Made by a program: the position numbers and the translations under genes. Under the pieces are notes generated by a model, which searched no databases, had not been told where the DNA came from, and was given only the letters and a program-made list of their open reading frames with translations. Of a stretch of DNA of 64,000 bases, positions 1-64,000 are shown piece after piece. Numbering within the stretch: the stretch's first letter is position 1; every line of letters starts with the position of its first letter. The DNA comes from Hyalangium versicolor (GTDB lineage: Bacteria; Myxococcota; Myxococcia; Myxococcales; Myxococcaceae): positions 172,297 to 236,296 of the forward strand of contig NZ_JAHXBF010000014.1 of the NCBI RefSeq assembly GCF_020103695.1, given 5' to 3'.

Positions 1-229
1 GGTGGAGAAGTTCAGCTACCTGAAGATCGGCCTGTCCGCCGTGCTCGTGTTCGTCGGCGCGAAGATGACCCTGGTGGACTTCGTGAAGGTGCCCGCCGCC
101 GTGTCCCTCGGCGTCATCGCCCTGCTCATCGGCGGCTCCGTGCTGGCCTCGTTCCTCAAGGCGCGCTCGGATGAGGCCGCCAAGGGCAAAGAGGCGCACG
201 GCCGCACGGCTTCCGGCACGACGCCCTAA
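1..229 (+). CDS. TerC-family integral membrane protein, C-terminal fragment (5' end lies outside window)
   Basis: ORF open to the window edge. Hydrophobic C-terminus KIGLSAVLVFVGAKM...ALLIGGSV resembles TerC C-terminal helices, followed by a charged tail. Confidence 0.55.
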   Translation, partial: VEKFSYLKIGLSAVLVFVGAKMTLVDFVKVPAAVSLGVIALLIGGSVLASFLKARSDEAAKGKEAHGRTASGTTP

Positions 230-555
230 CGCACCGTCTCCAGGAAACGGAGCCAGGACTCGACCATCTCCTCGAACTCCTCCAGCGTCACCTCACGCAC
301 CCGGCCGGGGACGGCGATCTCGCTCTCGATGATGGCCCGCCCCCGGCTCAGCTTCACGCTCCAGGACTCCCCGTCCGCCAGCCACGACGAGTGGCTGCCC
401 CGGCGCAGCGCTCGGATGATGTCGAGCAACCGCTTGCACCGGCGCGGATCGTTGCGAACCTCCTCGGACAGGTAATGGGCAAGGACGTCGTCTGGCGGCT
501 CCCCGAGGGCTTGGACGTGCCCCTCCTGGTCCCATGTGAACCGCAGTTTGTGCAT
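226..555 (-). CDS. UPF0231/YacL-like hypothetical protein
   Basis: 109 aa. The segment ALRRGSHSSWLADGESWSVKLSRGRAII resembles E. coli YacL ([25 protein letters not shown]). Overlaps the TerC stop by 4 nt, convergent. Confidence 0.45.
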   Translation of the reverse strand: MHKLRFTWDQEGHVQALGEPPDDVLAHYLSEEVRNDPRRCKRLLDIIRALRRGSHSSWLADGESWSVKLSRGRAIIESEIAVPGRVREVTLEEFEEMVESWLRFLETVR

Positions 556-755
556 CGCTCGACTCCTGGACCCCGCGCCAGTGTCGCATGGAGATCACCC
601 CGCTGAGCAGGGCTTGCAACGCTTCGTGTCAGGTGCAGGGGCCCGCGAGCAGGGCTCCGCCGCCCGAAGTGATGGCTACCGGGCAACTCGAAGCCAGAAA
701 AAGCGAAAGGTCGTGAGCCCTGGGGAATTCATCCCGGACTCACGACCTCTCTGAG

Positions 756-827
756 TGGGCGCAGCAGGGTTTGAACCTGCGACCCCTGCCGTGTGAAGGC
801 AGTGCTCTACCGCTGAGCTATACGCCC
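756..827 (-). tRNA. tRNA-Val (anticodon CAC)
   Basis: Reverse complement reads GGGCGTATAGCTCAGCGGTAGAGCACTGCCTTCACACGGCAGGGGTCGCAGGTTCAAACCCTGCTGCGCCCA. It has a 7-bp acceptor stem, a GTTCAAA T-loop, anticodon loop TTCACAC, and no encoded CCA. Coordinates are +/-2 nt. Confidence 0.85.
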
Positions 828-885
828 GTGGCGCCGTTGCGACGCGGGGGTAAATGCCATCCGCCCCCTCACGTGTCAACGCTAT

Positions 886-1164
886 TCAGCCGTCGTTGAG
901 TGAGTCCAGCTTCTCGTCCAGTTCGCGCAGCCGGCGCTTGAGGCTGGAGAGCTTCTTGCCCACCGCCTTGAAGTCGCTTTTGGGGGCGAAGTTCAGGGCG
1001 CGCATCAGCTCTTCCTGGCCCTTGTCGAACGCCTGCTTGCCCCGCTGAACCTTCCCGATGGCATTGGCGACCTGCATGGCGCGCTTCTCGTCCGCCATGA
1101 GCTTCTCCATCGCCTTGCTCGAGACGCCCAGCGCCTTCTTCTTCAGCTCATCCGCGAAACCCAT
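886..1164 (-). CDS. small coiled-coil hypothetical protein
   Basis: 92 aa, Lys/Glu-rich with a heptad-like pattern (KLSSLKRRLRELDEKLDSL). High-GC third positions. Lies just upstream of the SCP2 gene on the same strand. Confidence 0.45.
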   Translation of the reverse strand: MGFADELKKKALGVSSKAMEKLMADEKRAMQVANAIGKVQRGKQAFDKGQEELMRALNFAPKSDFKAVGKKLSSLKRRLRELDEKLDSLNDG

Positions 1165-1186
1165 GTGAGGTGCCCCCCGCGGACCG

Positions 1187-1612
1187 TCACCGGTCGTCGA
1201 TGAACTCGGTCTTCAGCGCAGCGAAGACGCGATCCGCGATCCCTTTGTACCTCATCCGCTCGATGAGCGGTTGGAGATCGCCCTTCACGGAGATGCGGCG
1301 CTTGAGCACCGCCTCCACCGGGTCCAGCGTCCCCTGGAGGAGCTGTTTCCACACGGAATACGGCGCCCGAGCCACATAGGCGGGCTCGAACTCGTCCAGA
1401 TCGTCCGGATCATCCAGCAGCCGGAGCTTCTCGAGGCGGCCGTTCTTGGGGGTGATGTGGATGACGAAGACCTTGGCCAACTTACCCGGCTCGGGGTCCA
1501 CCACCGCTCCGAAGTCGCCGGTCCACCCCTGGCCCGCCGCCACGGCCTCACGGTCCTCGTTGGTGAGCCGGACTGCCTCCTCACACCACTCCTTGGATGG
1601 AAACTTCGGCAT
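1187..1612 (-). CDS. SCP2 (sterol carrier protein-2-like) domain protein
   Basis: 141 aa from an internal ATG (MPKFPSKEW...) that begins 11 nt after the Hsp70 stop. SCP2-like pattern (VFVIHITPKNG..., KGDLQPLIERMRYKG). The longer 210-aa ORF would overlap the Hsp70 gene. Confidence 0.7.
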   Translation of the reverse strand: MPKFPSKEWCEEAVRLTNEDREAVAAGQGWTGDFGAVVDPEPGKLAKVFVIHITPKNGRLEKLRLLDDPDDLDEFEPAYVARAPYSVWKQLLQGTLDPVEAVLKRRISVKGDLQPLIERMRYKGIADRVFAALKTEFIDDR

Positions 1613-1623
1613 ACCGTCTCCCG

Positions 1624-3237
1624 CTACCTGCGGCGGAACACCCGGGTGATGCTGGACAGGAGTCCACCGCTGCCCTCGGAGGGCTGTGGCTCGGCCGGGG
1701 GTGGCTCCTTCGGGAGCGACTCCTCGATGGCCTTCTTGAGCGCCTCGGGCGTGTCCCGGGTGGCTAGGTCCACCTTCTTCATGGTGGCACCGTCCTCCAC
1801 CAGCACCTGGAGGAGGCACTCCTCCGTCAGCTTGAAGTCGATCTTCCGCCCGGCGAACGCGGCCGGCAGGCGCACCGTGCCCAGGTACTCGTTGTCGACG
1901 ATCAGGTCGCTGTCACCCTGGTAGATGTCCAGCTCGATGTGGGGCGAGTTGGCATCCCTTGGGGTCGGCAGCCGGAAGCTCTTCACCACCGGGATGAGCG
2001 TGTTCTTGTCGATGATGCGCTTGACGCGATTGTTGGGCAGCCCGTAGCCGATGGGCATGGACAGCGCGTCCAGCAGCGTCACCGAGTCAATGCTGCCCAG
2101 CGAGTCCCCCAGCAGCGCCGCGCCCAGGGCCACGCACTCGTCCGGATGCACGCCCTTGCGTGGCGGCTTGCCGAAGTGCTCCTGGATCTTCTGCTGCACC
2201 AGCGGCATGCGGCTCTGGCCACCCACGAGGATGATCTCGTCGATCTCCGAGCGCTTGATGCCCTTCTCCTCGAGCACCCGGTCGCAGATCTCGAAGGTCC
2301 GGTTGACCAGGTCTCCCGTGAGCGCGTTGAGCACGTCGCGGGTGAGGGGGATGCGCAGGTCCACCGGCTTGCCCTTGCGCTCCTCGATGAAGGGCAGATC
2401 GATGAGGACGTTGAGGCGCAGGGTGAGATCGATCTTCGCCGCCTCGGCGGCGTTCTTGATGCGCTGCAGGGCGATGGGGCTCTGCGAGAGATCGATCCGG
2501 TGCTCCTCCTGGAACTTCTCGAGCACGTAGTCGATCACCCGGTTGTCGAAGTCCACGCCGCCCAGGAAGGTGTCTCCACCGGTGGCGAGCACCTCGAAGA
2601 CGTTGCCGGTGAGCTGCAGCACGGACACGTCGAAGGTGCCGCCGCCCAGGTCATAGACGAGGATCTTCTGATCCAGGCCGCGGTTGAAGCCGTAGGCGAG
2701 CGCGGCGGCGGTGGGCTCGTTGACGATGCGCTTCACGTCGAAGCCGGCCAGACGCCCGGCCTCCTTCACCGCGTTGCGCTGATTGTCGTTGTAGTAGGCC
2801 GGCACCGAGATGACGGCCTCTTGAATGGGCCCGCCGAGGAACTGCTCGGCGATGGTCTTCAGCTGCCCGAGGATGAGGCTGGCCACGTGGGGCAGCGAGT
2901 ACGTCTTCCCACCCAGGTTCACCGCCGCGTCCCCGTCCGCCCCCTCGACAATGTCGTAGTTGAAGTAGCTCTTGAGCTCTTCGACGACCTTGGAGTGGTA
3001 CTTGCGTCCGATGAGCCGCTTGGTGCCGTAGAGCGTGTTCTTCGGGTTCGTCACCATCTGATCCTTGGCGACGCCACCGACCTGCAGGTCTCCCTTGCTC
3101 GAGAGCGCCACCACGGAGGGGAGGATGAGGTTGCCGCGATCGGTGGGGACGATCTTCGGGATGCGGTTGCGCACGGACGCGACCAGCGTATTGGTCGTGC
3201 CCAGGTCGATCCCGACGATGCGAGGTTTGTCCGCCAT
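1624..3237 (-). CDS. Hsp70-family chaperone, short-lid (HscC-like) paralog
   Basis: [14 protein letters not shown] (phosphate-1), [14 protein letters not shown] (phosphate-2) and [13 protein letters not shown] (adenosine) motifs. The beta-sandwich substrate-binding domain is present. The protein stops at 537 aa without the helical lid or EEVD tail. Confidence 0.85.
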
Positions 3238-3327
3238 GGAAATCCAGAGGCGCTGATCAGACGAGACGCAGCGCCCTCCACTTCTGTATCACGTCAATGA
3301 GCCGCACGCCCGTTTCTGGCCATCGCC

Positions 3328-5445
3328 CTACGGGTCGACATCGGACTCCGGGTCTGGAGGAGCCCCCACCCCGGGCGCAACCCCACCCTCCAACGCCTTC
3401 ATGCCCTCCAGGCGAGGAAGCACCGGTGTCTCCATCGCCTCCAGGATGAGCCGGTCATACGGAGCGTCCTCTGCCACGGGCAGTTCTTCGATGAACCGCG
3501 ACTGGCGGAGGATGATTCGCGCCCCATCCTGGGGGTTCGTGGTGAGCGGGTAGATGAGCGACAGCTCGTCCTTGGCCCGGGTCACCGCCACATAGAAGAG
3601 CCGCCGCTCCTCCTCCTCCTCCTCCGGGTTGCGGATGGCCGTGATCAGCGGGAACCGCCCCTCGGACAGCCAGATGACGAACACGGCCTTCCACTCCAGC
3701 CCCTTGGCCTGGTGGACGGTGGAGAGCGTCAGGAACTCGTCCGGCTCCTCCCCGGACATGGCGTCCTCGGCGGAGAACTCGGCAACCAGGGCGATCTCGG
3801 ACAGGAAGCGCGGCAGGTCCTCGAAGCGGCTGGCGTACTCGGCCAGTTGGCGGATGTCCTCCTCGCGGCGCTCCTCGGCGACGAACTCGGCCCGGAGGTA
3901 CTCGCCGTAACCGCCCGTGAGCACGTCCTCCACGAGCTGCCCTGGGGTGCGCGCGGCGTCCGGCCGGGTGAGGCGCGCCACCATCGAGGTGAAGCGGGTG
4001 AACCCCGAGGACCCCTTCCGAGGCACGTGGCGGCGGACATCCGGGTGGCCGAGCCGCTCGTGGATGGGCTGCTCCGGCGGCAGGGTCAGGAGGGCGGTCC
4101 AGAGAGACTCGGCGGTCGCCGGGCCCACCCCGGACACCAGCCTGATCACGCGCTTGAAGGCCAGCTCGTCGCCTGGGTTGTGGGCGAAGCGCAGGTGGGC
4201 CAGCACATCCTTGATGTGGGCCTGCTCGAAGAAGCGCACACCGGAACGGACCCGGAACGGGATGCCGCGCTTCGTCAGCTCGAGCTGCAGCTCCATGGAG
4301 TGGCTGTGTGCCCGGTAGAGCACCGCCATCTCCTCCAAGGGTGTCCCCTCGTCTCGCAGCTCCAGCACGCGCTGGGCGACGAACGCGGCCTGCTCGTCCA
4401 CGTCCTTGGTGGGCACCAGCACAGGCCTCGCGCCGCTCGGGCGCTCCGCCTTGAGCTGCTTGGGGAACTGGCGCTGGTTGAGCGCGATGGAGGCGTTGGC
4501 CAGCTGGAGGATCTCCGGCGTGGAGCGGTAGTTGCGCGTCAACGGGTACACGCCGCAGCCGGGGTAGCGCTTGGGGAAGTCGATGATGTTCGTGAAGTCC
4601 GCGCCCCGGAAGCTGTAGATGGACTGGCAGTCGTCCCCCACCACCGTCAGGTTCTTCCGCTCGCCCACCAGCAGATCCACCAGATCTCCCTGGAGGCGGT
4701 TGGTGTCCTGGTACTCGTCCACGAGGACGCACTGGAACCGCTCGACGAGCTGCGTGCGCACCGACTCGTGCTCGGCCAGCAGCCGCTTCAGGTGCAGCAG
4801 CAGGTCGTCAAAGTCCATCAGGTTCATCTGCTGCTTGCGCTGCTGGAAGCGCAGCGCCACGGCCAGCACCTCCTCCGCCAGCGGCAGGAACTGCGGCCGG
4901 TCCTGCACCAGCACCTCCGACAACGAGCGCTGCAGGTTGATGGCCGTGGACACCATGTCCAGCACCACCTCCGCTCGGGGGAAGCGCCGCTCCTTCGAGA
5001 TCTTCCGCTCGGCGATGCACGAGGCCATCAGGTCCCGCACATCCTCGCGATCCAGCACCGTGAAGGCTTGGGAAAACCCCAGGTTCTGCGCGAACTGCCG
5101 CAGCAGCGCGTGCGCCGCGTGGTGGAAGGTGCCCCCGAGGATCCGGCGCACGTCCACGAAGCCTCCGGCCAACTCCTCCACCCGCCGCGTCATCTCTCTC
5201 GCAGCTTTGTTGGTGAAGGTGAGCAACAGGATGCCCTCAGGGGGAATCCCGCGCTCCAGCAGCCGCGCCACCCGGAATGTCAGCGTCCGCGTCTTGCCCG
5301 AGCCCGCTCCAGCGATGACCAGCGCTGGTCCGTCCCCGGCCTCCACGGCCTGGAGCTGCTCGTCGTTCAAGAGCCCCGCATAGTCGATCCGCAAGGCGGG
5401 CTTCGCCGGAGCAGCGACCTTCAGCGTGTAGGTTCGCGTGGCCAT
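3328..5445 (-). CDS. UvrD/PcrA/Rep-family ATP-dependent DNA helicase
   Basis: 705 aa. Walker A GAGSGKTRT, motif II VLVDEYQDTN, and the QAKGLEW and VAVTRAK helicase motifs of superfamily 1A. Confidence 0.85.
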   Translation of the reverse strand: MATRTYTLKVAAPAKPALRIDYAGLLNDEQLQAVEAGDGPALVIAGAGSGKTRTLTFRVARLLERGIPPEGILLLTFTNKAAREMTRRVEELAGGFVDVRRILGGTFHHAAHALLRQFAQNLGFSQAFTVLDREDVRDLMASCIAERKISKERRFPRAEVVLDMVSTAINLQRSLSEVLVQDRPQFLPLAEEVLAVALRFQQRKQQMNLMDFDDLLLHLKRLLAEHESVRTQLVERFQCVLVDEYQDTNRLQGDLVDLLVGERKNLTVVGDDCQSIYSFRGADFTNIIDFPKRYPGCGVYPLTRNYRSTPEILQLANASIALNQRQFPKQLKAERPSGARPVLVPTKDVDEQAAFVAQRVLELRDEGTPLEEMAVLYRAHSHSMELQLELTKRGIPFRVRSGVRFFEQAHIKDVLAHLRFAHNPGDELAFKRVIRLVSGVGPATAESLWTALLTLPPEQPIHERLGHPDVRRHVPRKGSSGFTRFTSMVARLTRPDAARTPGQLVEDVLTGGYGEYLRAEFVAEERREEDIRQLAEYASRFEDLPRFLSEIALVAEFSAEDAMSGEEPDEFLTLSTVHQAKGLEWKAVFVIWLSEGRFPLITAIRNPEEEEEERRLFYVAVTRAKDELSLIYPLTTNPQDGARIILRQSRFIEELPVAEDAPYDRLILEAMETPVLPRLEGMKALEGGVAPGVGAPPDPESDVDP

Positions 5446-5495
5446 GAGCCCTCCGACTCTAACCTCCGCACTCGCGGCGGGCAGGGAAAATCTGT

Positions 5496-7187
5496 TCAGT
5501 CCCCTCGCGCGGAGATCGCGGCGAGCCGAGCCGCCGCCGTAGCGCGAACTTCCGGTGAAGGATCCCGCTCCTTCGCCACCTGCAGGAGCACCGGAGCGAG
5601 CTTGGGCAGCTTCGCTCCCACCGCGCCCAGCGCCTCCGTGCGCTCCTTCACCGCGCTGACCAGGCGCTCATGCACCTGCTGATCCCGGCACAGGCGCACG
5701 CCTGCGTTCTGCTGGCGCAGCAGCAGCTCCGCGTCCGCCAGCCGGGCCTCCGAGAGCTTCACCGCATCCTGCGCCGCCCGCTCGAAGGCGCTCAGATCCT
5801 CGGGGAACTCCGTGGCCTGCTTGCGCGCCTGAGCGATGGAATCCAACGCAAAGCGCGCGTTCTCCGCCGCCGCGCAGAGCTGACGGGCCGAGGCCAACGG
5901 CACCCCACCCTCGGAGGACACCAGCTCCTCCTTCGCCACCCCGAGCGCCCACAGCGCCAGCTGCCGCGCCGCCACCGCCGCCGAGAAGGGCTGGCGGCGC
6001 TCCTGGCGAATCTTCACCCAGCGGCGCAGCACCACCGGATCCGGGTTGTTGGTGTCGAAGGCGCGCTGGTACTCGGTGGCCGCCAGATCCAACTGCCCAG
6101 TGAGATCCAGCAGCGCCGCGATGGTCAGGTACACCTCCGCGCTGCTCGCGCGCTCACGCAGCGTCTCCAGCCGCACCGCCACCTCGTACTCGGCCACGTC
6201 CCGAGGCAGGGCGCGCAGCACCGTCTGAAGGCTCTCCAGCGCATTGAGGCGGATCAGCGGGTTGCGCGCCGTGCGAAACGCGTTGAGCAGCGGATCCACC
6301 GCGCGCACCGACACGTGCTGTCCCAGCTCCTCCGCCGCCTGCCAGCGATCCAACGGATCCAGCGCCGCGAGCGACTGCTGCAGATCCCCGATGTCCCGCA
6401 GGTAGAAGTCCACCCGCGAGGCCTGGGCCAACGGCTCCTTCGAATTCAGCGTCTCACGCACCGCCTTCGCCCGAGCCAGCCGCTGGGGAAAGTCCTTCAG
6501 CTGCGGCCCCAGCGGATGCGCCTTCACCTTCGCCTCGGCATCCTCCAGGAGCCCCGAGACGAGCAGTCCCTCCACCTCCAGATCCAACAGCCGCACCTTG
6601 GCCTCCTCGCGGTGCTGGCCCGCAGGGAAGTCCCGCAGGTACGCAAACAGCTTCGTCGCTCCCGAGGCCCGCGCCTGCGCGAACGTCTGATCGTCCAGCC
6701 GCGCCTCCACCTCCTGCCGCCGCGGATCGTCCCCTGCCTGGCGCAAGTAGGCCGAGAGCTGCTTCGGATCCGCCGTCGTGCTCAGCTCCTTCTGCTCGGC
6801 CTCGGCCATCAGCCGCTTGGCCTCCTCGCGCTGCGACCCGTCCGGGTGATCCGCCAGGAACTGCCGCCAGGCGGCCAACGTGCCCGCCTCCTTCGCCGCG
6901 TTGAAGCGCAGGCCCTCCAGCAGAGAGCGCGCCGCGTGGGCCTGCGCCGCCTCCGGATGCGCCTCCAGGAAACGCTTGTAGGCCAGCACCGTGTGGAGCT
7001 TCTGCGCCTGCGTGAACTCCAGCTCCTCGACACGAGCCTCGGCCGCCTCGGCCATCTCGTCCTTCGGGTACTCGCTCAGGAACTGCTGATAGGCCTCCAC
7101 CGTGTCCGCGTCCTTCGCGTGCTGGTACGCCTGGGACGCACAACCTGTGACAGACAACAGCACCGCGAGCGCGAGAACCCTGAGCAT
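5496..7187 (-). CDS. lipoprotein with TPR-like repeats and C-terminal HEAT-like repeats
   Basis: Start placed at the internal Met (MLRVLALAVLLSVTGC), giving a lipobox signal. Repeated 'AYxxFLxxxPxxxxxxEA' units (AYQQFLSEYP, AYKRFLEAHP, AWRQFLADHP, AYLRDFPAGQH). C-terminus has the HEAT-like PSPEVRATAAARLAAI. Confidence 0.6.
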   Translation of the reverse strand: MLRVLALAVLLSVTGCASQAYQHAKDADTVEAYQQFLSEYPKDEMAEAAEARVEELEFTQAQKLHTVLAYKRFLEAHPEAAQAHAARSLLEGLRFNAAKEAGTLAAWRQFLADHPDGSQREEAKRLMAEAEQKELSTTADPKQLSAYLRQAGDDPRRQEVEARLDDQTFAQARASGATKLFAYLRDFPAGQHREEAKVRLLDLEVEGLLVSGLLEDAEAKVKAHPLGPQLKDFPQRLARAKAVRETLNSKEPLAQASRVDFYLRDIGDLQQSLAALDPLDRWQAAEELGQHVSVRAVDPLLNAFRTARNPLIRLNALESLQTVLRALPRDVAEYEVAVRLETLRERASSAEVYLTIAALLDLTGQLDLAATEYQRAFDTNNPDPVVLRRWVKIRQERRQPFSAAVAARQLALWALGVAKEELVSSEGGVPLASARQLCAAAENARFALDSIAQARKQATEFPEDLSAFERAAQDAVKLSEARLADAELLLRQQNAGVRLCRDQQVHERLVSAVKERTEALGAVGAKLPKLAPVLLQVAKERDPSPEVRATAAARLAAISARGD

Positions 7188-7317
7188 CCCCTCACACTTA
7201 TCCCACCCTCCTGGAAACGGAAAACCCAAGCCTCCACGCCCGGTTGTCTGGGTAGGTATTTTGACGACACAGCCGGATGGATCGACCATGTAGCACCTGG
7301 ACTCACAGGGAGGTCTC

Positions 7318-8199
7318 ATGAGGTTCATCGCGCTGCTGGCCGGGATGGTGTGGATGACGGGGTGCGCCACGGGTGCCACGGGAGCGCCTCTGGGCGGCCG
7401 GATGGCCTACGAGAACTTCCGGTACCGGCCTGCTACTCCCGCGGCCATGCCTCGAGGCATTCCGGACGAGGACACGCAGGACGAGTCCGAGGAGGCCATC
7501 GCCGAGGCTTCGCCGAGCACCGATCATCGCACCACCGTGGATGCGGCGAGGCGTCAGGCGAGCCCCGCCACGGCCACGTCCCGGGAGTCTCGCGCCAACT
7601 CGAAGAAGCGCGCGAAGCCCACGCCCCGCCCGGCCCCTGCGCGCGATGCCCGCGAGACGGTGCTCGCCACCGCCCGCGCGCTGGTCGGCAAGTCCCAGGT
7701 GAAGGTGGGAGGCCGCGCCTACCCCAGTGACTGCACCGGGCTGGTGGAGGCCGTCTACGCCCAGGCCGGCGTGTCGCTGCGAGGCACCTCCAAGCCGGGA
7801 GACAACGGCGTCACCGCGCTCTACCGCTACGCGCTGAACCACGGCCGCGTCTACAACGGTGGCCGGCCCGTGCCGGGGGATCTCGTCTTCTTCCGCGAGA
7901 CGTACGATCAGAACCGCGACGGCCGGCGCAACGACGGGCTCACCCACGTGGGGATCGTGGATCAGGTGGACTCGGACGGCACCGTCACCGTCATCCACCG
8001 CGTGAAGCGCGGCGTGGTGCGCTACCGGATGAACCTCTCGAAGCCTGGCGTGGGCAAGGATCCCGACACCGGCAAGATCCTCAACGACACGCTGCGAGCC
8101 CCGGGCTCCGGCCGCTCATTCGCCCTCACCGGCCAGCTCTTCTCCGCGTTCGCCACCGTACTTCCAGGCTCGAAGCCGGTGGTCGTCGCGCAGCGATAG
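7318..8199 (+). CDS. NlpC/P60-family lipoprotein (cell-wall peptidase)
   Basis: Lipoprotein signal LLAGMVWMTGC. Catalytic Cys context YPSDCTGLVEAVY and His context LTHVGIVD typical of NlpC/P60. Low-complexity basic linker between signal and domain. Confidence 0.75.
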   Translation: MRFIALLAGMVWMTGCATGATGAPLGGRMAYENFRYRPATPAAMPRGIPDEDTQDESEEAIAEASPSTDHRTTVDAARRQASPATATSRESRANSKKRAKPTPRPAPARDARETVLATARALVGKSQVKVGGRAYPSDCTGLVEAVYAQAGVSLRGTSKPGDNGVTALYRYALNHGRVYNGGRPVPGDLVFFRETYDQNRDGRRNDGLTHVGIVDQVDSDGTVTVIHRVKRGVVRYRMNLSKPGVGKDPDTGKILNDTLRAPGSGRSFALTGQLFSAFATVLPGSKPVVVAQR

Positions 8200-8217
8200 C
8201 GTTATGTAACGCGCGCC

Positions 8218-10440
8218 ATGATCACCCGGCGTCTGGTCGAGCACTCCAAGGATGTGGCTCGCCTCGCTCCCGTTCGACCCGCGGTGAAGGCGGGGATCCG
8301 CGCCTCGCTCGCCGCCATCCTGCCCGCGGTCCTGTCCAACATCCTCCAGCTCACGGGAGGGCTGTGGCTGAGCGTGGGCGGCTTCAACACCTCCTTCGTG
8401 GACAAGGGCGGCTCGTACCGGGCGCGCGCATCCACCATGGGAGCAGCCGCCCTGGCCGGAGCGCTCTCCGCCACCGTCGCGGGGCTGGCGAGCATGCACC
8501 CCGCCGTTGCGATCCCTGCCGCCCTGCTCTGGGTGACAGCCTGCAGCTATGCCGGCGCGTACGGCACCGCCGCGAGCTTCGTGGGCAACACGGCCGCGAG
8601 CACCTTCGTCATCTCCCTGGCCCTGCCGGGCACGGGGCTCGTCGAGTCGCTGGAGCGCGGGGCCTTCGTGATCGGAGGCGCGCTCTGGGCGATGACGCTC
8701 TCGCTGGTGCTCTGGCCCATTCGCCCGTATCGGCCCAGCCGTCTGGCCGTCGCCCGCTGCTTCCGGGCGGTGGCGGACCTCGCGGCGGACGTGGGGCACC
8801 TCTCCACGCACGCCCAGGGCGATGCTTCCTGGCAGGCGCTGATCCAGCGCCACCACGGGAGACTCCGAGAAACGTTGGAGGAGGCCCGAAACACCCTTGC
8901 TGCCACCCGCCGCGGGAGATCCGAGAGCCATCGCGGGGAACGGCTGCTGGTGCTACTCGAAATCGCGGATGCGATGTTCGGCGTCCTGGTCGGGCTGGGC
9001 GACGTGATGGAGAGCCTGGTGAACGAGGGCGGCTCCGAGCCCGCCCGGGCGGAGGTGGAGCGCACCCTCTCCGCTGCATCCCAGACGCTCCAGGAACTCG
9101 CGCCCATCACCGAGACGGAAGGAGCGCCCCAGCAACTCCCATCCCTGAACTGGGGCGCGGAGGCACTTCGCAAGCTTCTGGACCCTGCCGGCGCGGACAG
9201 CGCATCCCCTGCCCTGCCAGCCTCCGCGCAGGTCAAAACGCTCCACGCGGCGCAGTTGCTGGCGCAGCTCCGAGAGTTCGCTGGGCTGGCAGTGGGCAAC
9301 GCAACCAGCCTCCACGATGATCACCCGACGCACGGTGAGCAGGTGCCCCAGCGTGGAGAGCACTCCGAGCAACGGCCCTCGCTGCTCGAACCGCTGCGGG
9401 TGAACCTCACCTGGAAGTCCATGGTGCTCCGGCACGCGCTCCGGGTGGGCGTCACCACGACGCTGGCGGTGGCTGTGGCCAAGGGCCTGAACCTCAGCCA
9501 CGGCTACTGGGTCACGATCACCGTGCTGACCATCATGTTGCCGTACAGCGGGCCCACCTTCCTCAAGGCCCTGCAGCGCGTGGTGGGCACGGTGGTGGGA
9601 GGGATCCTCGCCGCGGCCGTGGCCGCCGAGCTCCATCACCCGTACGCCATCCTGGTGCTGGTGTTCTTCACCGCCGCCATCAGCGTCGCCGTCATCGTCG
9701 TCAACTACGGCCTGTTCACCATCTTCGTCACGGTGACCTTCGTGCTGCTGGCCGAGATAGGCAGCGGCGACTGGAACCTGGCCCGGGTGCGCATCATCAA
9801 CACGCTCATGGGCGGGGCCCTGGCGCTGGCGGGCTCGTGGCTGCTGTGGGAGCGCCCGGAGAAGGAGCTCTTCCCCGAGCAGCTCGCCGAGGCCCACCGG
9901 GCACAGCGCGAGTACCTGCGGCAGCTCGTCGCCGCCTACCTGGACGGACGGAAGTTCCTGGATCCGGCGCTCTCGGAGGCCCGGCGCAAGATGGGCCTGG
10001 CGACCATCAACGCGGAGACCTCCTTCCAGCGGCTGCTCGCCGAGCCTCGACGGCGGGCCGAACCGATCGAGCCGCCGATGACCCTGCTCGTCTACACCCG
10101 CCGCTTCGCCGCGGCGATGATCGCCCTGTTCACCACGCAGCCCCAACAGGCGACAGTGCAGCTCCGCTCCCTCCTGGAGCGCTTCGCCCAGAACGCCGAG
10201 AAGGTCCTGGACGATCTCGCCGACGCCGCGCTCCAGGGGCGAAACCCCGCGCCGCTCCCCGACTTCGAGGCCGTCCTCCAGCCGAGCCACGCGCCCACCG
10301 TGGAGTCCGCCACCCGACCCGGAGATGACTCGCTGCTCCAGGCCCAGCTCCGCTGGATGGTGCGGCAACTCACCGTGCTCCACGGAGCCGCGTCACGGCG
10401 AAGCGCTCCGCCCGAGACGGGACACGCCCCTTCCGCGTGA
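8218..10440 (+). CDS. FUSC-family (YccS/YhfK-like) integral membrane protein
   Basis: 740 aa. Two hydrophobic multi-helix blocks separated by a long soluble region, the characteristic duplicated architecture of fusaric-acid-resistance/aromatic-acid-exporter family proteins. Confidence 0.7.
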   Translation: MITRRLVEHSKDVARLAPVRPAVKAGIRASLAAILPAVLSNILQLTGGLWLSVGGFNTSFVDKGGSYRARASTMGAAALAGALSATVAGLASMHPAVAIPAALLWVTACSYAGAYGTAASFVGNTAASTFVISLALPGTGLVESLERGAFVIGGALWAMTLSLVLWPIRPYRPSRLAVARCFRAVADLAADVGHLSTHAQGDASWQALIQRHHGRLRETLEEARNTLAATRRGRSESHRGERLLVLLEIADAMFGVLVGLGDVMESLVNEGGSEPARAEVERTLSAASQTLQELAPITETEGAPQQLPSLNWGAEALRKLLDPAGADSASPALPASAQVKTLHAAQLLAQLREFAGLAVGNATSLHDDHPTHGEQVPQRGEHSEQRPSLLEPLRVNLTWKSMVLRHALRVGVTTTLAVAVAKGLNLSHGYWVTITVLTIMLPYSGPTFLKALQRVVGTVVGGILAAAVAAELHHPYAILVLVFFTAAISVAVIVVNYGLFTIFVTVTFVLLAEIGSGDWNLARVRIINTLMGGALALAGSWLLWERPEKELFPEQLAEAHRAQREYLRQLVAAYLDGRKFLDPALSEARRKMGLATINAETSFQRLLAEPRRRAEPIEPPMTLLVYTRRFAAAMIALFTTQPQQATVQLRSLLERFAQNAEKVLDDLADAALQGRNPAPLPDFEAVLQPSHAPTVESATRPGDDSLLQAQLRWMVRQLTVLHGAASRRSAPPETGHAPSA

Positions 10441-10464
10441 AGCCACCGCGCCGCCCCGCCGGGC

Positions 10465-10971
10465 TCACCCCTGCTTCGCGGAGCTCGCGCCCTGTGGCTC
10501 TTCGGTCAGAGCGAGCGCCAGCTCATACACCTCATTCTTGTTGAAGGGCTTGCGGAGCTCCGTCAGCCGGTGCCCCTCGCCGAACTCCCGCCGCATGTCC
10601 TCCAGGGAGTAGTCCGAGAAGGCCGAGCACAAGACGACGGGCACCGTGGGAGAGACCTTCCGCAGGTGCCGCAGCGTCTCGAAACCATTCCACCCCGGGG
10701 GCATGCGGTAGTCCAGGAACACCAGCGCATAGGGCCGCCCCTCGGCCATCGCTTCCCGCACCTTGGCAACGCCATCCCGGCCTTGGAAGACCGTGTCCAC
10801 CTCGAAGATCTGGCTGGAGGTGCTGGAGCTCGGAGGCGTTACACCGAACAGCGCCTCCTCGAGCCGGGCGAGCTCCTCCCAATCCTGGGAGGGCCCCGGA
10901 CAGAGGATGCGCTTGAAGTCTTTGTGGATGTCCTCTGAGTCGTCGATGACCAGGATCCGGCGCTTAGACAT
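10465..10971 (-). CDS. stand-alone response regulator (receiver domain only, with an insertion)
   Basis: RILVIDDSEDI N-terminus, phospho-acceptor context ALVFLDYRMP and conserved K (LRKPF). About 30 aa extra between the acidic pocket and the acceptor Asp. Overlaps the kinase gene by 8 nt. Confidence 0.75.
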   Translation of the reverse strand: MSKRRILVIDDSEDIHKDFKRILCPGPSQDWEELARLEEALFGVTPPSSSTSSQIFEVDTVFQGRDGVAKVREAMAEGRPYALVFLDYRMPPGWNGFETLRHLRKVSPTVPVVLCSAFSDYSLEDMRREFGEGHRLTELRKPFNKNEVYELALALTEEPQGASSAKQG

Positions 10972-13234
10972 TCGGTCGCTCGCTCTGCTTCTCCGGGGTG
11001 ACGGGGAGCTCTAGCGTGAATGTCGCGCCCTTGCCTGGACCCTCGCTGTGCGCGACCAGGGAGCCCCCCAGCTCCTGAGCCGCCAGCGCGCTGGAGTGCA
11101 GGCCGAAGCCATGCCCCTCCTCGCGGGTGGTGAAACCGCGCTGGAAGATGCGCGTCAGCATCTCCGGCTCGATACCGATTCCATTGTCCCGCACCTCGAT
11201 CTGCACGCGCTCGTTGGACAGGGACCGGAGACTCACGGTCAGCCGCCGCTCTGCTTCCGGCAGCTCGTCCAACGCATACTTCGCATTGCTGATCAGATTG
11301 ACCAGAATCATCAGCACCTTGTGCTTCTCGGTCAGCACGGATGGAACGTCCCCCAGGTTCCTCTCCACCTTAACAGAGTGGCGCGTGAGTGCAGCCTGAT
11401 TGATGCGCACCGCATCCTCCACCAGCTCCGACAGCGTGGTGGGCTCCAGCAGGTGCAGCGGCATCCGCGCGAAGTTCTGCTGCAGCTTGACGATGGAGCC
11501 GATGTGCTCGGTGTGTCGACTGACGTCACTGAGCAGCGTCTGGATCTCCTGGCGCTCGGCCAGCATGTGCTTGCCGAGCCGGCGCAGGAAGGGCAGCGCG
11601 TTGCGCCCTCGCGGATCCTGGGTGAGGAAGCTCGCCAGGTCGCCCTGGTGCTGTTCGACCAGGTCCACCGTCCGCTCCACGTTGTCGATCTTCAGCGCGG
11701 CCAGCCGCTCCTGGGCCACCAGGGCGGAGGTGTGGACGCTGTTGAGCACGTTGCCGACGTTGTGCAACACGTTGGTGGCGATCTCGGCCCGGCCCACCTG
11801 CCGCGCCGTCTCCACGAGCTGCCGGTGGACCTCCGTGAGCTCCTGGGTGCGCTCCACCACGCGCTGCTCCAGGCCCTCGTTGGCCTGCAGCAGCTCTTCC
11901 TCTCGCCGCTGGACCTCCTGGGCCATCAACTGGAAGCCCTGGGCCAGCCGCCCCAGCTCGTCATCGCGCGAAGTCTCCAGCGAGACCTTGAAGTCTCCGG
12001 CCGCCACCTGGTCCGTGGCCTGGGTGAAGGCCTCCAGCGGGCGGGTGATCTGTTGCCTCAGCGCCCAGTACATCACCGCGAGTTCCACCAACAGGGACGC
12101 CAGGCCGAACATGAGGACATAGCGCGCCACGTGGAAGGCCGCCGAGGACACCACTCGTTCGGGCAACACCGTGACGAACTCCCACTCGGGGCCGTGCAGC
12201 CGCGCCGCCGCGAGGTACTCGCCATACTCCGGCAGGTGCACCCCGAGTTGCCCGCGCTTCAAGCCCTTCACTGCCTTGACGATGGCCTGCAGGTGCGCGC
12301 GGGCCTCCGCGGTGCCGCCTTCCTCGAAGACATCCTCCGGCTTCCGCGGGTCGTTCAGGATGTTGTACGGCTCCACCCCACTCTTCACCCGGAGCCCCGG
12401 GTGGGCGATGAGCAGACCGTCATCGCGGAAGAGCAGGTTGTAGCCCTCCGGCAGGTGGTCCAGGACGGTCCGGCGCATCAGCTCGTCCAGGAGCACGTCA
12501 TGGGAGACCGTCCCCACGTGACGCCCCTCCAGATCCACGGGCGTGACGACGGTGACCATCCAGGTGCGCGAGGGCACATCCTCGAAGATGCCGGTCCAGG
12601 CGGACTTCCGGCTCGAGTTGTTCTCGGGCAGACCCAAGGTGAAGTACTCGAGGTTCAGGATCGAGAAGCTGGGATCGAGATCCAGGAAGTACGTCGCCCC
12701 CTCCGGCCAGTACCCCACGACGACGCCCTCCGGGAGCATGATGCCGGTGTCCGTAAAGCGGACATGGAAGGCAGGGCCATACAGGGACACCGCCTCGTAC
12801 GCGGCCAGGAGCCGGCGGCGGAAGTCCGCATCGTCCCTCACGCCCCGAGGCACGAAGACGCCCGGCATCTTCGTGCCATCGAAGCCCTCGCGCTTGTTGC
12901 GGATCGTCCCATCCGCCTGGAGCGTGAAGAGGCTCTCGAAGAGCGGGTTGGGATCCTTCTCCCGCCAGGCCAGGATCCGCTCCTGGAAGGCCTTCGCGAC
13001 GAGCGCGTGGTCATCCTGCGCGAGCAGGAAGATGGCCTGCTCCCGCTGACTGCGCTCCGAGACGCCCCACTCCATCCGCGTGAGCGTCTCTGTGCGGATG
13101 GAGCGGAGGATGTGGAGGTAACTGACGAGGGTTGTAAGGGCGATGACCACCGCCACCCGCACGCCCATCTTGATGAGCGTGGATCGAGCCAGGGATGAGC
13201 GTGCGCGAGATGATGGGACTGGCGGGTTCGACAT
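10964..13234 (-). CDS. sensor histidine kinase with periplasmic Cache-like domain, HAMP, HisKA and HATPase
   Basis: TM1, a periplasmic region of about 300 aa, TM2, HAMP, coiled coil, H-box (ATNVLHNVGNVLNS), N-box (LISNAKYAL) and G-boxes (DNGIGI, GHGFGL). Confidence 0.85.
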   Translation of the reverse strand: MSNPPVPSSRARSSLARSTLIKMGVRVAVVIALTTLVSYLHILRSIRTETLTRMEWGVSERSQREQAIFLLAQDDHALVAKAFQERILAWREKDPNPLFESLFTLQADGTIRNKREGFDGTKMPGVFVPRGVRDDADFRRRLLAAYEAVSLYGPAFHVRFTDTGIMLPEGVVVGYWPEGATYFLDLDPSFSILNLEYFTLGLPENNSSRKSAWTGIFEDVPSRTWMVTVVTPVDLEGRHVGTVSHDVLLDELMRRTVLDHLPEGYNLLFRDDGLLIAHPGLRVKSGVEPYNILNDPRKPEDVFEEGGTAEARAHLQAIVKAVKGLKRGQLGVHLPEYGEYLAAARLHGPEWEFVTVLPERVVSSAAFHVARYVLMFGLASLLVELAVMYWALRQQITRPLEAFTQATDQVAAGDFKVSLETSRDDELGRLAQGFQLMAQEVQRREEELLQANEGLEQRVVERTQELTEVHRQLVETARQVGRAEIATNVLHNVGNVLNSVHTSALVAQERLAALKIDNVERTVDLVEQHQGDLASFLTQDPRGRNALPFLRRLGKHMLAERQEIQTLLSDVSRHTEHIGSIVKLQQNFARMPLHLLEPTTLSELVEDAVRINQAALTRHSVKVERNLGDVPSVLTEKHKVLMILVNLISNAKYALDELPEAERRLTVSLRSLSNERVQIEVRDNGIGIEPEMLTRIFQRGFTTREEGHGFGLHSSALAAQELGGSLVAHSEGPGKGATFTLELPVTPEKQSERPNV

Positions 13235-13240
13235 CGTGAG

Positions 13241-16036
<2,796 letters not shown>

Positions 16037-16138
16037 GCAGTCCCCACGCGAGGCGCGGCCTCGCCCGTGTCTGTTTCGCGACGAAGCGAACAGAGGGCCG
16101 ATCGTGCGCTCGGGCCCGACCGGAGTAAATGGGAACTG

Positions 16139-16230
16139 CTTGTCTTAAAATGTATCACTCAGGGGTCAGGCTCACCCCAGCACCCGATCGGATGCACAGG
16201 TCGTGAAGCACCCGGCGTGAGCCTGACCCA
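16139..16230. promoter_or_regulatory. AT-rich island plus perfect 13-bp inverted repeat in the GT2 / beta-propeller intergenic region
   Basis: ttgtcttaaaatgtatcac is locally AT-rich in a ~70% GC genome. GGGTCAGGCTCAC (about 16162) and its reverse complement GTGAGCCTGACCC (about 16218) flank a ~43-nt spacer. Confidence 0.3.
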
Positions 16231-16253
16231 CGCGCCTTCCTGGGCCTACATAC

Positions 16254-17432
16254 TCAGGACGCGCGCGCCGTGCGATCCCACGCCGCCTTCTGAGCGTTGC
16301 GCAGGAACCGCCAGAAACCCACGACGATGGCCAGGTTCATCGTCACGAAGTAGTAGGCCACCGAGGCGATCCTCCGGCCCGTGCCCTTGAGCACGCCCGC
16401 CTTCCCCAGATACGCGAGCGCGTAGAACATCACCTGGGTGAAGAGTGTGAGCCGGTAGAAGACGCTGTCGAGCAGGAAGAGGTTGGCCAGCAGCGCCGCC
16501 GCCATCAGCGCCGGAGCGCACCAGCGCAGCAGTTTGTGAGACCAGAAGGCGAAGGAGGCGAAGCCCGCCGTGGGCAGCAGCAGCCCCGGCACCATCTTCA
16601 GGCTCTGGAAGTTGCCCGCCGCGATGCGCGCGCGCCGACCGAACTCCTTGCCGTAATCCTCCGTCGTCTCCTCGTGTGCCACGGCCTGGGCCTCGTAGAC
16701 GACCTTGTAGCCCTGCTCGAGGATCCGCAGCGGGATCACGAAGTCATCCACGATGGTGGACGGCGGCAGTTGCGTGAAGAGCGTGCGGCGGATGGCGTAC
16801 AGCCCGCCGTTGGCCCCCACCACCGCGCCCCGCTTGCCCTCGTAGAGCTTGATGAGCGACTCGTAGTTCCAGTACGCGCTCTCCTCGTAGTCCTTCTTCG
16901 TCGGGTTGTAGAGCCGCAGCTTGCCGCAGACCGCGCCCACCTCCGGATCCTCGAAGTGGCGCACCAGCGCCTGGATGGCCTCGGGCTCGATGACCGTGTT
17001 CGCGTCCGAGAGGACGATGATGTCCCCCTTCGCCGCGGGGATGCAGCGGTTGAGCACCGTCGTCTTCCCCGCGCGAGGCGCCGGAGACAGCCGCACCCGC
17101 GAGTCCGTGCACGCACGGACGATCTCATCCGTCCCGTCCGTGGAGCCGTCCGAGCCGATCAGCACCTCGAAGCGGTCCGCCGGGTACTGCAGCGCCAGAC
17201 TGTTCTCCAGCTTCTGTCGGATGCAGCTCGCCTCGTTGTAGGCCGCCACCACCAGGCTCACCGACGGAGCAGGCCCCGCGCGCCGCTCCCGGCGTGGGCT
17301 CTCACCCTTCCGCATGGACCGGAACGTGTGAAAAACCTGCGCCACCCCGTCGATGGCGAACAGACACAGTGGGTAGAAAAAGTACGTGTGCAGCAGCAGT
17401 AGCGCCGCGCACCAGAAGAAGACCTCCGCCAT
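16254..17432 (-). CDS. family-2 glycosyltransferase (membrane-bound, polysaccharide-synthase-like)
   Basis: N-terminal TM helix, GT2 core (VVAAYNEASCI, GSDGSTDGT, IVLSDANT) and C-terminal TM helices. Confidence 0.8.
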   Translation of the reverse strand: MAEVFFWCAALLLLHTYFFYPLCLFAIDGVAQVFHTFRSMRKGESPRRERRAGPAPSVSLVVAAYNEASCIRQKLENSLALQYPADRFEVLIGSDGSTDGTDEIVRACTDSRVRLSPAPRAGKTTVLNRCIPAAKGDIIVLSDANTVIEPEAIQALVRHFEDPEVGAVCGKLRLYNPTKKDYEESAYWNYESLIKLYEGKRGAVVGANGGLYAIRRTLFTQLPPSTIVDDFVIPLRILEQGYKVVYEAQAVAHEETTEDYGKEFGRRARIAAGNFQSLKMVPGLLLPTAGFASFAFWSHKLLRWCAPALMAAALLANLFLLDSVFYRLTLFTQVMFYALAYLGKAGVLKGTGRRIASVAYYFVTMNLAIVVGFWRFLRNAQKAAWDRTARAS

Positions 17433-17601
17433 TACCCTCGCCTCCGCGTTCCCAATCTCCTCGAATCCCCAGAGGGGTCAGCAAGGGACGTGCCGGAGTG
17501 GCATGGGGGCTCTTCCCTCGGAGCAGGACCGTGACAGGTGCTCCCGAGCCGTATGACGCTGAACTTTCTCCAGCCTTGAGAGGAAGGAGGCTGAAAGCCT
17601 G

Positions 17602-19644
17602 TCAGGGGATGGAGGCGGTCGTGGGCGCCCACTTCTGGAGCTTCCGAGCAAGCGCGTGGTTCGGGTTGAGCACCAGCACCGCGTCGAGCAAGGACTGCGC
17701 CGTCGCCGGATCGTTCTGGCGCAACGCCAGGCGGGCGCCCAGCACGTAGGCTCGAAAGAACGCCGGATCCTTCGTGCGCAAGCTCGACAGATCCTCGGCC
17801 ACCGCGGCCAGCGCGGACGGAGGCGTGTTGGCATTGAGGCCATACTCGGCCAGCGCGAGGACGCTCCAGTGAGGATGGGACTCCACCTTCTTGAGCCGCT
17901 CGGCCAGCGCCACCGCCATGGGAGTACCGCTGACGGCCTCGGAGATCGCCTGGGCCTTCACCCTCGCCACCACGTCGGCCGACGGCTCGGTCTCGGGGGC
18001 GGCACGGATGACGATGAGAGCCCTGTCGAGCCGCGCCTTCAGCTCCGCGATCGTGGCAGTGAGGGAACGTCGCTGCTCACCGAGCGTGGTCTGCTCCTGC
18101 TTGCGCGCGGTGACCCGGCCGGACCAGTCGGCCGGGGTCTTCGAGAGCTCGAGTGCGGAGATCTCCTTCTGGAGACGGGCCTCCTGCTGGCGGACCCATT
18201 CGAAGTCGACCCTCACGTCATCGAGTTGCAGCGCGAGCGCCACGACGAGCTCGGCCTGGGCCTCGGTGAACTTCGGGTAGCGCTCCGCCAGAGTGCTCAG
18301 CTGCTGGATGGCTTGCTGCCGGGAGTCCATGTCGTCCCGCCGGAGCAGGTTCACCGCCTCGTCCTTCGCGGCGACGGCGTCCCCGGGTAGCTCCGCGCCC
18401 CGGTTGCGCCACACGGGGTACGACAGCCACGCCGTCAGTCCCAGTGCGACGAGGGCCGCCAGGATGATGAGGATCCGCTCCTTCCCACCGCCCGAGGACT
18501 CTTCGGAAGCGGGCCTTGCGCTGCTGGGACGCTCCGAGACGAGCACCTCGGGAGGCAGCTCCACCGCGGGGGCTCGACGCGAGGCCGCGATGGGTCCGCT
18601 TCGAGCGATCTCCGGCTCCGGCGGAATGAACGGGTGCTCGGGCTCCGGGAGGGGAACCGGCTCTTCGGGGAGCTCGACGGACGGTGCCGCCGTGGGCATG
18701 CCAACGGGACTCGTGATGGTCCGGGCGGGCTTCACCGCGGGCCCGGGCTCGGCCAGCCACGGCGCCGGGCTGCCTTCCGGGCTCGACGCTGGGGCGGTGG
18801 GCTCCATCGCCTTCCGAGCCTGCTGAACCTGCGCTGAACCGAAAACCTGGGTCGTGGCTGCCGAGGGCGCTTGTCCCGGGATGGAGGCGGCACCGAAGAC
18901 CTGGGTCGTGGTCGGTGGAGGAGCCTTGGCCGCCACGTCCGCCGCACCGAAGACCTGGGTGGTGGCCGTCGAGGGCTGCTGGGGAGGAATCGAGGCCGCG
19001 CCGAACACCTGCGTCGTGGTGGCTGGCGGCGCCTTCCCGAGCCCTGGCGGGGCACCGAAGACCTGGGTCGTGCTGGCCGACGGAGGAGGCAGAGGGGCTG
19101 GCGCACCGAAGACCTGGGTCGTGCTCGCCGAGGGAGGAGGCAGCGGAGCCGAGGGCGCACCAAACACCTGGGTCGTGCTGGGGATGGGCGCCTTCGCCGG
19201 GGCTGCGGGCGCGCCGAACACCTGCGTGGTGCTCAGGGAAGGCGCGGGAGCCCCAGGCGCCGCGAACAACTGGGTCTTGCTCCCCGGGGGGAGGTGCGTG
19301 CCCGCAGTCGATGAACCGGAGGCCGAAGTCCTGCTCGACGCTCTGTCCCCCGCCGCGCTGTCGGCTCCAGAGGGAGGCGGAGGAACCCCGAAGATTTGCG
19401 TCGTCTGGGTGTTGAGAGATCCCGGCTTCGAGCCACCCGGGCTGGGACTGCCGAAGATCCCCGTCTTCGTCCCCACGGAGGAGCGAGAGGGATTTGGACT
19501 CGAGCCTGGGATGAGGACCTCACCCGAAGGGGTGGCGGTGAAGACGCAGCGACAGCGTGTGCACTGGACCGATGCCCCCGCCGGCGGCAGCAGCCGGGGA
19601 TCGAGGTCGTACTGCATCGAGCACTGAGGGCAGGCGATCTGCAC
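17602..19644 (-). CDS. MJ0042-type zinc-ribbon protein with ~12 tandem Pro-rich 'TTQVFGAP' (FG-type) repeats, a TM helix and a C-terminal TPR-like domain
   Basis: N-terminus MQIACPQCSMQY...VQCTRCRCVF (C4 zinc ribbon). Residues ~50-290 are 15-16-aa repeats (TTQVFGAPxxPxxPPSAS). TM helix ILIILAALVALGLTAWLSY at about residue 390, then a ~270-aa helical/TPR-like region. Confidence 0.75.
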   Translation of the reverse strand: MQIACPQCSMQYDLDPRLLPPAGASVQCTRCRCVFTATPSGEVLIPGSSPNPSRSSVGTKTGIFGSPSPGGSKPGSLNTQTTQIFGVPPPPSGADSAAGDRASSRTSASGSSTAGTHLPPGSKTQLFAAPGAPAPSLSTTQVFGAPAAPAKAPIPSTTQVFGAPSAPLPPPSASTTQVFGAPAPLPPPSASTTQVFGAPPGLGKAPPATTTQVFGAASIPPQQPSTATTQVFGAADVAAKAPPPTTTQVFGAASIPGQAPSAATTQVFGSAQVQQARKAMEPTAPASSPEGSPAPWLAEPGPAVKPARTITSPVGMPTAAPSVELPEEPVPLPEPEHPFIPPEPEIARSGPIAASRRAPAVELPPEVLVSERPSSARPASEESSGGGKERILIILAALVALGLTAWLSYPVWRNRGAELPGDAVAAKDEAVNLLRRDDMDSRQQAIQQLSTLAERYPKFTEAQAELVVALALQLDDVRVDFEWVRQQEARLQKEISALELSKTPADWSGRVTARKQEQTTLGEQRRSLTATIAELKARLDRALIVIRAAPETEPSADVVARVKAQAISEAVSGTPMAVALAERLKKVESHPHWSVLALAEYGLNANTPPSALAAVAEDLSSLRTKDPAFFRAYVLGARLALRQNDPATAQSLLDAVLVLNPNHALARKLQKWAPTTASIP
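18770..19500. repeat. ~45-nt tandem DNA repeats encoding the FG-type repeats
   Basis: Recurring unit gcaccgaagacctgggtcgtg(g/c)t... visible on the plus strand about 12 times with small variations. Confidence 0.6.
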
Positions 19645-19680
19645 GCGAAGTGCTTACCACACGGAGTCGCTGGACGGGGC

Positions 19681-20079
19681 TCAACGTAGCTCGGTGGCTG
19701 CCTGGAGGGTCTCCAACTTGGCAGCGCCCACGCCGGAGACGGCATCCACCTCGGTCCAGTTGGAGAAGCGCCCCTGGGCGTCACGGGCCTCCACCAGCTT
19801 GCGCGCCAGCGAGCGCCCCACGCCGGGCAACCGAGCAAGCTCCTCCTCCGAGGCGGAGTTGAGGTCCAGCTTCAGCCCGAGCGCCAGGGCCTGGGCCCCC
19901 GTGGGAGGCGCCCCTTCGCCGCAGACGGCCACCCCGTCCCGGAAACGCACTGCGGCAGGAGCGCAGTCCAATGCGGGAGTGGGACTCGGCCAGCGCCACC
20001 GCGCGATGCCTCCGATGGCCATGAGTCCCAGGGTCGCGACGGCGAGCGAGCCCGTCCGGTTCATGACGCTGAAAGCCAA
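19681..20079 (-). CDS. comEA: ComEA-family helix-hairpin-helix DNA-binding protein
   Basis: N-terminal membrane anchor, then LDLNSASEEELARLPGVGRSLARKLVEARDAQGRFSNWTEVDAVSGVGAAKLETL, the ComEA tandem-HhH signature. Confidence 0.75.
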   Translation of the reverse strand: MAFSVMNRTGSLAVATLGLMAIGGIARWRWPSPTPALDCAPAAVRFRDGVAVCGEGAPPTGAQALALGLKLDLNSASEEELARLPGVGRSLARKLVEARDAQGRFSNWTEVDAVSGVGAAKLETLQAATELR

Positions 20080-20219
20080 AGTCCCTGCCCCCCCTGCCTG
20101 CTTGACGGGCGGACCCTATTGAGCGCATCCCTCCGTGTCAAAGCCATCGTGTTACACCGGAGGTGGCTGGCCGCGCGCCCGGACTGGGTTAGGGTGCGCG
20201 CCCTTTCGCTGGAGCCCTC

Positions 20220-21746
20220 ATGTCCCTGCCCCGCCTGCTCATCGATGGAGACACTCTCAAGCTGGAGGAGATCCTCCAGGTGGCCCGCCACGCCGTGACC
20301 GTGGAGTTGGCGCCCGAGGCCGCGGGCCGGGTCCACGCCTCGCGGGCCCTTGTCGACCGGGTGGCCGCGGGGGATGTGCCCTCGTACGGCATCAACACGG
20401 GGTTCGGCACGCTGGCCGAGGTCCGGATCGACAAGAAGGATCTGCGTGAGTTGCAGCGCAACTTGATCCTGTCGCACGCGGCGGGCGTGGGCTCGCCGCT
20501 GCCGTTGCCGGAGGCCCGAGCGCTCTTGCTGCTGCGGTGCAACGTGCTGGCCAAGGGTTACTCGGGGATCCGGCCGGAGACGCTGCAACTGGCGTTGGAC
20601 ATGCTGAACCGGGACGTGGTGCCAGTGGTGCCCGAGCGCGGGAGCGTGGGGGCGTCCGGAGATCTGGCGCCGCTGGCTCACCTGGCGCTGGTGTTCATCG
20701 GCGAGGGCGAAGCGTACTTCCAGGGCGAACGGCTCCCGGCTCGGCAGGCGCTGGAGCGTGCGGGGCTGCAACCGGTGGTGCTGGAGGCGAAGGAGGGCCT
20801 GGCGCTGGTGAACGGCACGCAGGCCATGTGCGCGGTGGGCACGCTGCTGCAACTGCGCGCCGAGATGCTGGCGGATCTGGCGGACCTGGCCGGGGCGATG
20901 ACGCTGGAGGGGCTGCTGGGGAGTCACAAGCCCTTCATCCCGGAAATCCACGACGTGCGTGCACACGCGGGCCAGAAGGCCTGCGCTGCCCACCTGCGGC
21001 AGCTGCTGGTGGGCAGCGAGTTGGTGGAGACGCACGTGAACTGCAGCAAGGTTCAGGATCCGTACAGCTTGCGGTGCATGCCGCAGGTGCACGGCGCGGC
21101 GCGAGAGGGTTTGGCGTTCGCGCGGCGGATCCTCGAGGTGGAGGTGAACAGCGCCACGGACAACCCGCTGGTGTTCGTGGACACGGAGCGGATCGTGTCG
21201 GGCGGTAACTTCCATGGTCAGCCGATATCGCTGGCGCTGGACGTGGCGGCCATGGCGCTGACGCAATTGTCGGCGATCAGCGAGCGCCGGGTGGAGCAGT
21301 TGGTGAACCCGTCGCTGTCGGGGCTGCCTCCGTTCCTGGCGAAGAATTCGGGGTTGAACTCGGGGTTCATGATCGCGCAGGTGACGAGCGCGGCGCTGGT
21401 GGCCGAGTCGCGGGTGCTGAGCCACCCGGCCTCGGTGGACTCGATCCCCTCGTCGGCGGGCCGTGAGGACCATGTGTCCATGGGGATGACGGCGGCGCTG
21501 AAGGGGCGGCAGGTGGCGGACTTCACGCGCTCGTGCCTGGCGATCGAGCTGCTGTGCGCGGCGCAGGCACTGGACTACCGGCAGCCGGTGAAGGCGGGCA
21601 AGGGTCCGCAGGCGGCGTACGAGTTGATCCGGCGCAAGGTGCCCACGATGGAGAAGGACCGCGAGCTCCACCGGGACATCGCAGCGGTGAGTGCACTGAT
21701 CGACTCGGGAGAACTGCTGGAAACAGTGCACTCCGCCACCGTGTGA
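20220..21746 (+). CDS. hutH: histidine ammonia-lyase
   Basis: 508 aa. The MIO-forming Ala-Ser-Gly triad lies in [17 protein letters not shown]. Overall HAL/PAL family pattern ([16 protein letters not shown]). Confidence 0.9.
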
Positions 21747-21776
21747 TGCCGAGTCCGCGCCCTGAGGCACGGACGC

Positions 21777-23189
21777 CTACTGCTTCACCACCCGCACCGG
21801 CCCGAACTGCTCGAGCTCCGCCTTCACCTTGTCGTCCCCGACGACGACGACCGTCTGTGACGACGAAGCGAAGAGCTTCTTCCCCGCTTCGCGAATCTGC
21901 GCGGACGTGACGGCGTTCACCTTTGGCACGTACTCGCCGAGGAACTCGGGCGGCAGCCCCTTGACCCAGTTGGTGGCCAGCACATACGCGACCGACCACT
22001 GCGATTGTGTGTTCAGCAGGTAGCGCCCGGTCGCCACCCGCTGCGCGGTCTGCAGATCCTCCGCGGTGACGTCCGTCGCCCCCATGCGATCCAACTCGTA
22101 GATGAGCTCCAGCAGCGTCGCGGCCGTCACCTCGTTGCGCACCTGCACATTGACCTGCAGGGCCCCGCCCTGCTGATACGACGACAGGTTCGACCAGGGC
22201 GAGTACGAGTAGCCCTTGTCCTCGCGGATGTTCTCCATCAGCCGGCCCGCGAAGCCGCCTCCAAAGACCGTGTTGGCCACCAGCGAGGGGAAGTAGGCCG
22301 GATCGGAGGCATGCACCCCCACCCGGCCAATCATGATGACCGACTGGACCGAGCCCGGACGCGAGACGAACAGGATCTCCCGCCCCTTGGGAGCAGGCAC
22401 CTGAGGCGTCGCAGCGGGTGCGGAGCCCGATCCCTTCCATCCGCCAAAGGACTTCGTCACCGCCTGGGAGACGGCCTCGGCGTCGAAGGCACCAGCAATC
22501 ACCAGCAGGGCGCCATCCGGGCGGAAGCGCCGCGAGAACTCCTTCTTCAGCACCTCCGGCGTGGCGCCACTGATCACCGCCGCGGTCGGCGAGACAACGT
22601 GGTACGGGTGCTTGCCGAACACCGCCTCGGCGAAGGTCTTCTGCGCCAGGAACTGCGGCTGCGAACTCTTCACCTGCAGATCCTGCAGCGCATTGGCCTT
22701 CGCGAGCGCCACCTCCTGCGCTGGGAACGAGGCATTGCGAGCGACATCCGCCACGACGGAGAGGACCGTGTCCGCCCCTGACGCCAGGCCATCGGCCTGA
22801 AGGTAGATCGCATCGTCCGCGGCCTCGACCTGGAGCGAGCCTCCCACGGCTTGCAATTCCTCGGCGATCTGGCGGCTCGTCCGGGTCGCAGTCCCCTCCG
22901 ACAGCGTGCTGGCCAGCAACGAGGTGAGCCCCTCCTTTCCCTTGGGATCGGCGGCCGTGCCGCCTCGCGCCGCGAGGATCACCGTTACCTTCGGGAAGCC
23001 CTCACGTGGCACGAGCCACACCGTCAGTCCCTCGGGTGTCGTGGACTTGAGGATCTTCGGCACCGGCAGCGGCTTATCCGCTCCGAAGGCAGGCAGCTCC
23101 TTCGGGAACGGCTTGCGCTCGGCCGCGAGCGCCGGCGCCACGGCCAGGGACAGGAACACAGTCAGCAGACGGGTCAGATGATGGTTCAT
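21777..23189 (-). CDS. M16-family (pitrilysin-like) peptidase, non-catalytic partner subunit
   Basis: Start at internal Met MNHHLTRLLTVFLSLAVAPALA (signal peptide). M16 fold-like sequence without an HxxEH motif. 10 nt downstream of the catalytic M16 gene. Confidence 0.75.
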   Translation of the reverse strand: MNHHLTRLLTVFLSLAVAPALAAERKPFPKELPAFGADKPLPVPKILKSTTPEGLTVWLVPREGFPKVTVILAARGGTAADPKGKEGLTSLLASTLSEGTATRTSRQIAEELQAVGGSLQVEAADDAIYLQADGLASGADTVLSVVADVARNASFPAQEVALAKANALQDLQVKSSQPQFLAQKTFAEAVFGKHPYHVVSPTAAVISGATPEVLKKEFSRRFRPDGALLVIAGAFDAEAVSQAVTKSFGGWKGSGSAPAATPQVPAPKGREILFVSRPGSVQSVIMIGRVGVHASDPAYFPSLVANTVFGGGFAGRLMENIREDKGYSYSPWSNLSSYQQGGALQVNVQVRNEVTAATLLELIYELDRMGATDVTAEDLQTAQRVATGRYLLNTQSQWSVAYVLATNWVKGLPPEFLGEYVPKVNAVTSAQIREAGKKLFASSSQTVVVVGDDKVKAELEQFGPVRVVKQ

Positions 23190-23199
23190 GGCGGGCTCC

Positions 23200-24588
23200 T
23201 CACTTTCCTTCCGCGGCCTGCGGGGTGGCGACCTTCGCCGGGCGACGATCGATGACCGTCCGGTTGGTGGGCGCCAGCCACGTGGAGGCCACGCGCCGGA
23301 TGTCCTCGGAGGTGACGGCACGGATCTGGGTCGGCAGATCGTTCAGCTTCGCGGCATCCCCCGTGAAGAGCTGGGTCAACGCCAGCTTGTTGGCCCGGCT
23401 GAGCGGGGCCTCGATGTCGGCATAGAGGTTCGACTCCAGATTCGTCTTCACCCGTGCCAACTCTTCCGCGGGCACACCCTCCTTGGCGATCCGGGAGATG
23501 ATGTCTCCCATCGCGGTGACCACCGCCTTGGCATCCGTCTCTGGCTTGTAGAGGCCGAAGAAGGTCATCATCGTCGGCCCTTCGATCTCCCACGCATCTC
23601 CCAGCGGCCAGTTGAGACCGCCCTGGATCTGGGAGAGCGTGCCACTGCCCTTCACCAACCCCTGATAGAGGCGCGACGCGTTGCCGCCCGCGAGCAGCTC
23701 GCCCAACACCGCGGCCGGGACATAGTCCTGCGAGGTCCGCCCGGGCAGCTTGAAGCCCACTGCCAGCCCCGGCACCTGCGCCAGCGCATCCGTCTGGTTC
23801 ACCCACCGCTCGGCCGTGTTCGCGCCCTCGCTGACATCCGGACGCTTGGGCTGTGCACGGGACGGCAGCGCGCCGAAGTACTTCTCCACCTTGGCGAAGA
23901 CCTCCTGCGGCTCCACGTCTCCAGAGATGCCAATCACTGCGTTGTTCGGGGCGTAGTACGTCTCGAAGAAGGACTTCACGTCCGCGATGTTCGCCGCGTC
24001 CAGATCCGTGAAGGAGCCGTACCCATCGTGGGAGTTCTCCCACTTGTCGAACGCCTTGCCCACGATGTCCGTCCAGTAGAAGAGGCCATAGGGACGGTTG
24101 AGGACGTTGCCGCGGATCTCCTCCTTCACGACGTCCTGCTGGTTCTTGAGGTTCTTCTCGGAGAAGTCGAGCCCCTTCATCCGGTCCGCTTCGAGCCAGA
24201 GGATCGCGTCCAGCGCCGAGACCGGAGCCGATGCGATGTAGTTCGTGTGGTCATACCGCGTGGAGCCATTCAGCACGCCACCGCCGCCTTGGATGACGCG
24301 GCCCAGGATGCCCTTCGGCGCGTTGGGAGTGCCCTGGAACATCATGTGCTCGAAGAGGTGGGCAAAGCCGGTCCGCCCTTTCGGCTCCAGGCGGAAGCCA
24401 ATCCGATACACGGTGCTGATCCCGAACGTCGGCGTCGAGTGATCCGGAGAGACGACGACGGTCAGCCCGTTGGGCAGCTTCTTGACGAAGACAGGCAACT
24501 TCCAGCTCTGCGGCGCGGGAGACTCGGCGGCCGCGGGGAGGGCCAGCGCGATGGCGAGCGCCAGCGCGGTAATGGGAACTCTTCTCAT
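23200..24588 (-). CDS. M16-family zinc peptidase, catalytic subunit
   Basis: Signal peptide MRRVPITALALAIALALPAAA. Inverted zinc motif HxxEH in FAHLFEHMMFQG. Confidence 0.85.
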   Translation of the reverse strand: MRRVPITALALAIALALPAAAESPAPQSWKLPVFVKKLPNGLTVVVSPDHSTPTFGISTVYRIGFRLEPKGRTGFAHLFEHMMFQGTPNAPKGILGRVIQGGGGVLNGSTRYDHTNYIASAPVSALDAILWLEADRMKGLDFSEKNLKNQQDVVKEEIRGNVLNRPYGLFYWTDIVGKAFDKWENSHDGYGSFTDLDAANIADVKSFFETYYAPNNAVIGISGDVEPQEVFAKVEKYFGALPSRAQPKRPDVSEGANTAERWVNQTDALAQVPGLAVGFKLPGRTSQDYVPAAVLGELLAGGNASRLYQGLVKGSGTLSQIQGGLNWPLGDAWEIEGPTMMTFFGLYKPETDAKAVVTAMGDIISRIAKEGVPAEELARVKTNLESNLYADIEAPLSRANKLALTQLFTGDAAKLNDLPTQIRAVTSEDIRRVASTWLAPTNRTVIDRRPAKVATPQAAEGK

Positions 24589-24655
24589 GCGTTCTCCTCG
24601 GGAAGTGAGGCGTGCGCACGCTATGCGCCGCTATCGAGGAGGACAAGAGACGAGA

Positions 24656-26254
24656 CTATGCCGCCACGCGCCCGAGCGAGTTCGTCACCACCGTCTGCGT
24701 GCCGGTGAGCGCCAGGGGGCTGCGGCGCACGGCGGCCTTCTCCAGCTCCGCGCCGCTCTGCGCCCACCACTGCGCGGCCTCCTCCTCCGTCCACCGGCCC
24801 GCGTCCGCGCACAGCTCCAGCGCGATCCGCAGCTCCCTCGCGCTGGAGAAGCGGGACTCGGGCCGCTTCTCCAGGCACCGGAGGATGGTGCTGCACAGAT
24901 CATCCGGCAGTTCGCGCCCCACCCGCAGCGGCGGTGGCATCGGCGGCGTGTTCACGTGGTGCGAGCAGATCTCCGATGCGTTCTCGCCCGTGAAGACATG
25001 GTTACCCGTGAGCAGGGCGTACCCCACCGCCCCCAACGAATAGAGATCCGCGCGACCGTCCACCTGCGTCGGATCCAAGATGGCCTCCGGCGCCAGGTAG
25101 TGCGGCGTGCCCGCCACCACGTTGGCTCGGCCGGAGCCCGCCTCCTCGGACACGCCGAGTTGCTTCACCAGCCCGAAGTCCAGCACCTTCACCATGTCCG
25201 GAACGCCCCGGCGCCGGCAGAGGAAGAGGTTGGCTGGCTTGATGTCGCGGTGGAGCAGCCCCAAACCGTGAGCCTCCTCCAGCGCGCCGCACACCTGACG
25301 CAGGATGTGGATGACACGAGCCGGAGGCTGAGGTCCGGCAGCAGCCAGGAGGCGCTCCAGATCCATTCCCTCCAGGTACTCCATCACGTAATAGAAGAGG
25401 CCCTCGGCGGTGCGGCCGTAATCGTAGATGGCGATGGTGTTGGGATGCGTGAGCTGGCTGGTGAGCTGCACCTCGCGCTCGAAGCGCTCCAGGCCATGGC
25501 CATCCGAGTCCGTGCGCAGCAGCTTGATGGCGGTGCGGCGGCGCATCATCGCGTGGCTGGCCAGGTACACATCCCCCATGGCCCCGGCGCCCAGCAATTC
25601 GAGCAGCGTGTACTGCCCCAACTTGCGCGCATCCCGAACCTGCTGGCGCAGGCCATACACCACGCGCGTCACCAGCGCGGCCATGATGACGGCGATGGCG
25701 CTCCACAGCAGCGCATCGAGCGCTGGCAAAAGGAACCCCTCGGGAGTCCTGCTCCGCAGCAGGGCCAGGAATACGGCGTCCGGCAGAGCGCCCGCGATGG
25801 AGACCCACAGCGTCCTGCGCACGGACGTGGGGACGATCACCGCGCGGCAAATAAGGGCCGCAGTGGTGCCCAGCAGAAGCGAGTGCGAGTCGTTGTCGAA
25901 GTAGGCATCGACCTTCAGCAGGAACAACGCCCCCAGCAATCCCACGCTCTCCAGCCAGCGCAGCAGCTTCGTGGAGCGCCTCTTGGTGCGGCATACCTGC
26001 CAGAGGGTGAAGGCAATCACCACGCTGATCAGGTGGAAGACGTAGCCCGCCCCGCTGATCAGTTGGATCCACGGAGTGCCGAGGAACAGGAGCGCGGCCA
26101 GGCTGGTGACTCCGTAGAAGCCAGCGGCCAGCAGGAACAACGTCTTGAACAGGAACACCAACCGCTGCTGCAAGAACGCCCGCTCCTCTTCCGAGGGAAG
26201 CGCGTTCCCAGCACTGGCCGTGGGCTGGGACAGGTCTGGCCCGAGGTGAACCAT
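24656..26254 (-). CDS. Ser/Thr protein kinase with an N-terminal polytopic membrane domain
   Basis: Residues 1-210 contain about 6 hydrophobic helices. The kinase domain follows: GAGAMGDVYLA (Gly loop), AIKLL (VAIK Lys), HRDIKPANLF (catalytic loop), DFGL (DFG) and APE. Confidence 0.8.
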   Translation of the reverse strand: MVHLGPDLSQPTASAGNALPSEEERAFLQQRLVFLFKTLFLLAAGFYGVTSLAALLFLGTPWIQLISGAGYVFHLISVVIAFTLWQVCRTKRRSTKLLRWLESVGLLGALFLLKVDAYFDNDSHSLLLGTTAALICRAVIVPTSVRRTLWVSIAGALPDAVFLALLRSRTPEGFLLPALDALLWSAIAVIMAALVTRVVYGLRQQVRDARKLGQYTLLELLGAGAMGDVYLASHAMMRRRTAIKLLRTDSDGHGLERFEREVQLTSQLTHPNTIAIYDYGRTAEGLFYYVMEYLEGMDLERLLAAAGPQPPARVIHILRQVCGALEEAHGLGLLHRDIKPANLFLCRRRGVPDMVKVLDFGLVKQLGVSEEAGSGRANVVAGTPHYLAPEAILDPTQVDGRADLYSLGAVGYALLTGNHVFTGENASEICSHHVNTPPMPPPLRVGRELPDDLCSTILRCLEKRPESRFSSARELRIALELCADAGRWTEEEAAQWWAQSGAELEKAAVRRSPLALTGTQTVVTNSLGRVAA

Positions 26255-26384
26255 TCAGAGTGAATGTTCTATCACTACTGGAGGGGAACAGACTGCCTTC
26301 TGAGGTTGGCTGCTCTCCCATTCGTGCTCGGCGGCCGACGATGACAGCCATTTGACGATCTGCGTCGAAAATCCGCCCTTGCCA

Positions 26385-27641
26385 TCACCGCGTGCCAGCA
26401 CGCCCCGCGGCTTCGATGAAGAGATCGGTGTAGCGATTGACCGGGTCCGCGGGCTGCGTGCCGTCTCGGTAATAGAAGGTGAACTCGTCCCACGCATCCG
26501 GCCGAGCGTCCGGGGCGAACATCCACGGAGCGATCCCCCCTACCCCCACGCGCCATGCGCAGCGCAGCCAGCCTCGATAGAGAGCTCGGCGCTCGTCGAG
26601 CGAAAAGCCATCATGGTTGCGCAGGCCGAACTCTCCGAGGAAGAACGGCTTGCCCAGTTCCCTCGCCAGGGCCGCATGCTCCGCGATCCAGTGAGCCCCG
26701 CTGCGAGCCGTGCGCTCTCTCGGAACGCCCCAGAACTCGGGATAGAAGTGCGCACTGCCGAAGTCGATCAGCGGCGAGGCCGTGTTCCCTCGAAAGCTCG
26801 TCGATGCATCGAAGAGCGAGGCGGCAGGCATTCCGCTCCAGAATGCCGCATCGTAACCCTCGAAGGAGGTGTCGAAGCCCTCCTCGCCCGTTCCCACCCG
26901 TTGGCCGGGCGCTTGGGCCTTCACCACCGCGGCGATCTCATCCACCCAGGCGCGCATCGCCTCCCCGCCCCTGTCCAACCCCACGCCGCGTGGCTCGTTC
27001 AGCAGCTCCCACCCCAGTACGGCCGGATGCTCGCCGTAGCGAATCCCATCGAAGGAGTTGGTCCGGGACAGCAGGAAGGTGATGTATTGCTTGTAGAGCG
27101 TGATCACCTGACGCTCGGTGAAGAAGCGGGGATCGCCCTCTCTCGCCTCGGGCAGGCCCGCCCACTGCACGTACTGGCGCGTGCCTCCGTAGGCGTCCCA
27201 GAAGTTTCCCAGTGGTAGGACGAGCTTCACCTCATGGTGCGCGGCTCGGGTGAGCACCCAATCCAGTCCGCGAAGGCTGGCCTCATCGTAGACGCCGGGC
27301 TCCACCTGGATGGTGGACATGCCACGCTTGCTTGCCGCGTCATTGAAGCCATTGGTCCGCAGGCCCCACGCGCCGATCGCCGCAGCCTTGGCGAGCACCT
27401 CCTCGACTACTGGGGACTCCGCCTTCCCCTCCCGGAGATCCACCGCGGCCTCTTCCTGGAGGTAGTACGCGTTGAGCAGCAGCGACGCGGAGGGGGCTTC
27501 TCCCAGGCGCATCGGAGATCCCTCGGGACAGTCCGCGGCCTCCTCTTCGAGCGCATCCAATGACTCGTCCCCGCACGCCATGAGCAGCAGGAGCGACAGG
27601 CTCGAGCAGATGCGCACATGGACAAAACCACCGCTCCTCAT
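26385..27641 (-). CDS. glycoside hydrolase family 5 lipoprotein (beta-mannanase-like)
   Basis: Lipobox SLSLLLLMACG. GH5 acid/base in WELLNEPR and nucleophile in FLGEFG. Confidence 0.75.
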   Translation of the reverse strand: MRSGGFVHVRICSSLSLLLLMACGDESLDALEEEAADCPEGSPMRLGEAPSASLLLNAYYLQEEAAVDLREGKAESPVVEEVLAKAAAIGAWGLRTNGFNDAASKRGMSTIQVEPGVYDEASLRGLDWVLTRAAHHEVKLVLPLGNFWDAYGGTRQYVQWAGLPEAREGDPRFFTERQVITLYKQYITFLLSRTNSFDGIRYGEHPAVLGWELLNEPRGVGLDRGGEAMRAWVDEIAAVVKAQAPGQRVGTGEEGFDTSFEGYDAAFWSGMPAASLFDASTSFRGNTASPLIDFGSAHFYPEFWGVPRERTARSGAHWIAEHAALARELGKPFFLGEFGLRNHDGFSLDERRALYRGWLRCAWRVGVGGIAPWMFAPDARPDAWDEFTFYYRDGTQPADPVNRYTDLFIEAAGRAGTR

Positions 27642-27926
27642 GGCTGGCGCAGCTTCTTCAGCTGAGCGACCGAGTTGTCATTCCTGGGGTTCCGCCAGGG
27701 ACTCTTCATCGCTCTTCTCCATCGGGCCTATGAGTTGACACCCCCATCTCACGGTACCATCAAGCTGACGCACCCACTCGCCACCCCACACCATCGGGAG
27801 CGGATCCATTGCACCTCGGCAGGCCTCGCGAGTGCGCGGCCCACCCTTCCGCCGCTGAGCGGCCGCTAGCGCCCAAGCCCTCGTCCTCGCAGCCAGCCCT
27901 CCCTGTATTAGACTGCGCCCACCCCG

Positions 27927-28877
27927 ATGTCCGAGACACTCCCTGAAGCCTCCATGCAGCGACTCGCTCTCGCCGTCCGTGCGTCCGAGCTGGTCCCCTC
28001 AGCTCCCGCCGCGGAGACCGATCGGATCCGCACGGGGATGGCGGGCGACGTGCCGCTGCGGCTCTCCCTGCGCGAGGACGGCACCCTGGAGGTCCAGGCG
28101 AAGCCTCCTCATCCCCTCCCGGAAGGAATGGACATCCGCCGAGATGACGCCAACGCGCTCCAGATCCAGGCCCTCAACCCGGCCATGGCCCGCCGCGTGT
28201 CATCCCGGCCCGACGTCCAGAAGAGACTCCAGGCACTGTTCGACGTGGTGCCGCAAGCCCGAGTCACGGAGGGCGCCGTCCTGCTGGAGCTTCCTCCCGA
28301 GGCCAAGGACGATCAGCTCCAGGCAGCCCTGCGCGCCGCGATCCGAGCCGCCAGCGCACTCTCCGAGGCCAGCCACGCGCTGAACCTGGCGGCCGAGCGC
28401 AACCGCGCGCAGGTGCGGAGCACGGCCGTTCCCGGCGAACTCGAGGGTGGGCGCCGCTTCGTCAAGCTCCTGCCCTCCGAGGATGCGAAGAAGCCCGAGA
28501 GCCAGGGGGAAAAGGAGACCCGGGTCCTCCTCGAGGCCCGGGATATGCTCATCGACGGGGTCTCCCGCGAAGAGGTCCTCGCCCACATCCGGAGCGTGAT
28601 CCCCAATCCCCTCTACTCCAGGCTCGCGTTCAATCAGGCCCTGGGAGCCACTCCCCGCTTCCGGCTCCAGGGGCAGATCACCGCGCTCGTGAGCGTGGGT
28701 TGCATGGCATTCGTCTTCTACGTGCTGTACCGCCTGAACTTCCTGGGGCGCATGGAAGGAAAATTGAGCGTCTGGATCGTGGCGCTCACGGCCTTCTTCG
28801 GCTCGTACGGCGTGTGGAGAGGCGTCGGACGGTTCCTCAACCGGCTGGACGAGGACCGGGAGAAGGACGAGTCGTAA
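27927..28877 (+). CDS. hypothetical protein with two C-terminal TM helices
   Basis: 316 aa. Ala/Leu-rich soluble region, then ITALVSVGCMAFVFYVLY and LSVWIVALTAFFGSYGVW hydrophobic helices. Confidence 0.5.
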   Translation: MSETLPEASMQRLALAVRASELVPSAPAAETDRIRTGMAGDVPLRLSLREDGTLEVQAKPPHPLPEGMDIRRDDANALQIQALNPAMARRVSSRPDVQKRLQALFDVVPQARVTEGAVLLELPPEAKDDQLQAALRAAIRAASALSEASHALNLAAERNRAQVRSTAVPGELEGGRRFVKLLPSEDAKKPESQGEKETRVLLEARDMLIDGVSREEVLAHIRSVIPNPLYSRLAFNQALGATPRFRLQGQITALVSVGCMAFVFYVLYRLNFLGRMEGKLSVWIVALTAFFGSYGVWRGVGRFLNRLDEDREKDES

Positions 28878-28916
28878 CACCCCTCCTCGCCCCGATGAGG
28901 ACCGAGCGCGGAGCCT

Positions 28917-30227
28917 CTATCGATCGAAGCGGATGATGCGCTCCACGCGCCAGGCTCCAGCTGCCTCCCCTGGGCGCAGCAGCATCAGCTTCGCGATCTG
29001 TCCCACCGCCACTTCGCAGGCACTCCGCGGCGGCAAGGGCACCACGTCTCCTTCCTTCACATCCCTGGCTGGCAGGGGCACCGCCGTCAGCCCCTGGCCC
29101 TCCACCGTCTCGATCGCCCCGAACACGCGCAGATCCCCCAACTCCGCGATCGCCCCCAGGAACACTGCTCGAGGCGTTCCGTTCGTCATCCGGATCGCCG
29201 GACTGGCGGCCACTCCGATATCCGCGAGGAAGGCATCGCCCGCCTCGCCGAAGACGTGGACGCCCTTCACGATCAGCCGGAGCAGTCCCTTGCTGTCATT
29301 CAGCGGGATCGAGTCGTAGCGCTCCAGGCTCGCCTGCTCCGCCCCGCCGCTCGCCAGCGCCTCCAGCGCCGAGACCAGCGCCACGAAGTTCAGCCGCAGC
29401 AGTGCCCCATCGGAGTCCTCCTCGGGCCACGGACCGGTCTCGATCAGCACGGCGGGCGTGCCCCAGCGACCCATGTTGTCGCCGAAGGCGCGGATCTCGA
29501 ACGCGTCGTTGTAGCGGCCGACCTGTCCCGGTGCGAGCTGCTCCACCGCATCCCGGATGACCGCGCAGACCTTCTTGGCCAGCAGGCGCCCGGGGTTGTC
29601 GCTGCGGGCCTCGTCGAAGGCCGGCGCGAGCAGGGAGATGGATGCGGGCTTTCCGCTCCTCCCTACCGCGGTGCGCCAATCCTGGTTGTGCAGGTTGAAG
29701 CCCAGTGACGGCTGGAGCCGATCCCGCAGCGCCTTGAGCGTCCGCCCCTCGGGCGTCTGGAGCATCAGCGCGTCCCGGTTGATGTCGATCCCCTGCGCGT
29801 TGACCCGCTGGAAGCGCTCGGCTCCATCCGGGTTGAGCATGGGCACGGCGTGCAGCGTCAGAGCGGACAGCAGCCCGTCCACTCGCGGATCCTGGCGGTA
29901 GCGCCGCAGGTACTCGAACACCTCGAACAGCGCGGTGGTGGCCGTGGGCTCATCCCCATGCATCTGGGACCAGAGCAGCACGTGCCTCGGGCCATGCCCC
30001 ACCTGCACGTGGTGGATCGCACGGCCCTCCACCGAGCGCCCCACCTCTTCCACCTGGAACAGATCCGGCGCGGACTCCTGCAGCCGCCGCAGCCAGGCCA
30101 CCACCTGGGTGTGACGGACGAGCGGCAGCGGCGGGCGCTCCTGAAAGCGGACTTCATCCCAGAGCGAGGCGAGCACGGAAGTAGAGGAGGTCGGGATCAT
30201 GAGCCGGGGGGAAGGATCTCTCTGCAC
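28917..30227 (-). CDS. M14-family zinc carboxypeptidase-like protein
   Basis: LLWSQMHGDEPTAT (HxxE zinc ligands) in an M14/succinylglutamate-desuccinylase-like context. About 140-aa C-terminal extension. Confidence 0.65.
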   Translation of the reverse strand: MQRDPSPRLMIPTSSTSVLASLWDEVRFQERPPLPLVRHTQVVAWLRRLQESAPDLFQVEEVGRSVEGRAIHHVQVGHGPRHVLLWSQMHGDEPTATTALFEVFEYLRRYRQDPRVDGLLSALTLHAVPMLNPDGAERFQRVNAQGIDINRDALMLQTPEGRTLKALRDRLQPSLGFNLHNQDWRTAVGRSGKPASISLLAPAFDEARSDNPGRLLAKKVCAVIRDAVEQLAPGQVGRYNDAFEIRAFGDNMGRWGTPAVLIETGPWPEEDSDGALLRLNFVALVSALEALASGGAEQASLERYDSIPLNDSKGLLRLIVKGVHVFGEAGDAFLADIGVAASPAIRMTNGTPRAVFLGAIAELGDLRVFGAIETVEGQGLTAVPLPARDVKEGDVVPLPPRSACEVAVGQIAKLMLLRPGEAAGAWRVERIIRFDR

Positions 30228-30350
30228 AGGAAGGTAGGCATCGGCGCTCGGGATTTGCTATGGGCAATCGGGCCCCGTGCCCTGTCTTTTGGACTGCAAG
30301 TTTTTTGGCAACACAGTGGCTCGCCCTTGAGCGAGCGGAGGCAAGACATC

Positions 30351-31178
30351 ATGAAGCAATTGTTCAATCCCGTGATGGTAGTCGCGGCGCTCACGCTGGT
30401 GTCCGCGTGCAAGAAGGTCGAGCGCATCGAGGTGACTCCGAAGCAGGTGTCGCTCACCAAGGCGGGCCAGACGGAGACGGTCAAGGCCAGCGGCGTCACC
30501 GCGGACGGCCAGCCGGTGGACAAGGTGAAGTTCGAGTTCTCCTCGAGCGACAAGAACGTGGCGACGGTGGACGCCAACGGCACCGTGACCGCGGTCAAGA
30601 GCGGCGCGGCCAGCATCGAGGTGAAGGGCAACGAGAAGAGCGCGAAGGTTCCGGTCGAGGTCGTCATCCCCGGCTCCATCGCCCTCAAGGGCGGGCCGGT
30701 GGCGCTGACGGGGATCGGCACCAAGGCGACGATCGACGCGGCGGTGCAGGATGACGCGGGCCGTCCGATCCAGGGCGCGCAGGTGGAGTTCACCAGCGCC
30801 GATACGAACGTCGCCGAGGTGAGCGGCAACACCGTGACGGCCAAGGGCGTGGGCACCACGAAGGTGAAGGCGACCTCCGGCGAGCTGAGCCAGACGATCG
30901 AAGTGACGGTGAAGCAGCCCGAGGTGGCGACGATCGCCTTCGAGGGCGCTCCGGCGAGCCTGAAGGTCGGCGAGAGCGCCACCCTGAACGCCGTGGCCAA
31001 GGCGGCGGACGGCGCGGCGATCGCCGGCATCACGCCGACGTTCACCTCCAGCAACGAGAAGCTCGCCACCGTGGACGCCACCGGCAAGGTGACGGCTGTG
31101 AAGGTGGGCGCGGTCACCATCACCGCCAAGAGCGGCGAGAAGTCGGCCGACGCGAAGATCACCATCAAGAAGAAGTAG
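30351..31178 (+). CDS. lipoprotein with three bacterial Ig-like (Big_2) domains
   Basis: Start MKQLFNPVMVVAALTLVSACKK (lipobox). Three ~85-aa repeats, each with the Big_2 signature (VTPKQVSL...ATV, ...DTNVAEV, ...NEKLATV, each followed by 'G.VTAVK.G'). Confidence 0.75.
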   Translation: MKQLFNPVMVVAALTLVSACKKVERIEVTPKQVSLTKAGQTETVKASGVTADGQPVDKVKFEFSSSDKNVATVDANGTVTAVKSGAASIEVKGNEKSAKVPVEVVIPGSIALKGGPVALTGIGTKATIDAAVQDDAGRPIQGAQVEFTSADTNVAEVSGNTVTAKGVGTTKVKATSGELSQTIEVTVKQPEVATIAFEGAPASLKVGESATLNAVAKAADGAAIAGITPTFTSSNEKLATVDATGKVTAVKVGAVTITAKSGEKSADAKITIKKK

Positions 31179-31278
31179 TCGCGCGGAAGACTCGGAGGCC
31201 ACGGACCCGGTTCCGTGCGCCTCCGGGCCGCCGTGCTTGAGCTATGCTGCCGTCCATCCCCTTCTCAGGAGGCAGCGG

Positions 31279-31488
31279 ATGGACATGAAGAAGCTGTTCC
31301 ACGTCCTCGTCGTGGGCGGCGCCGTCATCGGCACGGGTGGAGGTTGCGCCAAGGCGAAGGCTCCCGACAGCCCCTCGGCCCAGCCCGGCAGCCCCACCAC
31401 GACGGCGAAGCCCGACTCGGACACCAACGGTACGCCCGAGACCCCGCCTCCTCCTCAGGAGAAGGGGGGCGGAGCCGGCAGTTGGTAG
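31279..31488 (+). CDS. lipoprotein signal peptide plus Pro/Thr/Ser-rich linker ORF; likely the 5' part of a frameshifted ferritin-like lipoprotein gene
   Basis: AGGAGG 6 nt upstream of the ATG. MDMKKLFHVLVVGGAVIGTGGGC lipobox followed by a PTS-rich linker. Terminates 18 nt after a G6 run, at TAG ~31486-31488. Confidence 0.5.
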   Translation: MDMKKLFHVLVVGGAVIGTGGGCAKAKAPDSPSAQPGSPTTTAKPDSDTNGTPETPPPPQEKGGGAGSW

Positions 31489-32219
31489 CCGACTCCCTCC
31501 CAGAACCCCTGCGCCAGCGCATCGCCTCCGCGTGGAGCTTCCGCTACCACGTGGAGCGCGAGGCCCAGGCGCGCTTCGCCCGGCTCGCGAGCTGGCTCGA
31601 GCAGGCCGGCGCTCCTCCCCCGCTGGTGGAGCTGGCCCGCCGCTCCTCCGAGGACGAGCGCCGCCACGCCGCTCACTGCGCCGCGCTGGCTCACGAGTAC
31701 GGCACCCCTGTTCCCGGGGAGGTGCCGGTGGTGCTCCCCGAGATCGCGCCCCGCTCGCTCTCCTTCCCCCAGAAGCTCCTCTATGAGCTCGTCGCCGCCT
31801 CCTGCGTAGCCGAGACCGTGAGCGTGGGAGTGCTCATGCGGCTGCGCCCCGTCGCCGGCAACGAGCGCATGCGCGCGGTGCTCCACGAGTTGCTCCAGGA
31901 TGAAGTGGTCCACAGCCGGCTCGGCTGGGCATACCTGGCCCATGTGGCGCCCTCGGAGAACGTCACCTTCCTGGGCCGCTTCCTGCCGGACATGCTGGAG
32001 GTCACCGCCGCCCAGGATGTCGAGGCCACCGCCCCCACTCCCGAGGACGAGGATCCGGCCCTGCTCCCTCATGGAGTGCTGCCCCACACCGAGCGCCGGG
32101 CCCTGTTCGCCTCCGCCATGCGCGACGTGGTGATGCCCGGGCTGGACCAGCATGGCGTGCCCACCGACCCCGCCCGGGAGTGGCTCGGGCGCTACGGACT
32201 CGCGACTCCGCCCGGGTAA
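31482..32219 (+). CDS. ferritin-like (ExxH di-iron-type) domain protein; +1 frame continuation of the preceding ORF
   Basis: ExxH motifs SEDERRHAAHC and LQDEVVHSRLGW in a helical protein. No ATG start; the only in-frame candidate is a TTG at ~31482. Adding one G to the G6 run at ~31464-31469 fuses this frame to the upstream lipoprotein ORF. Confidence 0.55.
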   Translation: MVADSLPEPLRQRIASAWSFRYHVEREAQARFARLASWLEQAGAPPPLVELARRSSEDERRHAAHCAALAHEYGTPVPGEVPVVLPEIAPRSLSFPQKLLYELVAASCVAETVSVGVLMRLRPVAGNERMRAVLHELLQDEVVHSRLGWAYLAHVAPSENVTFLGRFLPDMLEVTAAQDVEATAPTPEDEDPALLPHGVLPHTERRALFASAMRDVVMPGLDQHGVPTDPAREWLGRYGLATPPG

Positions 32220-32220
32220 G

Positions 32221-32300
32221 CCCCCCCTGGTGACTCCCGTAGATGACGACAGTCACCGGTGGTGACCGTTGTCACCAGGGGCTTCCTGGTGGCTGCAGTC
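32221..32300. promoter_or_regulatory. cluster of GTCACC/GGTGAC hexamers forming nested palindromes (candidate operator or structured element)
   Basis: ccctggtgac ... agtcaccggtggtgaccgttgtcaccaggg ... gcagtcaccacc: a 6-3-6 palindrome GTCACCGGTGGTGAC nested inside the 10-bp inverted repeat CCCTGGTGAC/GTCACCAGGG. Five hexamer copies within about 80 bp. Confidence 0.4.
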
Positions 32301-32452
32301 ACCACCCGGACTCGCCCTGGCGAGATAACCTATTGAAACTCCTGAAGAATACGTTGGGCGCACGGCTCCTCCCTTTCGTGGCATGCGGGCTGCAGTAGGG
32401 GTCAGACATACTCACCGACCCTCTCGGTCGGTCCCAAAAACAGGAGCACGCC

Positions 32453-33244
32453 ATGAAGGTCACCACTCCCGCCCAGACCACCGTCACCGCCGCCGCCAAG
32501 CCCGCCACCCCGTCCATCGTCGCCGGTGGCTGCTTCCCCAAGCCGCCCGTGCCGACGCTGCCGACGCTGCCGAACCTGCCGGACATCTTCTCGCCCGACC
32601 GCAAGACGCGCGCCACCCAGGGCAACCAGCTGCACGAGATCGCCGACGGCGTGCGCAGCGGCTCCATCACCGCTCAGGAGTCCGAGACGCTCCTGAAGGA
32701 GCAGCAGGCCATCGCCGACGCGCAGAAGCAGGCCATGTCCGACGGCAAGCTGTCGCTCGCGGAGAAGCTCAAGCTGGGCCTGATGCAGGCCCGCGCCGAC
32801 CGCAACATCCAGCAGGCCAGCCACAACGGCAGCCGTGACTTCTTCGCCCCCCTCAACGCCAACGCGCAGCGCCAGGCGGGCCAGATCGACCAGCTGGCCA
32901 CCGGCCGCACCAACGGCAACATCACCAACTCCGAGGCCTCGAAGCTGCTCGGCCAGCAGGTGGAGATCGCCGACGCGCGCGGCGACGCGGACTCGAAGCC
33001 CGAGGCCGCCCAGCTCCAGAGCCAGCTGAGCAAGGCGGATGGGGACATCGCCCGCCACAGCAAGCCGGGCACGCAGCTGGACGTGCTGCCCTTCCCGCAC
33101 CCGCTGCCCCTGCCGCTGCCCAAGCCGCTCCCCACGCTGCCCAAGCCGCTCCCCACGCTGCCCCGCCCGCTGCCGCACCCCCTGCCCTCCAAGCCGGTCT
33201 TCGAGGCGCTCCCCTTCCTCAAGGGCAGCACCACCAACGTCTGA
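32453..33244 (+). CDS. hypothetical protein with an internal duplication and a PLP-rich C-terminal tail
   Basis: AGGAG 8 nt upstream of the ATG. Two related segments (GSITAQESETLLKEQQAIADAQKQA / GNITNSEASKLLGQQVEIADARGDA). Tail LPFPHPLPLPLPKPLPTLPKPLPTLPRPLPHPLP. Confidence 0.6.
   Translation: MKVTTPAQTTVTAAAKPATPSIVAGGCFPKPPVPTLPTLPNLPDIFSPDRKTRATQGNQLHEIADGVRSGSITAQESETLLKEQQAIADAQKQAMSDGKLSLAEKLKLGLMQARADRNIQQASHNGSRDFFAPLNANAQRQAGQIDQLATGRTNGNITNSEASKLLGQQVEIADARGDADSKPEAAQLQSQLSKADGDIARHSKPGTQLDVLPFPHPLPLPLPKPLPTLPKPLPTLPRPLPHPLPSKPVFEALPFLKGSTTNV
33118..33160. repeat. 21-bp direct tandem repeat (encodes KPLPTLP x2)
   Basis: cccaagccgctccccacgctg occurs twice in tandem. Confidence 0.5.
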
Positions 33245-33792
33245 GCTGAATCCGAGCTGTTCGACGGGTAGCGCTCCGCCACCCACGGCCCCTCCCTCGC
33301 CTGGAGCGAAGGAGGGGCTGTGCCGCTTCCTACGAGCGGGACACGCGCTCGGCGTTGGCGCGGAACGCATCCCGCGCGAACTCCGAGAGCCCCGGGCGGA
33401 CCTGATCGATGTTCGCCGTGAAGCGGGGATCGATAAGAGATAGGGCCTCACGTCGCGTGAGGGTCAACCCCCTCATTTCGGTTCCGCCGGGCGGAACAGC
33501 GCGCAGGAGTGCACCGGCTGCGGCGGGTACTTCTGCGGCAACAGGGGGCAGAGGATGAAGGTGGACGTCTTCGTCTGCACGTAGCGCGGCGGAGCGGCGC
33601 ATCGGTGGCACAGGCTGCTGGGAAAGGGCAACGGTGCGGGAGGAGGGGTCGTCATGCGCAAGGCCTCAACCGGTGTATCCCTCAGGTCCACCCGACGCCC
33701 TCCGGGCGAGCCCGGCGCCAACCTGTCCGCTTGTCAGACAGGTTCGGTCCCGACTCGCCGGACGGGCGGCGGCTCACCAGTTCCCGAGCGGC

Positions 33793-34002
33793 TCAGTCGC
33801 CGAAGATCTTGCGGAACAGGCGGAGGACGGACTTGGACAACGGCGTGGCCACAGGGGCCACGTTCTCCTTGAGCCCCAGTTCGACCTTGGGCTTGCGCGC
33901 CTCGGGATCGACCGAGAACACGCTGAATTCGTCATCCCCGTCGAGAGCAGACTGGACCTTGGACGCGCGGCTCGGGGGAGGAGGCTTGGGAGGCTTCGCC
34001 AT
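33793..34002 (-). CDS. small hypothetical protein (69 aa)
   Basis: GAGGAAG about 3-5 nt upstream of the ATG. MAKPPKPPPPSRASKVQ..., GC-rich third positions. Lies between convergent genes. Confidence 0.35.
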   Translation of the reverse strand: MAKPPKPPPPSRASKVQSALDGDDEFSVFSVDPEARKPKVELGLKENVAPVATPLSKSVLRLFRKIFGD

Positions 34003-34061
34003 GGTCTTCCTCGCAGTAGTCTTTCATCCTACCTGATTCGAGGCAGTCGCTCCAGCCTCGG

Positions 34062-36884
34062 TCAGCGAGGCCGCTTGCTCTCCTGGAAGGTGACGTCGAG
34101 CTGGAGCTCCTTGCCTTCGCGGAGGACCACCGCGGTCACCGTCTCGCCGGGCTTGGACGAGTTGAGGACGTACATGAGGTCCTCGACGCTACCGACGGCG
34201 TGCTTGCCGAGCCGGATGAGGATGTCCCCGCGCTGCAGCCCCGCCTGCTCCGCCGCGCCGCCGGCACGCACTCCCGCGAGCAGCATGCCCTTCTGCCCGT
34301 TGGACGGGCCCGCGTAATCCGGCACGGTGCCGAGCGAGGCGTTGAAGCTGCGCAGATCGCCGCGCGGCGTGGGAGACGGCACCTTCTGGTAGGTGAGCGT
34401 CGTCTTCCCATCGAGCCCCAGCGCGACGGCCGAGACGATGCTGGCCACCTGAGCGGTACCGGCCGCGTTGATGGCGTCCGCGGTGTCCGAGGGCTTGTGG
34501 TAGTCCGAGTGAGCGCCGGTGAAGAAGTGCAGCACCGGAACACCCGCCGCGTAGAACGGAGAGTGATCGCTGGGGCCGTAGCCGTCACCGCTGGAGGTGC
34601 ACTGGACGCGAGCCTTCGTGCACGCGGCGCCGACGATCTCCCTCCACTCCGTGGCCGACTCGGCCCCGAGCACCGAGAGCCCGCTCGTCCGCAGCCGGCC
34701 GACCATGTCCAGGTTGAGCATGGCGGCGATCTGCTTCATGCCCGCGTCACCGCGCGCGCGAGTGAAGTACGAGGAGCCAAGCACCCCCGTCTCCTCGCCG
34801 GAGAAGGCGACGAAGAGCACATCGTGCTGGAGCTGCGCGCGGTTCTCGGTGAGCGCGCGAGCGATCTCGAGCACGCCGGCGACGCCCGAGGCGTTGTCGT
34901 CCGCGCCGACGTGCGGCACGTGCTTGTCCGGCGTCAGCGAGTAGCGCCCGCCGAAGCCCAGGTGATCATAATGGGCACCGATCACGATAGTTCCCGGCAG
35001 CTTGCCCTGCCCTGCCTCGAGCAGCGCGGCCACGTTGAACGCATCGCTCTTCTCGAAGTCGAGCTGTACTTCGATACGAGCGTCGACGCGCTTGCCAGCG
35101 CTCAGCTGGGCCATCAAGGGCTCCAGGGCCGAGCGCTTCACCACGACCACGGGGATGCCGGCATCACCCTGGCCCTCGGGGGAGAGCGAAGGCAGCGAAG
35201 CCTCGGAGGGCATCTGCCAGTCCTTCACCGGAGGATTGGGAGCCTCCGGCCAGTCGACGATGATGACTGCCTTGGCGCCCCGCTCCCGAGCCGTCCAGGC
35301 CTTGTGGCGCAGATCTCCATAACGGCGCTGCTTGTCGGTATCCGAGAAGGTGGTCGAGTCGGGCACGAAGCGCCGCACCACCACGATCTTCCCCTTCACA
35401 TCGAGCTTCGCGTAGTCGTCCACGTTGATGGACGGCTCGACGATGCCGTAGCCCGCGAGCGCCAGGGGCCCTTGCGCCGCACCCTGAGCGGAGAACCCGA
35501 GCACCGTGTACGCCTCCGGGGGCACCACCGTCTTGCCGAGCTTCACCTGGGTCTTCGCCCCGGGCTTCACCGCGGTCGTAACCGGGAACACCTGCCGGAA
35601 AGAGCCATTGTCCCCCGCGGGCTTCAGGCCGAGCGACTGGAAGCGCCCCTCGATGTGCTTGCCCGAGGCCTCGATCCCATTCGTGCCGATGCCACGCCCC
35701 TCCTGCTCCGGAGCGGCGAGGAACGCGACATCCTTCTCGATCCGATCCGCGGCGGACTCGGCGGCGGGAGTGCTCGGCTTCGCGTCATCGATCCAGCGAG
35801 CGAGGAAGACGTTGGTGTCATGCTGCCCTTCGGCCGTGGCGCGGTTGCTGGAGAACGCGAGCCACTTGCCATCCGGCGAGAACATGGGGAATCCGTCGAA
35901 GCCCGGCGCGGAGGTGATGCGCTCCAGGTTCGCGCCGTCGACGTCCACGGCCCAGATGTTGAACTCGCGGCCCTGGGGATCTCCGTAGTTCGACGAGAAG
36001 AGGATGCGCTTGCCGTTAGGGTGGAAGAAAGGCGCGAACGAGGCGGCGTTGAGCCAGGTGATCTGCCGGGCCTCCGAGCCGTCCGCATTGGCCACGAACA
36101 GCTCCAGCTTGGTGGGCCGCACCAGCCCGCGCGCCAGCAGGGCCTTGTAGTCGTCCACCTCCTTGCCGGGGTTGGGCCGGGAGGCGCGCCAGACGATCTT
36201 CGAGCAGTCGGCGTTGAAGAACGCGCCGCCGTCATAGCCCGGCGTCTGGGTCAGCCGGCGCACGTTCTTGCCATCCTTGTCCATGCGATACAGCTCGATG
36301 TCGCCGTCCCGCACCGAGGTGAAGACGATGGAGCCGTCCTTGGCGCAGACCGTGCCCTCCGCGTCGTAGCCCGGAGTGTCCGTGAGCCGCGTCAGCCCGT
36401 TACCATCGGCGCCCACCTTGAAGATGTCGTACGAGTCGTAGAGGGCCCAGACGTAGCCCATCGAGTGGTCCGGCCTCGGCGGGCACGCGTCGCCACCCAG
36501 GTGCGTCGAGGCGTAGATGAGTTCCTGGTCTCCAGGCATGAAGTGCGAGCACGTGGTCGCCCCCTTGCCGCTCGAGACCGGCAGCACGGCCGGAGATGGC
36601 GTGGCCGGATCGACCGTGACGCGGAAGATGCGATCACAGCCCATGTCGCCGAACCGGGACTGGAAGGACAGCTGCTTGCCGTCGAACGACCAGTAGGCCT
36701 CGGCGTTCTCGCCACCGAAGGTGAGCTGGCGCAGATCCGCCAGATGCACCTCGTCGGGCAGCAGGGTCGCCTTGGAGCCGGTGGCGGGAGCCTCCACCGG
36801 AGGCGTGGACGGAGCGGCCGGCCCCGTGCTCGACGGGGTGGCACAAGAGATCAGGGCAAGGGCGGGCAGCAGGCAGCGCTTCAT
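34062..36884 (-). CDS. multidomain lipoprotein: TolB-like (PD40) beta-propeller + M28-family aminopeptidase with PA domain + C-terminal PDZ
   Basis: Start at ATG (MKRCLLPALALISC lipobox); the ORF-track start is TTG 18 nt upstream. PD40-like repeats in the first ~400 aa. M28 zinc-ligand contexts (HYDHLG, GADDNASG, FSGEETG, HSDYH). C-terminal PDZ (GMLLAGVRAGGAAEQAGLQRGDILIRLG). Confidence 0.8.
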   Translation of the reverse strand: MKRCLLPALALISCATPSSTGPAAPSTPPVEAPATGSKATLLPDEVHLADLRQLTFGGENAEAYWSFDGKQLSFQSRFGDMGCDRIFRVTVDPATPSPAVLPVSSGKGATTCSHFMPGDQELIYASTHLGGDACPPRPDHSMGYVWALYDSYDIFKVGADGNGLTRLTDTPGYDAEGTVCAKDGSIVFTSVRDGDIELYRMDKDGKNVRRLTQTPGYDGGAFFNADCSKIVWRASRPNPGKEVDDYKALLARGLVRPTKLELFVANADGSEARQITWLNAASFAPFFHPNGKRILFSSNYGDPQGREFNIWAVDVDGANLERITSAPGFDGFPMFSPDGKWLAFSSNRATAEGQHDTNVFLARWIDDAKPSTPAAESAADRIEKDVAFLAAPEQEGRGIGTNGIEASGKHIEGRFQSLGLKPAGDNGSFRQVFPVTTAVKPGAKTQVKLGKTVVPPEAYTVLGFSAQGAAQGPLALAGYGIVEPSINVDDYAKLDVKGKIVVVRRFVPDSTTFSDTDKQRRYGDLRHKAWTARERGAKAVIIVDWPEAPNPPVKDWQMPSEASLPSLSPEGQGDAGIPVVVVKRSALEPLMAQLSAGKRVDARIEVQLDFEKSDAFNVAALLEAGQGKLPGTIVIGAHYDHLGFGGRYSLTPDKHVPHVGADDNASGVAGVLEIARALTENRAQLQHDVLFVAFSGEETGVLGSSYFTRARGDAGMKQIAAMLNLDMVGRLRTSGLSVLGAESATEWREIVGAACTKARVQCTSSGDGYGPSDHSPFYAAGVPVLHFFTGAHSDYHKPSDTADAINAAGTAQVASIVSAVALGLDGKTTLTYQKVPSPTPRGDLRSFNASLGTVPDYAGPSNGQKGMLLAGVRAGGAAEQAGLQRGDILIRLGKHAVGSVEDLMYVLNSSKPGETVTAVVLREGKELQLDVTFQESKRPR

Positions 36885-36976
36885 GGCGCTGGACCATGAC
36901 AAAGCTGCCGCGTCCTCTCAACGCCCTTTCTCTTACTGCACTGAGAAGAGGCCGCGAAGCAGACCGGCACCTCGCC

Positions 36977-37837
36977 CTACTCTCCCCTGCTCAGGCGATC
37001 AGCGAAGAAACGGCGCGTGTCCTCGGCCACGGGGAGTGCGCGAATGGCCGCCTGGGTGGCGGAGATCTCGTACGGCACGCGGCGGAAGAAGACCAGATCC
37101 CCGTCATACAGCGCCCACGAGGCGCGGGGATCCCGATCACGCGGCTGGCCCACACTGCCCGGGTTGATGACCACCTTGCGCCCGTACAGCCCGCCGATCA
37201 TCGGCATGCCCTGCGCCACGTAGAAGATCGTCCTCGGACCCACGAAGGTGAACATGCGGTTCCAGTCCTGGGACACGCTGAACAGCTCTCGATTCTCGTA
37301 CGAGGTGAGGACGGCCGGCACGTGGGTGTGGCCGCAGAAGCCATGCGGTGTCGTGAATCGCGCGAGCAGATCTTGGAGGAACTGATCGATCTGCGAGTTG
37401 AGCTGCAGGAAGTGCATGCGGTGTCCCGGCCAGACGTAGCGCACCGTCGACTCCTCGGGCGCTCCGTGGACCCAGGTGATGCGGCCTTCCTGGCGGTGCG
37501 ATAGGGCCTCGGCCTGCCCCGCCACCAACGCCTCGCGCATCCGCTCCCACGGCTCGAGCCCCTCCAGCGCTTGCGCCGACCAGAGCGCCAGTTCCCGGAC
37601 ATCCTCCTCCAGGCCCTCGTCGCCGGGGACCGCCGTCTCCAACTCGTGATTGCCCGCCAGCATGAGGTCCGCCACCTCATGGACTCGAGCGAAGCACTCA
37701 CGAGGGAACGGGCCATAACCCACCGTGTCCCCCAGACAGACGATTCGATCCGGCTTCTGGGACTCCACATCCCGCAATACGGCCTCCAGCGCGGCCAGGT
37801 TGCCGTGGATGTCACTCAAGATCGCGATGCGCGGCAT
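36977..37837 (-). CDS. metallophosphoesterase (calcineurin-like)
   Basis: MPRIAILSDIHGN ... VCLGDTVGYG ... GNHE ... GHTH motifs. Start taken at the internal ATG; a TTG 21 nt upstream is the ORF-track start. Confidence 0.75.
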   Translation of the reverse strand: MPRIAILSDIHGNLAALEAVLRDVESQKPDRIVCLGDTVGYGPFPRECFARVHEVADLMLAGNHELETAVPGDEGLEEDVRELALWSAQALEGLEPWERMREALVAGQAEALSHRQEGRITWVHGAPEESTVRYVWPGHRMHFLQLNSQIDQFLQDLLARFTTPHGFCGHTHVPAVLTSYENRELFSVSQDWNRMFTFVGPRTIFYVAQGMPMIGGLYGRKVVINPGSVGQPRDRDPRASWALYDGDLVFFRRVPYEISATQAAIRALPVAEDTRRFFADRLSRGE

Positions 37838-37850
37838 ACAGCCTCCCGTC

Positions 37851-38255
37851 TCATCCAATCTCGGGGGGCTTCGCCAGCACCTCCTCGACCATGAAGCGGA
37901 TCACGTCAGACGGGGTAATGATCCCCACCAACTCGCCTCCCCGCAAGACCGGGAGGTGGTGGATGCGGTGCTGGCGCAGCAGGCTCATCACCTCCTCGGT
38001 CCGATCGAACTCGTTCACCGAGTGGACCGAGCGAGCCATCAGATCGGCGGCCCGGGTCGAGGGCGCCCGCTCGGCGAGCAGGGCATCGAGCAGATCGCTC
38101 TCACTGACGAAGCCCTCGACACGGCCCTCGGCTCCCACCACCGGCACTCCACCGATACGCGCGGCCGCCAGACAGCGGGCAATCTCGTCGAGCGAAGCAT
38201 CCAGACCGACCGAGACCACCGGCGCGGTCATCATGTTGCGTGCGTGACCTTTCAT
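37851..38255 (-). CDS. CBS-pair domain protein
   Basis: 134 aa with two CBS motifs (...RIGGVPVV...GFVSESDLL and ...HRIHHLPVL...GIITPSDVI). Confidence 0.75.
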   Translation of the reverse strand: MKGHARNMMTAPVVSVGLDASLDEIARCLAAARIGGVPVVGAEGRVEGFVSESDLLDALLAERAPSTRAADLMARSVHSVNEFDRTEEVMSLLRQHRIHHLPVLRGGELVGIITPSDVIRFMVEEVLAKPPEIG

Positions 38256-38329
38256 GGCCCCCGTCTACCGACAGGGCGGAAAGGGCGTCAATCGAAGCCC
38301 GCCGCATGTGCCTTCCACTGGACGCGTCC

Positions 38330-38554
38330 CTACCGCCTCCGGCGCCCGCCACCGCCGCCAAACAGCACCAGCAGCACACCGCCCGCCACCGCCGCGCCGC
38401 CGCCCGCGAGATACAGCGTGGTCTCCTGGCTGTAGCGCCCGGTGAGCGCGTGCCGGGTCTTCTCCACCACCGAGTCCTTCGCCTTCAGCCCCGTCCACAG
38501 CACCACCGCCCCCGCGACCGCGATCATCACTCCCACCAGCCGGCCAATTCCCAC
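38330..38554 (-). CDS. small two-helix membrane protein (~74 aa, GTG start)
   Basis: AAGGAGG 4-5 nt upstream of the GTG. VGIGRLVGVMIAVAGAVVLWTGL...TLYLAGGGAAVAGGVLLVLFGGGGGRRRR. Forms the 3' third of a longer ORF-track entry whose remainder is antisense to the NUDIX gene. Confidence 0.4.
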   Translation of the reverse strand: MGIGRLVGVMIAVAGAVVLWTGLKAKDSVVEKTRHALTGRYSQETTLYLAGGGAAVAGGVLLVLFGGGGGRRRR

Positions 38555-38683
38555 GTTCCCTCCTTGCCTGACCCCAGAAGGATATGCAGGCAGCCCTGCC
38601 CCCTCTCGCAGATTTTTCGCGGCAAGGCTCCAGACAACGTCGGCCGCTCCAGCCCCCAGGGTGCCTGATATGCATCGGAGGCC

Positions 38684-39172
38684 ATGCCCTATACCCCCAT
38701 CATCGGCACCCTTGGCTATGTGATGTCCCCGGACGGGGCGCGGGTGCTGCTCGTCCACCGCAACGCGCGCCCCAATGACGCCCACCTGGGCAAATACAAC
38801 GGCCTGGGCGGGAAGATGCAGCCCGACGAAGACGTTGTGGCGTGCATGCGCCGAGAGATCCGCGAAGAGGCCTCCATCGAGTGCGAGGAGCTGAGGCTGC
38901 GCGGCACGATCAGCTGGCCCGGCTTCGGCCCCAAGGGGGAGGACTGGCTGGGGTTCGTCTTCCTCATCGACCGCTTCACGGGGACGCCGCCCGAGCGCAA
39001 CGCCGAGGGCGAGCTGTCCTGGGTGCCCGTCAAGGACATCATGTCCCTGCCCCTGTGGGACGGGGATCGGCACTTCCTCCCGCTGGTATTCGACTCGGAT
39101 CCGCGAGCCTTCCACGGGGTCATGCCCTACGCGGGAGGTCGCGCGTTGAGCTGGTCTTTCACCCGGATCTGA
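38684..39172 (+). CDS. NUDIX hydrolase
   Basis: Nudix box GGKMQPDEDVVACMRREIREEASI (Gx5Ex7REUxEExGU). Confidence 0.8.
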   Translation: MPYTPIIGTLGYVMSPDGARVLLVHRNARPNDAHLGKYNGLGGKMQPDEDVVACMRREIREEASIECEELRLRGTISWPGFGPKGEDWLGFVFLIDRFTGTPPERNAEGELSWVPVKDIMSLPLWDGDRHFLPLVFDSDPRAFHGVMPYAGGRALSWSFTRI

Positions 39173-39472
39173 GATTTGCCGGATCGGATCCGGCCCGATC
39201 CGGTACTGTGGGAGTGATTCACCCTACCTGATACGGTAGAGAGGCTGGATCAGGTCCACGTGAGCTGTAGTAGCTTCCCGCCGTCTTCCAGGAGGACTCG
39301 TCCGGTGTTCTTCAGTTCCGGGTGGTTGGATTCGCTGATCGAACGCCTGGGCCTCACCCAGTGGGTGGGACCGCTGCGGGCGTTTCTGCGGCGAGCCCGG
39401 GGCGACGAGTCGCTGGTTGGTCATGCCGCAGTCCGCAGTGAGACTCCGCTGTCCCCTCCGATAGAGCCCACC

Positions 39473-39934
39473 ATGCCCCAGAAGAAGCAAGCCAAGAGCA
39501 AGAGCCCCTCTCGTCCCCAGCGCGCCAAGGCACAGAAGCGCACCGCGAAGCCCGCCGCCCGCAAGGCCACCACCAAGCGCGCCTCCGCGGCCCGCAAGAG
39601 CGGCGCGACGCGGACCGCCACCACGGAAGCCGTGAAGCAGTTGGTGGATGCGCTGCAGAACCACCCGCAGCAGAAGAACCTGGTCACCGCGGGGCAGCAG
39701 AAGGATCAGCTCCTGCGCTCGCTGATCCCGCTGTACCTGGCGCGTGCACTGGGCGTGGAAGTGACGTCCGGGACCACCTCGCGCTTCTGGAGCAAGCTGG
39801 GCGTGTCCTACGCGGCCCCCAACGCCGCCAAGGCGCTGCGCATCCACACCGGCTACGCCTCGGACTCCAAGAAGGGCAAGACGATCACCGCCAAGGGCGT
39901 CCGCTACGTCGAGGACGCCATCGCCCGCGGCTGA
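39473..39934 (+). CDS. basic histone-H1/Hc1-like protein: Lys/Ala-rich N-terminal tail plus a ~100-aa C-terminal domain
   Basis: Start placed at the internal ATG (MPQKKQAKSKSPSRPQRAKAQKRTAKPAARKATTKRASAARK...). The upstream part of the ORF-track entry has no coding character. The C-terminal domain is unassigned. Confidence 0.5.
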   Translation: MPQKKQAKSKSPSRPQRAKAQKRTAKPAARKATTKRASAARKSGATRTATTEAVKQLVDALQNHPQQKNLVTAGQQKDQLLRSLIPLYLARALGVEVTSGTTSRFWSKLGVSYAAPNAAKALRIHTGYASDSKKGKTITAKGVRYVEDAIARG

Positions 39935-40003
39935 GCCGGTGCTGTCCCCGCCCTCCTCTCCATGAGGGCGGGGCTCACCTGAGGTTGAGGCACGAGCCAG
40001 GGC

Positions 40004-41071
40004 TCAGGGCAGGATCCCCTTCCTCTGGAGCCCCTCGTCGATCCGACGGATGCGGATGCCCTCGTTCTTCATGAGGGGCATCTTCCCGGCAACCTCCTGA
40101 GGCGTACCGCCCGCGTGGTGGAGCGCGATGAGCTCTCCCTGGGCGTTGAAGACCGGCGCCCCCGAGGAGCCCGGCTGCGCATCCGTGAGATAGTGGACAA
40201 CGCGCTCGTCGAAGTTCGTCACCGTGCTCCGGATGAACCCGAGCCGCTTCCGCGAGCCGCGCGGGTGCTGGAGGGTGAACACGCTCTCGCCAAGCACCGG
40301 AGGCACCGCGGGAGACAGGATCACGCGTGGCCAGGTGGGCTCCAGGCCCTCGGTGACGCGGATCACCCCCCAATCATCCGCCTCATCCGTGATGATCGAG
40401 CCGCAATCGCACGGGAGGGACTTGGACGGGAGCGCCGCGTCCCTGGCATCCGTCTCGAAGCCGAACTCAGCGATGACCTCCGTGGCCTTTTTCCCCTGGG
40501 GGAAGAGCACGTGGTGGTTGGTCAGCACGAGGTTGTCGCCAATCCGGAAGCCCGTTCCGACACCAGAGACGGAGCCCGCGGTGACGCGCAGCAGGCACAC
40601 CGCCGGAGCCAGCTCCATCATCTTCTTCAGCGTCGCGATGAACGCCGGCACCCGCCCCACCAGCAGTGAGAGATCATCGCGGAAGAGCAGCGCCTCCTGC
40701 TCGGTGGGCGTGTCATTGCCGGAGAGGAAGACCGCGGAGCCGTTGTCCCTGCGAGGCTCCAGGCTCACCGCCACCGGGACATCCTTGAGCAGGGCCTCCA
40801 GGAAGGCATAGGTCGGGTTCTTGCGGTTCTGGTCTCGAACGAAGGCGACGAGGTGCTGCGTGGCGGCCTTCGCCGACGCCAGCTCCAGGATCTTCCTCCA
40901 CAGCTCGAGCACCGGGAGACCGGAGGGGAGTTCCTTCGGCGGAATGCCCGCGGTGGTGGCCACGAAGGTGGCCCGTGGCTCGGTGGGATAGAGAGAGACG
41001 AGCGTCCGGTGCAGTTCCTGGGCCTCGGGGCGCTCCCAGGGAAACGGAGAGGCGTCGATGATCGATGGCAT
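40004..41071 (-). CDS. trypsin-like serine protease with N-terminal EAD1-type effector-associated domain
   Basis: C-terminal S1 protease: TNHHVL (His), DDWGVIRV (Asp), GSSGAPVF (Ser, GDSGGP-like). N-terminal ~90 aa: LHRTLVSLYPTEPRATFVATTAGIPPKELPSGLPVLELWRKILELASAKAATQHLVAFVRDQNRKNPTYAFL. This matches the EAD1 pattern as I recall it, reconstructed from memory not retrieved (l..aL..af...a..l....gip...lp......fW..vv..a...g.l..Ll.......P.N). The EAD1 assignment is inference, about 0.5. Confidence 0.8.
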   Translation of the reverse strand: MPSIIDASPFPWERPEAQELHRTLVSLYPTEPRATFVATTAGIPPKELPSGLPVLELWRKILELASAKAATQHLVAFVRDQNRKNPTYAFLEALLKDVPVAVSLEPRRDNGSAVFLSGNDTPTEQEALLFRDDLSLLVGRVPAFIATLKKMMELAPAVCLLRVTAGSVSGVGTGFRIGDNLVLTNHHVLFPQGKKATEVIAEFGFETDARDAALPSKSLPCDCGSIITDEADDWGVIRVTEGLEPTWPRVILSPAVPPVLGESVFTLQHPRGSRKRLGFIRSTVTNFDERVVHYLTDAQPGSSGAPVFNAQGELIALHHAGGTPQEVAGKMPLMKNEGIRIRRIDEGLQRKGILP

Positions 41072-41110
41072 GGTTCCCCAATCGGGTTCGCGCGCGCATC
41101 CTAATGACTT

Positions 41111-42817
41111 TCAGGACGGGTTGCCTTGAAGAGAAGCAGCCGCCGCGATGCCCGTGGGCAGGGTGATGCGGAAGATGCTGCCGCGGCCCACCTCACTCGT
41201 CACCACCTGGAGGGTACCGCCCATGGCCACGACGATGGTGCGGCACACCGACAGCCCCAGCCCTGTCCCCATGCCCACCGGTTTGGTCGTGAAGAACGGC
41301 TCGAAGATGCGCTCCAGGTTCTCTGGAGGAATCCCGCAGCCCGTGTCGTGCACCTCCACGATGACGGTGTCCAGGATACCCATGTGCACCACCACACGGA
41401 CCTCGTTCTCCTCCACCCGGCCCGGCTCGATGGAATGCGCGGCATTGACGATCAGGTTGAGCATCACCTGGCCCAGCCGAGGCCCATTGCCCTGGACCGG
41501 GGGCACGTCCTGGCAGTCCAACACCAGCCGGGCCCGCTCGCTCAACTCCTGGGTGGCAATGCTCGCGGCGCCGCGGATCACGCTCCCCAGATCCACAGGC
41601 CCCAGCGTGAGCTCGTCCGGCCGTGACAACACCTTGAGCTCCTGCACGATGATGCGGACCCGATCGGCACCCTCGCGCGCATCACCAATGGCTGTCATCA
41701 GCTCTTCCTTCTCCGGCAGACCCGCGGCCTCGGGCCTATCGAGCTCGCGCTGGATGAAGCGCAGGTTGCTGAGGATGTACGAGAGCGGGTTGTTGATCTC
41801 GTGGCCCACGCCCGCCGCGAGCCGCCCCACGGCGGCCAGCCTGTCCGCGAAGAGCAGCTGCGCCTGGGTGTCCTGGAGCTGCCGGAGGCTCTCCTCGAGC
41901 CGCGTATTGGCTGCCTCCAGCTCCGTGGTGCGCGCACGGACCGTCTCCTCCAGGATGGCGTTGTAGCGACGCGCCTCACGCTCGGAAACCTCGGCCTCGG
42001 CCTTCATCAAGCGCTGCTTCTCCTCGAGGGTGCCGTGCAGTTCGACGGCCATGCGATTCATGGCCTGGGCCAGCAGCCCCAGTTCGTCACGGCCCATGGT
42101 GGGCAGGGACACCGCGAAGTCACCGCGGCCCACTCGCTCCGCAACGCTCCTCAGCTGGCGCAACGAGCCCCGCAGGGGCAGGAAGAGGAACAGGGTCAGC
42201 GCCACCATGAGCACGGTGCAGGCCAGCGTGACGATATGGGTCAGGAGCAGAGAGCGCTTCACGTTCCGATCCCAGTGCTGCCGCAGCCACGTCAGCTCCT
42301 CCTGCTCCGCCGCCTCGATGGTGGCCATGTCCCGCCCCACCTCTCGCTCGTAGTCCTGGTAGAGCTCCCACTCGAGCATGGGCGGGATGGGGCGCTTCGC
42401 CGGTTCCGCGCGTACCCGAGCTTCGGTCTTCTCCATCCAGCGCAGCAGCGCCTGGATGACCTCGCTGAACTCCCGGCGCTCATCCGTGCGAGGCTTGTAC
42501 CCGCTGTCGCCGCTGATCCTCTCTTCCTCATCCACGCTCAAGTCGAGCTGCGTCTGCTCCGCGAGGACCTGGTTTTCCCTCTCGTGGAGAAAGGCAACGG
42601 TGTCCTGGCCGTTCTCCTTCATGCGGCTGAGCGTGTTCAGGAAGGGCCAGACGCCCGCCTTCAATCGCGCCACGGCCAGGAGTTGCTCTTGAGAGGCGAC
42701 CACCCGCTCGCGGATCTGGCGCCCCTTCCGTGTACCGAACAGGGAGTTGCCAGCCAGAATGGCAGTGATTCCAATCGCCACCAGTGCCAAAAGCAGGATC
42801 CTGGCGTTCACTGACAT
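41111..42817 (-). CDS. orphan sensor histidine kinase (periplasmic sensor, HAMP, HisKA, HATPase)
   Basis: Start at internal Met MSVNARILLLALVAIG (TM1). Periplasmic ~170 aa, TM2, HAMP, H-box GVGHEINNPLSYI, N/G boxes (NAAHSI, DTGCGI, GTGLGL). No receiver domain; sits 39 nt upstream of the protease gene. Confidence 0.85.
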   Translation of the reverse strand: MSVNARILLLALVAIGITAILAGNSLFGTRKGRQIRERVVASQEQLLAVARLKAGVWPFLNTLSRMKENGQDTVAFLHERENQVLAEQTQLDLSVDEEERISGDSGYKPRTDERREFSEVIQALLRWMEKTEARVRAEPAKRPIPPMLEWELYQDYEREVGRDMATIEAAEQEELTWLRQHWDRNVKRSLLLTHIVTLACTVLMVALTLFLFLPLRGSLRQLRSVAERVGRGDFAVSLPTMGRDELGLLAQAMNRMAVELHGTLEEKQRLMKAEAEVSEREARRYNAILEETVRARTTELEAANTRLEESLRQLQDTQAQLLFADRLAAVGRLAAGVGHEINNPLSYILSNLRFIQRELDRPEAAGLPEKEELMTAIGDAREGADRVRIIVQELKVLSRPDELTLGPVDLGSVIRGAASIATQELSERARLVLDCQDVPPVQGNGPRLGQVMLNLIVNAAHSIEPGRVEENEVRVVVHMGILDTVIVEVHDTGCGIPPENLERIFEPFFTTKPVGMGTGLGLSVCRTIVVAMGGTLQVVTSEVGRGSIFRITLPTGIAAAASLQGNPS

Positions 42818-42955
42818 GGAGTCCCCCTCCCGGAAGTCCCTCGCAGAACCTCGTAGAGGACACTCCGGTACGCGGAGGAGCGCCGCAAGCAGCCCCAGAG
42901 GGCAAGCCACTGCAAGGAAGTGAACGCTGGGATTCCCTTGCAGTGGCCGGGTGCG

Positions 42956-43411
42956 TCACTGGCCCTGGCTGGCCATCCGGCGCTTCATCTCCTCGGGAGA
43001 GATGTCTTCCTTGTGCGTGGCGAGGGTCCACTGGTGGCCGAACGGATCACGCAGGGTGCCAGAGCGATCGCCGTAGAACTGGTCCTTCACCGGGCGCTCC
43101 TCCTTCCCTCCAGCGGCGAGGGCCTGCTTGAAGAGTAGGTCCACATCCTCGGTGTAGATACAGAGACCCACGGGAGAGCCCCCCAGTGTCTCGGGACTGC
43201 GGGCCCCCATCTCGGGGAACTCATCGGCGAGCATGATGCGAGAAGTGCCGATCTGGAACTCCGAGTGCCCCACCGAGCCACCCGGACCTTCCAGGCGGTA
43301 GAGCTCATGCGCATTGAAGGCCTTCTTGTAGAACTCCAGTGCCCGGGCTGCCCCCTTCACGATCAGGTACGGCGTCACGGTGTGGTACCCCTCGGGAATT
43401 GCCTTCGCCAT
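42956..43411 (-). CDS. VOC-family (glyoxalase/bleomycin-resistance fold) protein
   Basis: Start MAKAIPEGYH with AAGGAG upstream. Two beta-alpha-beta-beta-beta modules (YLIVKGAARALEFY..., GHQWTL). Confidence 0.8.
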   Translation of the reverse strand: MAKAIPEGYHTVTPYLIVKGAARALEFYKKAFNAHELYRLEGPGGSVGHSEFQIGTSRIMLADEFPEMGARSPETLGGSPVGLCIYTEDVDLLFKQALAAGGKEERPVKDQFYGDRSGTLRDPFGHQWTLATHKEDISPEEMKRRMASQGQ

Positions 43412-43524
43412 GGCTGCTCTCCTTTGTTGGTGCGTGGAAAGTGGGTGCTCCTGCTTCTCACGAAGCGGCCGCCGAGTAGTCCGGCACCTGAACATCTGTC
43501 AAGTAGTTCAACGACAACTGTGCG

Positions 43525-44445
43525 TCACGTCCTTGCTTCCGTGTCCGCCAGGAGCCAGTCCCGCACCGCGAGGAAGCGCGCGGTGAGCGCCGTGGCCCGG
43601 CGCCACGCCAGCCAGATGGTGCCTCGGGGGCGCCGGAGCGAGCGCCGGCCGGACTCAGGCTCGAGCGCCACGACCCGCCCAGAGCGAACCGCCGGCTCCA
43701 CCAGGTAGTCCGGCAACACCGAGATGCCGCACCCAGCCTCGGCCAGCGCCAGCATCTCGTCGAGGTTGGTGATGTGACACACCACCTGGCTGGGGAGTGG
43801 CTCCTTCGCTCCAAAGGCCGCCCGCCACCACGGCTCGAGCATCGCCAGATCGGAGTCGAAGGCGACGAAGCGGTGGGAGCCGAAGTCCCGCGCGGTCCGA
43901 GGCGTGCCCTGCCGACGCAGGTATGCGGGAGCGGCCACGGCCACGAATCCCTCCTGCGCGATCGGCCGGACCTCCAGCCCCGAGGCCTCGGGCAGCGTGC
44001 CCATGATGGCCAGATCCACCTCGCCTCCCAACAGCCTTCGGGTGAGCAGGCTCGACACCTCGAAGCGCACGCTCAGGCGCAGGTCCGGATGTTGCTCCAG
44101 CAATCCGGGCAGCCGCGGACGCAGCCAGAAGCGGCAGAAGGGCCACGGACCTCCCAGGGTCACCTCCCCTCGCACCGAGCGCTGGGCCTCCGCGGCCTCT
44201 TCGATCGCCGTGTCCAGAGCTGGCAGGTGCTCGCCCAACCGCTCCACCAGGGCCGCGCCGATGGGCGTCAGCCGGGCCCGGCGGCCCACCCGCTCGAACA
44301 GCGCCACGCCCAGACGCGCCTCCAATGCCTTGAGTTGCTGCCCCACTGCCGAGGCAGTGATGCCGAGCCGAGCCGCCGCTCCCGCATAGGTCCCGGCCCG
44401 ACTCACTTCCCACAGCGTCCACAGCGCTTCATGATTGCCAAGCAC
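43525..44445 (-). CDS. LysR-family transcriptional regulator
   Basis: N-terminal wHTH (GTYAGAAARLGITASAVGQQLKALEARLGVALFER) plus a LysR substrate-binding domain. Divergent to the DJ-1 gene. Confidence 0.85.
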   Translation of the reverse strand: MLGNHEALWTLWEVSRAGTYAGAAARLGITASAVGQQLKALEARLGVALFERVGRRARLTPIGAALVERLGEHLPALDTAIEEAAEAQRSVRGEVTLGGPWPFCRFWLRPRLPGLLEQHPDLRLSVRFEVSSLLTRRLLGGEVDLAIMGTLPEASGLEVRPIAQEGFVAVAAPAYLRRQGTPRTARDFGSHRFVAFDSDLAMLEPWWRAAFGAKEPLPSQVVCHITNLDEMLALAEAGCGISVLPDYLVEPAVRSGRVVALEPESGRRSLRRPRGTIWLAWRRATALTARFLAVRDWLLADTEART

Positions 44446-44553
44446 CGCTACATATTATGTGAAGACACCCTCGGTTTTCTTGCGAAGCCCCGAGCGGTAC
44501 CTCTCTGCGCATCGCCCCCCATGCAGGGAGGCACGATGCAAGGAGCAACCACG

Positions 44554-45246
44554 ATGAAGGCACTGACCGCGATCAAGATCCTGTTGATCGTCACCAGTCA
44601 CGAGCAGATGGGGACCACCGGCGAGCAGACCGGCTTCTGGCTGGAGGAGCTGGCGGCGCCCTACCGCGAGTTCACGGCGGAGGGCGCGCAGGTCGACATC
44701 GCCTCTCCCAAGGGCGGCAAGGCCCCCGCCGATCCGCGCAGCGTGAAGGACGCCTCCGAGGAGACTCGCGCCTTCCTGTCCGATCCCCAGGCCAGGTCCA
44801 AGCTGGAGCACACGCTCGTATTGGGAGAGGTGAAGGACACGTACGATGCCTACTTCGTCGTGGGTGGCCACGGAGTAATGTGGGATCTGGCGACCCATGC
44901 GCCCCTCCACAAGCTGCTCGCGAGCGCGTACGCCCGCGGGGCGGTGGTCGCAGCGGTGTGCCACGGGCCGGCGGCACTGGTCGGAGTGAAGGGCGCGGAC
45001 GGCAAGCCGCTCGTTGCCGGCAAGCGCGTGGCGGCCTTCTCCGACGAGGAGGAGCGCGCGGCGAAGCTCGACAAGGTGGTGCCCTTCCCCCTGGAGACGC
45101 GCCTGCGCGAGCTCGGGGCCCGCTACGAGCGGGGGCCCATGTGGGGCAGCTTCGCCGTGCGCGACGGCCAGCTGATCACCGGCCAGAACCCCGCTTCCTC
45201 GGTGGCTGCCGCGAAAGAGGTCATCGGCGCCCTGCGGAAGAAGTAG
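44554..45246 (+). CDS. DJ-1/PfpI-family (type 1 glutamine amidotransferase-like) protein
   Basis: AAGGAG 9 nt upstream of the ATG. Nucleophile-elbow Cys in AAVCHGPAAL. KILLIVTSHE N-terminus. Confidence 0.8.
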   Translation: MKALTAIKILLIVTSHEQMGTTGEQTGFWLEELAAPYREFTAEGAQVDIASPKGGKAPADPRSVKDASEETRAFLSDPQARSKLEHTLVLGEVKDTYDAYFVVGGHGVMWDLATHAPLHKLLASAYARGAVVAAVCHGPAALVGVKGADGKPLVAGKRVAAFSDEEERAAKLDKVVPFPLETRLRELGARYERGPMWGSFAVRDGQLITGQNPASSVAAAKEVIGALRKK

Positions 45247-45264
45247 GCCCGGGCTCGCGCCCGC

Positions 45265-46305
45265 TCAGTCCAGCGGAACCGTCCGCCCCTCTTCGGCGCT
45301 GCGCTGCGCGGCTTCCAGCACCTGGATCACCTGCGCCGCGCTCTCCGCCGTCACGGGCACCGGGCCCTCGCCCCTCATGGCGAGGACGAGCTGGCGGTAG
45401 AACTCCTCATAGCGTCCTGGCACGGTGGGCACGCTCCCGCCCCGGCTCAGCCGTCCGTGCCGCTCCGGCGGTTCGGCGCCCCACCCTGCCATTCCGGGCC
45501 TCAACCCGGCCTTGAGCTGCTCCTCTTGCGGATCCAGGCCGTGCTTGAGGTAGGCATCCGCCTCGCCCTGCACCACGAAGCGCGGCCACGGCTCATGCAC
45601 CACCGAGCCCGAGTGCAGGATGACGCGCAGCTCGCCGTAGCGCAGCAGCAGGTGGAACCAGTCCACCGCCTTCCCCTCGGCCCGCTGCCGTCCGACATCC
45701 GCGATGATCGAGTCGGGCATCCCGAAGAGCTGGAGCGCTTGATCCACCAGGTGAGGCCCGAGATCCCACAAGGTGCCACCTCCCGGCACGTCCTCCTCCT
45801 TCCAGCGCTTCTTCACCTGCGGCCGGAAGCGATCGAAGTGGCTCTCGAAGCTGTAGAGCTTTCCCAGCCGGCCCTGCTCGATCAGCTGGCGCACCGTCAG
45901 GAAGTCCCCGTCCCAGCGCCGGTTCTGGAAGACCGTCAGGCACCGGTGCTTCTCCCGAGCCAGCGCCCCCAGCCGAGCGGCCGCTCCCGATTCCAGGGTG
46001 AACGGCTTCTCCACGACGACGTGCTTGCCCGCCCGAAGCGCCTGCTCCGCCAGCGCCGCATGGCTGTCATTCGGCGAGGCGACGACGATCAGCTCGAGCT
46101 CCGGGTCGGCCAGCAGGTCCTCGACGGACAGCACGCGCGCTCCGGGCCAGTCGCGCGCTACCGCCTCGGCGTTGCGGGTGGCAATGGCCCTCAAGGAGAG
46201 TGCCGGTTCCCTGGCAATCAAGGGAGCATGGAAGCTGGCCCCGGCCAGGCCGTAGCCCACAAGGCCCACGCGGAAAACATCTGGGATCAGAAGTGGATCA
46301 GGCAC
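45265..46305 (-). CDS. Gfo/Idh/MocA-family NAD(P)-dependent oxidoreductase
   Basis: Rossmann N-terminus VGLVGYGLAGASFHAPLI, motif HVVVEKP, and the C-terminal alpha/beta domain. Confidence 0.85.
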   Translation of the reverse strand: MPDPLLIPDVFRVGLVGYGLAGASFHAPLIAREPALSLRAIATRNAEAVARDWPGARVLSVEDLLADPELELIVVASPNDSHAALAEQALRAGKHVVVEKPFTLESGAAARLGALAREKHRCLTVFQNRRWDGDFLTVRQLIEQGRLGKLYSFESHFDRFRPQVKKRWKEEDVPGGGTLWDLGPHLVDQALQLFGMPDSIIADVGRQRAEGKAVDWFHLLLRYGELRVILHSGSVVHEPWPRFVVQGEADAYLKHGLDPQEEQLKAGLRPGMAGWGAEPPERHGRLSRGGSVPTVPGRYEEFYRQLVLAMRGEGPVPVTAESAAQVIQVLEAAQRSAEEGRTVPLD

Positions 46306-46485
46306 CCCCAGACGGTAACGCGGTCCGTTCCGGGGCCCAAGCCCCCGCCTCCTTGCCTACCCAGGGGGCGGCCCTGCTTTTCACCAAGGAAGTCGAGGAC
46401 TTGAGAGGTCAGGCAAGCACGTGTTACGACCGCGACGGCCAGAGCCGCAGCCGCGATCTTCCCCTCTGCCGGAGCCTGCTTCCCC

Positions 46486-49400
46486 ATGAGCGAGCAGAAC
46501 GATCTCACGAGGACTTCGTCCTCCGCCTCCATCCCCGCGCCGGGAACCCCTCCCGTGAAGCCCGCGACGGAGGTCCTCGCCCAGAACATGAGCGCCATGC
46601 CGGCAGCCAGCACCCCCGAAGACGATGCCCGCGAGCGCCTCGCCGCCCTCGAGCGCGAAGCCCGAGCCATCAGCTCCTCCGATCCCCAGGCTGCTGCCCT
46701 GCTCTTCCATGAGATGGGCCTCCTCTGGGAAGAGACGCTCAAGAACCCGCGCAACGCGGCCGTCGCCTTCCAGAATGCCTACAAGCTGGCGCCCAAGTTC
46801 CTCGTGAACATCCGCGCCGCGCGCCGGCTCTTCGCGGACGTGGGCAACTGGCAGATGGTCATCCAGCTGCTGGACGCGGAGCTGGGCGGCACCGAGGATC
46901 CTCGCCAGAAGGCCACGCTCCTCTTCGAGAAGGCCTCCATCCTCGAGGAGCGCCTGTCTCGCGAGGCGGATGCCAAGGCCGCCTGGAAGATGAGCCTGGA
47001 GCTGAAGCCCACGGAAGTCGGCCTGCTCATCCAGCTCGAAGCACACTACGCCGCCCGCAACGACCACGAGTCCCTCATCGAGGTGTACCGGCTGCTGGCC
47101 AGCACGCTGGAGAACCCCACCCTCCGCGCGCACTACCTCACCTCGGCGGGCCTGGTGCTGGAGGAGCGCCTCAAGCAGCGCGAGGCCGCCGCCGTGTTCT
47201 TCCGCCAGGCCTTCGCGCTGGACCGATCGGACCTGCTGCTGCTGGCGGCCATGAAGCGCCTGGCCGAGCGCGAGGGCCGCGCCGACGAGTTGCTGGGCGC
47301 GCTGGCCGCCGAGGCCCACGTGCTGGGCACCCAGGCCACGCCCGCGTACCTGCAGATCGCCAAGGTCTACGAGCGCATGGGGCGCAAGGATGACGCCCTG
47401 GCCGCGCTGCTGGCCGCGCGCCGCGTCACCCCCAACGAGCCGCTCGTGCTCTCCGAGCTGGCCGGCATCTACGAGACGCAGGGCCGCTACGAGGAGCTGT
47501 CGGACGTGCTGCTGGCGTGGGTGGGCTCCATCAACGACGAGAGCGAGCTGGTGGCCATCAACCTGCGCCTGGCCGCGCTCTATGAGGAGGATCTCAAGCG
47601 CGAGCAGGACGCCGTCTCGCGCTACCAGGCCATCCTCTCGCGCATCCCCGGCCACGGCCCCGCGCTGGCCGGCCTGGGCAAGCTCTACCACCGGCTGCAG
47701 AACTGGGAGGGGCTGGTCTCCGTGTTCGACGCGGAGCTCGCCGCCGCCGAGGACGCCCGGCAGAAGGCCGCCCGCATGTACAAGGCGGCCGAGGTGCTGG
47801 AGGAGAAGCTGGGACGGCAGGAGGATGCCATCTCCCGCTACAACACCTGCCTCCAGCTCCAGCCCGGCTACCTGCCCGCGCAAAAGGCCCTCTCGCGCCT
47901 CTACGAGCGCCAGGGCCGCTTCGCCGAGCTCGTGGGCATGTACGAGCAGGATCTGCTGCAGACCGCGGATCGCGATCAGCTCATCTCCACGCTCAACAAG
48001 ATGGCGGTCATCTACGAGGACCGCCTGGGCGATCTGGAGCACGCCATCGAGTGCATGAAGCGCATCCTCGATCTGGCCTCGGATCACCTGCCCACCATCC
48101 GCAACCTGTCGCGGCTGTACGAGCGCGCCGGGCGCTACCGCGAGCTCATCGAGTCGCAGGAGCTGGAGGGCTCGTTCGCCGGTGACACCAAGCAGGTGCT
48201 GTCGCTCTACCACCGCAACGCGGAGATCCTGGACGAGAACCTCAAGGATCGCCCTGGCGCCATCTCCATGTACGAGCGCGTGCTGTCCCTGTCACCCTCG
48301 TACCTGCCCGCGCTCAAGGCTCTGGGCCGGCTGTACGCGCTGGAGGGCCGCTGGAACGAGCTGATCAAGATGTACCGGGCGGAGGCGGAGATCTCCCCGT
48401 CCACCGAGCAGGCCGCCACGCTGCAGTTCAAGATCGGCGAGCTGTACGAGCACCGCCTCAAGGAGCAGAACGAGGCCATCGCCGCCTACGAGGAGGCGCT
48501 GACGCTGGCGCCCAGCTACTTCCCCGCGCTGCGCGCCCTGGCCCGCATCTACCGGTCCAACTCGCACTGGGAGAAGCTGATCGAGGTGCTGCGCGCCGAG
48601 GCCGCCAACCGCATCGATCCGGTGGAGCGGGCCAACGCGCTCTTCCAGGCCGCCGCCATCTGGGAGGATCAGTTGCAGCGGCCGGAGCTGGCCATCGAGG
48701 GCTACCAGGAGGTGCTCAAGGTGACGCCGGGCCACGCAGCCTCGCTGCGCGCCCTGGAGCGGCTCTACACCACTCAGGACAACACCAAGGAGCTGGTGGC
48801 CATCCTGGATCGCGAGACGCAGGTGGGCCAGACGCCGGGCGCCAAGGTGGCCGCCTACCTCAAGCTGGCGCGCCTGTACCTGGATCGCTTCCAGGAGCCC
48901 GCCCGCGCCGCCCAGTGCTGCGAGGCCGTGCTCCAGCTGGATGCGGGCCAGTTCACCGCGCTGAAGATGCTCGAGCGCATCCGCTCCGGAGACAAGCCGC
49001 GCCGCGCCGAGCTGCGCTTCCGCCTCTCCGAGCGCGTCCCCGAGGCCCGGCTCCGCACCGCGCTGCGCCTGTCCGCCGCCGCCGATCAGGACAAGGGCTC
49101 CACCGAGGCCACGCTGGAGGAGTACCGACAGGCCTTCCAGGAGGATCCCGCGGACGTGCGCGTGGCCTTCGCCCTGGAGCGCGCCCTGCGGCAGGCCGGT
49201 GACTTCGCGGGCCTGGCCTGGCTCTTCAGCCGCCGCCTGGAGATCGTCACCGAGCCCATCGAGCGCGTGGAGTTGATGCTGCGCAGCGCCGATCTGGCCG
49301 AGCACAAGCTGGGCGATCTGGAGCGCGCGGGGCAGCTCTACCGCGCCGCCCTGGAGGGTCAGCCGCAGTGCCTGCCCGCCCTCATGGGCTCGCGGCGCGT

Positions 49401-51549
49401 GCAGCTCAAGCAGGGCAACGCCGCGGCCGCTCGCGCCACCCTGGAGGCCGAGGCCCGCGCCAGCCGCGATCCTCGCAGCGCCGTGGAGGCCTTCATCGCC
49501 GCCGCGAAGCTTGCCTCCTCCCGGCTGAACGATCTGGACGGCGCCGCCGCCCTGTACCGCGCGGCCCTGGAGAAGGAGCCGCTCAACCCCGTGGCCACCG
49601 CCGGGCTGGAGGATCTGCTCGCCCAGCGCGGGGGCACCTCGGATCTCGCGGCCCTGCACGAGCGGCGCGGCGAGGCCAAGCTGGCCCAGCGGGACTACGC
49701 CGCGGCAGCGGCCTCCTTCATCAGCGGGGCAAAGCTGTGCCTCACGGCCCTGAACGATCGCTCCAAGGCGATGGTGATGCTGGAGCGCGCATTGTCCGCG
49801 GTGCCGAACTTCCCGGATGCCCTGGAGCTCAAGGGCAAGCTGCTGCTGGAGAACCAGCAGTATGCCGAGGCCGCCGCGGCGCTCGCCCAGCGCGTGCAGC
49901 AGGGAGGCGATCCTCGCGTGCTCGCACAGCACCACCTCACCCTGGGTGGCCTGTACCAGACGCACCTGAACGAGCCGAGCCGCGCCTCCGCGCACCTCCA
50001 GACGGCGCTGGCGGCCATGCCGAAGAACGAGGAGGCCCTGGATCGCCTGGCCACCCTGCACGCCCAGGGCCGCAACTGGTCCGGCGCGGTGGACTGCCTC
50101 AAGCGCCTGCTGGAGCTGGATCTCACGACGGCGGACCGGGCGCGCCACACGGTGGAGTTGGCGCGCATCCATGACGAGGGCCTGGGTGACACAGCGGGTG
50201 CCTCCGCGCTGTACCGCAAGGCGCTGGAGCTGATCCCCGGGGACTCGGAGCTGGTGGACCGGCTCGTCATCCTCTACGAGCGCGCCCACAACCTGCCGGA
50301 GCTGGCGCAGATGCTGGAGGCGCAGGTGGGGACGCTCGCCTCGGTGGATCCGAAGCGGGCCCAGTCCGTGCGGATGCGGCTGGCGGAGCTGTTTGCCCGT
50401 CAGCTCGATCAGCCAGTGCGCGCCACCGCCGTCTTCCGCCAGGTGCTGGAGCACGAGCCGACGAACATCTCGGCGCGTGCGTCGCTCGCGGAGCTGTACA
50501 CGCGCGATTCCACGGCCACGGCGATGGCCATCGAGGAGCACCGGCAGCTGCTGAAGCTGGATCCGACGCGAGTGGAGAGCCTCCACGCCCTCTTCAAGCT
50601 GTGGGAGGGCCTCAAGCAGCACGACAAGGCCTTCTGCGCGGCGTCGGCGCTCCAGTTCCTGCGCTCGGCCAATGAAGTCGAGGTCGTCTATTACAACGAG
50701 GCCAAGGCCCGGCTGGCCCAGGACGCCAAGGAGAACCTCCCGCTGGCGGACCTGGACGGCATGCTGCTGCACCCATCCACGCGCGGACCGCTGCTGGAGC
50801 TGCTGCGCGCCATCGGCGATCAGCTCAACAAGCTGCACCCGCCCCAGTTCGAGATGCTGGGAGTGGACAAGAAGGCGGACAAGCTCAAGCCGGACACGGC
50901 GGTGTTCAAGGCCATCCGCGCTGTGGCGCAGGTCTTCGGTGTGGAGGAGTTCGAGGTCTACCAGTCCCGCCGCGGGCTGATGACGCTGGAGACCACCGAG
51001 CCGCTGTCTGTGTGCGTGGGCCAGGACGTGGTGCGCAAGTTCAACGCCCGCGAGCAGAAGTTCCTCATCGGCCGCGCGGTGCTGGGCCTGCTGAACAAGT
51101 CGGCGGTGCTGTCGAAGCTCTCCCAGGGCGAGACGGCGGATTTGTTCGGCAACTCGGTGCGCATCCACTCGGCGCAGTTCACCGCGCTGGGGCGGAAGAA
51201 CGACGAGACGGTGAAGCAGCTGCGCAAGCTGTACTCGCGCAAGGCGCTCAAGGCGCTGGAGACGCCGGCCATGGCGCTCGCGGCCGATTCCTCGAAGGTG
51301 GATCTGAAGAAGCTGACCGAGGGGCTCTCACTGTCCGCGGATCGGGCCGGCATGCTGATGTGCGGCGACATCACCGTGGGCCTGGGACTGGTGCTGCGCG
51401 AGGACCCGTCGATGGCGAACTCGAAGGTCGACTCGATGGATCCGGTGTTGGCGGCGCTGAAGGCGCGCGACGACCTGAAGGATCTGCTGAGCTTCTCGCT
51501 GTCGGACGACTTCTTCCGGCTGCGGCAGCGGCTGGGGCTGGGGCTGTAG
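46486..51549 (+). CDS. giant tetratricopeptide-repeat protein (1687 aa) with a ~400-aa non-TPR C-terminal domain
   Basis: More than 30 consecutive 34-aa TPR units (recurring A..Y.RAL.L.P....AL..LG.LY). The final ~400 aa (from about FCAASALQFLRSANEV) lose the TPR periodicity. Confidence 0.85.
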   Translation: MSEQNDLTRTSSSASIPAPGTPPVKPATEVLAQNMSAMPAASTPEDDARERLAALEREARAISSSDPQAAALLFHEMGLLWEETLKNPRNAAVAFQNAYKLAPKFLVNIRAARRLFADVGNWQMVIQLLDAELGGTEDPRQKATLLFEKASILEERLSREADAKAAWKMSLELKPTEVGLLIQLEAHYAARNDHESLIEVYRLLASTLENPTLRAHYLTSAGLVLEERLKQREAAAVFFRQAFALDRSDLLLLAAMKRLAEREGRADELLGALAAEAHVLGTQATPAYLQIAKVYERMGRKDDALAALLAARRVTPNEPLVLSELAGIYETQGRYEELSDVLLAWVGSINDESELVAINLRLAALYEEDLKREQDAVSRYQAILSRIPGHGPALAGLGKLYHRLQNWEGLVSVFDAELAAAEDARQKAARMYKAAEVLEEKLGRQEDAISRYNTCLQLQPGYLPAQKALSRLYERQGRFAELVGMYEQDLLQTADRDQLISTLNKMAVIYEDRLGDLEHAIECMKRILDLASDHLPTIRNLSRLYERAGRYRELIESQELEGSFAGDTKQVLSLYHRNAEILDENLKDRPGAISMYERVLSLSPSYLPALKALGRLYALEGRWNELIKMYRAEAEISPSTEQAATLQFKIGELYEHRLKEQNEAIAAYEEALTLAPSYFPALRALARIYRSNSHWEKLIEVLRAEAANRIDPVERANALFQAAAIWEDQLQRPELAIEGYQEVLKVTPGHAASLRALERLYTTQDNTKELVAILDRETQVGQTPGAKVAAYLKLARLYLDRFQEPARAAQCCEAVLQLDAGQFTALKMLERIRSGDKPRRAELRFRLSERVPEARLRTALRLSAAADQDKGSTEATLEEYRQAFQEDPADVRVAFALERALRQAGDFAGLAWLFSRRLEIVTEPIERVELMLRSADLAEHKLGDLERAGQLYRAALEGQPQCLPALMGSRRVQLKQGNAAAARATLEAEARASRDPRSAVEAFIAAAKLASSRLNDLDGAAALYRAALEKEPLNPVATAGLEDLLAQRGGTSDLAALHERRGEAKLAQRDYAAAAASFISGAKLCLTALNDRSKAMVMLERALSAVPNFPDALELKGKLLLENQQYAEAAAALAQRVQQGGDPRVLAQHHLTLGGLYQTHLNEPSRASAHLQTALAAMPKNEEALDRLATLHAQGRNWSGAVDCLKRLLELDLTTADRARHTVELARIHDEGLGDTAGASALYRKALELIPGDSELVDRLVILYERAHNLPELAQMLEAQVGTLASVDPKRAQSVRMRLAELFARQLDQPVRATAVFRQVLEHEPTNISARASLAELYTRDSTATAMAIEEHRQLLKLDPTRVESLHALFKLWEGLKQHDKAFCAASALQFLRSANEVEVVYYNEAKARLAQDAKENLPLADLDGMLLHPSTRGPLLELLRAIGDQLNKLHPPQFEMLGVDKKADKLKPDTAVFKAIRAVAQVFGVEEFEVYQSRRGLMTLETTEPLSVCVGQDVVRKFNAREQKFLIGRAVLGLLNKSAVLSKLSQGETADLFGNSVRIHSAQFTALGRKNDETVKQLRKLYSRKALKALETPAMALAADSSKVDLKKLTEGLSLSADRAGMLMCGDITVGLGLVLREDPSMANSKVDSMDPVLAALKARDDLKDLLSFSLSDDFFRLRQRLGLGL

Positions 51550-51553
51550 CCGG

Positions 51554-52291
51554 TTACTCCTGGCGAACCACCGTATCCGCGGGCAGCCCGCCGCGGATAC
51601 GCGCCAGGGCCTCCTCCACGGGGGCCAGCTCGGTGGACTCGATGGTCACCTTGACGCGGTAGTCCAGCGCCGGGTCGAACACCGGGTATGAGCCGATGGC
51701 CACGTGCGGCATGTCCAGGGCCACCCGATCCAGCACGGCGGCGATGCTGCTCTCGCCCAACCGCAGGTAGAGGGTGCGCAGGTGGACCGGCGTACCGCGT
51801 AGGCGCTCGAGCACGGTCTCGAGCTGGAGCTTGAAGAGCTGGGGCACCCCGGGCAGCAGGAAGGTGTTGTCCACGGTGAGGACGGGGAACCAGCTCCCCT
51901 CCTGGGGCAGCAGCACAGCCCCCTCGGGCGCGTCGGCCAGCCGCATCGCCTCTTCGGTGATGTTGAGGTGATCGGAGCGCTTGCGGATGAGCTCCACCAT
52001 CTCGGGCAGGCGCACCACCTCGCGGCCCATGGCGAGCGCCACCGCGCGCACGGTGACGTCATCGTGGGTGGGGCCGATGCCTCCGCTGGTGAAGACGTAG
52101 ACAGCCTTCGAGCGGGCCCGCGCCACCGCGTCGACGATGGCGTCTACATCGTCGGTGACGATCTCCACGGAGCGCAGGGGGATGCCCACCTCGCGCAGCC
52201 GGCGGATGAGGTAGGGCCCATTGGCATCCACCACCTTCGCCGTGAGCACTTCATTTCCAATGATGACCGCTGCCGCGCCGGTGCGCTCCAT
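51554..52291 (-). CDS. CinA-like molybdopterin-binding (MoCF-biosynthesis fold) domain protein
   Basis: AAVIIGNEVLTAKVVDANG ... VYVFTSGGIGPTHDDVT: CinA N-terminal/MogA-like domain. The CinA C-terminal deamidase domain is absent. Confidence 0.7.
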   Translation of the reverse strand: MERTGAAAVIIGNEVLTAKVVDANGPYLIRRLREVGIPLRSVEIVTDDVDAIVDAVARARSKAVYVFTSGGIGPTHDDVTVRAVALAMGREVVRLPEMVELIRKRSDHLNITEEAMRLADAPEGAVLLPQEGSWFPVLTVDNTFLLPGVPQLFKLQLETVLERLRGTPVHLRTLYLRLGESSIAAVLDRVALDMPHVAIGSYPVFDPALDYRVKVTIESTELAPVEEALARIRGGLPADTVVRQE

Positions 52292-52302
52292 GGGCGCCGA
52301 CT

Positions 52303-52965
52303 CTAGCGCACGCGCTTGCGCCCGAGCACCGTGCGGATCTCCGCCAGCGCCGCGTCCGTCACCGCCTCGACGGGCTGCTCACCGTCGATCCGGACGATCT
52401 TCTCCTGCGCCTCGCGCCGGCGGATGGCCTCCTCGTACTGACGGGCGATCCGCCGCTGGAGCGCATCCTCCTCGAAGAGCTCCTTCGCCCCACCCCGCGC
52501 CGCTCTCCGCTGCGCCGCCACGGACGGAGACACATGGACGAACAACGTCAGATCCGGAGGCACCGCGTACCCGTTCGCCGCCTCCACCCACGCCATGGAC
52601 AGCGACGCACCCTGGTAGGCCAGTGAGGACAGCACGTACCGATCGCTCAGGACGATCTGCCCCGCCTCCAGCGCCGGCAGCACCCGGGCCTTCAGGTGGT
52701 CGGTCCGGTCCGCAGCGTACAGCAGGGCCAGCGTCTCCTGCGCCAACGGCCCCGCGCCTCCCGGCAACACGAGCCGCCCCGTGAGCGCCTGCCGGATCAA
52801 CGTTCCAATGGGCCCATCCGATGGCTCCCGGGTCGTGAGCACCGAGTGCCCCTCGGCCCGCAGGGCCACGGCCAGACGCTCGGCCTGGGTGGTGGTCCCC
52901 GCCCCATCCAGCCCCTCCAGGACGATGAAGCGCCCACGCCCCGGCTTTCGACGGAGCGCGCTCAC
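52303..52965 (-). CDS. tmk: thymidylate kinase
   Basis: P-loop FIVLEGLDGAGTTTQ, DRY motif (LSDRYVLSSLAYQ) and lid region. Confidence 0.88.
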   Translation of the reverse strand: MSALRRKPGRGRFIVLEGLDGAGTTTQAERLAVALRAEGHSVLTTREPSDGPIGTLIRQALTGRLVLPGGAGPLAQETLALLYAADRTDHLKARVLPALEAGQIVLSDRYVLSSLAYQGASLSMAWVEAANGYAVPPDLTLFVHVSPSVAAQRRAARGGAKELFEEDALQRRIARQYEEAIRRREAQEKIVRIDGEQPVEAVTDAALAEIRTVLGRKRVR

Positions 52966-53303
52966 CGAGGCAGCAGCGTCGAGGGGTTGTCCAGATTCAG
53001 CTGGCGCCGCAGCTCCAGCAGATCGCCGTACCGCTTCAGTTCCTCGGCCAGCTCGCGGCGCCCCTTGAGGTAGCGCACCAGGGCGTAGGTCGCCAGCGCC
53101 AGCGCCAGCGTCGTGGCGCCGAAGGCCAGCACCGGCAGCTTCGTGGAATCCCAGAACAGCTTGGCCGCCGCGCCTGAGAAGATCAGGGCGACGATGAACG
53201 AGATGGCGCTGTGGGCGAAGTGGAGGATGCTCTGGCGGGTGGCCAGGCGCTCCTGAAGGCGCTCGAGCTGCGAGCGCGGATCCTGGGGGGTTTCGGCGTT
53301 CAC
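52962..53303 (-). CDS. small membrane protein (two TM helices), probable GTG start
   Basis: The ORF-track entry starts with ATG inside thrC. A GTG at residue 49 (VNAETPQDP...) starts after the thrC stop. Hydrophobic helices ISFIVALIFSGAA and VLAFGATTLALALATYALV. 4-nt overlap with the tmk start. Confidence 0.45.
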   Translation of the reverse strand: MNAETPQDPRSQLERLQERLATRQSILHFAHSAISFIVALIFSGAAAKLFWDSTKLPVLAFGATTLALALATYALVRYLKGRRELAEELKRYGDLLELRRQLNLDNPSTLLPR

Positions 53304-53361
53304 GGAGCCGGGGACATACCGCAGCCCCGGCCCGCCGTCGAGCCGTGAACGTCTCCCTGCG

Positions 53362-54699
<1,338 letters not shown>

Positions 54700-54701
54700 G
54701 C

Positions 54702-55280
54702 TCAATCCTCCGCCACCACGACTCGGGTCCCACACACCGAGCAGATCTTGTTCGGCCGGGTGGGCGTGCGGCACTTCTGGCAGGGCATCCAGTTGGCATC
54801 CTCCGCGTTCCCAGCCCCCTTCGCCGCGGCGCCCTGCGCTCCCGCCGCGGGGATCACCTTGGGCAGACGCATGCCGCAGCGATCGCACACGATGCCCGAG
54901 GCCTGGACGTTGCGGCAGTACCGGCACACCACCGCGCCCGTGGGCGCCGCCGTCCGCACGCCATCATCCACGGCGCGGCCGGTGTCCAGATCGGCCACGG
55001 TCTCGACGGCGACCTTGTCGATGGGCGCAGCACGCGTGCGCTCCATGTCCTGCACCACCTGGGCCGGCAGGTCCGGGCCGGCCTGCTGGCGGGTGTGGTC
55101 CAATTCGGGAAGGGTGGGAGCATCCACCGCCACGCGACCGCCAGCGTGGTGGGTCTGCTCGAGCTCAGGCAGGGTCGGCACGGCGACGGCGGCAACCTTG
55201 GGCACCTGGAGCTTCTTGCCGCAGTTGTCGCACTCGTCCCCTTGGGCCTGCTGGTGTTCACACACCGGGCAGATGATCAT
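54702..55280 (-). CDS. triple zinc-ribbon protein with internal PTLPEL repeats
   Basis: CPVC...CDNC, CRYC...CDRC and CQKC...CSVC pairs, plus duplicated VAVPTLPELEQTHH / VDAPTLPELDHTRQ. Its stop overlaps the thrC GTG start (GTGA). Confidence 0.6.
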   Translation of the reverse strand: MIICPVCEHQQAQGDECDNCGKKLQVPKVAAVAVPTLPELEQTHHAGGRVAVDAPTLPELDHTRQQAGPDLPAQVVQDMERTRAAPIDKVAVETVADLDTGRAVDDGVRTAAPTGAVVCRYCRNVQASGIVCDRCGMRLPKVIPAAGAQGAAAKGAGNAEDANWMPCQKCRTPTRPNKICSVCGTRVVVAED

Positions 55281-55328
55281 GGGCGCACGTTAACGGGCCC
55301 AGGTGCCCTGGGGCAACGCACTGTCACC

Positions 55329-55964
55329 TCAACCCTGGTGCCGAGCCTCGCCCGTCATGGGGACGAACCGTACCGGGAGCAGGTGCTCGACCCGGGGAAT
55401 CCCCCCGGAGGGGGCTCGGGTGATGCGCAGCAGTTCCTGATTGCCCCCCTGGGGCCCGACCGGCATCACCATCCGGCCACCCGGCTTGAGCTGCCCCAAG
55501 ACCTTGGGAGGCACGAGCTCGGGGGCCGCCGTACCGATGACAACGTCGAACGGGGCCTCCTCTGGCCAGCCGAGCGAACCGTCCCCCTCGCGCAGGTGCA
55601 CGTTCTGGAAGCCGAGCCGCTCCAACAGCGCCCTGGCCGACCGGGCGAGCGAGGGGACGATCTCCACGGAATACACCTCCCCACACAGTTGGGCGAGGAC
55701 GGCCGTCTGGTAGCCCGAGCCGGTACCGATCTCGAGCACCCGCTCGTGCCCCTGGAGTTCCAGGGCCTGGGACATGAGCGCGACGATGTAGGGCTGGCTG
55801 ATGGTCTGCCCGTGGCCGATGGGCAACGGCGAGTCGGCCGTAGCGGAGGAGCGAGCGTTCTCGGGAATGAACTCCGCCCGATCCAGGCGGGCGATCGCGT
55901 CGAGCACCCGCCGATCCCGAATGCCTTGCCGTGCCAGAAAGTCTGCCAGTTCGACGTTGCCCAT
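55329..55964 (-). CDS. pcm: protein-L-isoaspartate O-methyltransferase
   Basis: Start at internal Met MGNVELADFL. SAM-binding VLEIGTGSGYQTA; PIMT family. Confidence 0.88.
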   Translation of the reverse strand: MGNVELADFLARQGIRDRRVLDAIARLDRAEFIPENARSSATADSPLPIGHGQTISQPYIVALMSQALELQGHERVLEIGTGSGYQTAVLAQLCGEVYSVEIVPSLARSARALLERLGFQNVHLREGDGSLGWPEEAPFDVVIGTAAPELVPPKVLGQLKPGGRMVMPVGPQGGNQELLRITRAPSGGIPRVEHLLPVRFVPMTGEARHQG

Positions 55965-56030
55965 GGCGCACCTCCTTCGCCTCAAGGGTAGGCATCGGCA
56001 CGAGCCTGCGTGCCGAAGCGAGCGCCTCCT

Positions 56031-58823
56031 CTACCCCACCCGAGCCAGCGCCAGGCGGCCTTCCCAGCGCTCCTCGAGCGCTTTCACCAGTCCCTGATGC
56101 TCGGACGATCGCAGGTGGGGATCCTGCGCGAGGATGCGCCGGGCCTCGACCTGGGCGATCGAGAGCAGGTCTCCATCCCGCGCCAGGTTGGCGACGGCCA
56201 GCTCGGGCAAACCGCTCTGCCGGGTGCCGAGAAACTCGCCGGGGCCGCGGATCTCCAGATCCTTCTCGGCGATGACGAAGCCGTCGCTGCTGTGCTCCAT
56301 GACCGAGAGTCGCTCGGTGGACTCCCAGGAGCGCGCGGGGCTGGCCACGAGGAAACAGTGGCTGATGGCGGCACCGCGCCCCACCCGGCCTCGGAGTTGG
56401 TGCAACTGCGAGAGGCCGAAGCGCTCGGCGGACTCGATGACCATGACGGAGGCGTTGGGCACATCCACGCCCACCTCCACCACGGTGGTGCACACGAGGA
56501 CGTGGATCTGCTTCTCGCGGAACGCCTCCATGACGGCGTCCTTCTCCTCGGGCTTCATGCGCCCGTGGAGCAGTCCCACCTTGGCCTGGGGGAACACCTG
56601 CTGGAGCTTCTCCGCGCCGCGCGTGGCGTCCGCCAGATCCAGCTTCTCGGACTCCTCCACGAGCGGATAGACGACGTACGCCTGATGGCCCTTGGCGATC
56701 TCGGCGGTCACGGACTCGTAGACGCGGGCGCGGTGCTGCTCGCTGAAGACGCGGGTAGTCACGGGCGTGCGGCCCGGGGGCAGCTCGTCGATGATGGAGA
56801 TGTCCAGCTCCCCCGCCGCCGTCATCGCCAGGGTGCGCGGAATGGGCGTGGCGGTCATCACGAGCACATCCGGCCTGAGCCCCTTGCTCATGAGCGTGTG
56901 GCGCTGGAGCACCCCGAAGCGGTGCTGCTCGTCGATGACGACGAGCCCCAGCTTCTCGAAGGAGACATCCCCCTCGAGGAGGGCGTGAGTGCCCACAGCG
57001 AGGTGGATCTCGCCTCGGGCCACGGCTTCGCGCACCTCGCGCTTCTGCTTCGCCGTGCCGGCGGCACTGAGCAGCCCCACGCGGTATCCAAGGGGCTCCA
57101 GCAGGCGGCGAAAGTTGCGATCGTGCTGTTCGGCGAGAATCTCCGTGGGGGCCATCACGGCCACCTGGTAGCCGTCCTCCAGCGCGATCATCGCGGCCAC
57201 GAGCGCCACGGCCGTCTTGCCCGAGCCCACGTCGCCCTGGATGAGCCGGTTCATGGGCTCGGGGCGCGCCATGTCGACGGAGATGTCCTCGATGACGCGG
57301 CGCTGGGCGCCGGTGAGCTGGAACGGGAGCGAGCCGCGAGCCCGCTCCATGCGCTCCGGGCTGACATTGAAGGCAATGCCCTTCTCGGCCTTCACGCCCA
57401 GCCGCTTGAGCCCCAGGCCGAGCTGAAGGAAGAACAGCTCATCGAACGCGAGCCGCAGGTGGGCCGGACTCCGGTGGCCATCGAGCCGATCCAGGTCCCA
57501 GTCCTCTGGAGGGAAGTGGATGCTGCGCAGGGCCTCGGTGAGCGTCATCAGATTGAGCCGCTTGCGCAGAGCCTCGGGCAGGGGCTCCTCGATGTGCTGG
57601 GCGTAGGACTCGGCGACGCGGGCGGCGACCTCACGGAAGGAGCGCTGATCGCCACGCTCGAAGCCCGGATAGACAGGGACGATCCGGTTGAAGTGGACGG
57701 AGGAGGACTCGATGTCCTCGGCGGGCTCGATCTCCGGGTGGGCGATCTCGCGTCCGGTCACGGAGGCGCGGACTTCTCCCGAGAGCACGATACGCTTGCC
57801 CACGGTGAAGCGGGCCTTGAGCCAGGGCCCCGCGTGGAAAAACGTGGCGGCGATGCTGCCCGAGCGATCCGCGATGACGGCCTTGAAGTAGCGCTTGCCG
57901 TTGCGCCCGGCGGCATAGTCCGCGTGCTTGACCACGCCCACGGTGACGCCGCGCCCGCCAGGCTCCAGCTCGGCGATGGTCTGCAGCTTCCGCCGGTCCT
58001 CATAGCAGCGAGGCAGCAGGAAGAGGATGTCGCCCACCCGACGCAGGCCCTTCTTGTTGAGGGCGCCCAGCAGGCGCGGACCAAGCCGCTTGCCCAGCGT
58101 CTTCAGCGGAACGGACAGTGGCCCCGAGCGAGGAGCGATGGAAAGGAGCTTCGCCTCAGCCCGAGACTCCTCGGCCCCCGTGGCCTGCTTGCGCTTCTTC
58201 GGAGCGGCCTTCTTCTCCGCCACGGGAGGCGGACGAGGAGGAGGTGGTGGTGGTGCAGGCCGGGAAGCCGGAGCCGGAGCCACCACCAGGGGTGCCGCAG
58301 GCTTCGCCACGGGCTCGGTGGACTTCCAGGGCGGGACACCGGCAACCGGGGGCGGAGTCCCAGGCCCGCGAGACACGGGGGGCAAAGGCGGTGCCACCAT
58401 CCGGGCCTCCGGCTCCGCAACACCCATGAATGACGGCTCGGGAGCACTTCCCCCCGATTCGCCCCGAATCACCTGCTCCAGTTCCCCGGGCAGCGCCACC
58501 CCGCCCATCTTCAGCGCGGCCACCACCCGCCGCAGCGCGGCCTTGCGCCGGTCGAGCTGGGCATCGTCCACATGGGGCAGCGCGGCCCGCAGAAGCGACA
58601 GCGCGCGAGGCTCTACTCCCGACGCCCCGGCCAGGGCCCGCTCGATGACGCCGCGCAGATCCCTCACGGTGGAGAGCTGGGCGAAGTCCCGCTGACACGC
58701 GTAGCGCAGCGGTCCCACGAGGCTGGCGAGGGGATGGTTCACAGGCGGGTCCGAGCGCTCATCGTAAAGAGCCGGGGTGACGTCCCGCACCAAATGAAAG
58801 CGGGGGAGCGAGCAGCGGCCCAC
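56031..58823 (-). CDS. recG: ATP-dependent DNA helicase RecG with a long Pro-rich N-terminal extension
   Basis: Walker A GDVGSGKT, motif II VVIDEQHRFGV, wedge-domain region and the TRG motif area. N-terminal ~230 aa are low-complexity (PPVAGVPPWK...PPPPPPRPPPVAEKKAAPKKRK). Confidence 0.88.
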   Translation of the reverse strand: MGRCSLPRFHLVRDVTPALYDERSDPPVNHPLASLVGPLRYACQRDFAQLSTVRDLRGVIERALAGASGVEPRALSLLRAALPHVDDAQLDRRKAALRRVVAALKMGGVALPGELEQVIRGESGGSAPEPSFMGVAEPEARMVAPPLPPVSRGPGTPPPVAGVPPWKSTEPVAKPAAPLVVAPAPASRPAPPPPPPRPPPVAEKKAAPKKRKQATGAEESRAEAKLLSIAPRSGPLSVPLKTLGKRLGPRLLGALNKKGLRRVGDILFLLPRCYEDRRKLQTIAELEPGGRGVTVGVVKHADYAAGRNGKRYFKAVIADRSGSIAATFFHAGPWLKARFTVGKRIVLSGEVRASVTGREIAHPEIEPAEDIESSSVHFNRIVPVYPGFERGDQRSFREVAARVAESYAQHIEEPLPEALRKRLNLMTLTEALRSIHFPPEDWDLDRLDGHRSPAHLRLAFDELFFLQLGLGLKRLGVKAEKGIAFNVSPERMERARGSLPFQLTGAQRRVIEDISVDMARPEPMNRLIQGDVGSGKTAVALVAAMIALEDGYQVAVMAPTEILAEQHDRNFRRLLEPLGYRVGLLSAAGTAKQKREVREAVARGEIHLAVGTHALLEGDVSFEKLGLVVIDEQHRFGVLQRHTLMSKGLRPDVLVMTATPIPRTLAMTAAGELDISIIDELPPGRTPVTTRVFSEQHRARVYESVTAEIAKGHQAYVVYPLVEESEKLDLADATRGAEKLQQVFPQAKVGLLHGRMKPEEKDAVMEAFREKQIHVLVCTTVVEVGVDVPNASVMVIESAERFGLSQLHQLRGRVGRGAAISHCFLVASPARSWESTERLSVMEHSSDGFVIAEKDLEIRGPGEFLGTRQSGLPELAVANLARDGDLLSIAQVEARRILAQDPHLRSSEHQGLVKALEERWEGRLALARVG

Positions 58824-58853
58824 TCCCCCGGCGGCGCCCTACGTGGCGAAGCA

Positions 58854-59363
58854 TCAATGAGCGGACGGAGCTTCTTCGTCTGGCGGGTCCTCGAAGCGAA
58901 GCTCTTCGATCTCGAACTCGCGCTCGCCGCCCGGGCTGCGGACGGTGGCGGTGTCCCCCACCTTCTTGCCAATCAGCGCTCGGGCCACGGGCGAGGTGAC
59001 GGCCAGCCACCGCTTCTTGATGTCCGCCTCGAGCTCTCCCACGATCCGGTAGGTGACCGTCTTCTCCGTCTCCGTGTCGCGCAGCACGACGGTGGCCCCG
59101 AAGACGACGGCATCGCCCTTGAGCTTGCTGGTGTCGATCACCTCGGCGCGAGCGATCCAGTCATTGATATCCAGGATGCGTCCCTCGATGTGGGACTGCT
59201 TCTCCTTGGCCGCGTGATACTCGGCATTCTCCTTCAAATCCCCATGCGCGCGGGCGACCTCGATCTCCTTGGAGATCTTCGTGCGTTCGACGGTCTGGAG
59301 CTGCTTGAGCTCCTCCTTGAGCTTTCGAAGACCATAGGGGGTCATCGGGATGTTCCCGCTCAT
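58854..59363 (-). CDS. greA: transcription elongation factor GreA
   Basis: Start MSGNIPMTPYGLRKLKEEL (coiled-coil N-domain), then the FKBP-like C-domain. Short acidic tail. Confidence 0.88.
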   Translation of the reverse strand: MSGNIPMTPYGLRKLKEELKQLQTVERTKISKEIEVARAHGDLKENAEYHAAKEKQSHIEGRILDINDWIARAEVIDTSKLKGDAVVFGATVVLRDTETEKTVTYRIVGELEADIKKRWLAVTSPVARALIGKKVGDTATVRSPGGEREFEIEELRFEDPPDEEAPSAH

Positions 59364-59553
59364 CTCTCCAACTCCTTCCACGACCCAATGAGTAAGTGTC
59401 CGACTGCCCGCCCCCTCTGGGGAGGGGTTCAAAGGCAGCCTATCGACAAACTCCGAATGTAGGAGACGATCGGCGAGCGGGCAAACGAAAGCGGACGATT
59501 GACGGGCAGCGAAGGCCTTGGGTGGTGGACCGGGAACCCATTAGGCTAGCAGC

Positions 59554-60081
59554 ATGCTCCTGGTCCGCGAGGTCCAATCTCTGGCGGGGAACCTCTCACA
59601 AGAAGACTTCCGGAGGCAGGTCGGCCCCTTCGTCCTGGTCCGGCGTCCCCCCGACCCCCAGGTGGCCCGACTCGCCCTTCGGATGGGCTCCCAACGAACC
59701 CGGCTGTCGCGCACGCCCGCCCAGTCCAAGATTCTGGTGGCGGAGATGCTCCAGCAGTTCGATGATCTGATGGTGGCCACCCTGCCCCCCATCCATGGAA
59801 GCGACGAGCTGCAGGTCGGGCGGCTGCCGGACAACGATCTGGTCATCGACGATCCGTCCGTGTCCAAGCGTCACGCGGCGCTGCGGTGGGACAACCTGGC
59901 CCGGCGCTGCGTGGTGACGGACCTGGGCTCGCGCAACGGAACGATGCTCAACTCCGAGTACGTCCGGGATGTGAACACCTTGCTGACGGACGGGGACATG
60001 CTGAGCTTCGGAGATGCGGAGTTCTGCTTCCTGGAGACACCCACCCTGTTGGCGATGCTGCGCGTCGCGTTCAGCCACTGA
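59554..60081 (+). CDS. FHA-domain protein (paralog 1) with conserved ~90-aa N-terminal region
   Basis: C-terminal FHA: LQVGRLPDNDLVIDDPSVSKRHAALRW...DLGSRNGTMLN. Confidence 0.75.
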   Translation: MLLVREVQSLAGNLSQEDFRRQVGPFVLVRRPPDPQVARLALRMGSQRTRLSRTPAQSKILVAEMLQQFDDLMVATLPPIHGSDELQVGRLPDNDLVIDDPSVSKRHAALRWDNLARRCVVTDLGSRNGTMLNSEYVRDVNTLLTDGDMLSFGDAEFCFLETPTLLAMLRVAFSH

Positions 60082-60093
60082 GGCAAAACCACT

Positions 60094-60615
60094 GTGATTT
60101 CGGTCAAGGAACTGCGAGCGCTCGGTGCATCCCTCCCCGCGGGGAGCTTCCGCAAACAACTGGGGCCTTTCGCGCTCATCCAGCGGCCGCCGAGCGAGGC
60201 CTCGTCGGCGGTGCTGGCGCCCACGCAGATGGCCAACCCCAAGACGATCGAGATGGGGATGCTGTCGCTGCTCTTCGAGTTCGAGAACCTGCTGGTGGCG
60301 ACGCTGCCGCCGTTAGGAGAGACGGACTCGCTGACGATCGGCCGGCTGCCGGACTGTGACGTGGTGCTGGAGGAGGGCTCGGTGTCCAAGCAGCACGCGG
60401 TGCTGCGCTGGAACGAGGCCGATCGGCGCTGCACGGTGAAGGATCTGGGCTCGCGCAACGGCACATTCCTGAACGGCACCTCGACGGGGACCCGCGAGGT
60501 GACGATGCGGGACGGAGACATCCTGAGCGTGGGCTACGTGCAGTTCTGGTTCCTGCTCTCGGAGACGCTGTACGCGCGGTTGCGCAACGGGCCTCCGGGC
60601 TCCAGCGGTGGGTGA
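60094..60615 (+). CDS. FHA-domain protein (paralog 2)
   Basis: LTIGRLPDCDVVLEEGSVSKQHAVLRW...DLGSRNGTFLN. The N-terminal region aligns with paralog 1 (FRKQLGPFALIQRPP vs FRRQVGPFVLVRRPP). 12-nt gap to paralog 1. Confidence 0.75.
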   Translation: MISVKELRALGASLPAGSFRKQLGPFALIQRPPSEASSAVLAPTQMANPKTIEMGMLSLLFEFENLLVATLPPLGETDSLTIGRLPDCDVVLEEGSVSKQHAVLRWNEADRRCTVKDLGSRNGTFLNGTSTGTREVTMRDGDILSVGYVQFWFLLSETLYARLRNGPPGSSGG

Positions 60616-60645
60616 CGGGCGGAGGGCCGCCGCGTCCGCCTCCCA

Positions 60646-61380
60646 TCAGAAGGTGGCCGACAGTCCCCCGAGGATTCCTCCCCGAGGCGTGGCGCCGACC
60701 ACCGGCACCACTTGCGGCCCCTTGCGTCTCGGGGAAGCGTCGCGAGCCAGGTGCGCACCCTGGGACTCCAACGCGTTGGAGATCTCGTAACCCAGGATGG
60801 CCCCGACGAGCGGGCCCACGAGGAGGCCGACGACCAGGGGACCCGAGTCGTCAGAGCTCATCCCGTATATGGCCCCCACCCCCATTCCGAGGATCGCACC
60901 TCCGAGCGCGGGGAGAAACTTGCCTCGGCCTCCCAGGCCGTCACCCGCCATCTGTACTCCCATCGGGATGCCAACGAACGCGGCCGGGACCGTGATGATG
61001 GCCACGGTGGCGAAACACACGTCCGCATCCGCTTCGCAGTCCACGTTCTCGAGCGCGGAGACACTCACGATCAGGCCCACGAGGCCCATGCCGATCCCCC
61101 CCACGGCCCCTCCGAAGATCTCGGACAGGACGCGAGGCAGGACGAGCGCCCGGGAATCCGTCTCGGGCTCGTAGCGATGGGGAATGAGCTCGCCGGGGGG
61201 AGGTGGCGGCGGCGGAGCCTCTTCGGGTGCGGAGGAAACCGGCGGAGGCGGCAGTTCCTGAACGACGGGCGCCTGACTCGAATCCCCAGGCTCATTGAGA
61301 GGAGCGTCCGAGGGCACCTGGGCCAATCCAACGTTCGCCGAGAGGAGGGCGAGGCACAGCACGAAACGGAGACAGTTCAC
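60646..61380 (-). CDS. secreted/membrane glycine-zipper protein
   Basis: Signal peptide MNCLRFVLCLALLSANVGLA. Pro-rich segment, then GxxxG-rich hydrophobic blocks (GGAVGGIGMGLVGLIV, GGAILGMGVGAIYG, VGLLVGPLVGAILG). Confidence 0.55.
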   Translation of the reverse strand: MNCLRFVLCLALLSANVGLAQVPSDAPLNEPGDSSQAPVVQELPPPPVSSAPEEAPPPPPPPGELIPHRYEPETDSRALVLPRVLSEIFGGAVGGIGMGLVGLIVSVSALENVDCEADADVCFATVAIITVPAAFVGIPMGVQMAGDGLGGRGKFLPALGGAILGMGVGAIYGMSSDDSGPLVVGLLVGPLVGAILGYEISNALESQGAHLARDASPRRKGPQVVPVVGATPRGGILGGLSATF

Positions 61381-61394
61381 TCCGCCAGCCTAGT

Positions 61395-62546
61395 TCAGAT
61401 CGGCGTGAAGGTGAGCACCCGGCGGAGATTGGCGCGCATGCTGCTCTCGGGCACGAGCCGGAACAGCCGATCCCTCAACCAGCACGCGAGAGCATTCTCC
61501 CACTGCCCGATGGCTCCGAGGCGCCGCGACTGGCTCACGAAGCTGTTGGCACGCGGGAGGCGAAGCCTCTCGTAACGAGCGAGCGCCGCGGGCCACTCCT
61601 TCTCCGTCGCCAGGCACCGCGCGAGCACCACCGCGTCCTCCACCGCCTGTCCCCCACCCTGCCCCATGTTCGGCGTCATCGGGTGGGCCGCGTCGCCAAT
61701 GAGCACCACCCGCCCGCGCGCCCAGTGCTGGACCGGCGGCCGATCCTGGATGTCAGTGCGCACGATGGTCGCGGCCGGCGTGTTCTCGATGAGCGCTCGG
61801 ACCGGAGCATGCCACCCGGAGAAACGGGTCAGCAGCTCTCCATGGGCATCCGGAGCGTCGATGCCTCCCGCGGGGAGGTTCGCGGTGGCGAACCAGTAGG
61901 TGCGCCCCTCTCCGAGCGGAACGACTCCGAAGCGCAGGCCTGTCCCCCAGGTCTCGGTGGTGATGGTCGGGTCCGCAAGGCCGGGCACCTCACAGACGCC
62001 CCGCCAGCTCGTGTACCCCGCGTACCGAGGCTCTCCGTCGTCCAGCAACTGCGAGCGCACCGTGGAGCGCAAGCCATCCGCGCCCACCAACAGGTCCGCG
62101 CGGACCTCCTGCCCATCCGAGAGCCGGACGACGACCCCCTCGGGCTCCTCCCGGAAGCCCACCACCTTGAGGCCGAGGGTGAGAGGCTCGGGCCCCAGCG
62201 CCTGCTGGAGCACCTCCTGGAGCCGGGACCGATGGATCGCGATCATGGGCGCGCCCAATTCCTGGGCCATCTCGCCCACGAGCATCGTCCCCAACGAGCG
62301 GCCTCGGGGATCGAGGATGGCCCCGCGCTGCATGGCATGGCCTGCCTCGGCCACGGCCGTGTCGAGCCCGATCGTTCGGAACGCCAGCATCGCGTTGGTC
62401 TGCATGGTGATGCCGGCGCCCACGGGACGGATCGCCGCCGCCCGTTCGAAGATCCGGACGGAGATCCCCGCTCGGCGCAGTGCGACTCCCAGCGTGAGGC
62501 CTCCAATACCGCCGCCCGCGATGACGACCGTCCGGTTCGTATCCAT
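61395..62546 (-). CDS. FAD-dependent monooxygenase (class A flavoprotein hydroxylase)
   Basis: GxGxxG in VVIAGGGIGGL, DG motif (VGADGLRS) and GD motif (VVLIGDAAHPMTPNMGQG). Confidence 0.85.
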   Translation of the reverse strand: MDTNRTVVIAGGGIGGLTLGVALRRAGISVRIFERAAAIRPVGAGITMQTNAMLAFRTIGLDTAVAEAGHAMQRGAILDPRGRSLGTMLVGEMAQELGAPMIAIHRSRLQEVLQQALGPEPLTLGLKVVGFREEPEGVVVRLSDGQEVRADLLVGADGLRSTVRSQLLDDGEPRYAGYTSWRGVCEVPGLADPTITTETWGTGLRFGVVPLGEGRTYWFATANLPAGGIDAPDAHGELLTRFSGWHAPVRALIENTPAATIVRTDIQDRPPVQHWARGRVVLIGDAAHPMTPNMGQGGGQAVEDAVVLARCLATEKEWPAALARYERLRLPRANSFVSQSRRLGAIGQWENALACWLRDRLFRLVPESSMRANLRRVLTFTPI

Positions 62547-62618
62547 TGCTCAAGGTGTAGACTCTGTGCCCCGGGCGCACAACTCGCAATCTCGCCTCGA
62601 AAGGGATCGCCCCAGGAC

Positions 62619-63470
62619 ATGAAGCTCTACGCCATCAGCGATCTCCACGTCGGCGCTCCCGAGAACAGGCAGGCCCTCGAGGAACTCTCCCCCCACCCGG
62701 AGGACTGGCTCATCGTCGCGGGAGACGTGGGAGAGACACCCGAGCACCTCGAGTTCACCCTGCGGACGCTCACCCCCCGCTTCCGCCAGCTCCTCTGGGT
62801 CCCGGGCAACCATGAGCTGTGGTCGCACCCCAAGGATCCCTCGGCCCTGCGCGGCGAGGCCCGGTACCAGAAGTTCGTCTCCGTCTGCGACAAGTACGGT
62901 GTCCTCACGCCGGAGCACCCCTACCCTCGGTGGCCGGGCGAGGGTCCACCGCGCATCATCGCCCCTCTCTTCCTGCTCTATGATTACTCGTTCCACCCGG
63001 ACGAGATCCGGGATGAGGACGCGCTGCAGTGGGCCATGGATTCGGGCGTGCTGTGCACGGACGAAGCGCTCCTCTTCCCTGATCCCTACCCCTCGCGCGC
63101 CGCATGGTGCGCCGCGCGCTGCGAGCAGACCCGCGCGCGCCTGGAGGCCCTGCCCGCGGACTGCTCGACGATCCTCGTGAACCACTTCCCGCTGCGGCGC
63201 CACCACGCCCGACTGCCGCGCATCCCCCGTTTCTCCATCTGGTGCGGCACGCGGAGGACCGACGACTGGCACCAGCGCTTCCGAGCCGAGGTCGTCGTCA
63301 CCGGCCACCTGCACATCCCCCTCACCTTCTGGGAGGACGGGGTGCGCTTCGAGGAGGTATCGCTCGGCTACCCGCGTCAGTGGCAGGGGCGCCGCGCCAT
63401 CGATCAGTGCCTCCGGCAGATCCTGCCAGCCACCACCACACCCACTCCGACCCCCATCTACCGAGGATGA
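62619..63470 (+). CDS. metallophosphoesterase
   Basis: MKLYAISDLHVG ... IVAGDVGE ... GNHE ... TGHLH motifs. Start placed by codon arithmetic at the first ATG with these motifs. Confidence 0.8.
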   Translation: MKLYAISDLHVGAPENRQALEELSPHPEDWLIVAGDVGETPEHLEFTLRTLTPRFRQLLWVPGNHELWSHPKDPSALRGEARYQKFVSVCDKYGVLTPEHPYPRWPGEGPPRIIAPLFLLYDYSFHPDEIRDEDALQWAMDSGVLCTDEALLFPDPYPSRAAWCAARCEQTRARLEALPADCSTILVNHFPLRRHHARLPRIPRFSIWCGTRRTDDWHQRFRAEVVVTGHLHIPLTFWEDGVRFEEVSLGYPRQWQGRRAIDQCLRQILPATTTPTPTPIYRG

Positions 63471-63535
63471 GCGGCGGCTGGGATTCGAGCGCCCACCATT
63501 GTCGGTGAGGGCTCGATGGGGTTTCCTTGGGGGGC

Positions 63536-64000
63536 ATGCGCTCCCGGATCCTCGTCCTCACGTTGCTCCTTGCCACCGCCTGCAGCACGTCCCAGGAGAT
63601 GACCGTCACCCAGGATGGTCTGGACCTCCGGGAGGAAGCCCGAGATGACGCGGCCGTGGTGGAGAAGCTGGCCCTGGGCACGCGGGTCAAGGTCCACGAC
63701 GCCCCCTTCTGGGTGAACTCGGACTGGCACCGCATCGACACCAAGGGCGGCAAGCGGTGGACGAAACTCGAGGGGCTGGCCCCCTACCCGCTCCGAGGCG
63801 AGACGCGGTTCGTCCGGCTGGTGGAGGTGCCCGTGCACGCGACCCGAGACCCCAACGGGCGTGTCACCGAATCGCTCAAGCTGGGCGATGAGATCCAGCT
63901 CCTCGCCGAGGAGCCCGCTGGAGATGCGGAGTACCACGGGGTGATCCGGGGAGGATCGCTGCGCGGCTACGTGGACGAGTTCGGCCTCGCGAAGGAGAAG
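63536..64000 (+). CDS. lipoprotein with SH3b-like domains (3' end outside window)
   Basis: MRSRILVLTLLLATACS lipobox. Two repeats resembling bacterial SH3 (GTRVKVHD...WHRI; GDEIQLLAEE...YHGVIRGGSLRGYV). Not in the ORF track because no stop is reached. Confidence 0.55.
   Translation, partial: MRSRILVLTLLLATACSTSQEMTVTQDGLDLREEARDDAAVVEKLALGTRVKVHDAPFWVNSDWHRIDTKGGKRWTKLEGLAPYPLRGETRFVRLVEVPVHATRDPNGRVTESLKLGDEIQLLAEEPAGDAEYHGVIRGGSLRGYVDEFGLAKEK

What the first reader, a model, noticed from the sequence alone, without database searches (positions are those of the whole stretch)
17602..19644. Zinc-ribbon / FG-repeat / TM / TPR protein
After an MJ0042-type C4 zinc ribbon come about 12 near-identical 15-16-aa Pro-rich repeats centred on TTQVFGAP (variants TQIFGVP, TGIFGSP, TQLFAAP). 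This is a phenylalanine-glycine repeat array reminiscent of nucleoporin FG repeats or a GYF/SH3-ligand array. A single TM helix and a TPR-like C-terminal domain follow. The topology (cytoplasmic ZnR plus Pro-rich linker, TM, periplasmic TPR) resembles what I recall of the gliding-motility protein GltJ, but without a GYF domain. This could be a paralogous trans-envelope scaffold. The gene lies between comEA and a GT2 polysaccharide-synthase gene on one strand.
Basis: partly seen in the sequence, partly recalled or inferred. Interest (0 to 1): 0.6.

Follow-up and report, generated by a model that had tools for sequence, protein, structure and literature searches.

The report
Zinc-ribbon membrane scaffold with TQxFG motifs
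This gene encodes an uncharacterised membrane-spanning scaffold found only in myxobacteria, and its disordered cytoplasmic tail carries many copies of a strictly conserved Thr-Gln-x-Phe-Gly docking motif, which makes it a promising but untested signalling hub rather than an ordinary low-complexity protein.

Summary
The ORF is real: window 17602-19644, minus strand, 680 aa, GTG start. It is the Hyalangium versicolor ortholog of M. xanthus MXAN_3468, which no paper in the searched library mentions.

Anatomy:
- An MJ0042/Zn_ribbon_4 C4 zinc ribbon (residues 1-37, above curated cut-offs).
- A roughly 350-aa Pro/Ala/Ser/Thr-rich tail predicted to be disordered. It carries 11 motif copies, not 12: eight exact TTQVFG at a 17-18-aa period (not 15-16) plus three degenerate copies.
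- A conserved VELPPE motif.
- One TM helix.

The family has at least 418 clusters, and every named member is from Myxococcota. T-Q-x-[FY]-G is conserved throughout. Thr sits at -3 in 93% of 1554 copies and Ser in 0.6%. Copy number (0-22) and spacing vary freely. This makes it a short-linear-motif array, not a structural repeat and not a nucleoporin homolog.

It is not a GltJ paralog in any strict sense: it has no GYF domain and no TonB-C domain.

comEA-gene-GT2 synteny holds in most of the 80 genomes examined. Disruption of the GT2 ortholog (MXAN_3469) depletes spores.

Best reading: a multivalent trans-envelope adaptor whose motifs are possibly phospho-Thr (TQxF) ligands for FHA domains. That last step is inference only.

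The parts
17602..19644 (-). Whole CDS (680 aa plus stop codon). Ortholog of M. xanthus DK1622 MXAN_3468.
   Evidence: ORF list. GC3 0.84. More than 135 word-indexed homologs and 418 profile hits. Ortholog identity.
19534..19644 (-). C4 zinc ribbon, residues 1-37 (CPQC...19 residues...CTRC), MJ0042/Zn_ribbon_4 type.
   Evidence: Pfam PF13717 E=1.4e-11 and TIGR02098 above cut-off. AF2 pLDDT about 90 with four short strands. I3, C5, C8, Y12, L14, D15, G23, V26, C28, C31 and F35 are invariant in 31-50 sequences.
18475..19533 (-). Predicted disordered cytoplasmic tail, residues 38-390.
   Evidence: Composition of residues 46-290: 18% Pro, 17% Ala, 13% Ser, 12% Thr. AF2 pLDDT 46-58 for residues 51-130. 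Tail length in the family ranges from 54 to 554 aa, while the C-terminal part stays at about 295-305 aa.
18838..19464 (-). Array of 11 T-[QG]-phi-F-[GA] motifs, residues 61-269. The eight exact TTQVFG copies occupy 18838-19230.
   Evidence: Motif positions and spacings. TRF periods of 51, 54, 108 and 159 nt. Family logo: T 94%, Q 73%, V 50%. Shuffle test.
18547..18564 (-). Second conserved linear motif, V-E-L-P-P-E (residues 361-366), about 30 aa upstream of the TM helix.
   Evidence: A phi-x-phi-[PS]-[PAT]-[ED] match, mostly [LVI]-E-L-P-P-[ED], is present in 178 of 246 family members at a median of 32 aa before the TM helix. Nearly invariant Pro columns in alignment A1.
18409..18474 (-). Single transmembrane helix, residues 391-412 (ILIILAALVALGLTAWLSYPVW).
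   Evidence: Best 19-residue hydropathy window scores 2.3. AF2 gives a helix at fragment positions 9-36. K+R bias favours the N-side.
17605..18384 (-). Periplasmic (inferred) all-helical TPR-like domain, residues 421-680. It includes the invariant LRRDD (18331-18345), a 2 x 40-residue helical hairpin (18004-18267) and LNPNH (17656-17670).
19681..20079 (-). Upstream ComEA-like gene (132 aa, helix-hairpin-helix), 36 bp from the start codon and probably co-transcribed.
   Evidence: Pfam HHH_3 E=2.6e-15. Found immediately upstream in 76 of 80 related genome loci.
16254..17432 (-). Downstream membrane GT2 glycosyltransferase (392 aa), ortholog of MXAN_3469, separated by a 169-bp gap.
   Evidence: Pfam Glyco_tranf_2_3 and Glycos_transf_2. 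Best solved relative 6yv7, E=1.1e-19. Downstream in 55 of 80 loci; 8 of the other 25 have less than 1 kb of sequence after the gene, so absence is mostly real. M. xanthus gene order. Transposon phenotype.

Best explanation
This is the Hyalangium versicolor ortholog of M. xanthus MXAN_3468. It belongs to an uncharacterised family of bitopic inner-membrane scaffolds whose named members are all from Myxococcota.

Shown:
- An N-terminal C4 zinc ribbon.
- A long tail that is predicted disordered and evolves fast.
- Within that tail, the only conserved elements are many copies of a T-Q-phi-[FY]-G motif plus one phi-E-L-P-P-[ED] motif near the membrane.
- One TM helix.
- A TPR-like alpha-solenoid of constant size.

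Inferred mechanism: the protein acts as a multivalent adaptor across the envelope.
- The cytoplasmic tail recruits several copies of a soluble partner through the repeated motif.
- The ribbon serves as a protein-protein module, as it does in GltJ and ZitP.
- The TPR-like domain holds a periplasmic peptide or protein ligand.

My preferred sub-hypothesis is inference only. T-Q-x-F is the classic ligand of FHA domains once the Thr is phosphorylated. On this view the array is a phospho-switchable docking platform, written by one or more of the many myxobacterial Hanks-type kinases and read by FHA proteins.

The output may concern the adjacent membrane GT2 (MXAN_3469 ortholog), whose disruption impairs sporulation.

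My rough confidence by level:
- Architecture: about 0.9.
- Multivalent motif scaffold: about 0.7.
- Phospho-Thr/FHA reading: about 0.3.
- Functional link to the GT2: about 0.3.
For: Architecture.

The motif is under selection while the rest of the tail is not:
- In 121 proteins (1066 copies), T is at -3 in 94%, Q at -2 in 73% and V at -1 in 50%. Of all tail Phe residues, 83% are followed by Gly.
- In 229 tails, the -3 position of 1554 [FY]G dipeptides is Thr in 1442 cases and Ser in only 10. Yet Ser (8.5%) is commoner than Thr (7.3%) in these tails.
- 33% of all tail Thr residues have F/Y at +3, against 2% of Ser residues.
- Copy number ranges from 0 to 22 with variable spacing. The TM-to-end length is constant at about 295-305 aa.
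- Distant members keep T-x-x-F-G in the form N-Q-T-M-[MV]-F-G.
- The identical cores differ by synonymous codons.

Precedents for the FHA reading:
- T-Q-x-F with F/Y at pT+3 and strict exclusion of Ser matches the MDC1 TQXF repeats. These are phosphorylated on Thr and bound by the RNF8 and Pellino FHA domains (PMC11884936).
- It resembles the GarA N-terminal ETTS phospho-motif, which lies next to an FHA domain (PMC12321487).
- Rv1747 is a bacterial membrane protein with phospho-Thr sites in an unstructured linker and FHA domains (PMC8339232 abstract).

Zinc-ribbon precedents:
- The GltJ ribbon binds a linker motif and MglB (PMC11135422).
- ZitP is a bitopic zinc-finger protein (PMC5182063).

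Context:
- comEA-gene-GT2 synteny in most of 80 genome loci, down to 26-30% identity.
- Insertions in MXAN_3469 are depleted in both spore types.
Against: - There is no experimental datum on any family member.
- No FHA, PP2C or conserved kinase gene lies in the neighbourhood. The one Ser/Thr kinase gene, 5 kb away, is syntenic only in the Hyalangium clade.
- Gly after Phe is nearly as conserved as Thr. FHA recognition does not normally read the pT+4 position, so the motif probably has constraints that the FHA model does not explain.
- The wider chromosomal region is also syntenic between Hyalangium and Myxococcus: the CHAP, 563-aa, UvrD and StkA genes. Adjacency to the GT2 may therefore reflect vertical inheritance rather than function.
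- The 169-bp gap before the GT2 leaves room for a separate promoter.
- MXAN_3468 is not mentioned among the sporulation hits in the main text of the transposon study, and the tables were not available.
- Topology is inferred, not measured.
Confidence: 0.45

Rival explanations
1. Nucleoporin-like cohesive FG domain. The Phe residues act as stickers in a Pro/Ala-rich spacer. The tails then self-associate into a membrane-attached condensate or selective meshwork, or they bind hydrophobic pockets of a carrier-like partner, without phosphorylation.
For: 83% of tail Phe residues are in FG dipeptides, and Gly at +1 is highly conserved. Pfam Nucleoporin_FG gives a sub-threshold hit here and precomputed hits in several homologs. 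The tail is predicted disordered. Valency is variable, as expected for sticker-spacer systems.
Against: The Pfam hit is below the gathering score, 24.5 against 32.2 bits. Spacers are rich in Pro and Ala, unlike the polar N/Q/S/T/G spacers of cohesive FG nucleoporins (my own knowledge). A pure sticker model does not explain the near-invariant Thr at -3 with exclusion of Ser, nor Gln at -2. Some orthologs, such as Stigmatella P0026 and P0030, matched the strict core pattern only once, although looser TxxYG-type copies exist in these proteins.
Confidence: 0.15
2. GltJ-type switch in gliding motility or polarity. The ribbon binds one of the tail motifs in cis. A small GTPase (MglA-GTP or a paralog) competes for that motif, releasing the ribbon to recruit MglB or another regulator.
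For: The closest solved sequence relative of the ribbon is GltJ/AgmX, PDB 7zok. GltJ uses exactly such a ribbon/linker/MglA competition (PMC11135422). The first motif sits at a conserved distance after the ribbon in all orthologs.
Against: The match to 7zok is weak (E=0.064). There is no GYF domain and no TonB-C domain. In a GltJ ortholog (L081), the linker stretch that fits the published V98/D100/L103 numbering reads EDEIGAVFDQVL, which is not TQxFG-like. That contig is frameshifted, so this point is tentative. AF2 of residues 1-130 gives no confident docking of a motif onto the ribbon. The gene is not in a glt/agl cluster.
Confidence: 0.1
3. The Thr-rich repeats are acceptor sites for cytoplasmic O-glycosylation by the neighbouring GT2, by analogy with O-GlcNAc on FG nucleoporins.
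For: Adjacency of the GT2 is conserved. The catalytic domain of such membrane GT2 enzymes faces the cytoplasm (established knowledge for the cellulose-synthase-like fold). The TT dipeptide is conserved in the motif.
Against: The closest relatives of the GT2 are polysaccharide or lipid-linked-sugar enzymes: 6yv7, chondroitin, heparosan and cellulose synthases, and PgaC-like models. None is a protein O-glycosyltransferase. The GT2 is far more conserved (59-92% identity) than the tail.
Confidence: 0.05
4. An ordinary low-complexity linker. The repeats are slippage products that merely space the ribbon from the membrane, and the protein is a generic TPR or LapB-like envelope protein.
For: Tail length and repeat number vary greatly. 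NCBI names truncated copies LapB. The C-terminal profile hits the LapB TPR region at E=2.9e-4.
Against: The motif is conserved across the whole family, while spacers are not. The cores differ by synonymous codons. No NCBIfam LapB hit appears even at E<=1. The LapB similarity covers only about 100 residues of generic TPR. LapB has a C-terminal rubredoxin and cytoplasmic TPRs (my own knowledge), which is the opposite arrangement.
Confidence: 0.05

Closest known systems
GltJ / AgmX (M. xanthus MXAN_4862; ribbon structure PDB 7zok)
   Same: Both are bitopic inner-membrane proteins from myxobacteria. Both have an N-terminal MJ0042-type zinc ribbon followed by a disordered linker that carries a functional short linear motif. 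GltJ is the best solved sequence match of this ribbon.
   Different: GltJ has a GYF domain and a periplasmic TonB-C domain. This protein has neither. Instead it has a motif array and a TPR-like domain. Ribbon similarity is marginal (E=0.064). The genomic contexts differ.
ZitP (Caulobacter crescentus bitopic zinc-finger polarity protein)
   Same: Both have an N-terminal zinc ribbon or finger that mediates protein-protein contacts in the cytoplasm, a single TM helix, and a C-terminal domain on the other side of the membrane (PMC5182063, PMC5182065).
   Different: ZitP's C-terminal domain is DUF3426, which was not detected here. ZitP has no TQxFG array. Its partner is PopZ, which to my knowledge is not reported in myxobacteria.
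MDC1 TQXF cluster, and the GarA ETTS and Rv1747 linker phospho-Thr motifs (FHA ligands)
   Same: All have repeated Thr-Gln-x-Phe motifs in a disordered region. The Thr is not replaceable by Ser, and an aromatic residue sits at +3.
   Different: This is an analogy of motif grammar only. There is no homology, no evidence of phosphorylation, and no FHA partner identified. The conserved Gly at +4 is not part of known FHA ligands.
FG nucleoporins (Pfam PF13634)
   Same: Both have many FG dipeptides in a disordered region of low charge. Pfam gives a sub-threshold hit.
   Different: The hit is below the family threshold. Spacers are Pro/Ala-rich. The motif has a fixed T-Q prefix. The protein is bacterial and membrane-anchored.
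TPR peptide-binding solenoids (PEX5 C-terminal domain, APC/C TPR subunits, LapB TPR region)
   Different: Sequence identity is only 7-14%. A 2 x 40-residue helical hairpin interrupts the solenoid. Pfam TPR models stay below their cut-offs for this protein.

Membership tests
MJ0042-type zinc ribbon (TIGR02098 / Pfam Zn_ribbon_4 PF13717) | A CxxC-x(19)-CxxC motif at the N-terminus, scoring above the curated cut-offs. | tested here: met
   PF13717 scores 44.5 bits (cut-off 30.3). TIGR02098 scores 26.4 bits (cut-off 20.9). All four Cys are invariant in 31-50 homologs. AF2 pLDDT is about 90.
Tetratricopeptide repeat (TPR) proteins | Sequence match to Pfam TPR models above the gathering score. | tested here: not met
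   In the whole-protein scan, TPR_14, TPR_16, TPR_19 and TPR_6 score 13.1-14.3 bits. On the C-terminal domain alone they score up to 19.8 bits. All are below their cut-offs. Twelve of 26 family members hit TPR_19 at E<0.01.
Tetratricopeptide repeat (TPR) proteins | A right-handed solenoid of paired antiparallel helices, judged by fold. | tested here: met
FG nucleoporins (Pfam Nucleoporin_FG PF13634) | Score above the Pfam gathering threshold. | tested here: not met
   24.5 bits against a cut-off of 32.2.
FG nucleoporins (Pfam Nucleoporin_FG PF13634) | Cohesive behaviour, or binding to transport receptors, through the FG Phe residues. | not testable with these tools
   This needs biophysics on the purified tail.
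GltJ/AgmX gliding-motility protein | A GYF domain following the ribbon and linker. | tested here: not met
   No GYF_2 hit at E<=1. The GltJ ortholog contig L081 does carry GYF_2.
GltJ/AgmX gliding-motility protein | A periplasmic TonB-C domain. | tested here: not met
   The C-terminal domain is all-helical and TPR-like. GltJ's is TonB-C (PMC11135422).
GltJ/AgmX gliding-motility protein | A linker motif bound competitively by the ribbon and MglA-GTP. | tested here: inconclusive
   AF2 of residues 1-130 shows no confident ribbon-motif contact. The putative GltJ linker motif in L081 is not TQxFG-like, but that contig is frameshifted. Binding itself cannot be tested here.
ZitP-type polarity factor | A C-terminal DUF3426 domain. 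| tested here: not met
   No DUF3426 hit.
LapB/YciM (the name NCBI gives to truncated copies) | NCBIfam/equivalog match, an N-terminal TM helix followed by TPRs, and a C-terminal rubredoxin-type zinc site. | tested here: not met
   No LapB model appears among NCBIfam hits at E<=1. There are no Cys residues in the C-terminal domain (sequence). The only similarity is E=2.9e-4 over about 100 TPR residues.
FHA-domain ligands of the TQXF type (functional class, not a homology family) | Thr (not Ser) with a hydrophobic or aromatic residue at +3, typically T-Q-x-F. | tested here: met
   Thr is at -3 of [FY]G in 1442 of 1554 cases and Ser in 10 of 1554. Gln is at -2 in 982 of 1554. The MDC1 definition is in PMC11884936.
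FHA-domain ligands of the TQXF type (functional class, not a homology family) | The Thr is phosphorylated in vivo and is bound by an FHA domain. | not testable with these tools
   No phosphoproteomic data for MXAN_3468 were found. No FHA gene lies in the neighbourhood.

The most novel reading that the evidence does not exclude
The T-Q-phi-F-G array is a bacterial counterpart of eukaryotic TQXF or SQ/TQ cluster domains. It would be a multi-site phospho-threonine platform on a membrane scaffold. When phosphorylated by Hanks-type kinases, it would cluster FHA-domain proteins (possibly as a membrane-bound condensate). Through the TM helix and the periplasmic TPR-like domain, it would then switch on an envelope polysaccharide synthase (the MXAN_3469-type GT2) during the rod-to-spore transition.
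Probability: 0.15. Interest if true: 0.8.

Novelty: new variant of a known kind. Interest (0 to 1): 0.55.

Why it matters
Myxobacteria carry dozens of MJ0042-ribbon membrane proteins, and only GltJ has a known mechanism. This family is conserved across the Myxococcaceae and Archangiaceae and has one copy per locus in the 80 genomes examined.

It is a clean natural example of a short linear motif kept under strong selection inside a tail that otherwise evolves freely. Such motif arrays are well documented in eukaryotes but rarely in bacteria.

The motif grammar gives a directly testable hypothesis linking the very large myxobacterial Ser/Thr-kinase and FHA repertoire to an envelope process. The features are a strict Thr, Gln at +1 and Phe at +3.

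The neighbouring GT2 has just been flagged as a new sporulation factor, so a concrete phenotype is available to test.

A practical point also follows. Most public gene models of the family are truncated or misnamed, which hides the ribbon and the motif array from annotation-based surveys.

Tried and rejected
- Plasmid megablast with the gene found no match.
- Promoter and terminator scans of 16000-20400 were uninformative: 0 promoters, and 1 terminator-like site inside the GT2 gene, below the shuffle expectation.
- An Rfam scan of the locus found nothing.
- Literature searches for the motif string, for FG repeats in myxobacteria and for MJ0042 found nothing relevant.
- A search for an M. xanthus ComEA locus tag gave a false hit on an author's name.
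- I tried to retrieve full-length GltJ using the 40-aa 7zok ribbon sequence. Only fragments of 47-65 aa came back, so that search was largely wasted. A GltJ ortholog was then recovered from a frameshifted contig. Its linker does not resemble TQxFG, so I dropped the idea that the repeats are GltJ-type MglA/ribbon-binding motifs as the leading model.
- AF2 of residues 1-130, run to look for cis docking of the first motif onto the ribbon, showed none.
- An exact-sequence look-up of the M. xanthus AM003 ortholog failed, because the public gene models are truncated.
- The supplementary tables of the transposon study are not held, so the fitness of MXAN_3468 itself could not be read.
- I considered and rejected the LapB, lipid kinase, antifreeze glycopeptide, FliL and Lpp names attached by databases. 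None is backed by a domain hit.
Full report
**1. The observation**

The six-frame ORF list shows a 680-aa ORF at 17602-19644 on the minus strand with a GTG start. Its third-position GC content of 0.84 is typical of real genes in this 68% GC window.

The N-terminus MQIACPQCSMQY is shared by full-length orthologs from Myxococcus sp. MH1, Stigmatella aurantiaca and M. xanthus DK1622. Most database models instead begin at Met10 and lose the first CxxC. Others keep only the C-terminal 307-486 residues. One cluster member of a 100%-identical fragment is WP_255636913.1 from Hyalangium versicolor, so the window comes from that species or a very close relative.

Pfam Zn_ribbon_4 (44.5 bits) and TIGR02098 MJ0042_CXXC (26.4 bits) both exceed their curated cut-offs.

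The repeat description needs correction.
- There are 11 motif copies.
- Eight are exact TTQVFG[AS], starting at residues 140-265 with spacings of 17-18 residues.
- Three are degenerate upstream copies: TGIFG at 61, TQIFG at 82 and TQLFA at 124.
- Tandem Repeats Finder sees periods of 51-54 nt with only 67-86% matches.

Ten T..FG matches in the tail compare with a mean of 0.10 and a maximum of 3 in 20,000 shuffles. Within the eight identical cores, 62 of 168 pairwise codon comparisons differ synonymously. The identity of the cores therefore reflects selection on the peptide, not just recent slippage.

**2. Anatomy**

- Residues 1-37 fold as a four-stranded zinc ribbon (AF2 pLDDT about 90). Residues 51-130 have pLDDT 46-58.
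- The tail (residues 46-290) is 18% Pro, 17% Ala, 13% Ser and 12% Thr.
- A single hydrophobic helix spans residues 391-412.
- Residues 421-680 were modelled from a 72-sequence alignment. Mean pLDDT is 93.2 and pTM is 0.85. The model has twelve helices, including a hairpin of two 40-residue helices.
- At the sequence level the TPR signal is weak. All Pfam TPR models are below cut-off for this protein. A profile of the domain reaches the LapB TPR region only at E=2.9e-4.
- Topology is inferred as N-in. The four-Cys ribbon has no signal peptide. Across 207 family members, the 15 residues before the helix hold 3.8 K+R on average, against 2.2 after it.

**3. The family**

A word-indexed search found more than 135 homologs. 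An exhaustive profile search with the C-terminal domain alone found 418 cluster representatives at E<=1e-3 and 174 at E<=1e-30. In all 150 listed, the domain is C-terminal.

Every named source is a member of Myxococcota. The genera are Hyalangium, Stigmatella, Archangium, Cystobacter, Melittangium, Vitiosangium, Myxococcus, Corallococcus, Pyxidicoccus and Aggregicoccus, plus many MAGs. One record is labelled Comamonas sp. KCTC 72670 (L053). It carries the full myxobacterial synteny at 82-88% neighbour identity, so I take it to be a mislabelled or contaminated assembly.

The stretch from the TM helix to the C-terminus is almost constant at 295-305 aa. The tail varies from 54 to 554 aa.

Invariant or nearly invariant positions are:
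- the ribbon residues;
- a phi-E-L-P-P-[ED] motif about 32 residues before the helix, present in 178 of 246 members;
- LRRDD just after the helix;
- W593, E600, L603, R631, L635 and R638;
- LNPxH near the C-terminus.

**4. The motif**

I aligned 1066 [FY]G occurrences from the tails of 121 proteins. This gives T at -3 in 94% (3.2 bits), Q at -2 in 73% and V at -1 in 50%. A or S follows the Gly. Flanking positions are nearly uninformative apart from Pro at -8.

Without conditioning on Gly, 1428 of 2004 tail Phe residues are followed by Gly, and 1452 have Thr at -3.

Among 1554 [FY]G dipeptides in 229 tails, Thr occupies -3 in 1442 cases and Ser in 10, although Ser is the commoner residue in these tails. 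One third of all tail Thr residues have F/Y at +3, against 2% of Ser residues.

Distant members replace T-Q-V-F-G with N-Q-T-M-[MV]-F-G but keep T-x-x-F-G. M. xanthus uses T-Q-[TAM]-[FY]-G, with 13-14 copies in MXAN_3468.

Copy number ranges from 0 to 22, and spacing is not conserved. In the window the motif occurs in no other reading frame or gene.

The array is therefore a set of short linear motifs under strong purifying selection in an otherwise free-running disordered region. It is neither a structural repeat nor a mere low-complexity linker. The motif is conserved. Its spacing is not.

**5. Context**

The upstream gene is 36 bp away and encodes a 132-aa ComEA-like helix-hairpin-helix protein. 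The downstream gene follows a 169-bp gap and encodes a 392-aa membrane GT2.

The GT2 matches NCBIfam models only far below their cut-offs; PgaC/IcaA is the best. Its closest solved relative is the GT2 of entries 6yv7-6yv9 (E=1.1e-19). From memory, I believe this is the minimal cellulose-synthase-like archaeal mannosyltransferase. Chondroitin, heparosan and cellulose synthases follow.

I fetched 80 genome loci with a conserved-peptide scan.
- ComEA lies immediately upstream in 76.
- The GT2 lies immediately downstream in 55 (8 of the other 25 have less than 1 kb of sequence after the gene, so absence is mostly real).
- A divergent hutH lies upstream in 73.
- This holds down to family members with only 26-30% identity.

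The neighbours are far better conserved than this gene. GT2 identity is 59-92% and HutH 72-95%, against 26-62% for this gene.

The synteny argument must be discounted somewhat. In M. xanthus the block continues with CHAP, a 563-aa ORF, UvrD and then StkA-StkB-StkC. The same genes are present in the window further downstream: CHAP at 7318-8199, UvrD at 3328-5445 and Hsp70 at 1624-3237. The whole region is thus vertically conserved.

No FHA, PP2C or GYF gene lies nearby.

**6. Is the ortholog characterised?**

The DK1622 ortholog is MXAN_3468 (ABF92683.1, Q1D6Q8, 777 aa, annotated as a hypothetical protein). No paper in the searchable library mentions it.

The adjacent MXAN_3469, described as a predicted glycosyltransferase, appears in a 2026 barcoded-transposon study. 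Insertions in it were depleted in both starvation-induced and glycerol-induced spore samples. The authors suggest a role in spore-coat polysaccharide synthesis. The published stk gene sizes and locus tags match the gene order in L082. This supports the assignment MXAN_3469 = GT2. The tables that would show the fitness of MXAN_3468 itself are not held.

**7. How it most likely works**

Shown: the domain architecture, the disorder prediction, the motif conservation and the constant periplasmic domain.

Inferred: the protein is a trans-envelope adaptor. Its tail offers many equivalent docking sites to a cytoplasmic partner. Its ribbon is a protein-protein module, as in GltJ, where it binds a linker motif and MglB, and as in ZitP. 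Its TPR-like groove holds a periplasmic ligand.

The motif grammar points to a specific reading. T-Q-x-F is the motif that, once phosphorylated on Thr, is bound by the FHA domains of RNF8 and Pellino in MDC1. FHA domains read pThr but not pSer, and they read the +3 residue (established knowledge). That would explain the 144:1 Thr:Ser ratio and the F/Y at +3.

Bacterial precedents exist. One is the GarA ETTS motif next to its FHA domain. From memory, that sequence continues ETTSVFR, close to TTQVFG. Another is the phosphorylated unstructured linker of the FHA-bearing ABC transporter Rv1747. Also from memory, mycobacterial PknA and PknB prefer Thr followed by Gln, and M. xanthus encodes about a hundred Hanks-type kinases.

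Against this reading:
- the conserved Gly at pT+4 is not explained;
- no kinase, phosphatase or FHA gene is linked to the locus;
- there are no phosphorylation data.

I therefore give the generic multivalent-scaffold model about 0.7 and the phospho/FHA version about 0.3.

**8. Rivals**

- A nucleoporin-like cohesive FG domain explains the FG conservation and the variable valency. It does not explain the T-Q prefix. The Pfam hit is below threshold.
- A GltJ-like ribbon/linker/GTPase switch is attractive by analogy. However, the GltJ linker motif inferred from ortholog L081 (EDEIGAVFDQVL) is unlike TQxFG. AF2 shows no cis docking. The defining GYF and TonB-C domains are absent.
- O-glycosylation of the Thr residues by the neighbouring GT2 is unlikely, given that enzyme's relatives.
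- The inert-linker and LapB readings are contradicted by motif conservation and by domain tests.

**9. Novelty and verdict**

The building plan is known from GltJ and ZitP: an N-terminal MJ0042 ribbon on a bitopic membrane protein. To my knowledge, and within the literature I could search, the combination has not been described. That combination is a conserved T-Q-x-F-G array, a juxtamembrane ELPPE motif and a periplasmic TPR-like solenoid with a long hairpin. The family has no characterised member.

I rate it a new variant of a known kind, of moderate interest. It is not an artefact and not a nucleoporin relative. It is also not yet tied to any phenotype.

Noticed in passing
window 16254-17432 (-): The downstream GT2 is the ortholog of M. 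xanthus MXAN_3469. Transposon insertions in that gene were depleted in starvation-induced and glycerol-induced spores in a 2026 genome-wide screen (bioRxiv 10.64898/2026.08.28.747804). Its best solved relative is 6yv7 (E=1.1e-19). It lacks a recognisable QxxRW motif: the corresponding stretch reads GRRARIAAG.
   Followed up: partly
window 1624-3237 (-): This 537-aa Hsp70 gene is, by synteny and size, the ortholog of StkA (MXAN_3474, 540 aa). StkA is a negative regulator of exopolysaccharide in M. xanthus. The CHAP, unknown-ORF, UvrD and StkA block seen in M. xanthus is conserved in the window.
   Followed up: partly
window 8218-16036: Relative to M. xanthus, a block is inserted between the GT2 and the CHAP gene. 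It contains a FUSC-family membrane protein, a response regulator, a HAMP/dCache histidine kinase and a 931-aa beta-propeller protein.
   Followed up: no
window 13241-16036 (-): This 931-aa secreted-looking protein combines YVTN/lactonase-type beta-propeller repeats with two CxxCH haem-binding motifs (SSCASCH and GPCASCH). It gives weak NCBIfam hits to hydrazine-synthase subunits. It could be a di-haem cytochrome c fused to a propeller.
   Followed up: no
window 17602-19644 and homologs (P0002, P0149, P0286, P0331-P0354): Public gene models of this family are systematically damaged. Many start at Met10 and lose the first CxxC. PGAP models in M. xanthus keep only the last 307-486 residues. Attached names are not supported by any domain hit: LapB, lipid kinase, antifreeze glycopeptide AFGP, FliL, Lpp and lipid transfer protein.
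   Followed up: yes
window 18547-18564 (-): A second conserved short motif, phi-E-L-P-P-[ED], lies about 32 residues before the TM helix in 178 of 246 family members. Its partner is unknown.
   Followed up: partly
window 20080-20219; L082 8266-9543: M. xanthus and most other loci carry an aspartokinase gene (AA_kinase plus ACT) between hutH and the ComEA-like gene. In the window the two are directly adjacent, so the aspartokinase gene is absent here.
   Followed up: no
window 21777-23321 and 23200-24588 (-): Two tandem M16 (insulinase-type) peptidase genes have maximal ORFs that overlap by about 120 bp. The real start of the downstream gene (21777-23321) is probably further in.
   Followed up: no
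L053 (BNCN01000016.1, labelled Comamonas sp. KCTC 72670): This record is labelled as a betaproteobacterium. Yet it carries the complete myxobacterial hutH/comEA/ribbon-gene/GT2 locus at 82-88% neighbour identity. It is probably a mislabelled or contaminated assembly.
   Followed up: no
L081 5001-7175: This metagenomic contig holds a GltJ ortholog (ribbon, linker, GYF) broken by frameshifts into several called genes. Its linker contains ATQVMQNP and EDEIGAVFDQVL.
   Followed up: partly

What the first reader, a model, noticed from the sequence alone, without database searches (positions are those of the whole stretch)
40004..42817. EAD1-type effector-associated domain fused to a trypsin-like protease, downstream of an orphan histidine kinase
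The N-terminal ~90 aa of the protease match the pattern of the EAD1 adaptor domain. In the Aravind-lab descriptions of NTP-dependent conflict systems, enriched in multicellular bacteria such as myxobacteria, EAD1 links effectors (trypsin, TIR and others) to STAND/NACHT NTPases. Here the cognate NTPase is not adjacent. An orphan HAMP-histidine kinase sits 39 nt upstream on the same strand instead, which is not a described pairing. The effector is either used in trans by a distant EAD-NTPase, or this is a previously unreported kinase-coupled arrangement.
Basis: partly seen in the sequence, partly recalled or inferred. Interest (0 to 1): 0.6.

Follow-up and report, generated by a model that had tools for sequence, protein, structure and literature searches.

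The report
Stray EAD1-trypsin effector beside unrelated kinase
This is an intact adaptor-plus-protease gene of a bacterial conflict (cell-suicide or immunity type) system that, in Hyalangium versicolor, has been separated from its usual two NTPase partner genes; it landed next to a sensor kinase by a species-specific rearrangement, so the kinase pairing looks accidental rather than a new signalling design.

Summary
ORF 40004-41071(-) encodes a 355-aa protein. It has a Pfam EAD1 domain (aa 12-89, 37.3 bits against a cut-off of 24.2) and a Trypsin_2 domain with an intact H187/D233/S303 triad. A HAMP-HisKA-HATPase_c kinase (41111-42817, -) ends 39 nt upstream.

The kinase-coupling idea is not supported:
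- The protein belongs to a widespread, tightly conserved family. Its usual place is third in a same-strand cassette: A (EAD1 + P-loop NTPase, ~360 aa), B (trypsin + STAND NTPase, ~1200 aa), C (EAD1-trypsin).
- All four closest homologues (63-66% identical) have B directly upstream.
- Of 43 usable genome loci, 27 are A-B-C, 14 carry another EAD1 gene or a B-like NTPase within 10 kb, and 2 are solo. None of 89 loci has a kinase directly upstream.
- Kinase orthologues in five other Hyalangium genomes lack the protease.
- H. gracile is syntenic on both sides, and the synteny break holds only the protease gene.
- The kinase has no EAD1 and the protease has no receiver domain.

It is a solo EAD1 effector, a situation Kaur et al. 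(2020) already describe. It probably works in trans with an EAD1-bearing core protein encoded elsewhere, but I could not test that. This is a new member of a known kind, of low interest.

The parts
40004..41071 (-). Gene for the 355-aa EAD1-trypsin protein (family 'C'). It is cytoplasmic by sequence, with no N-terminal hydrophobic signal.
   Evidence: ORF; Pfam; 100% identical to the NCBI H. versicolor protein P0001. It keeps 53 of the 55 columns that are invariant in the 25 other family members, at 62% overall identity to their consensus.
40805..41038 (-). EAD1 adaptor domain (aa 12-89); helices at aa 15-27, 31-40, 54-67, 71-81 and 88-95.
   Evidence: PF19955, 37.3 bits against a cut-off of 24.2; DSSP on the AlphaFold2 model. 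The nearly invariant R72 is Q here.
40592..40714 (-). Conserved linker (aa 120-160) between EAD1 and the protease. It holds the invariant E126, L129, D132, D133, L134 and G139, and helix 138-157.
   Evidence: Alignment A1; model. Its function is unknown.
40121..40558 (-). Trypsin_2 serine-protease domain (aa 172-317). Catalytic codons: H187 (40511-40513), D233 (40373-40375), S303 (40163-40165).
   Evidence: Pfam E 3e-21; invariant triad; Foldseek hits to FAM111A SPD, DegS and HtrA1.
41072..41110 (-). 39-nt spacer between the kinase stop and the protease start. GGGGA lies 4 nt before the ATG. There is no terminator-like hairpin, so co-transcription is plausible.
   Evidence: Sequence read; consensus scan.
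41111..42817 (-). Orphan membrane sensor histidine kinase (two hydrophobic segments, HAMP, HisKA, HATPase_c). It is vertically inherited in Hyalangium and Archangium. It is a neighbour, not a demonstrated partner.
   Evidence: Pfam. Orthologues at 71% (H. gracile), 66%, 63%, 59%, 57% and about 52% (Archangium). Their neighbourhoods lack the protease.
39946..39973 (.). Perfect 10-bp GC hairpin (CCCCGCCCTC-N8-GAGGGCGGGG) between the convergent protease gene and the 224-aa gene. It is a likely terminator, without a T-run.
   Evidence: the repeat finder I12; sequence.
39940..41150 (.). H. versicolor-specific segment with no DNA counterpart in the syntenic H. gracile locus. It contains only the protease gene, its flanks and the last ~40 nt of the kinase.
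   Evidence: blastn of the window against L090: homology ends at 39939 and resumes, inverted, at 41151.

Best explanation
The gene encodes a solo effector of an NTP-dependent conflict system. An N-terminal EAD1 adaptor is joined through a conserved linker to a catalytically intact, cytoplasmic trypsin-like protease.

Shown:
- It belongs to a highly conserved ~355-aa family. That family's normal place is third in a cassette: A (EAD1 + P-loop NTPase), B (trypsin + STAND NTPase with a C-terminal sensor-like region), C (EAD1-trypsin).
- In H. versicolor only C is present. It sits alone in a ~1.2-kb species-specific segment at a rearrangement breakpoint, downstream of a vertically inherited orphan histidine kinase.
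- The kinase adjacency is not conserved on either side.

Inferred:
- The kinase is a bystander. At most it supplies read-through transcription across the 39-nt spacer.
- If the protease is used, its EAD1 docks by homotypic interaction onto an EAD1-bearing core protein encoded elsewhere in the genome. NTP-dependent oligomerisation of that core, after sensing an invader or stress, then concentrates and activates the protease. The protease cleaves cellular targets, giving growth arrest or cell death.
- This is the published 'EAD principle', with experimentally characterised parallels in CARD-caspase recruitment and Avs2-trypsin activation.
For: - Domains and intact triad.
- Family and cassette: L009 and L007 carry A-B-C.
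- A's N-terminus matches the C-family EAD1 HMM (E down to 1.7e-14) and the window protein itself by tblastn (E 5e-7).
- A has a Walker A motif (GxxxSGK[ST]) and a Walker B motif (DDLG). B has GIGG[IV]GKS.
- The four closest homologues (63-66% identical) all have B directly upstream.
- Of 43 usable genome loci, 27 are A-B-C, 5 have an A/B-like pair or a B-like NTPase downstream, 9 have another EAD1 gene within 10 kb, and 2 are solo. No locus among 89 has a kinase directly upstream.
- Kinase orthologues lack the protease.
- The synteny break with H. gracile contains only the protease.
- The window has no other EAD1 and no homologue of A or B.
- There is no sign of decay: 53 of 55 invariant and 23 of 26 nearly invariant columns are kept.
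- Literature: dispersed EAD copies correlate with a cognate EAD on a core component in the same genome (PMC7159879 section 30). Avs2 oligomerisation activates a fused trypsin domain (bioRxiv 10.64898/2026.08.25.746987).
Against: - No trans partner was identified. A search with gene B returned 50 relatives and none from Hyalangium, although H. versicolor proteins are in that database.
- The rest of the genome could not be searched for gene A or for other EAD1 proteins.
- The window protein has lost the nearly invariant EAD1 residue R72 (now Q) and two family-invariant residues, N282S and T298A. This could mean relaxed constraint after loss of the partners.
- Same-strand placement 39 nt after the kinase with no terminator means shared transcription cannot be excluded.
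- No experiment exists for any EAD1 protein.
Confidence: 0.6

Rival explanations
1. Stranded remnant. The gene is the only surviving piece of an A-B-C cassette, or a single-gene transfer from one. It has no partner in this genome and no current function, and it is either tolerated because the protease stays inactive without recruitment or is on its way to decay.
For: - A and B are absent from the window.
- No Hyalangium homologue appeared in the gene B search.
- Solo loci are rare in the family (2 of 43), and one of them (L052) is frameshifted.
- Substitutions R72Q in EAD1, N282S and T298A fall at otherwise conserved positions.
Against: - The reading frame is intact and full-length, and 53 of 55 invariant columns and the whole catalytic triad are kept despite 34-38% divergence from the nearest relatives.
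- Its GC3 (0.86) matches that of neighbouring genes.
- Kaur et al. report that dispersed EAD genes usually coexist with a core EAD protein.
Confidence: 0.25
2. Kinase-coupled module. The histidine kinase and the EAD1-protease form a functional operon in which the kinase senses a signal and controls the protease, by phosphorylation, binding or co-expression.
For: - The genes share a strand, with a 39-nt gap, no terminator-like site and an RBS-like GGGGA.
- The kinase is an orphan, with no response regulator adjacent.
Against: - The adjacency is unique to this genome. No homologue locus among 89 has a kinase directly upstream.
- None of five Hyalangium kinase-orthologue loci has a protease.
- The protease has no receiver or other phospho-acceptor domain and the kinase has no EAD1.
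- The pair was created by an insertion and rearrangement relative to H. gracile.
- From my own knowledge: orphan kinases are common in myxobacteria.
Confidence: 0.05
3. Autonomous protease. The protein acts alone, with EAD1 mediating self-association or binding to a non-EAD target. It would have been co-opted for housekeeping or regulatory proteolysis, independent of any NTPase.
For: - The model gives a confident, compact two-domain arrangement (pTM 0.87).
- The protease domain resembles regulated intracellular or periplasmic proteases such as DegS, HtrA and FAM111A.
- The gene sits in a housekeeping neighbourhood.
Against: - 41 of 43 family loci keep an EAD1 or NTPase partner within 10 kb, which argues that the family depends on partners.
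- There is no PDZ or other substrate-sensing domain.
- The gene is absent from the sister species H. gracile at the syntenic site, so it is not a conserved housekeeping function.
Confidence: 0.1

Closest known systems
EAD1-linked trypsin effectors of NTP-dependent conflict systems (Kaur, Burroughs, Iyer, Aravind 2020, eLife 9:e52696; 2021, eLife 10:e70394)
   Same: [quoted passage not shown]
- Family members are encoded next to EAD1-bearing NTPase components.
- Copies 'elsewhere in the genome' are explicitly described.
[quoted passage not shown]
   Different: - Here no EAD1 partner or NTPase lies within at least 23 kb on one side and 40 kb on the other.
- The published core systems are MoxR-vWA ternary, GAP1 GTPase, NucA-trypsin, EACC1 and TRADD-N. 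I did not find this family's usual cassette (EAD1-P-loop NTPase + trypsin-STAND) described as such in the text I read. A 'trypsin + Death-like + STAND' protein is mentioned for the NucA systems.
Avs2-trypsin and other protease-fused antiviral STAND NTPases
   Same: A trypsin-like protease is used as the effector of a STAND NTPase and is activated by NTPase oligomerisation. Gene B of the family's cassette has the same trypsin-N-terminal STAND layout.
   Different: - The window protein has no NTPase domain and would have to be recruited through EAD1 instead of being fused.
- PADLOC gives only a marginal Avs1b hit on the trypsin region (E 0.088).
- Genes A and B give only two marginal, unrelated PADLOC hits, both on gene A (mad8, E 0.00095; typeIV_DinG, E 0.0084).
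CARD-caspase recruitment to the apoptosome or inflammasome (animal Death-fold adaptors)
   Same: The logic matches: a small helical homotypic adaptor on both an NTPase hub and a protease zymogen, with proximity-induced activation. Kaur et al. draw this analogy.
   Different: - The protease superfamily differs (serine trypsin fold, not caspase).
- The relationship of EAD1 to Death domains was not tested here.
- There is no experimental evidence for EAD1-EAD1 binding.
HtrA/DegS and FAM111A-type regulated serine proteases
   Same: These are the closest solved folds for the protease domain (Foldseek E 4e-12 to 1e-9).
   Different: - Sequence identity is only 14-22%.
- The window protein has no PDZ domain and no signal peptide or membrane anchor, and it carries EAD1 instead.

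Membership tests
EAD1 domain (Pfam PF19955) | Significant match to the family model, above the curated threshold | tested here: met
   37.3 bits against a gathering score of 24.2, E 3.9e-9, aa 12-89 covering model positions 3-83 of 90.
EAD1 domain (Pfam PF19955) | Small, non-enzymatic, all-alpha domain at a protein terminus | tested here: met
   The AlphaFold2 model shows five helices at aa 15-95, at the N-terminus, with block pLDDT of 87-97.
EAD-coupled effector (the 'EAD principle' of Kaur et al. 2020) | EAD fused to an enzymatic effector domain | tested here: met
   Trypsin_2, E 3e-21, with invariant H187/D233/S303.
EAD-coupled effector (the 'EAD principle' of Kaur et al. 2020) | A second copy of the same EAD on a core (NTPase) component, in an adjacent gene | tested here: not met
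   The EAD1 HMM finds only the protease in a six-frame search of the window. tblastn with genes A and B finds nothing else. The large ORFs are housekeeping genes.
EAD-coupled effector (the 'EAD principle' of Kaur et al. 2020) | A cognate EAD on a core component somewhere in the same genome | not testable with these tools
   The H. versicolor genome is not in genome contigs. The gene B search listed no Hyalangium protein, but gene A and other EAD1 architectures could not be searched.
A-B-C cassette (EAD1-P-loop NTPase / trypsin-STAND / EAD1-trypsin), member C | Full-length homology to the ~355-aa C family | tested here: met
   47-66% identity over 96-100% of the length to 119 listed proteins. 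It keeps 53 of 55 family-invariant columns.
A-B-C cassette (EAD1-P-loop NTPase / trypsin-STAND / EAD1-trypsin), member C | Located directly downstream of genes A and B on the same strand | tested here: not met
   The upstream gene is a HAMP histidine kinase. By contrast, 27 of 43 genome loci and the four closest homologues have B, or A and B, upstream.
Two-component or kinase-controlled effector module | Conserved adjacency of kinase and effector across genomes | tested here: not met
   No protease-homologue locus among 89 has a kinase directly upstream. None of five kinase-orthologue loci has a protease.
Two-component or kinase-controlled effector module | A receiver or phospho-acceptor domain on the partner, or a shared adaptor domain | tested here: not met
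   The protease has only EAD1 and trypsin-family Pfam hits and no Response_reg. The kinase has only HAMP, HisKA and HATPase_c above threshold (plus one sub-threshold coiled-coil hit). The kinase has no EAD1.
Known anti-phage defence systems (PADLOC v2.0.0) | Significant match to a defence-system protein model beyond a generic domain | tested here: not met
   The only hits are on the trypsin domain: RT-Protease_XI E 1.8e-7, PDC-M35A E 0.0025, Avs1b E 0.088. The kinase has none.
HtrA/DegP family | Protease domain followed by one or more PDZ domains; periplasmic or membrane-anchored | tested here: not met
   No PDZ hit. The N-terminus is a soluble helical EAD1 with no hydrophobic signal (sequence; model).

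The most novel reading that the evidence does not exclude
The insertion placed an EAD1-protease under the transcriptional control of an orphan sensor kinase. H. versicolor would then have a new wiring in which a two-component-type membrane sensor, rather than a STAND NTPase, decides when a conflict-system protease is made or deployed. This would be a rare snapshot of an immune effector being captured by a signalling pathway.
Probability: 0.05. Interest if true: 0.6.

Novelty: new member of a known kind. Interest (0 to 1): 0.22.

Why it matters
On its own, little. It is one more dispersed EAD1-effector gene in a myxobacterium, already annotated with both Pfam domains, and the striking kinase adjacency is a lineage-specific accident.

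Two things are modestly useful:
- It is a clean natural example of an EAD1 effector separated from its cassette. That makes H. versicolor a possible test case for whether EAD-tagged effectors really work in trans.
- Tracing it exposed the family's normal home: a three-gene cassette (EAD1-P-loop NTPase, trypsin-STAND NTPase, EAD1-trypsin). This cassette is conserved in at least six phyla and has only marginal matches in PADLOC. It is a better target for experiments than this locus.

Tried and rejected
- Genome-contig scan with the single protein found no relative, so the H. versicolor genome is not in that collection. The partner search genome-wide was therefore impossible. The second scan used the family alignment instead.
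- Comparing the truncated upstream ORF of L001 with the window kinase gave no similarity (E 0.86). That ORF turned out to be the C-terminal half of gene B (68% to L009 B).
- tblastn of genes A and B against the whole window, looking for pseudogene remnants, hit only the protease's own EAD1 and trypsin regions.
- A search for flanking direct or inverted repeats, or mobile-element scars, around 39700-41400 gave only short chance-level matches plus the terminator-like hairpin.
- A sigma-70 promoter scan found none in 39000-44600, which is uninformative for a myxobacterium.
- PADLOC on the protease, the kinase and genes A and B gave no meaningful system assignment.
- The supplement of Kaur et al. 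2020 held as text has no 'Hyalangium' or 'EAD1' entries.
- The 2026 Nature Avs paper mentions EADs only in a figure legend.
- I did not model the EAD1 domain alone or test a Death-fold relationship, because the Pfam match and the helical model were judged sufficient.
- I considered and rejected a secreted protease (no signal sequence) and an HtrA-type protease (no PDZ).
Full report
**1. What is in the sequence**

The window is from Hyalangium versicolor: both proteins are 100% identical to NCBI entries of that species.

ORF 40004-41071(-) encodes 355 aa.
- Pfam gives EAD1 (PF19955) at aa 12-89 with 37.3 bits, above the curated cut-off of 24.2 (E 3.9e-9).
- Pfam also gives Trypsin_2 at aa 172-317 (E 3e-21).
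- A 26-sequence family alignment shows the triad H187/D233/S303 as invariant and present here.
- An AlphaFold2 model built on that alignment is confident (pLDDT 88, pTM 0.87). It shows five helices at aa 15-95, a conserved linker with helix 138-157, then a trypsin fold.
- The nearest solved folds are the FAM111A protease domain, DegS and HtrA1.
- There is no signal peptide and no PDZ domain.

ORF 41111-42817(-) encodes a 568-aa HAMP-HisKA-HATPase_c kinase with two hydrophobic segments.
- The gap to the protease start is 39 nt. It has an RBS-like GGGGA and no terminator-like hairpin.
- A perfect 10-bp GC hairpin follows the protease stop.

**2. The neighbourhood**

- Nothing else in the 64 kb carries an EAD1. 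A six-frame hmmsearch with a family EAD1 HMM returns only the protease.
- There is no STAND NTPase. The large ORFs are Hsp70, UvrD-type and RecG helicases, an aromatic amino-acid lyase, M16 and M28 peptidases, a FUSC transporter, a second HAMP kinase and a 1687-aa TPR protein.
- The immediate neighbours are glyoxalase, LysR, DJ-1/PfpI, GFO/IDH/MocA oxidoreductase, NUDIX, CBS and a calcineurin-like phosphoesterase.
- No receiver domain was found by tblastn. The kinase is therefore an orphan in the usual sense.
- This is core chromosome, not a defence island.

**3. The protease's family and its normal home**

The protein has hundreds of full-length relatives of about 355 aa, at 47-66% identity, in many phyla.

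The closest homologues with enough flanking DNA show a same-strand three-gene cassette.
- In L009 (66% identical) and L007 (52%), the protease gene is the last of the three.
- Gene A is about 360 aa. Its N-terminal ~90 aa match the C-family EAD1 HMM (E down to 1.7e-14) and the window protein itself by tblastn (E 5e-7).
- The rest of gene A is a P-loop NTPase with a Walker A motif (GxxxSGK[ST]) and a DDLG Walker B motif.
- Gene B is about 1200 aa. It has an N-terminal Trypsin_2 domain, a STAND-type NTPase (GIGG[IV]GKS; AAA_16 and NPHP3_N hits) and a long C-terminal region. It has no EAD1.
- The other close homologues (63-66%) sit on short contigs, and each is preceded by the C-terminal end of gene B.

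A scan of one genome per species with the family alignment gave 80 loci. I tabulated them with HMMs for EAD1, the A-type NTPase, the B-type NTPase and the kinase core. Among the 43 usable loci with at least 40% identity:

| Arrangement | Loci |
|---|---|
| A-B-C | 27 |
| A/B-like pair or B-like NTPase downstream of C | 5 |
| Another EAD1 gene within 10 kb | 9 |
| Solo (L035; L052, which is frameshifted) | 2 |

No locus among 89 (L001-L089) has a histidine kinase directly upstream. The three kinase hits lie 2-5 kb downstream of C (L020 on the opposite strand).

**4. The kinase's family**

The kinase has clear vertical orthologues in H. gracile (71%), two Hyalangium MAGs (66%, 63%), H. minutum (59%), H. 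rubrum (57%) and Archangium (about 52%).
- In all five neighbourhoods examined, the gene next to the kinase is something else: a beta-lactamase, LysR, a thioredoxin-domain protein, an alpha/beta-hydrolase or an HD-GerE protein. No protease is present.
- The H. gracile locus is syntenic with the window at the DNA level on both sides (83-91% identity).
- That homology stops at window position 39939 and resumes, inverted, at 41151 inside the kinase gene.
- The kinase also lies on the other side of the glyoxalase gene relative to H. gracile.
- The H. versicolor-specific segment therefore holds just the protease gene, and it sits at a rearrangement breakpoint.
- No transposon scars or flanking repeats were found.

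**5. Interpretation**

The kinase-protease pair is unique to this genome and was created by insertion and rearrangement.
- It lacks any shared adaptor or phospho-acceptor domain, so a kinase-coupled system is not supported.
- Co-transcription remains possible but would be a by-product of the insertion.

The protease is best read as a solo member of the C family, detached from A and B.
- It shows no decay. It keeps 53 of the 55 columns that are invariant in the other 25 family members, and 23 of 26 nearly invariant ones, at 62% identity to their consensus.
- The exceptions are R72Q in EAD1, V264, T266, N282S and T298A.

The published model for EADs is homotypic bridging of effectors to NTPase cores.
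- It is analogous to Death-fold adaptors and explicitly allows copies encoded elsewhere in the genome. Such copies correlate with a cognate EAD on a core protein (PMC7159879 section 30; PMC8195603).
- Activation of a trypsin domain by STAND oligomerisation has been shown for Avs2-trypsin.
- I therefore favour trans recruitment, with proximity-induced activation, as the mechanism. This step is inferred.

The main rival is a partnerless remnant.
- A search with gene B found 50 relatives, none from Hyalangium.
- The R72Q change may hint at relaxed constraint on the adaptor.
- I could not search the rest of the genome.

**6. Comparison with known systems, and novelty**

- The protein meets the sequence, fold and architecture criteria for an EAD1-linked effector. 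It fails the adjacent-partner criterion, and the same-genome-partner criterion is untested.
- It is not an Avs protein, an HtrA protease or a PADLOC-listed system.
- It is a new member of a known kind, and its only unusual feature is its solo placement.
- The A-B-C cassette is more interesting than this locus. It is widespread: Actinomycetota, Acidobacteriota, Bacteroidota, Chloroflexota, Pseudomonadota, Myxococcota and Verrucomicrobiota.
- The cassette has only two marginal, unrelated PADLOC hits, both on gene A. I did not find it described as such in the Aravind-lab text I read, although a trypsin-Death-like-STAND protein is mentioned there.

**7. Verdict**

The kinase coupling is rejected as a conserved or designed arrangement. 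Interest is low (0.22).

Noticed in passing
L009:307-6142; L007:3306-9068; also L011, L012, L015-L020, L024-L026, L029, L031, L032, L034, L036, L037, L040, L042, L043, L045, L048, L049, L051, L053 (about 5.2-11.1 kb in each locus): A conserved same-strand three-gene cassette: EAD1 + P-loop NTPase (~360 aa), N-terminal trypsin + STAND NTPase (~1200 aa), and EAD1-trypsin (~355 aa). It occurs in at least six phyla. Its only PADLOC hits are two marginal, unrelated ones on gene A. It looks like an uncharacterised conflict or defence system with two proteases and two NTPases.
   Followed up: partly
window 41151-45246 compared with L090:7317-13029: Relative to H. gracile, the kinase gene is inverted and lies on the other side of the glyoxalase gene. 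A LysR + DJ-1/PfpI pair replaces two beta-lactamase-family genes. The region between the conserved NUDIX and GFO/IDH/MocA genes is a local rearrangement hotspot.
   Followed up: partly
window 40670-40696 (aa 126-134): The linker between EAD1 and the protease carries a family-invariant motif (E126, L129, D132, D133, L134, then G139). It is as conserved as the catalytic site. It could be a cleavage or docking site, for example for the trypsin domain of gene B. Its function is unknown.
   Followed up: no
window 40856-40858 (R72Q), 40226-40228 (N282S), 40178-40180 (T298A): The window protein differs from its family at one nearly invariant EAD1 residue and at two residues that are invariant in all 25 other members. 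This may be a sign of relaxed constraint after separation from the partner genes.
   Followed up: no
L004:4380-10490: A 56%-identical homologue sits between two further Trypsin_2 genes and next to a divergently transcribed 823-aa NB-ARC/TPR STAND protein. The ORF of that STAND protein also scores with the EAD1 HMM (E 2e-5). This is an example of the classical EAD1-STAND partner arrangement.
   Followed up: partly
L005:5772-10125: Another homologue (54%) lies 2-5 kb from a MoxR (AAA_3/bpMoxR) - DUF58/vWA - DUF4129 gene set on the opposite strand. This is reminiscent of the MoxR-vWA ternary systems with which EAD1-trypsin effectors were first described.
   Followed up: no
L052:10001-11031; L049:10001-11081; L056:10001-11016; L018:5227-9959: Several family loci have the C, A or B gene split between reading frames in tblastn. 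These are pseudogenes or assembly errors. L052 is also one of only two solo loci.
   Followed up: no
window 39260-39934 (+): A 224-aa Lys/Ala/Thr-rich protein with no Pfam match, convergent with the protease gene. It is conserved after the NUDIX gene in H. gracile (209 aa, L090:6600-7229).
   Followed up: no
window 10964-13240 (-): A second membrane sensor kinase in the window, with a dCache-like region, HAMP and HATPase_c. It also has no receiver gene detected nearby.
   Followed up: no
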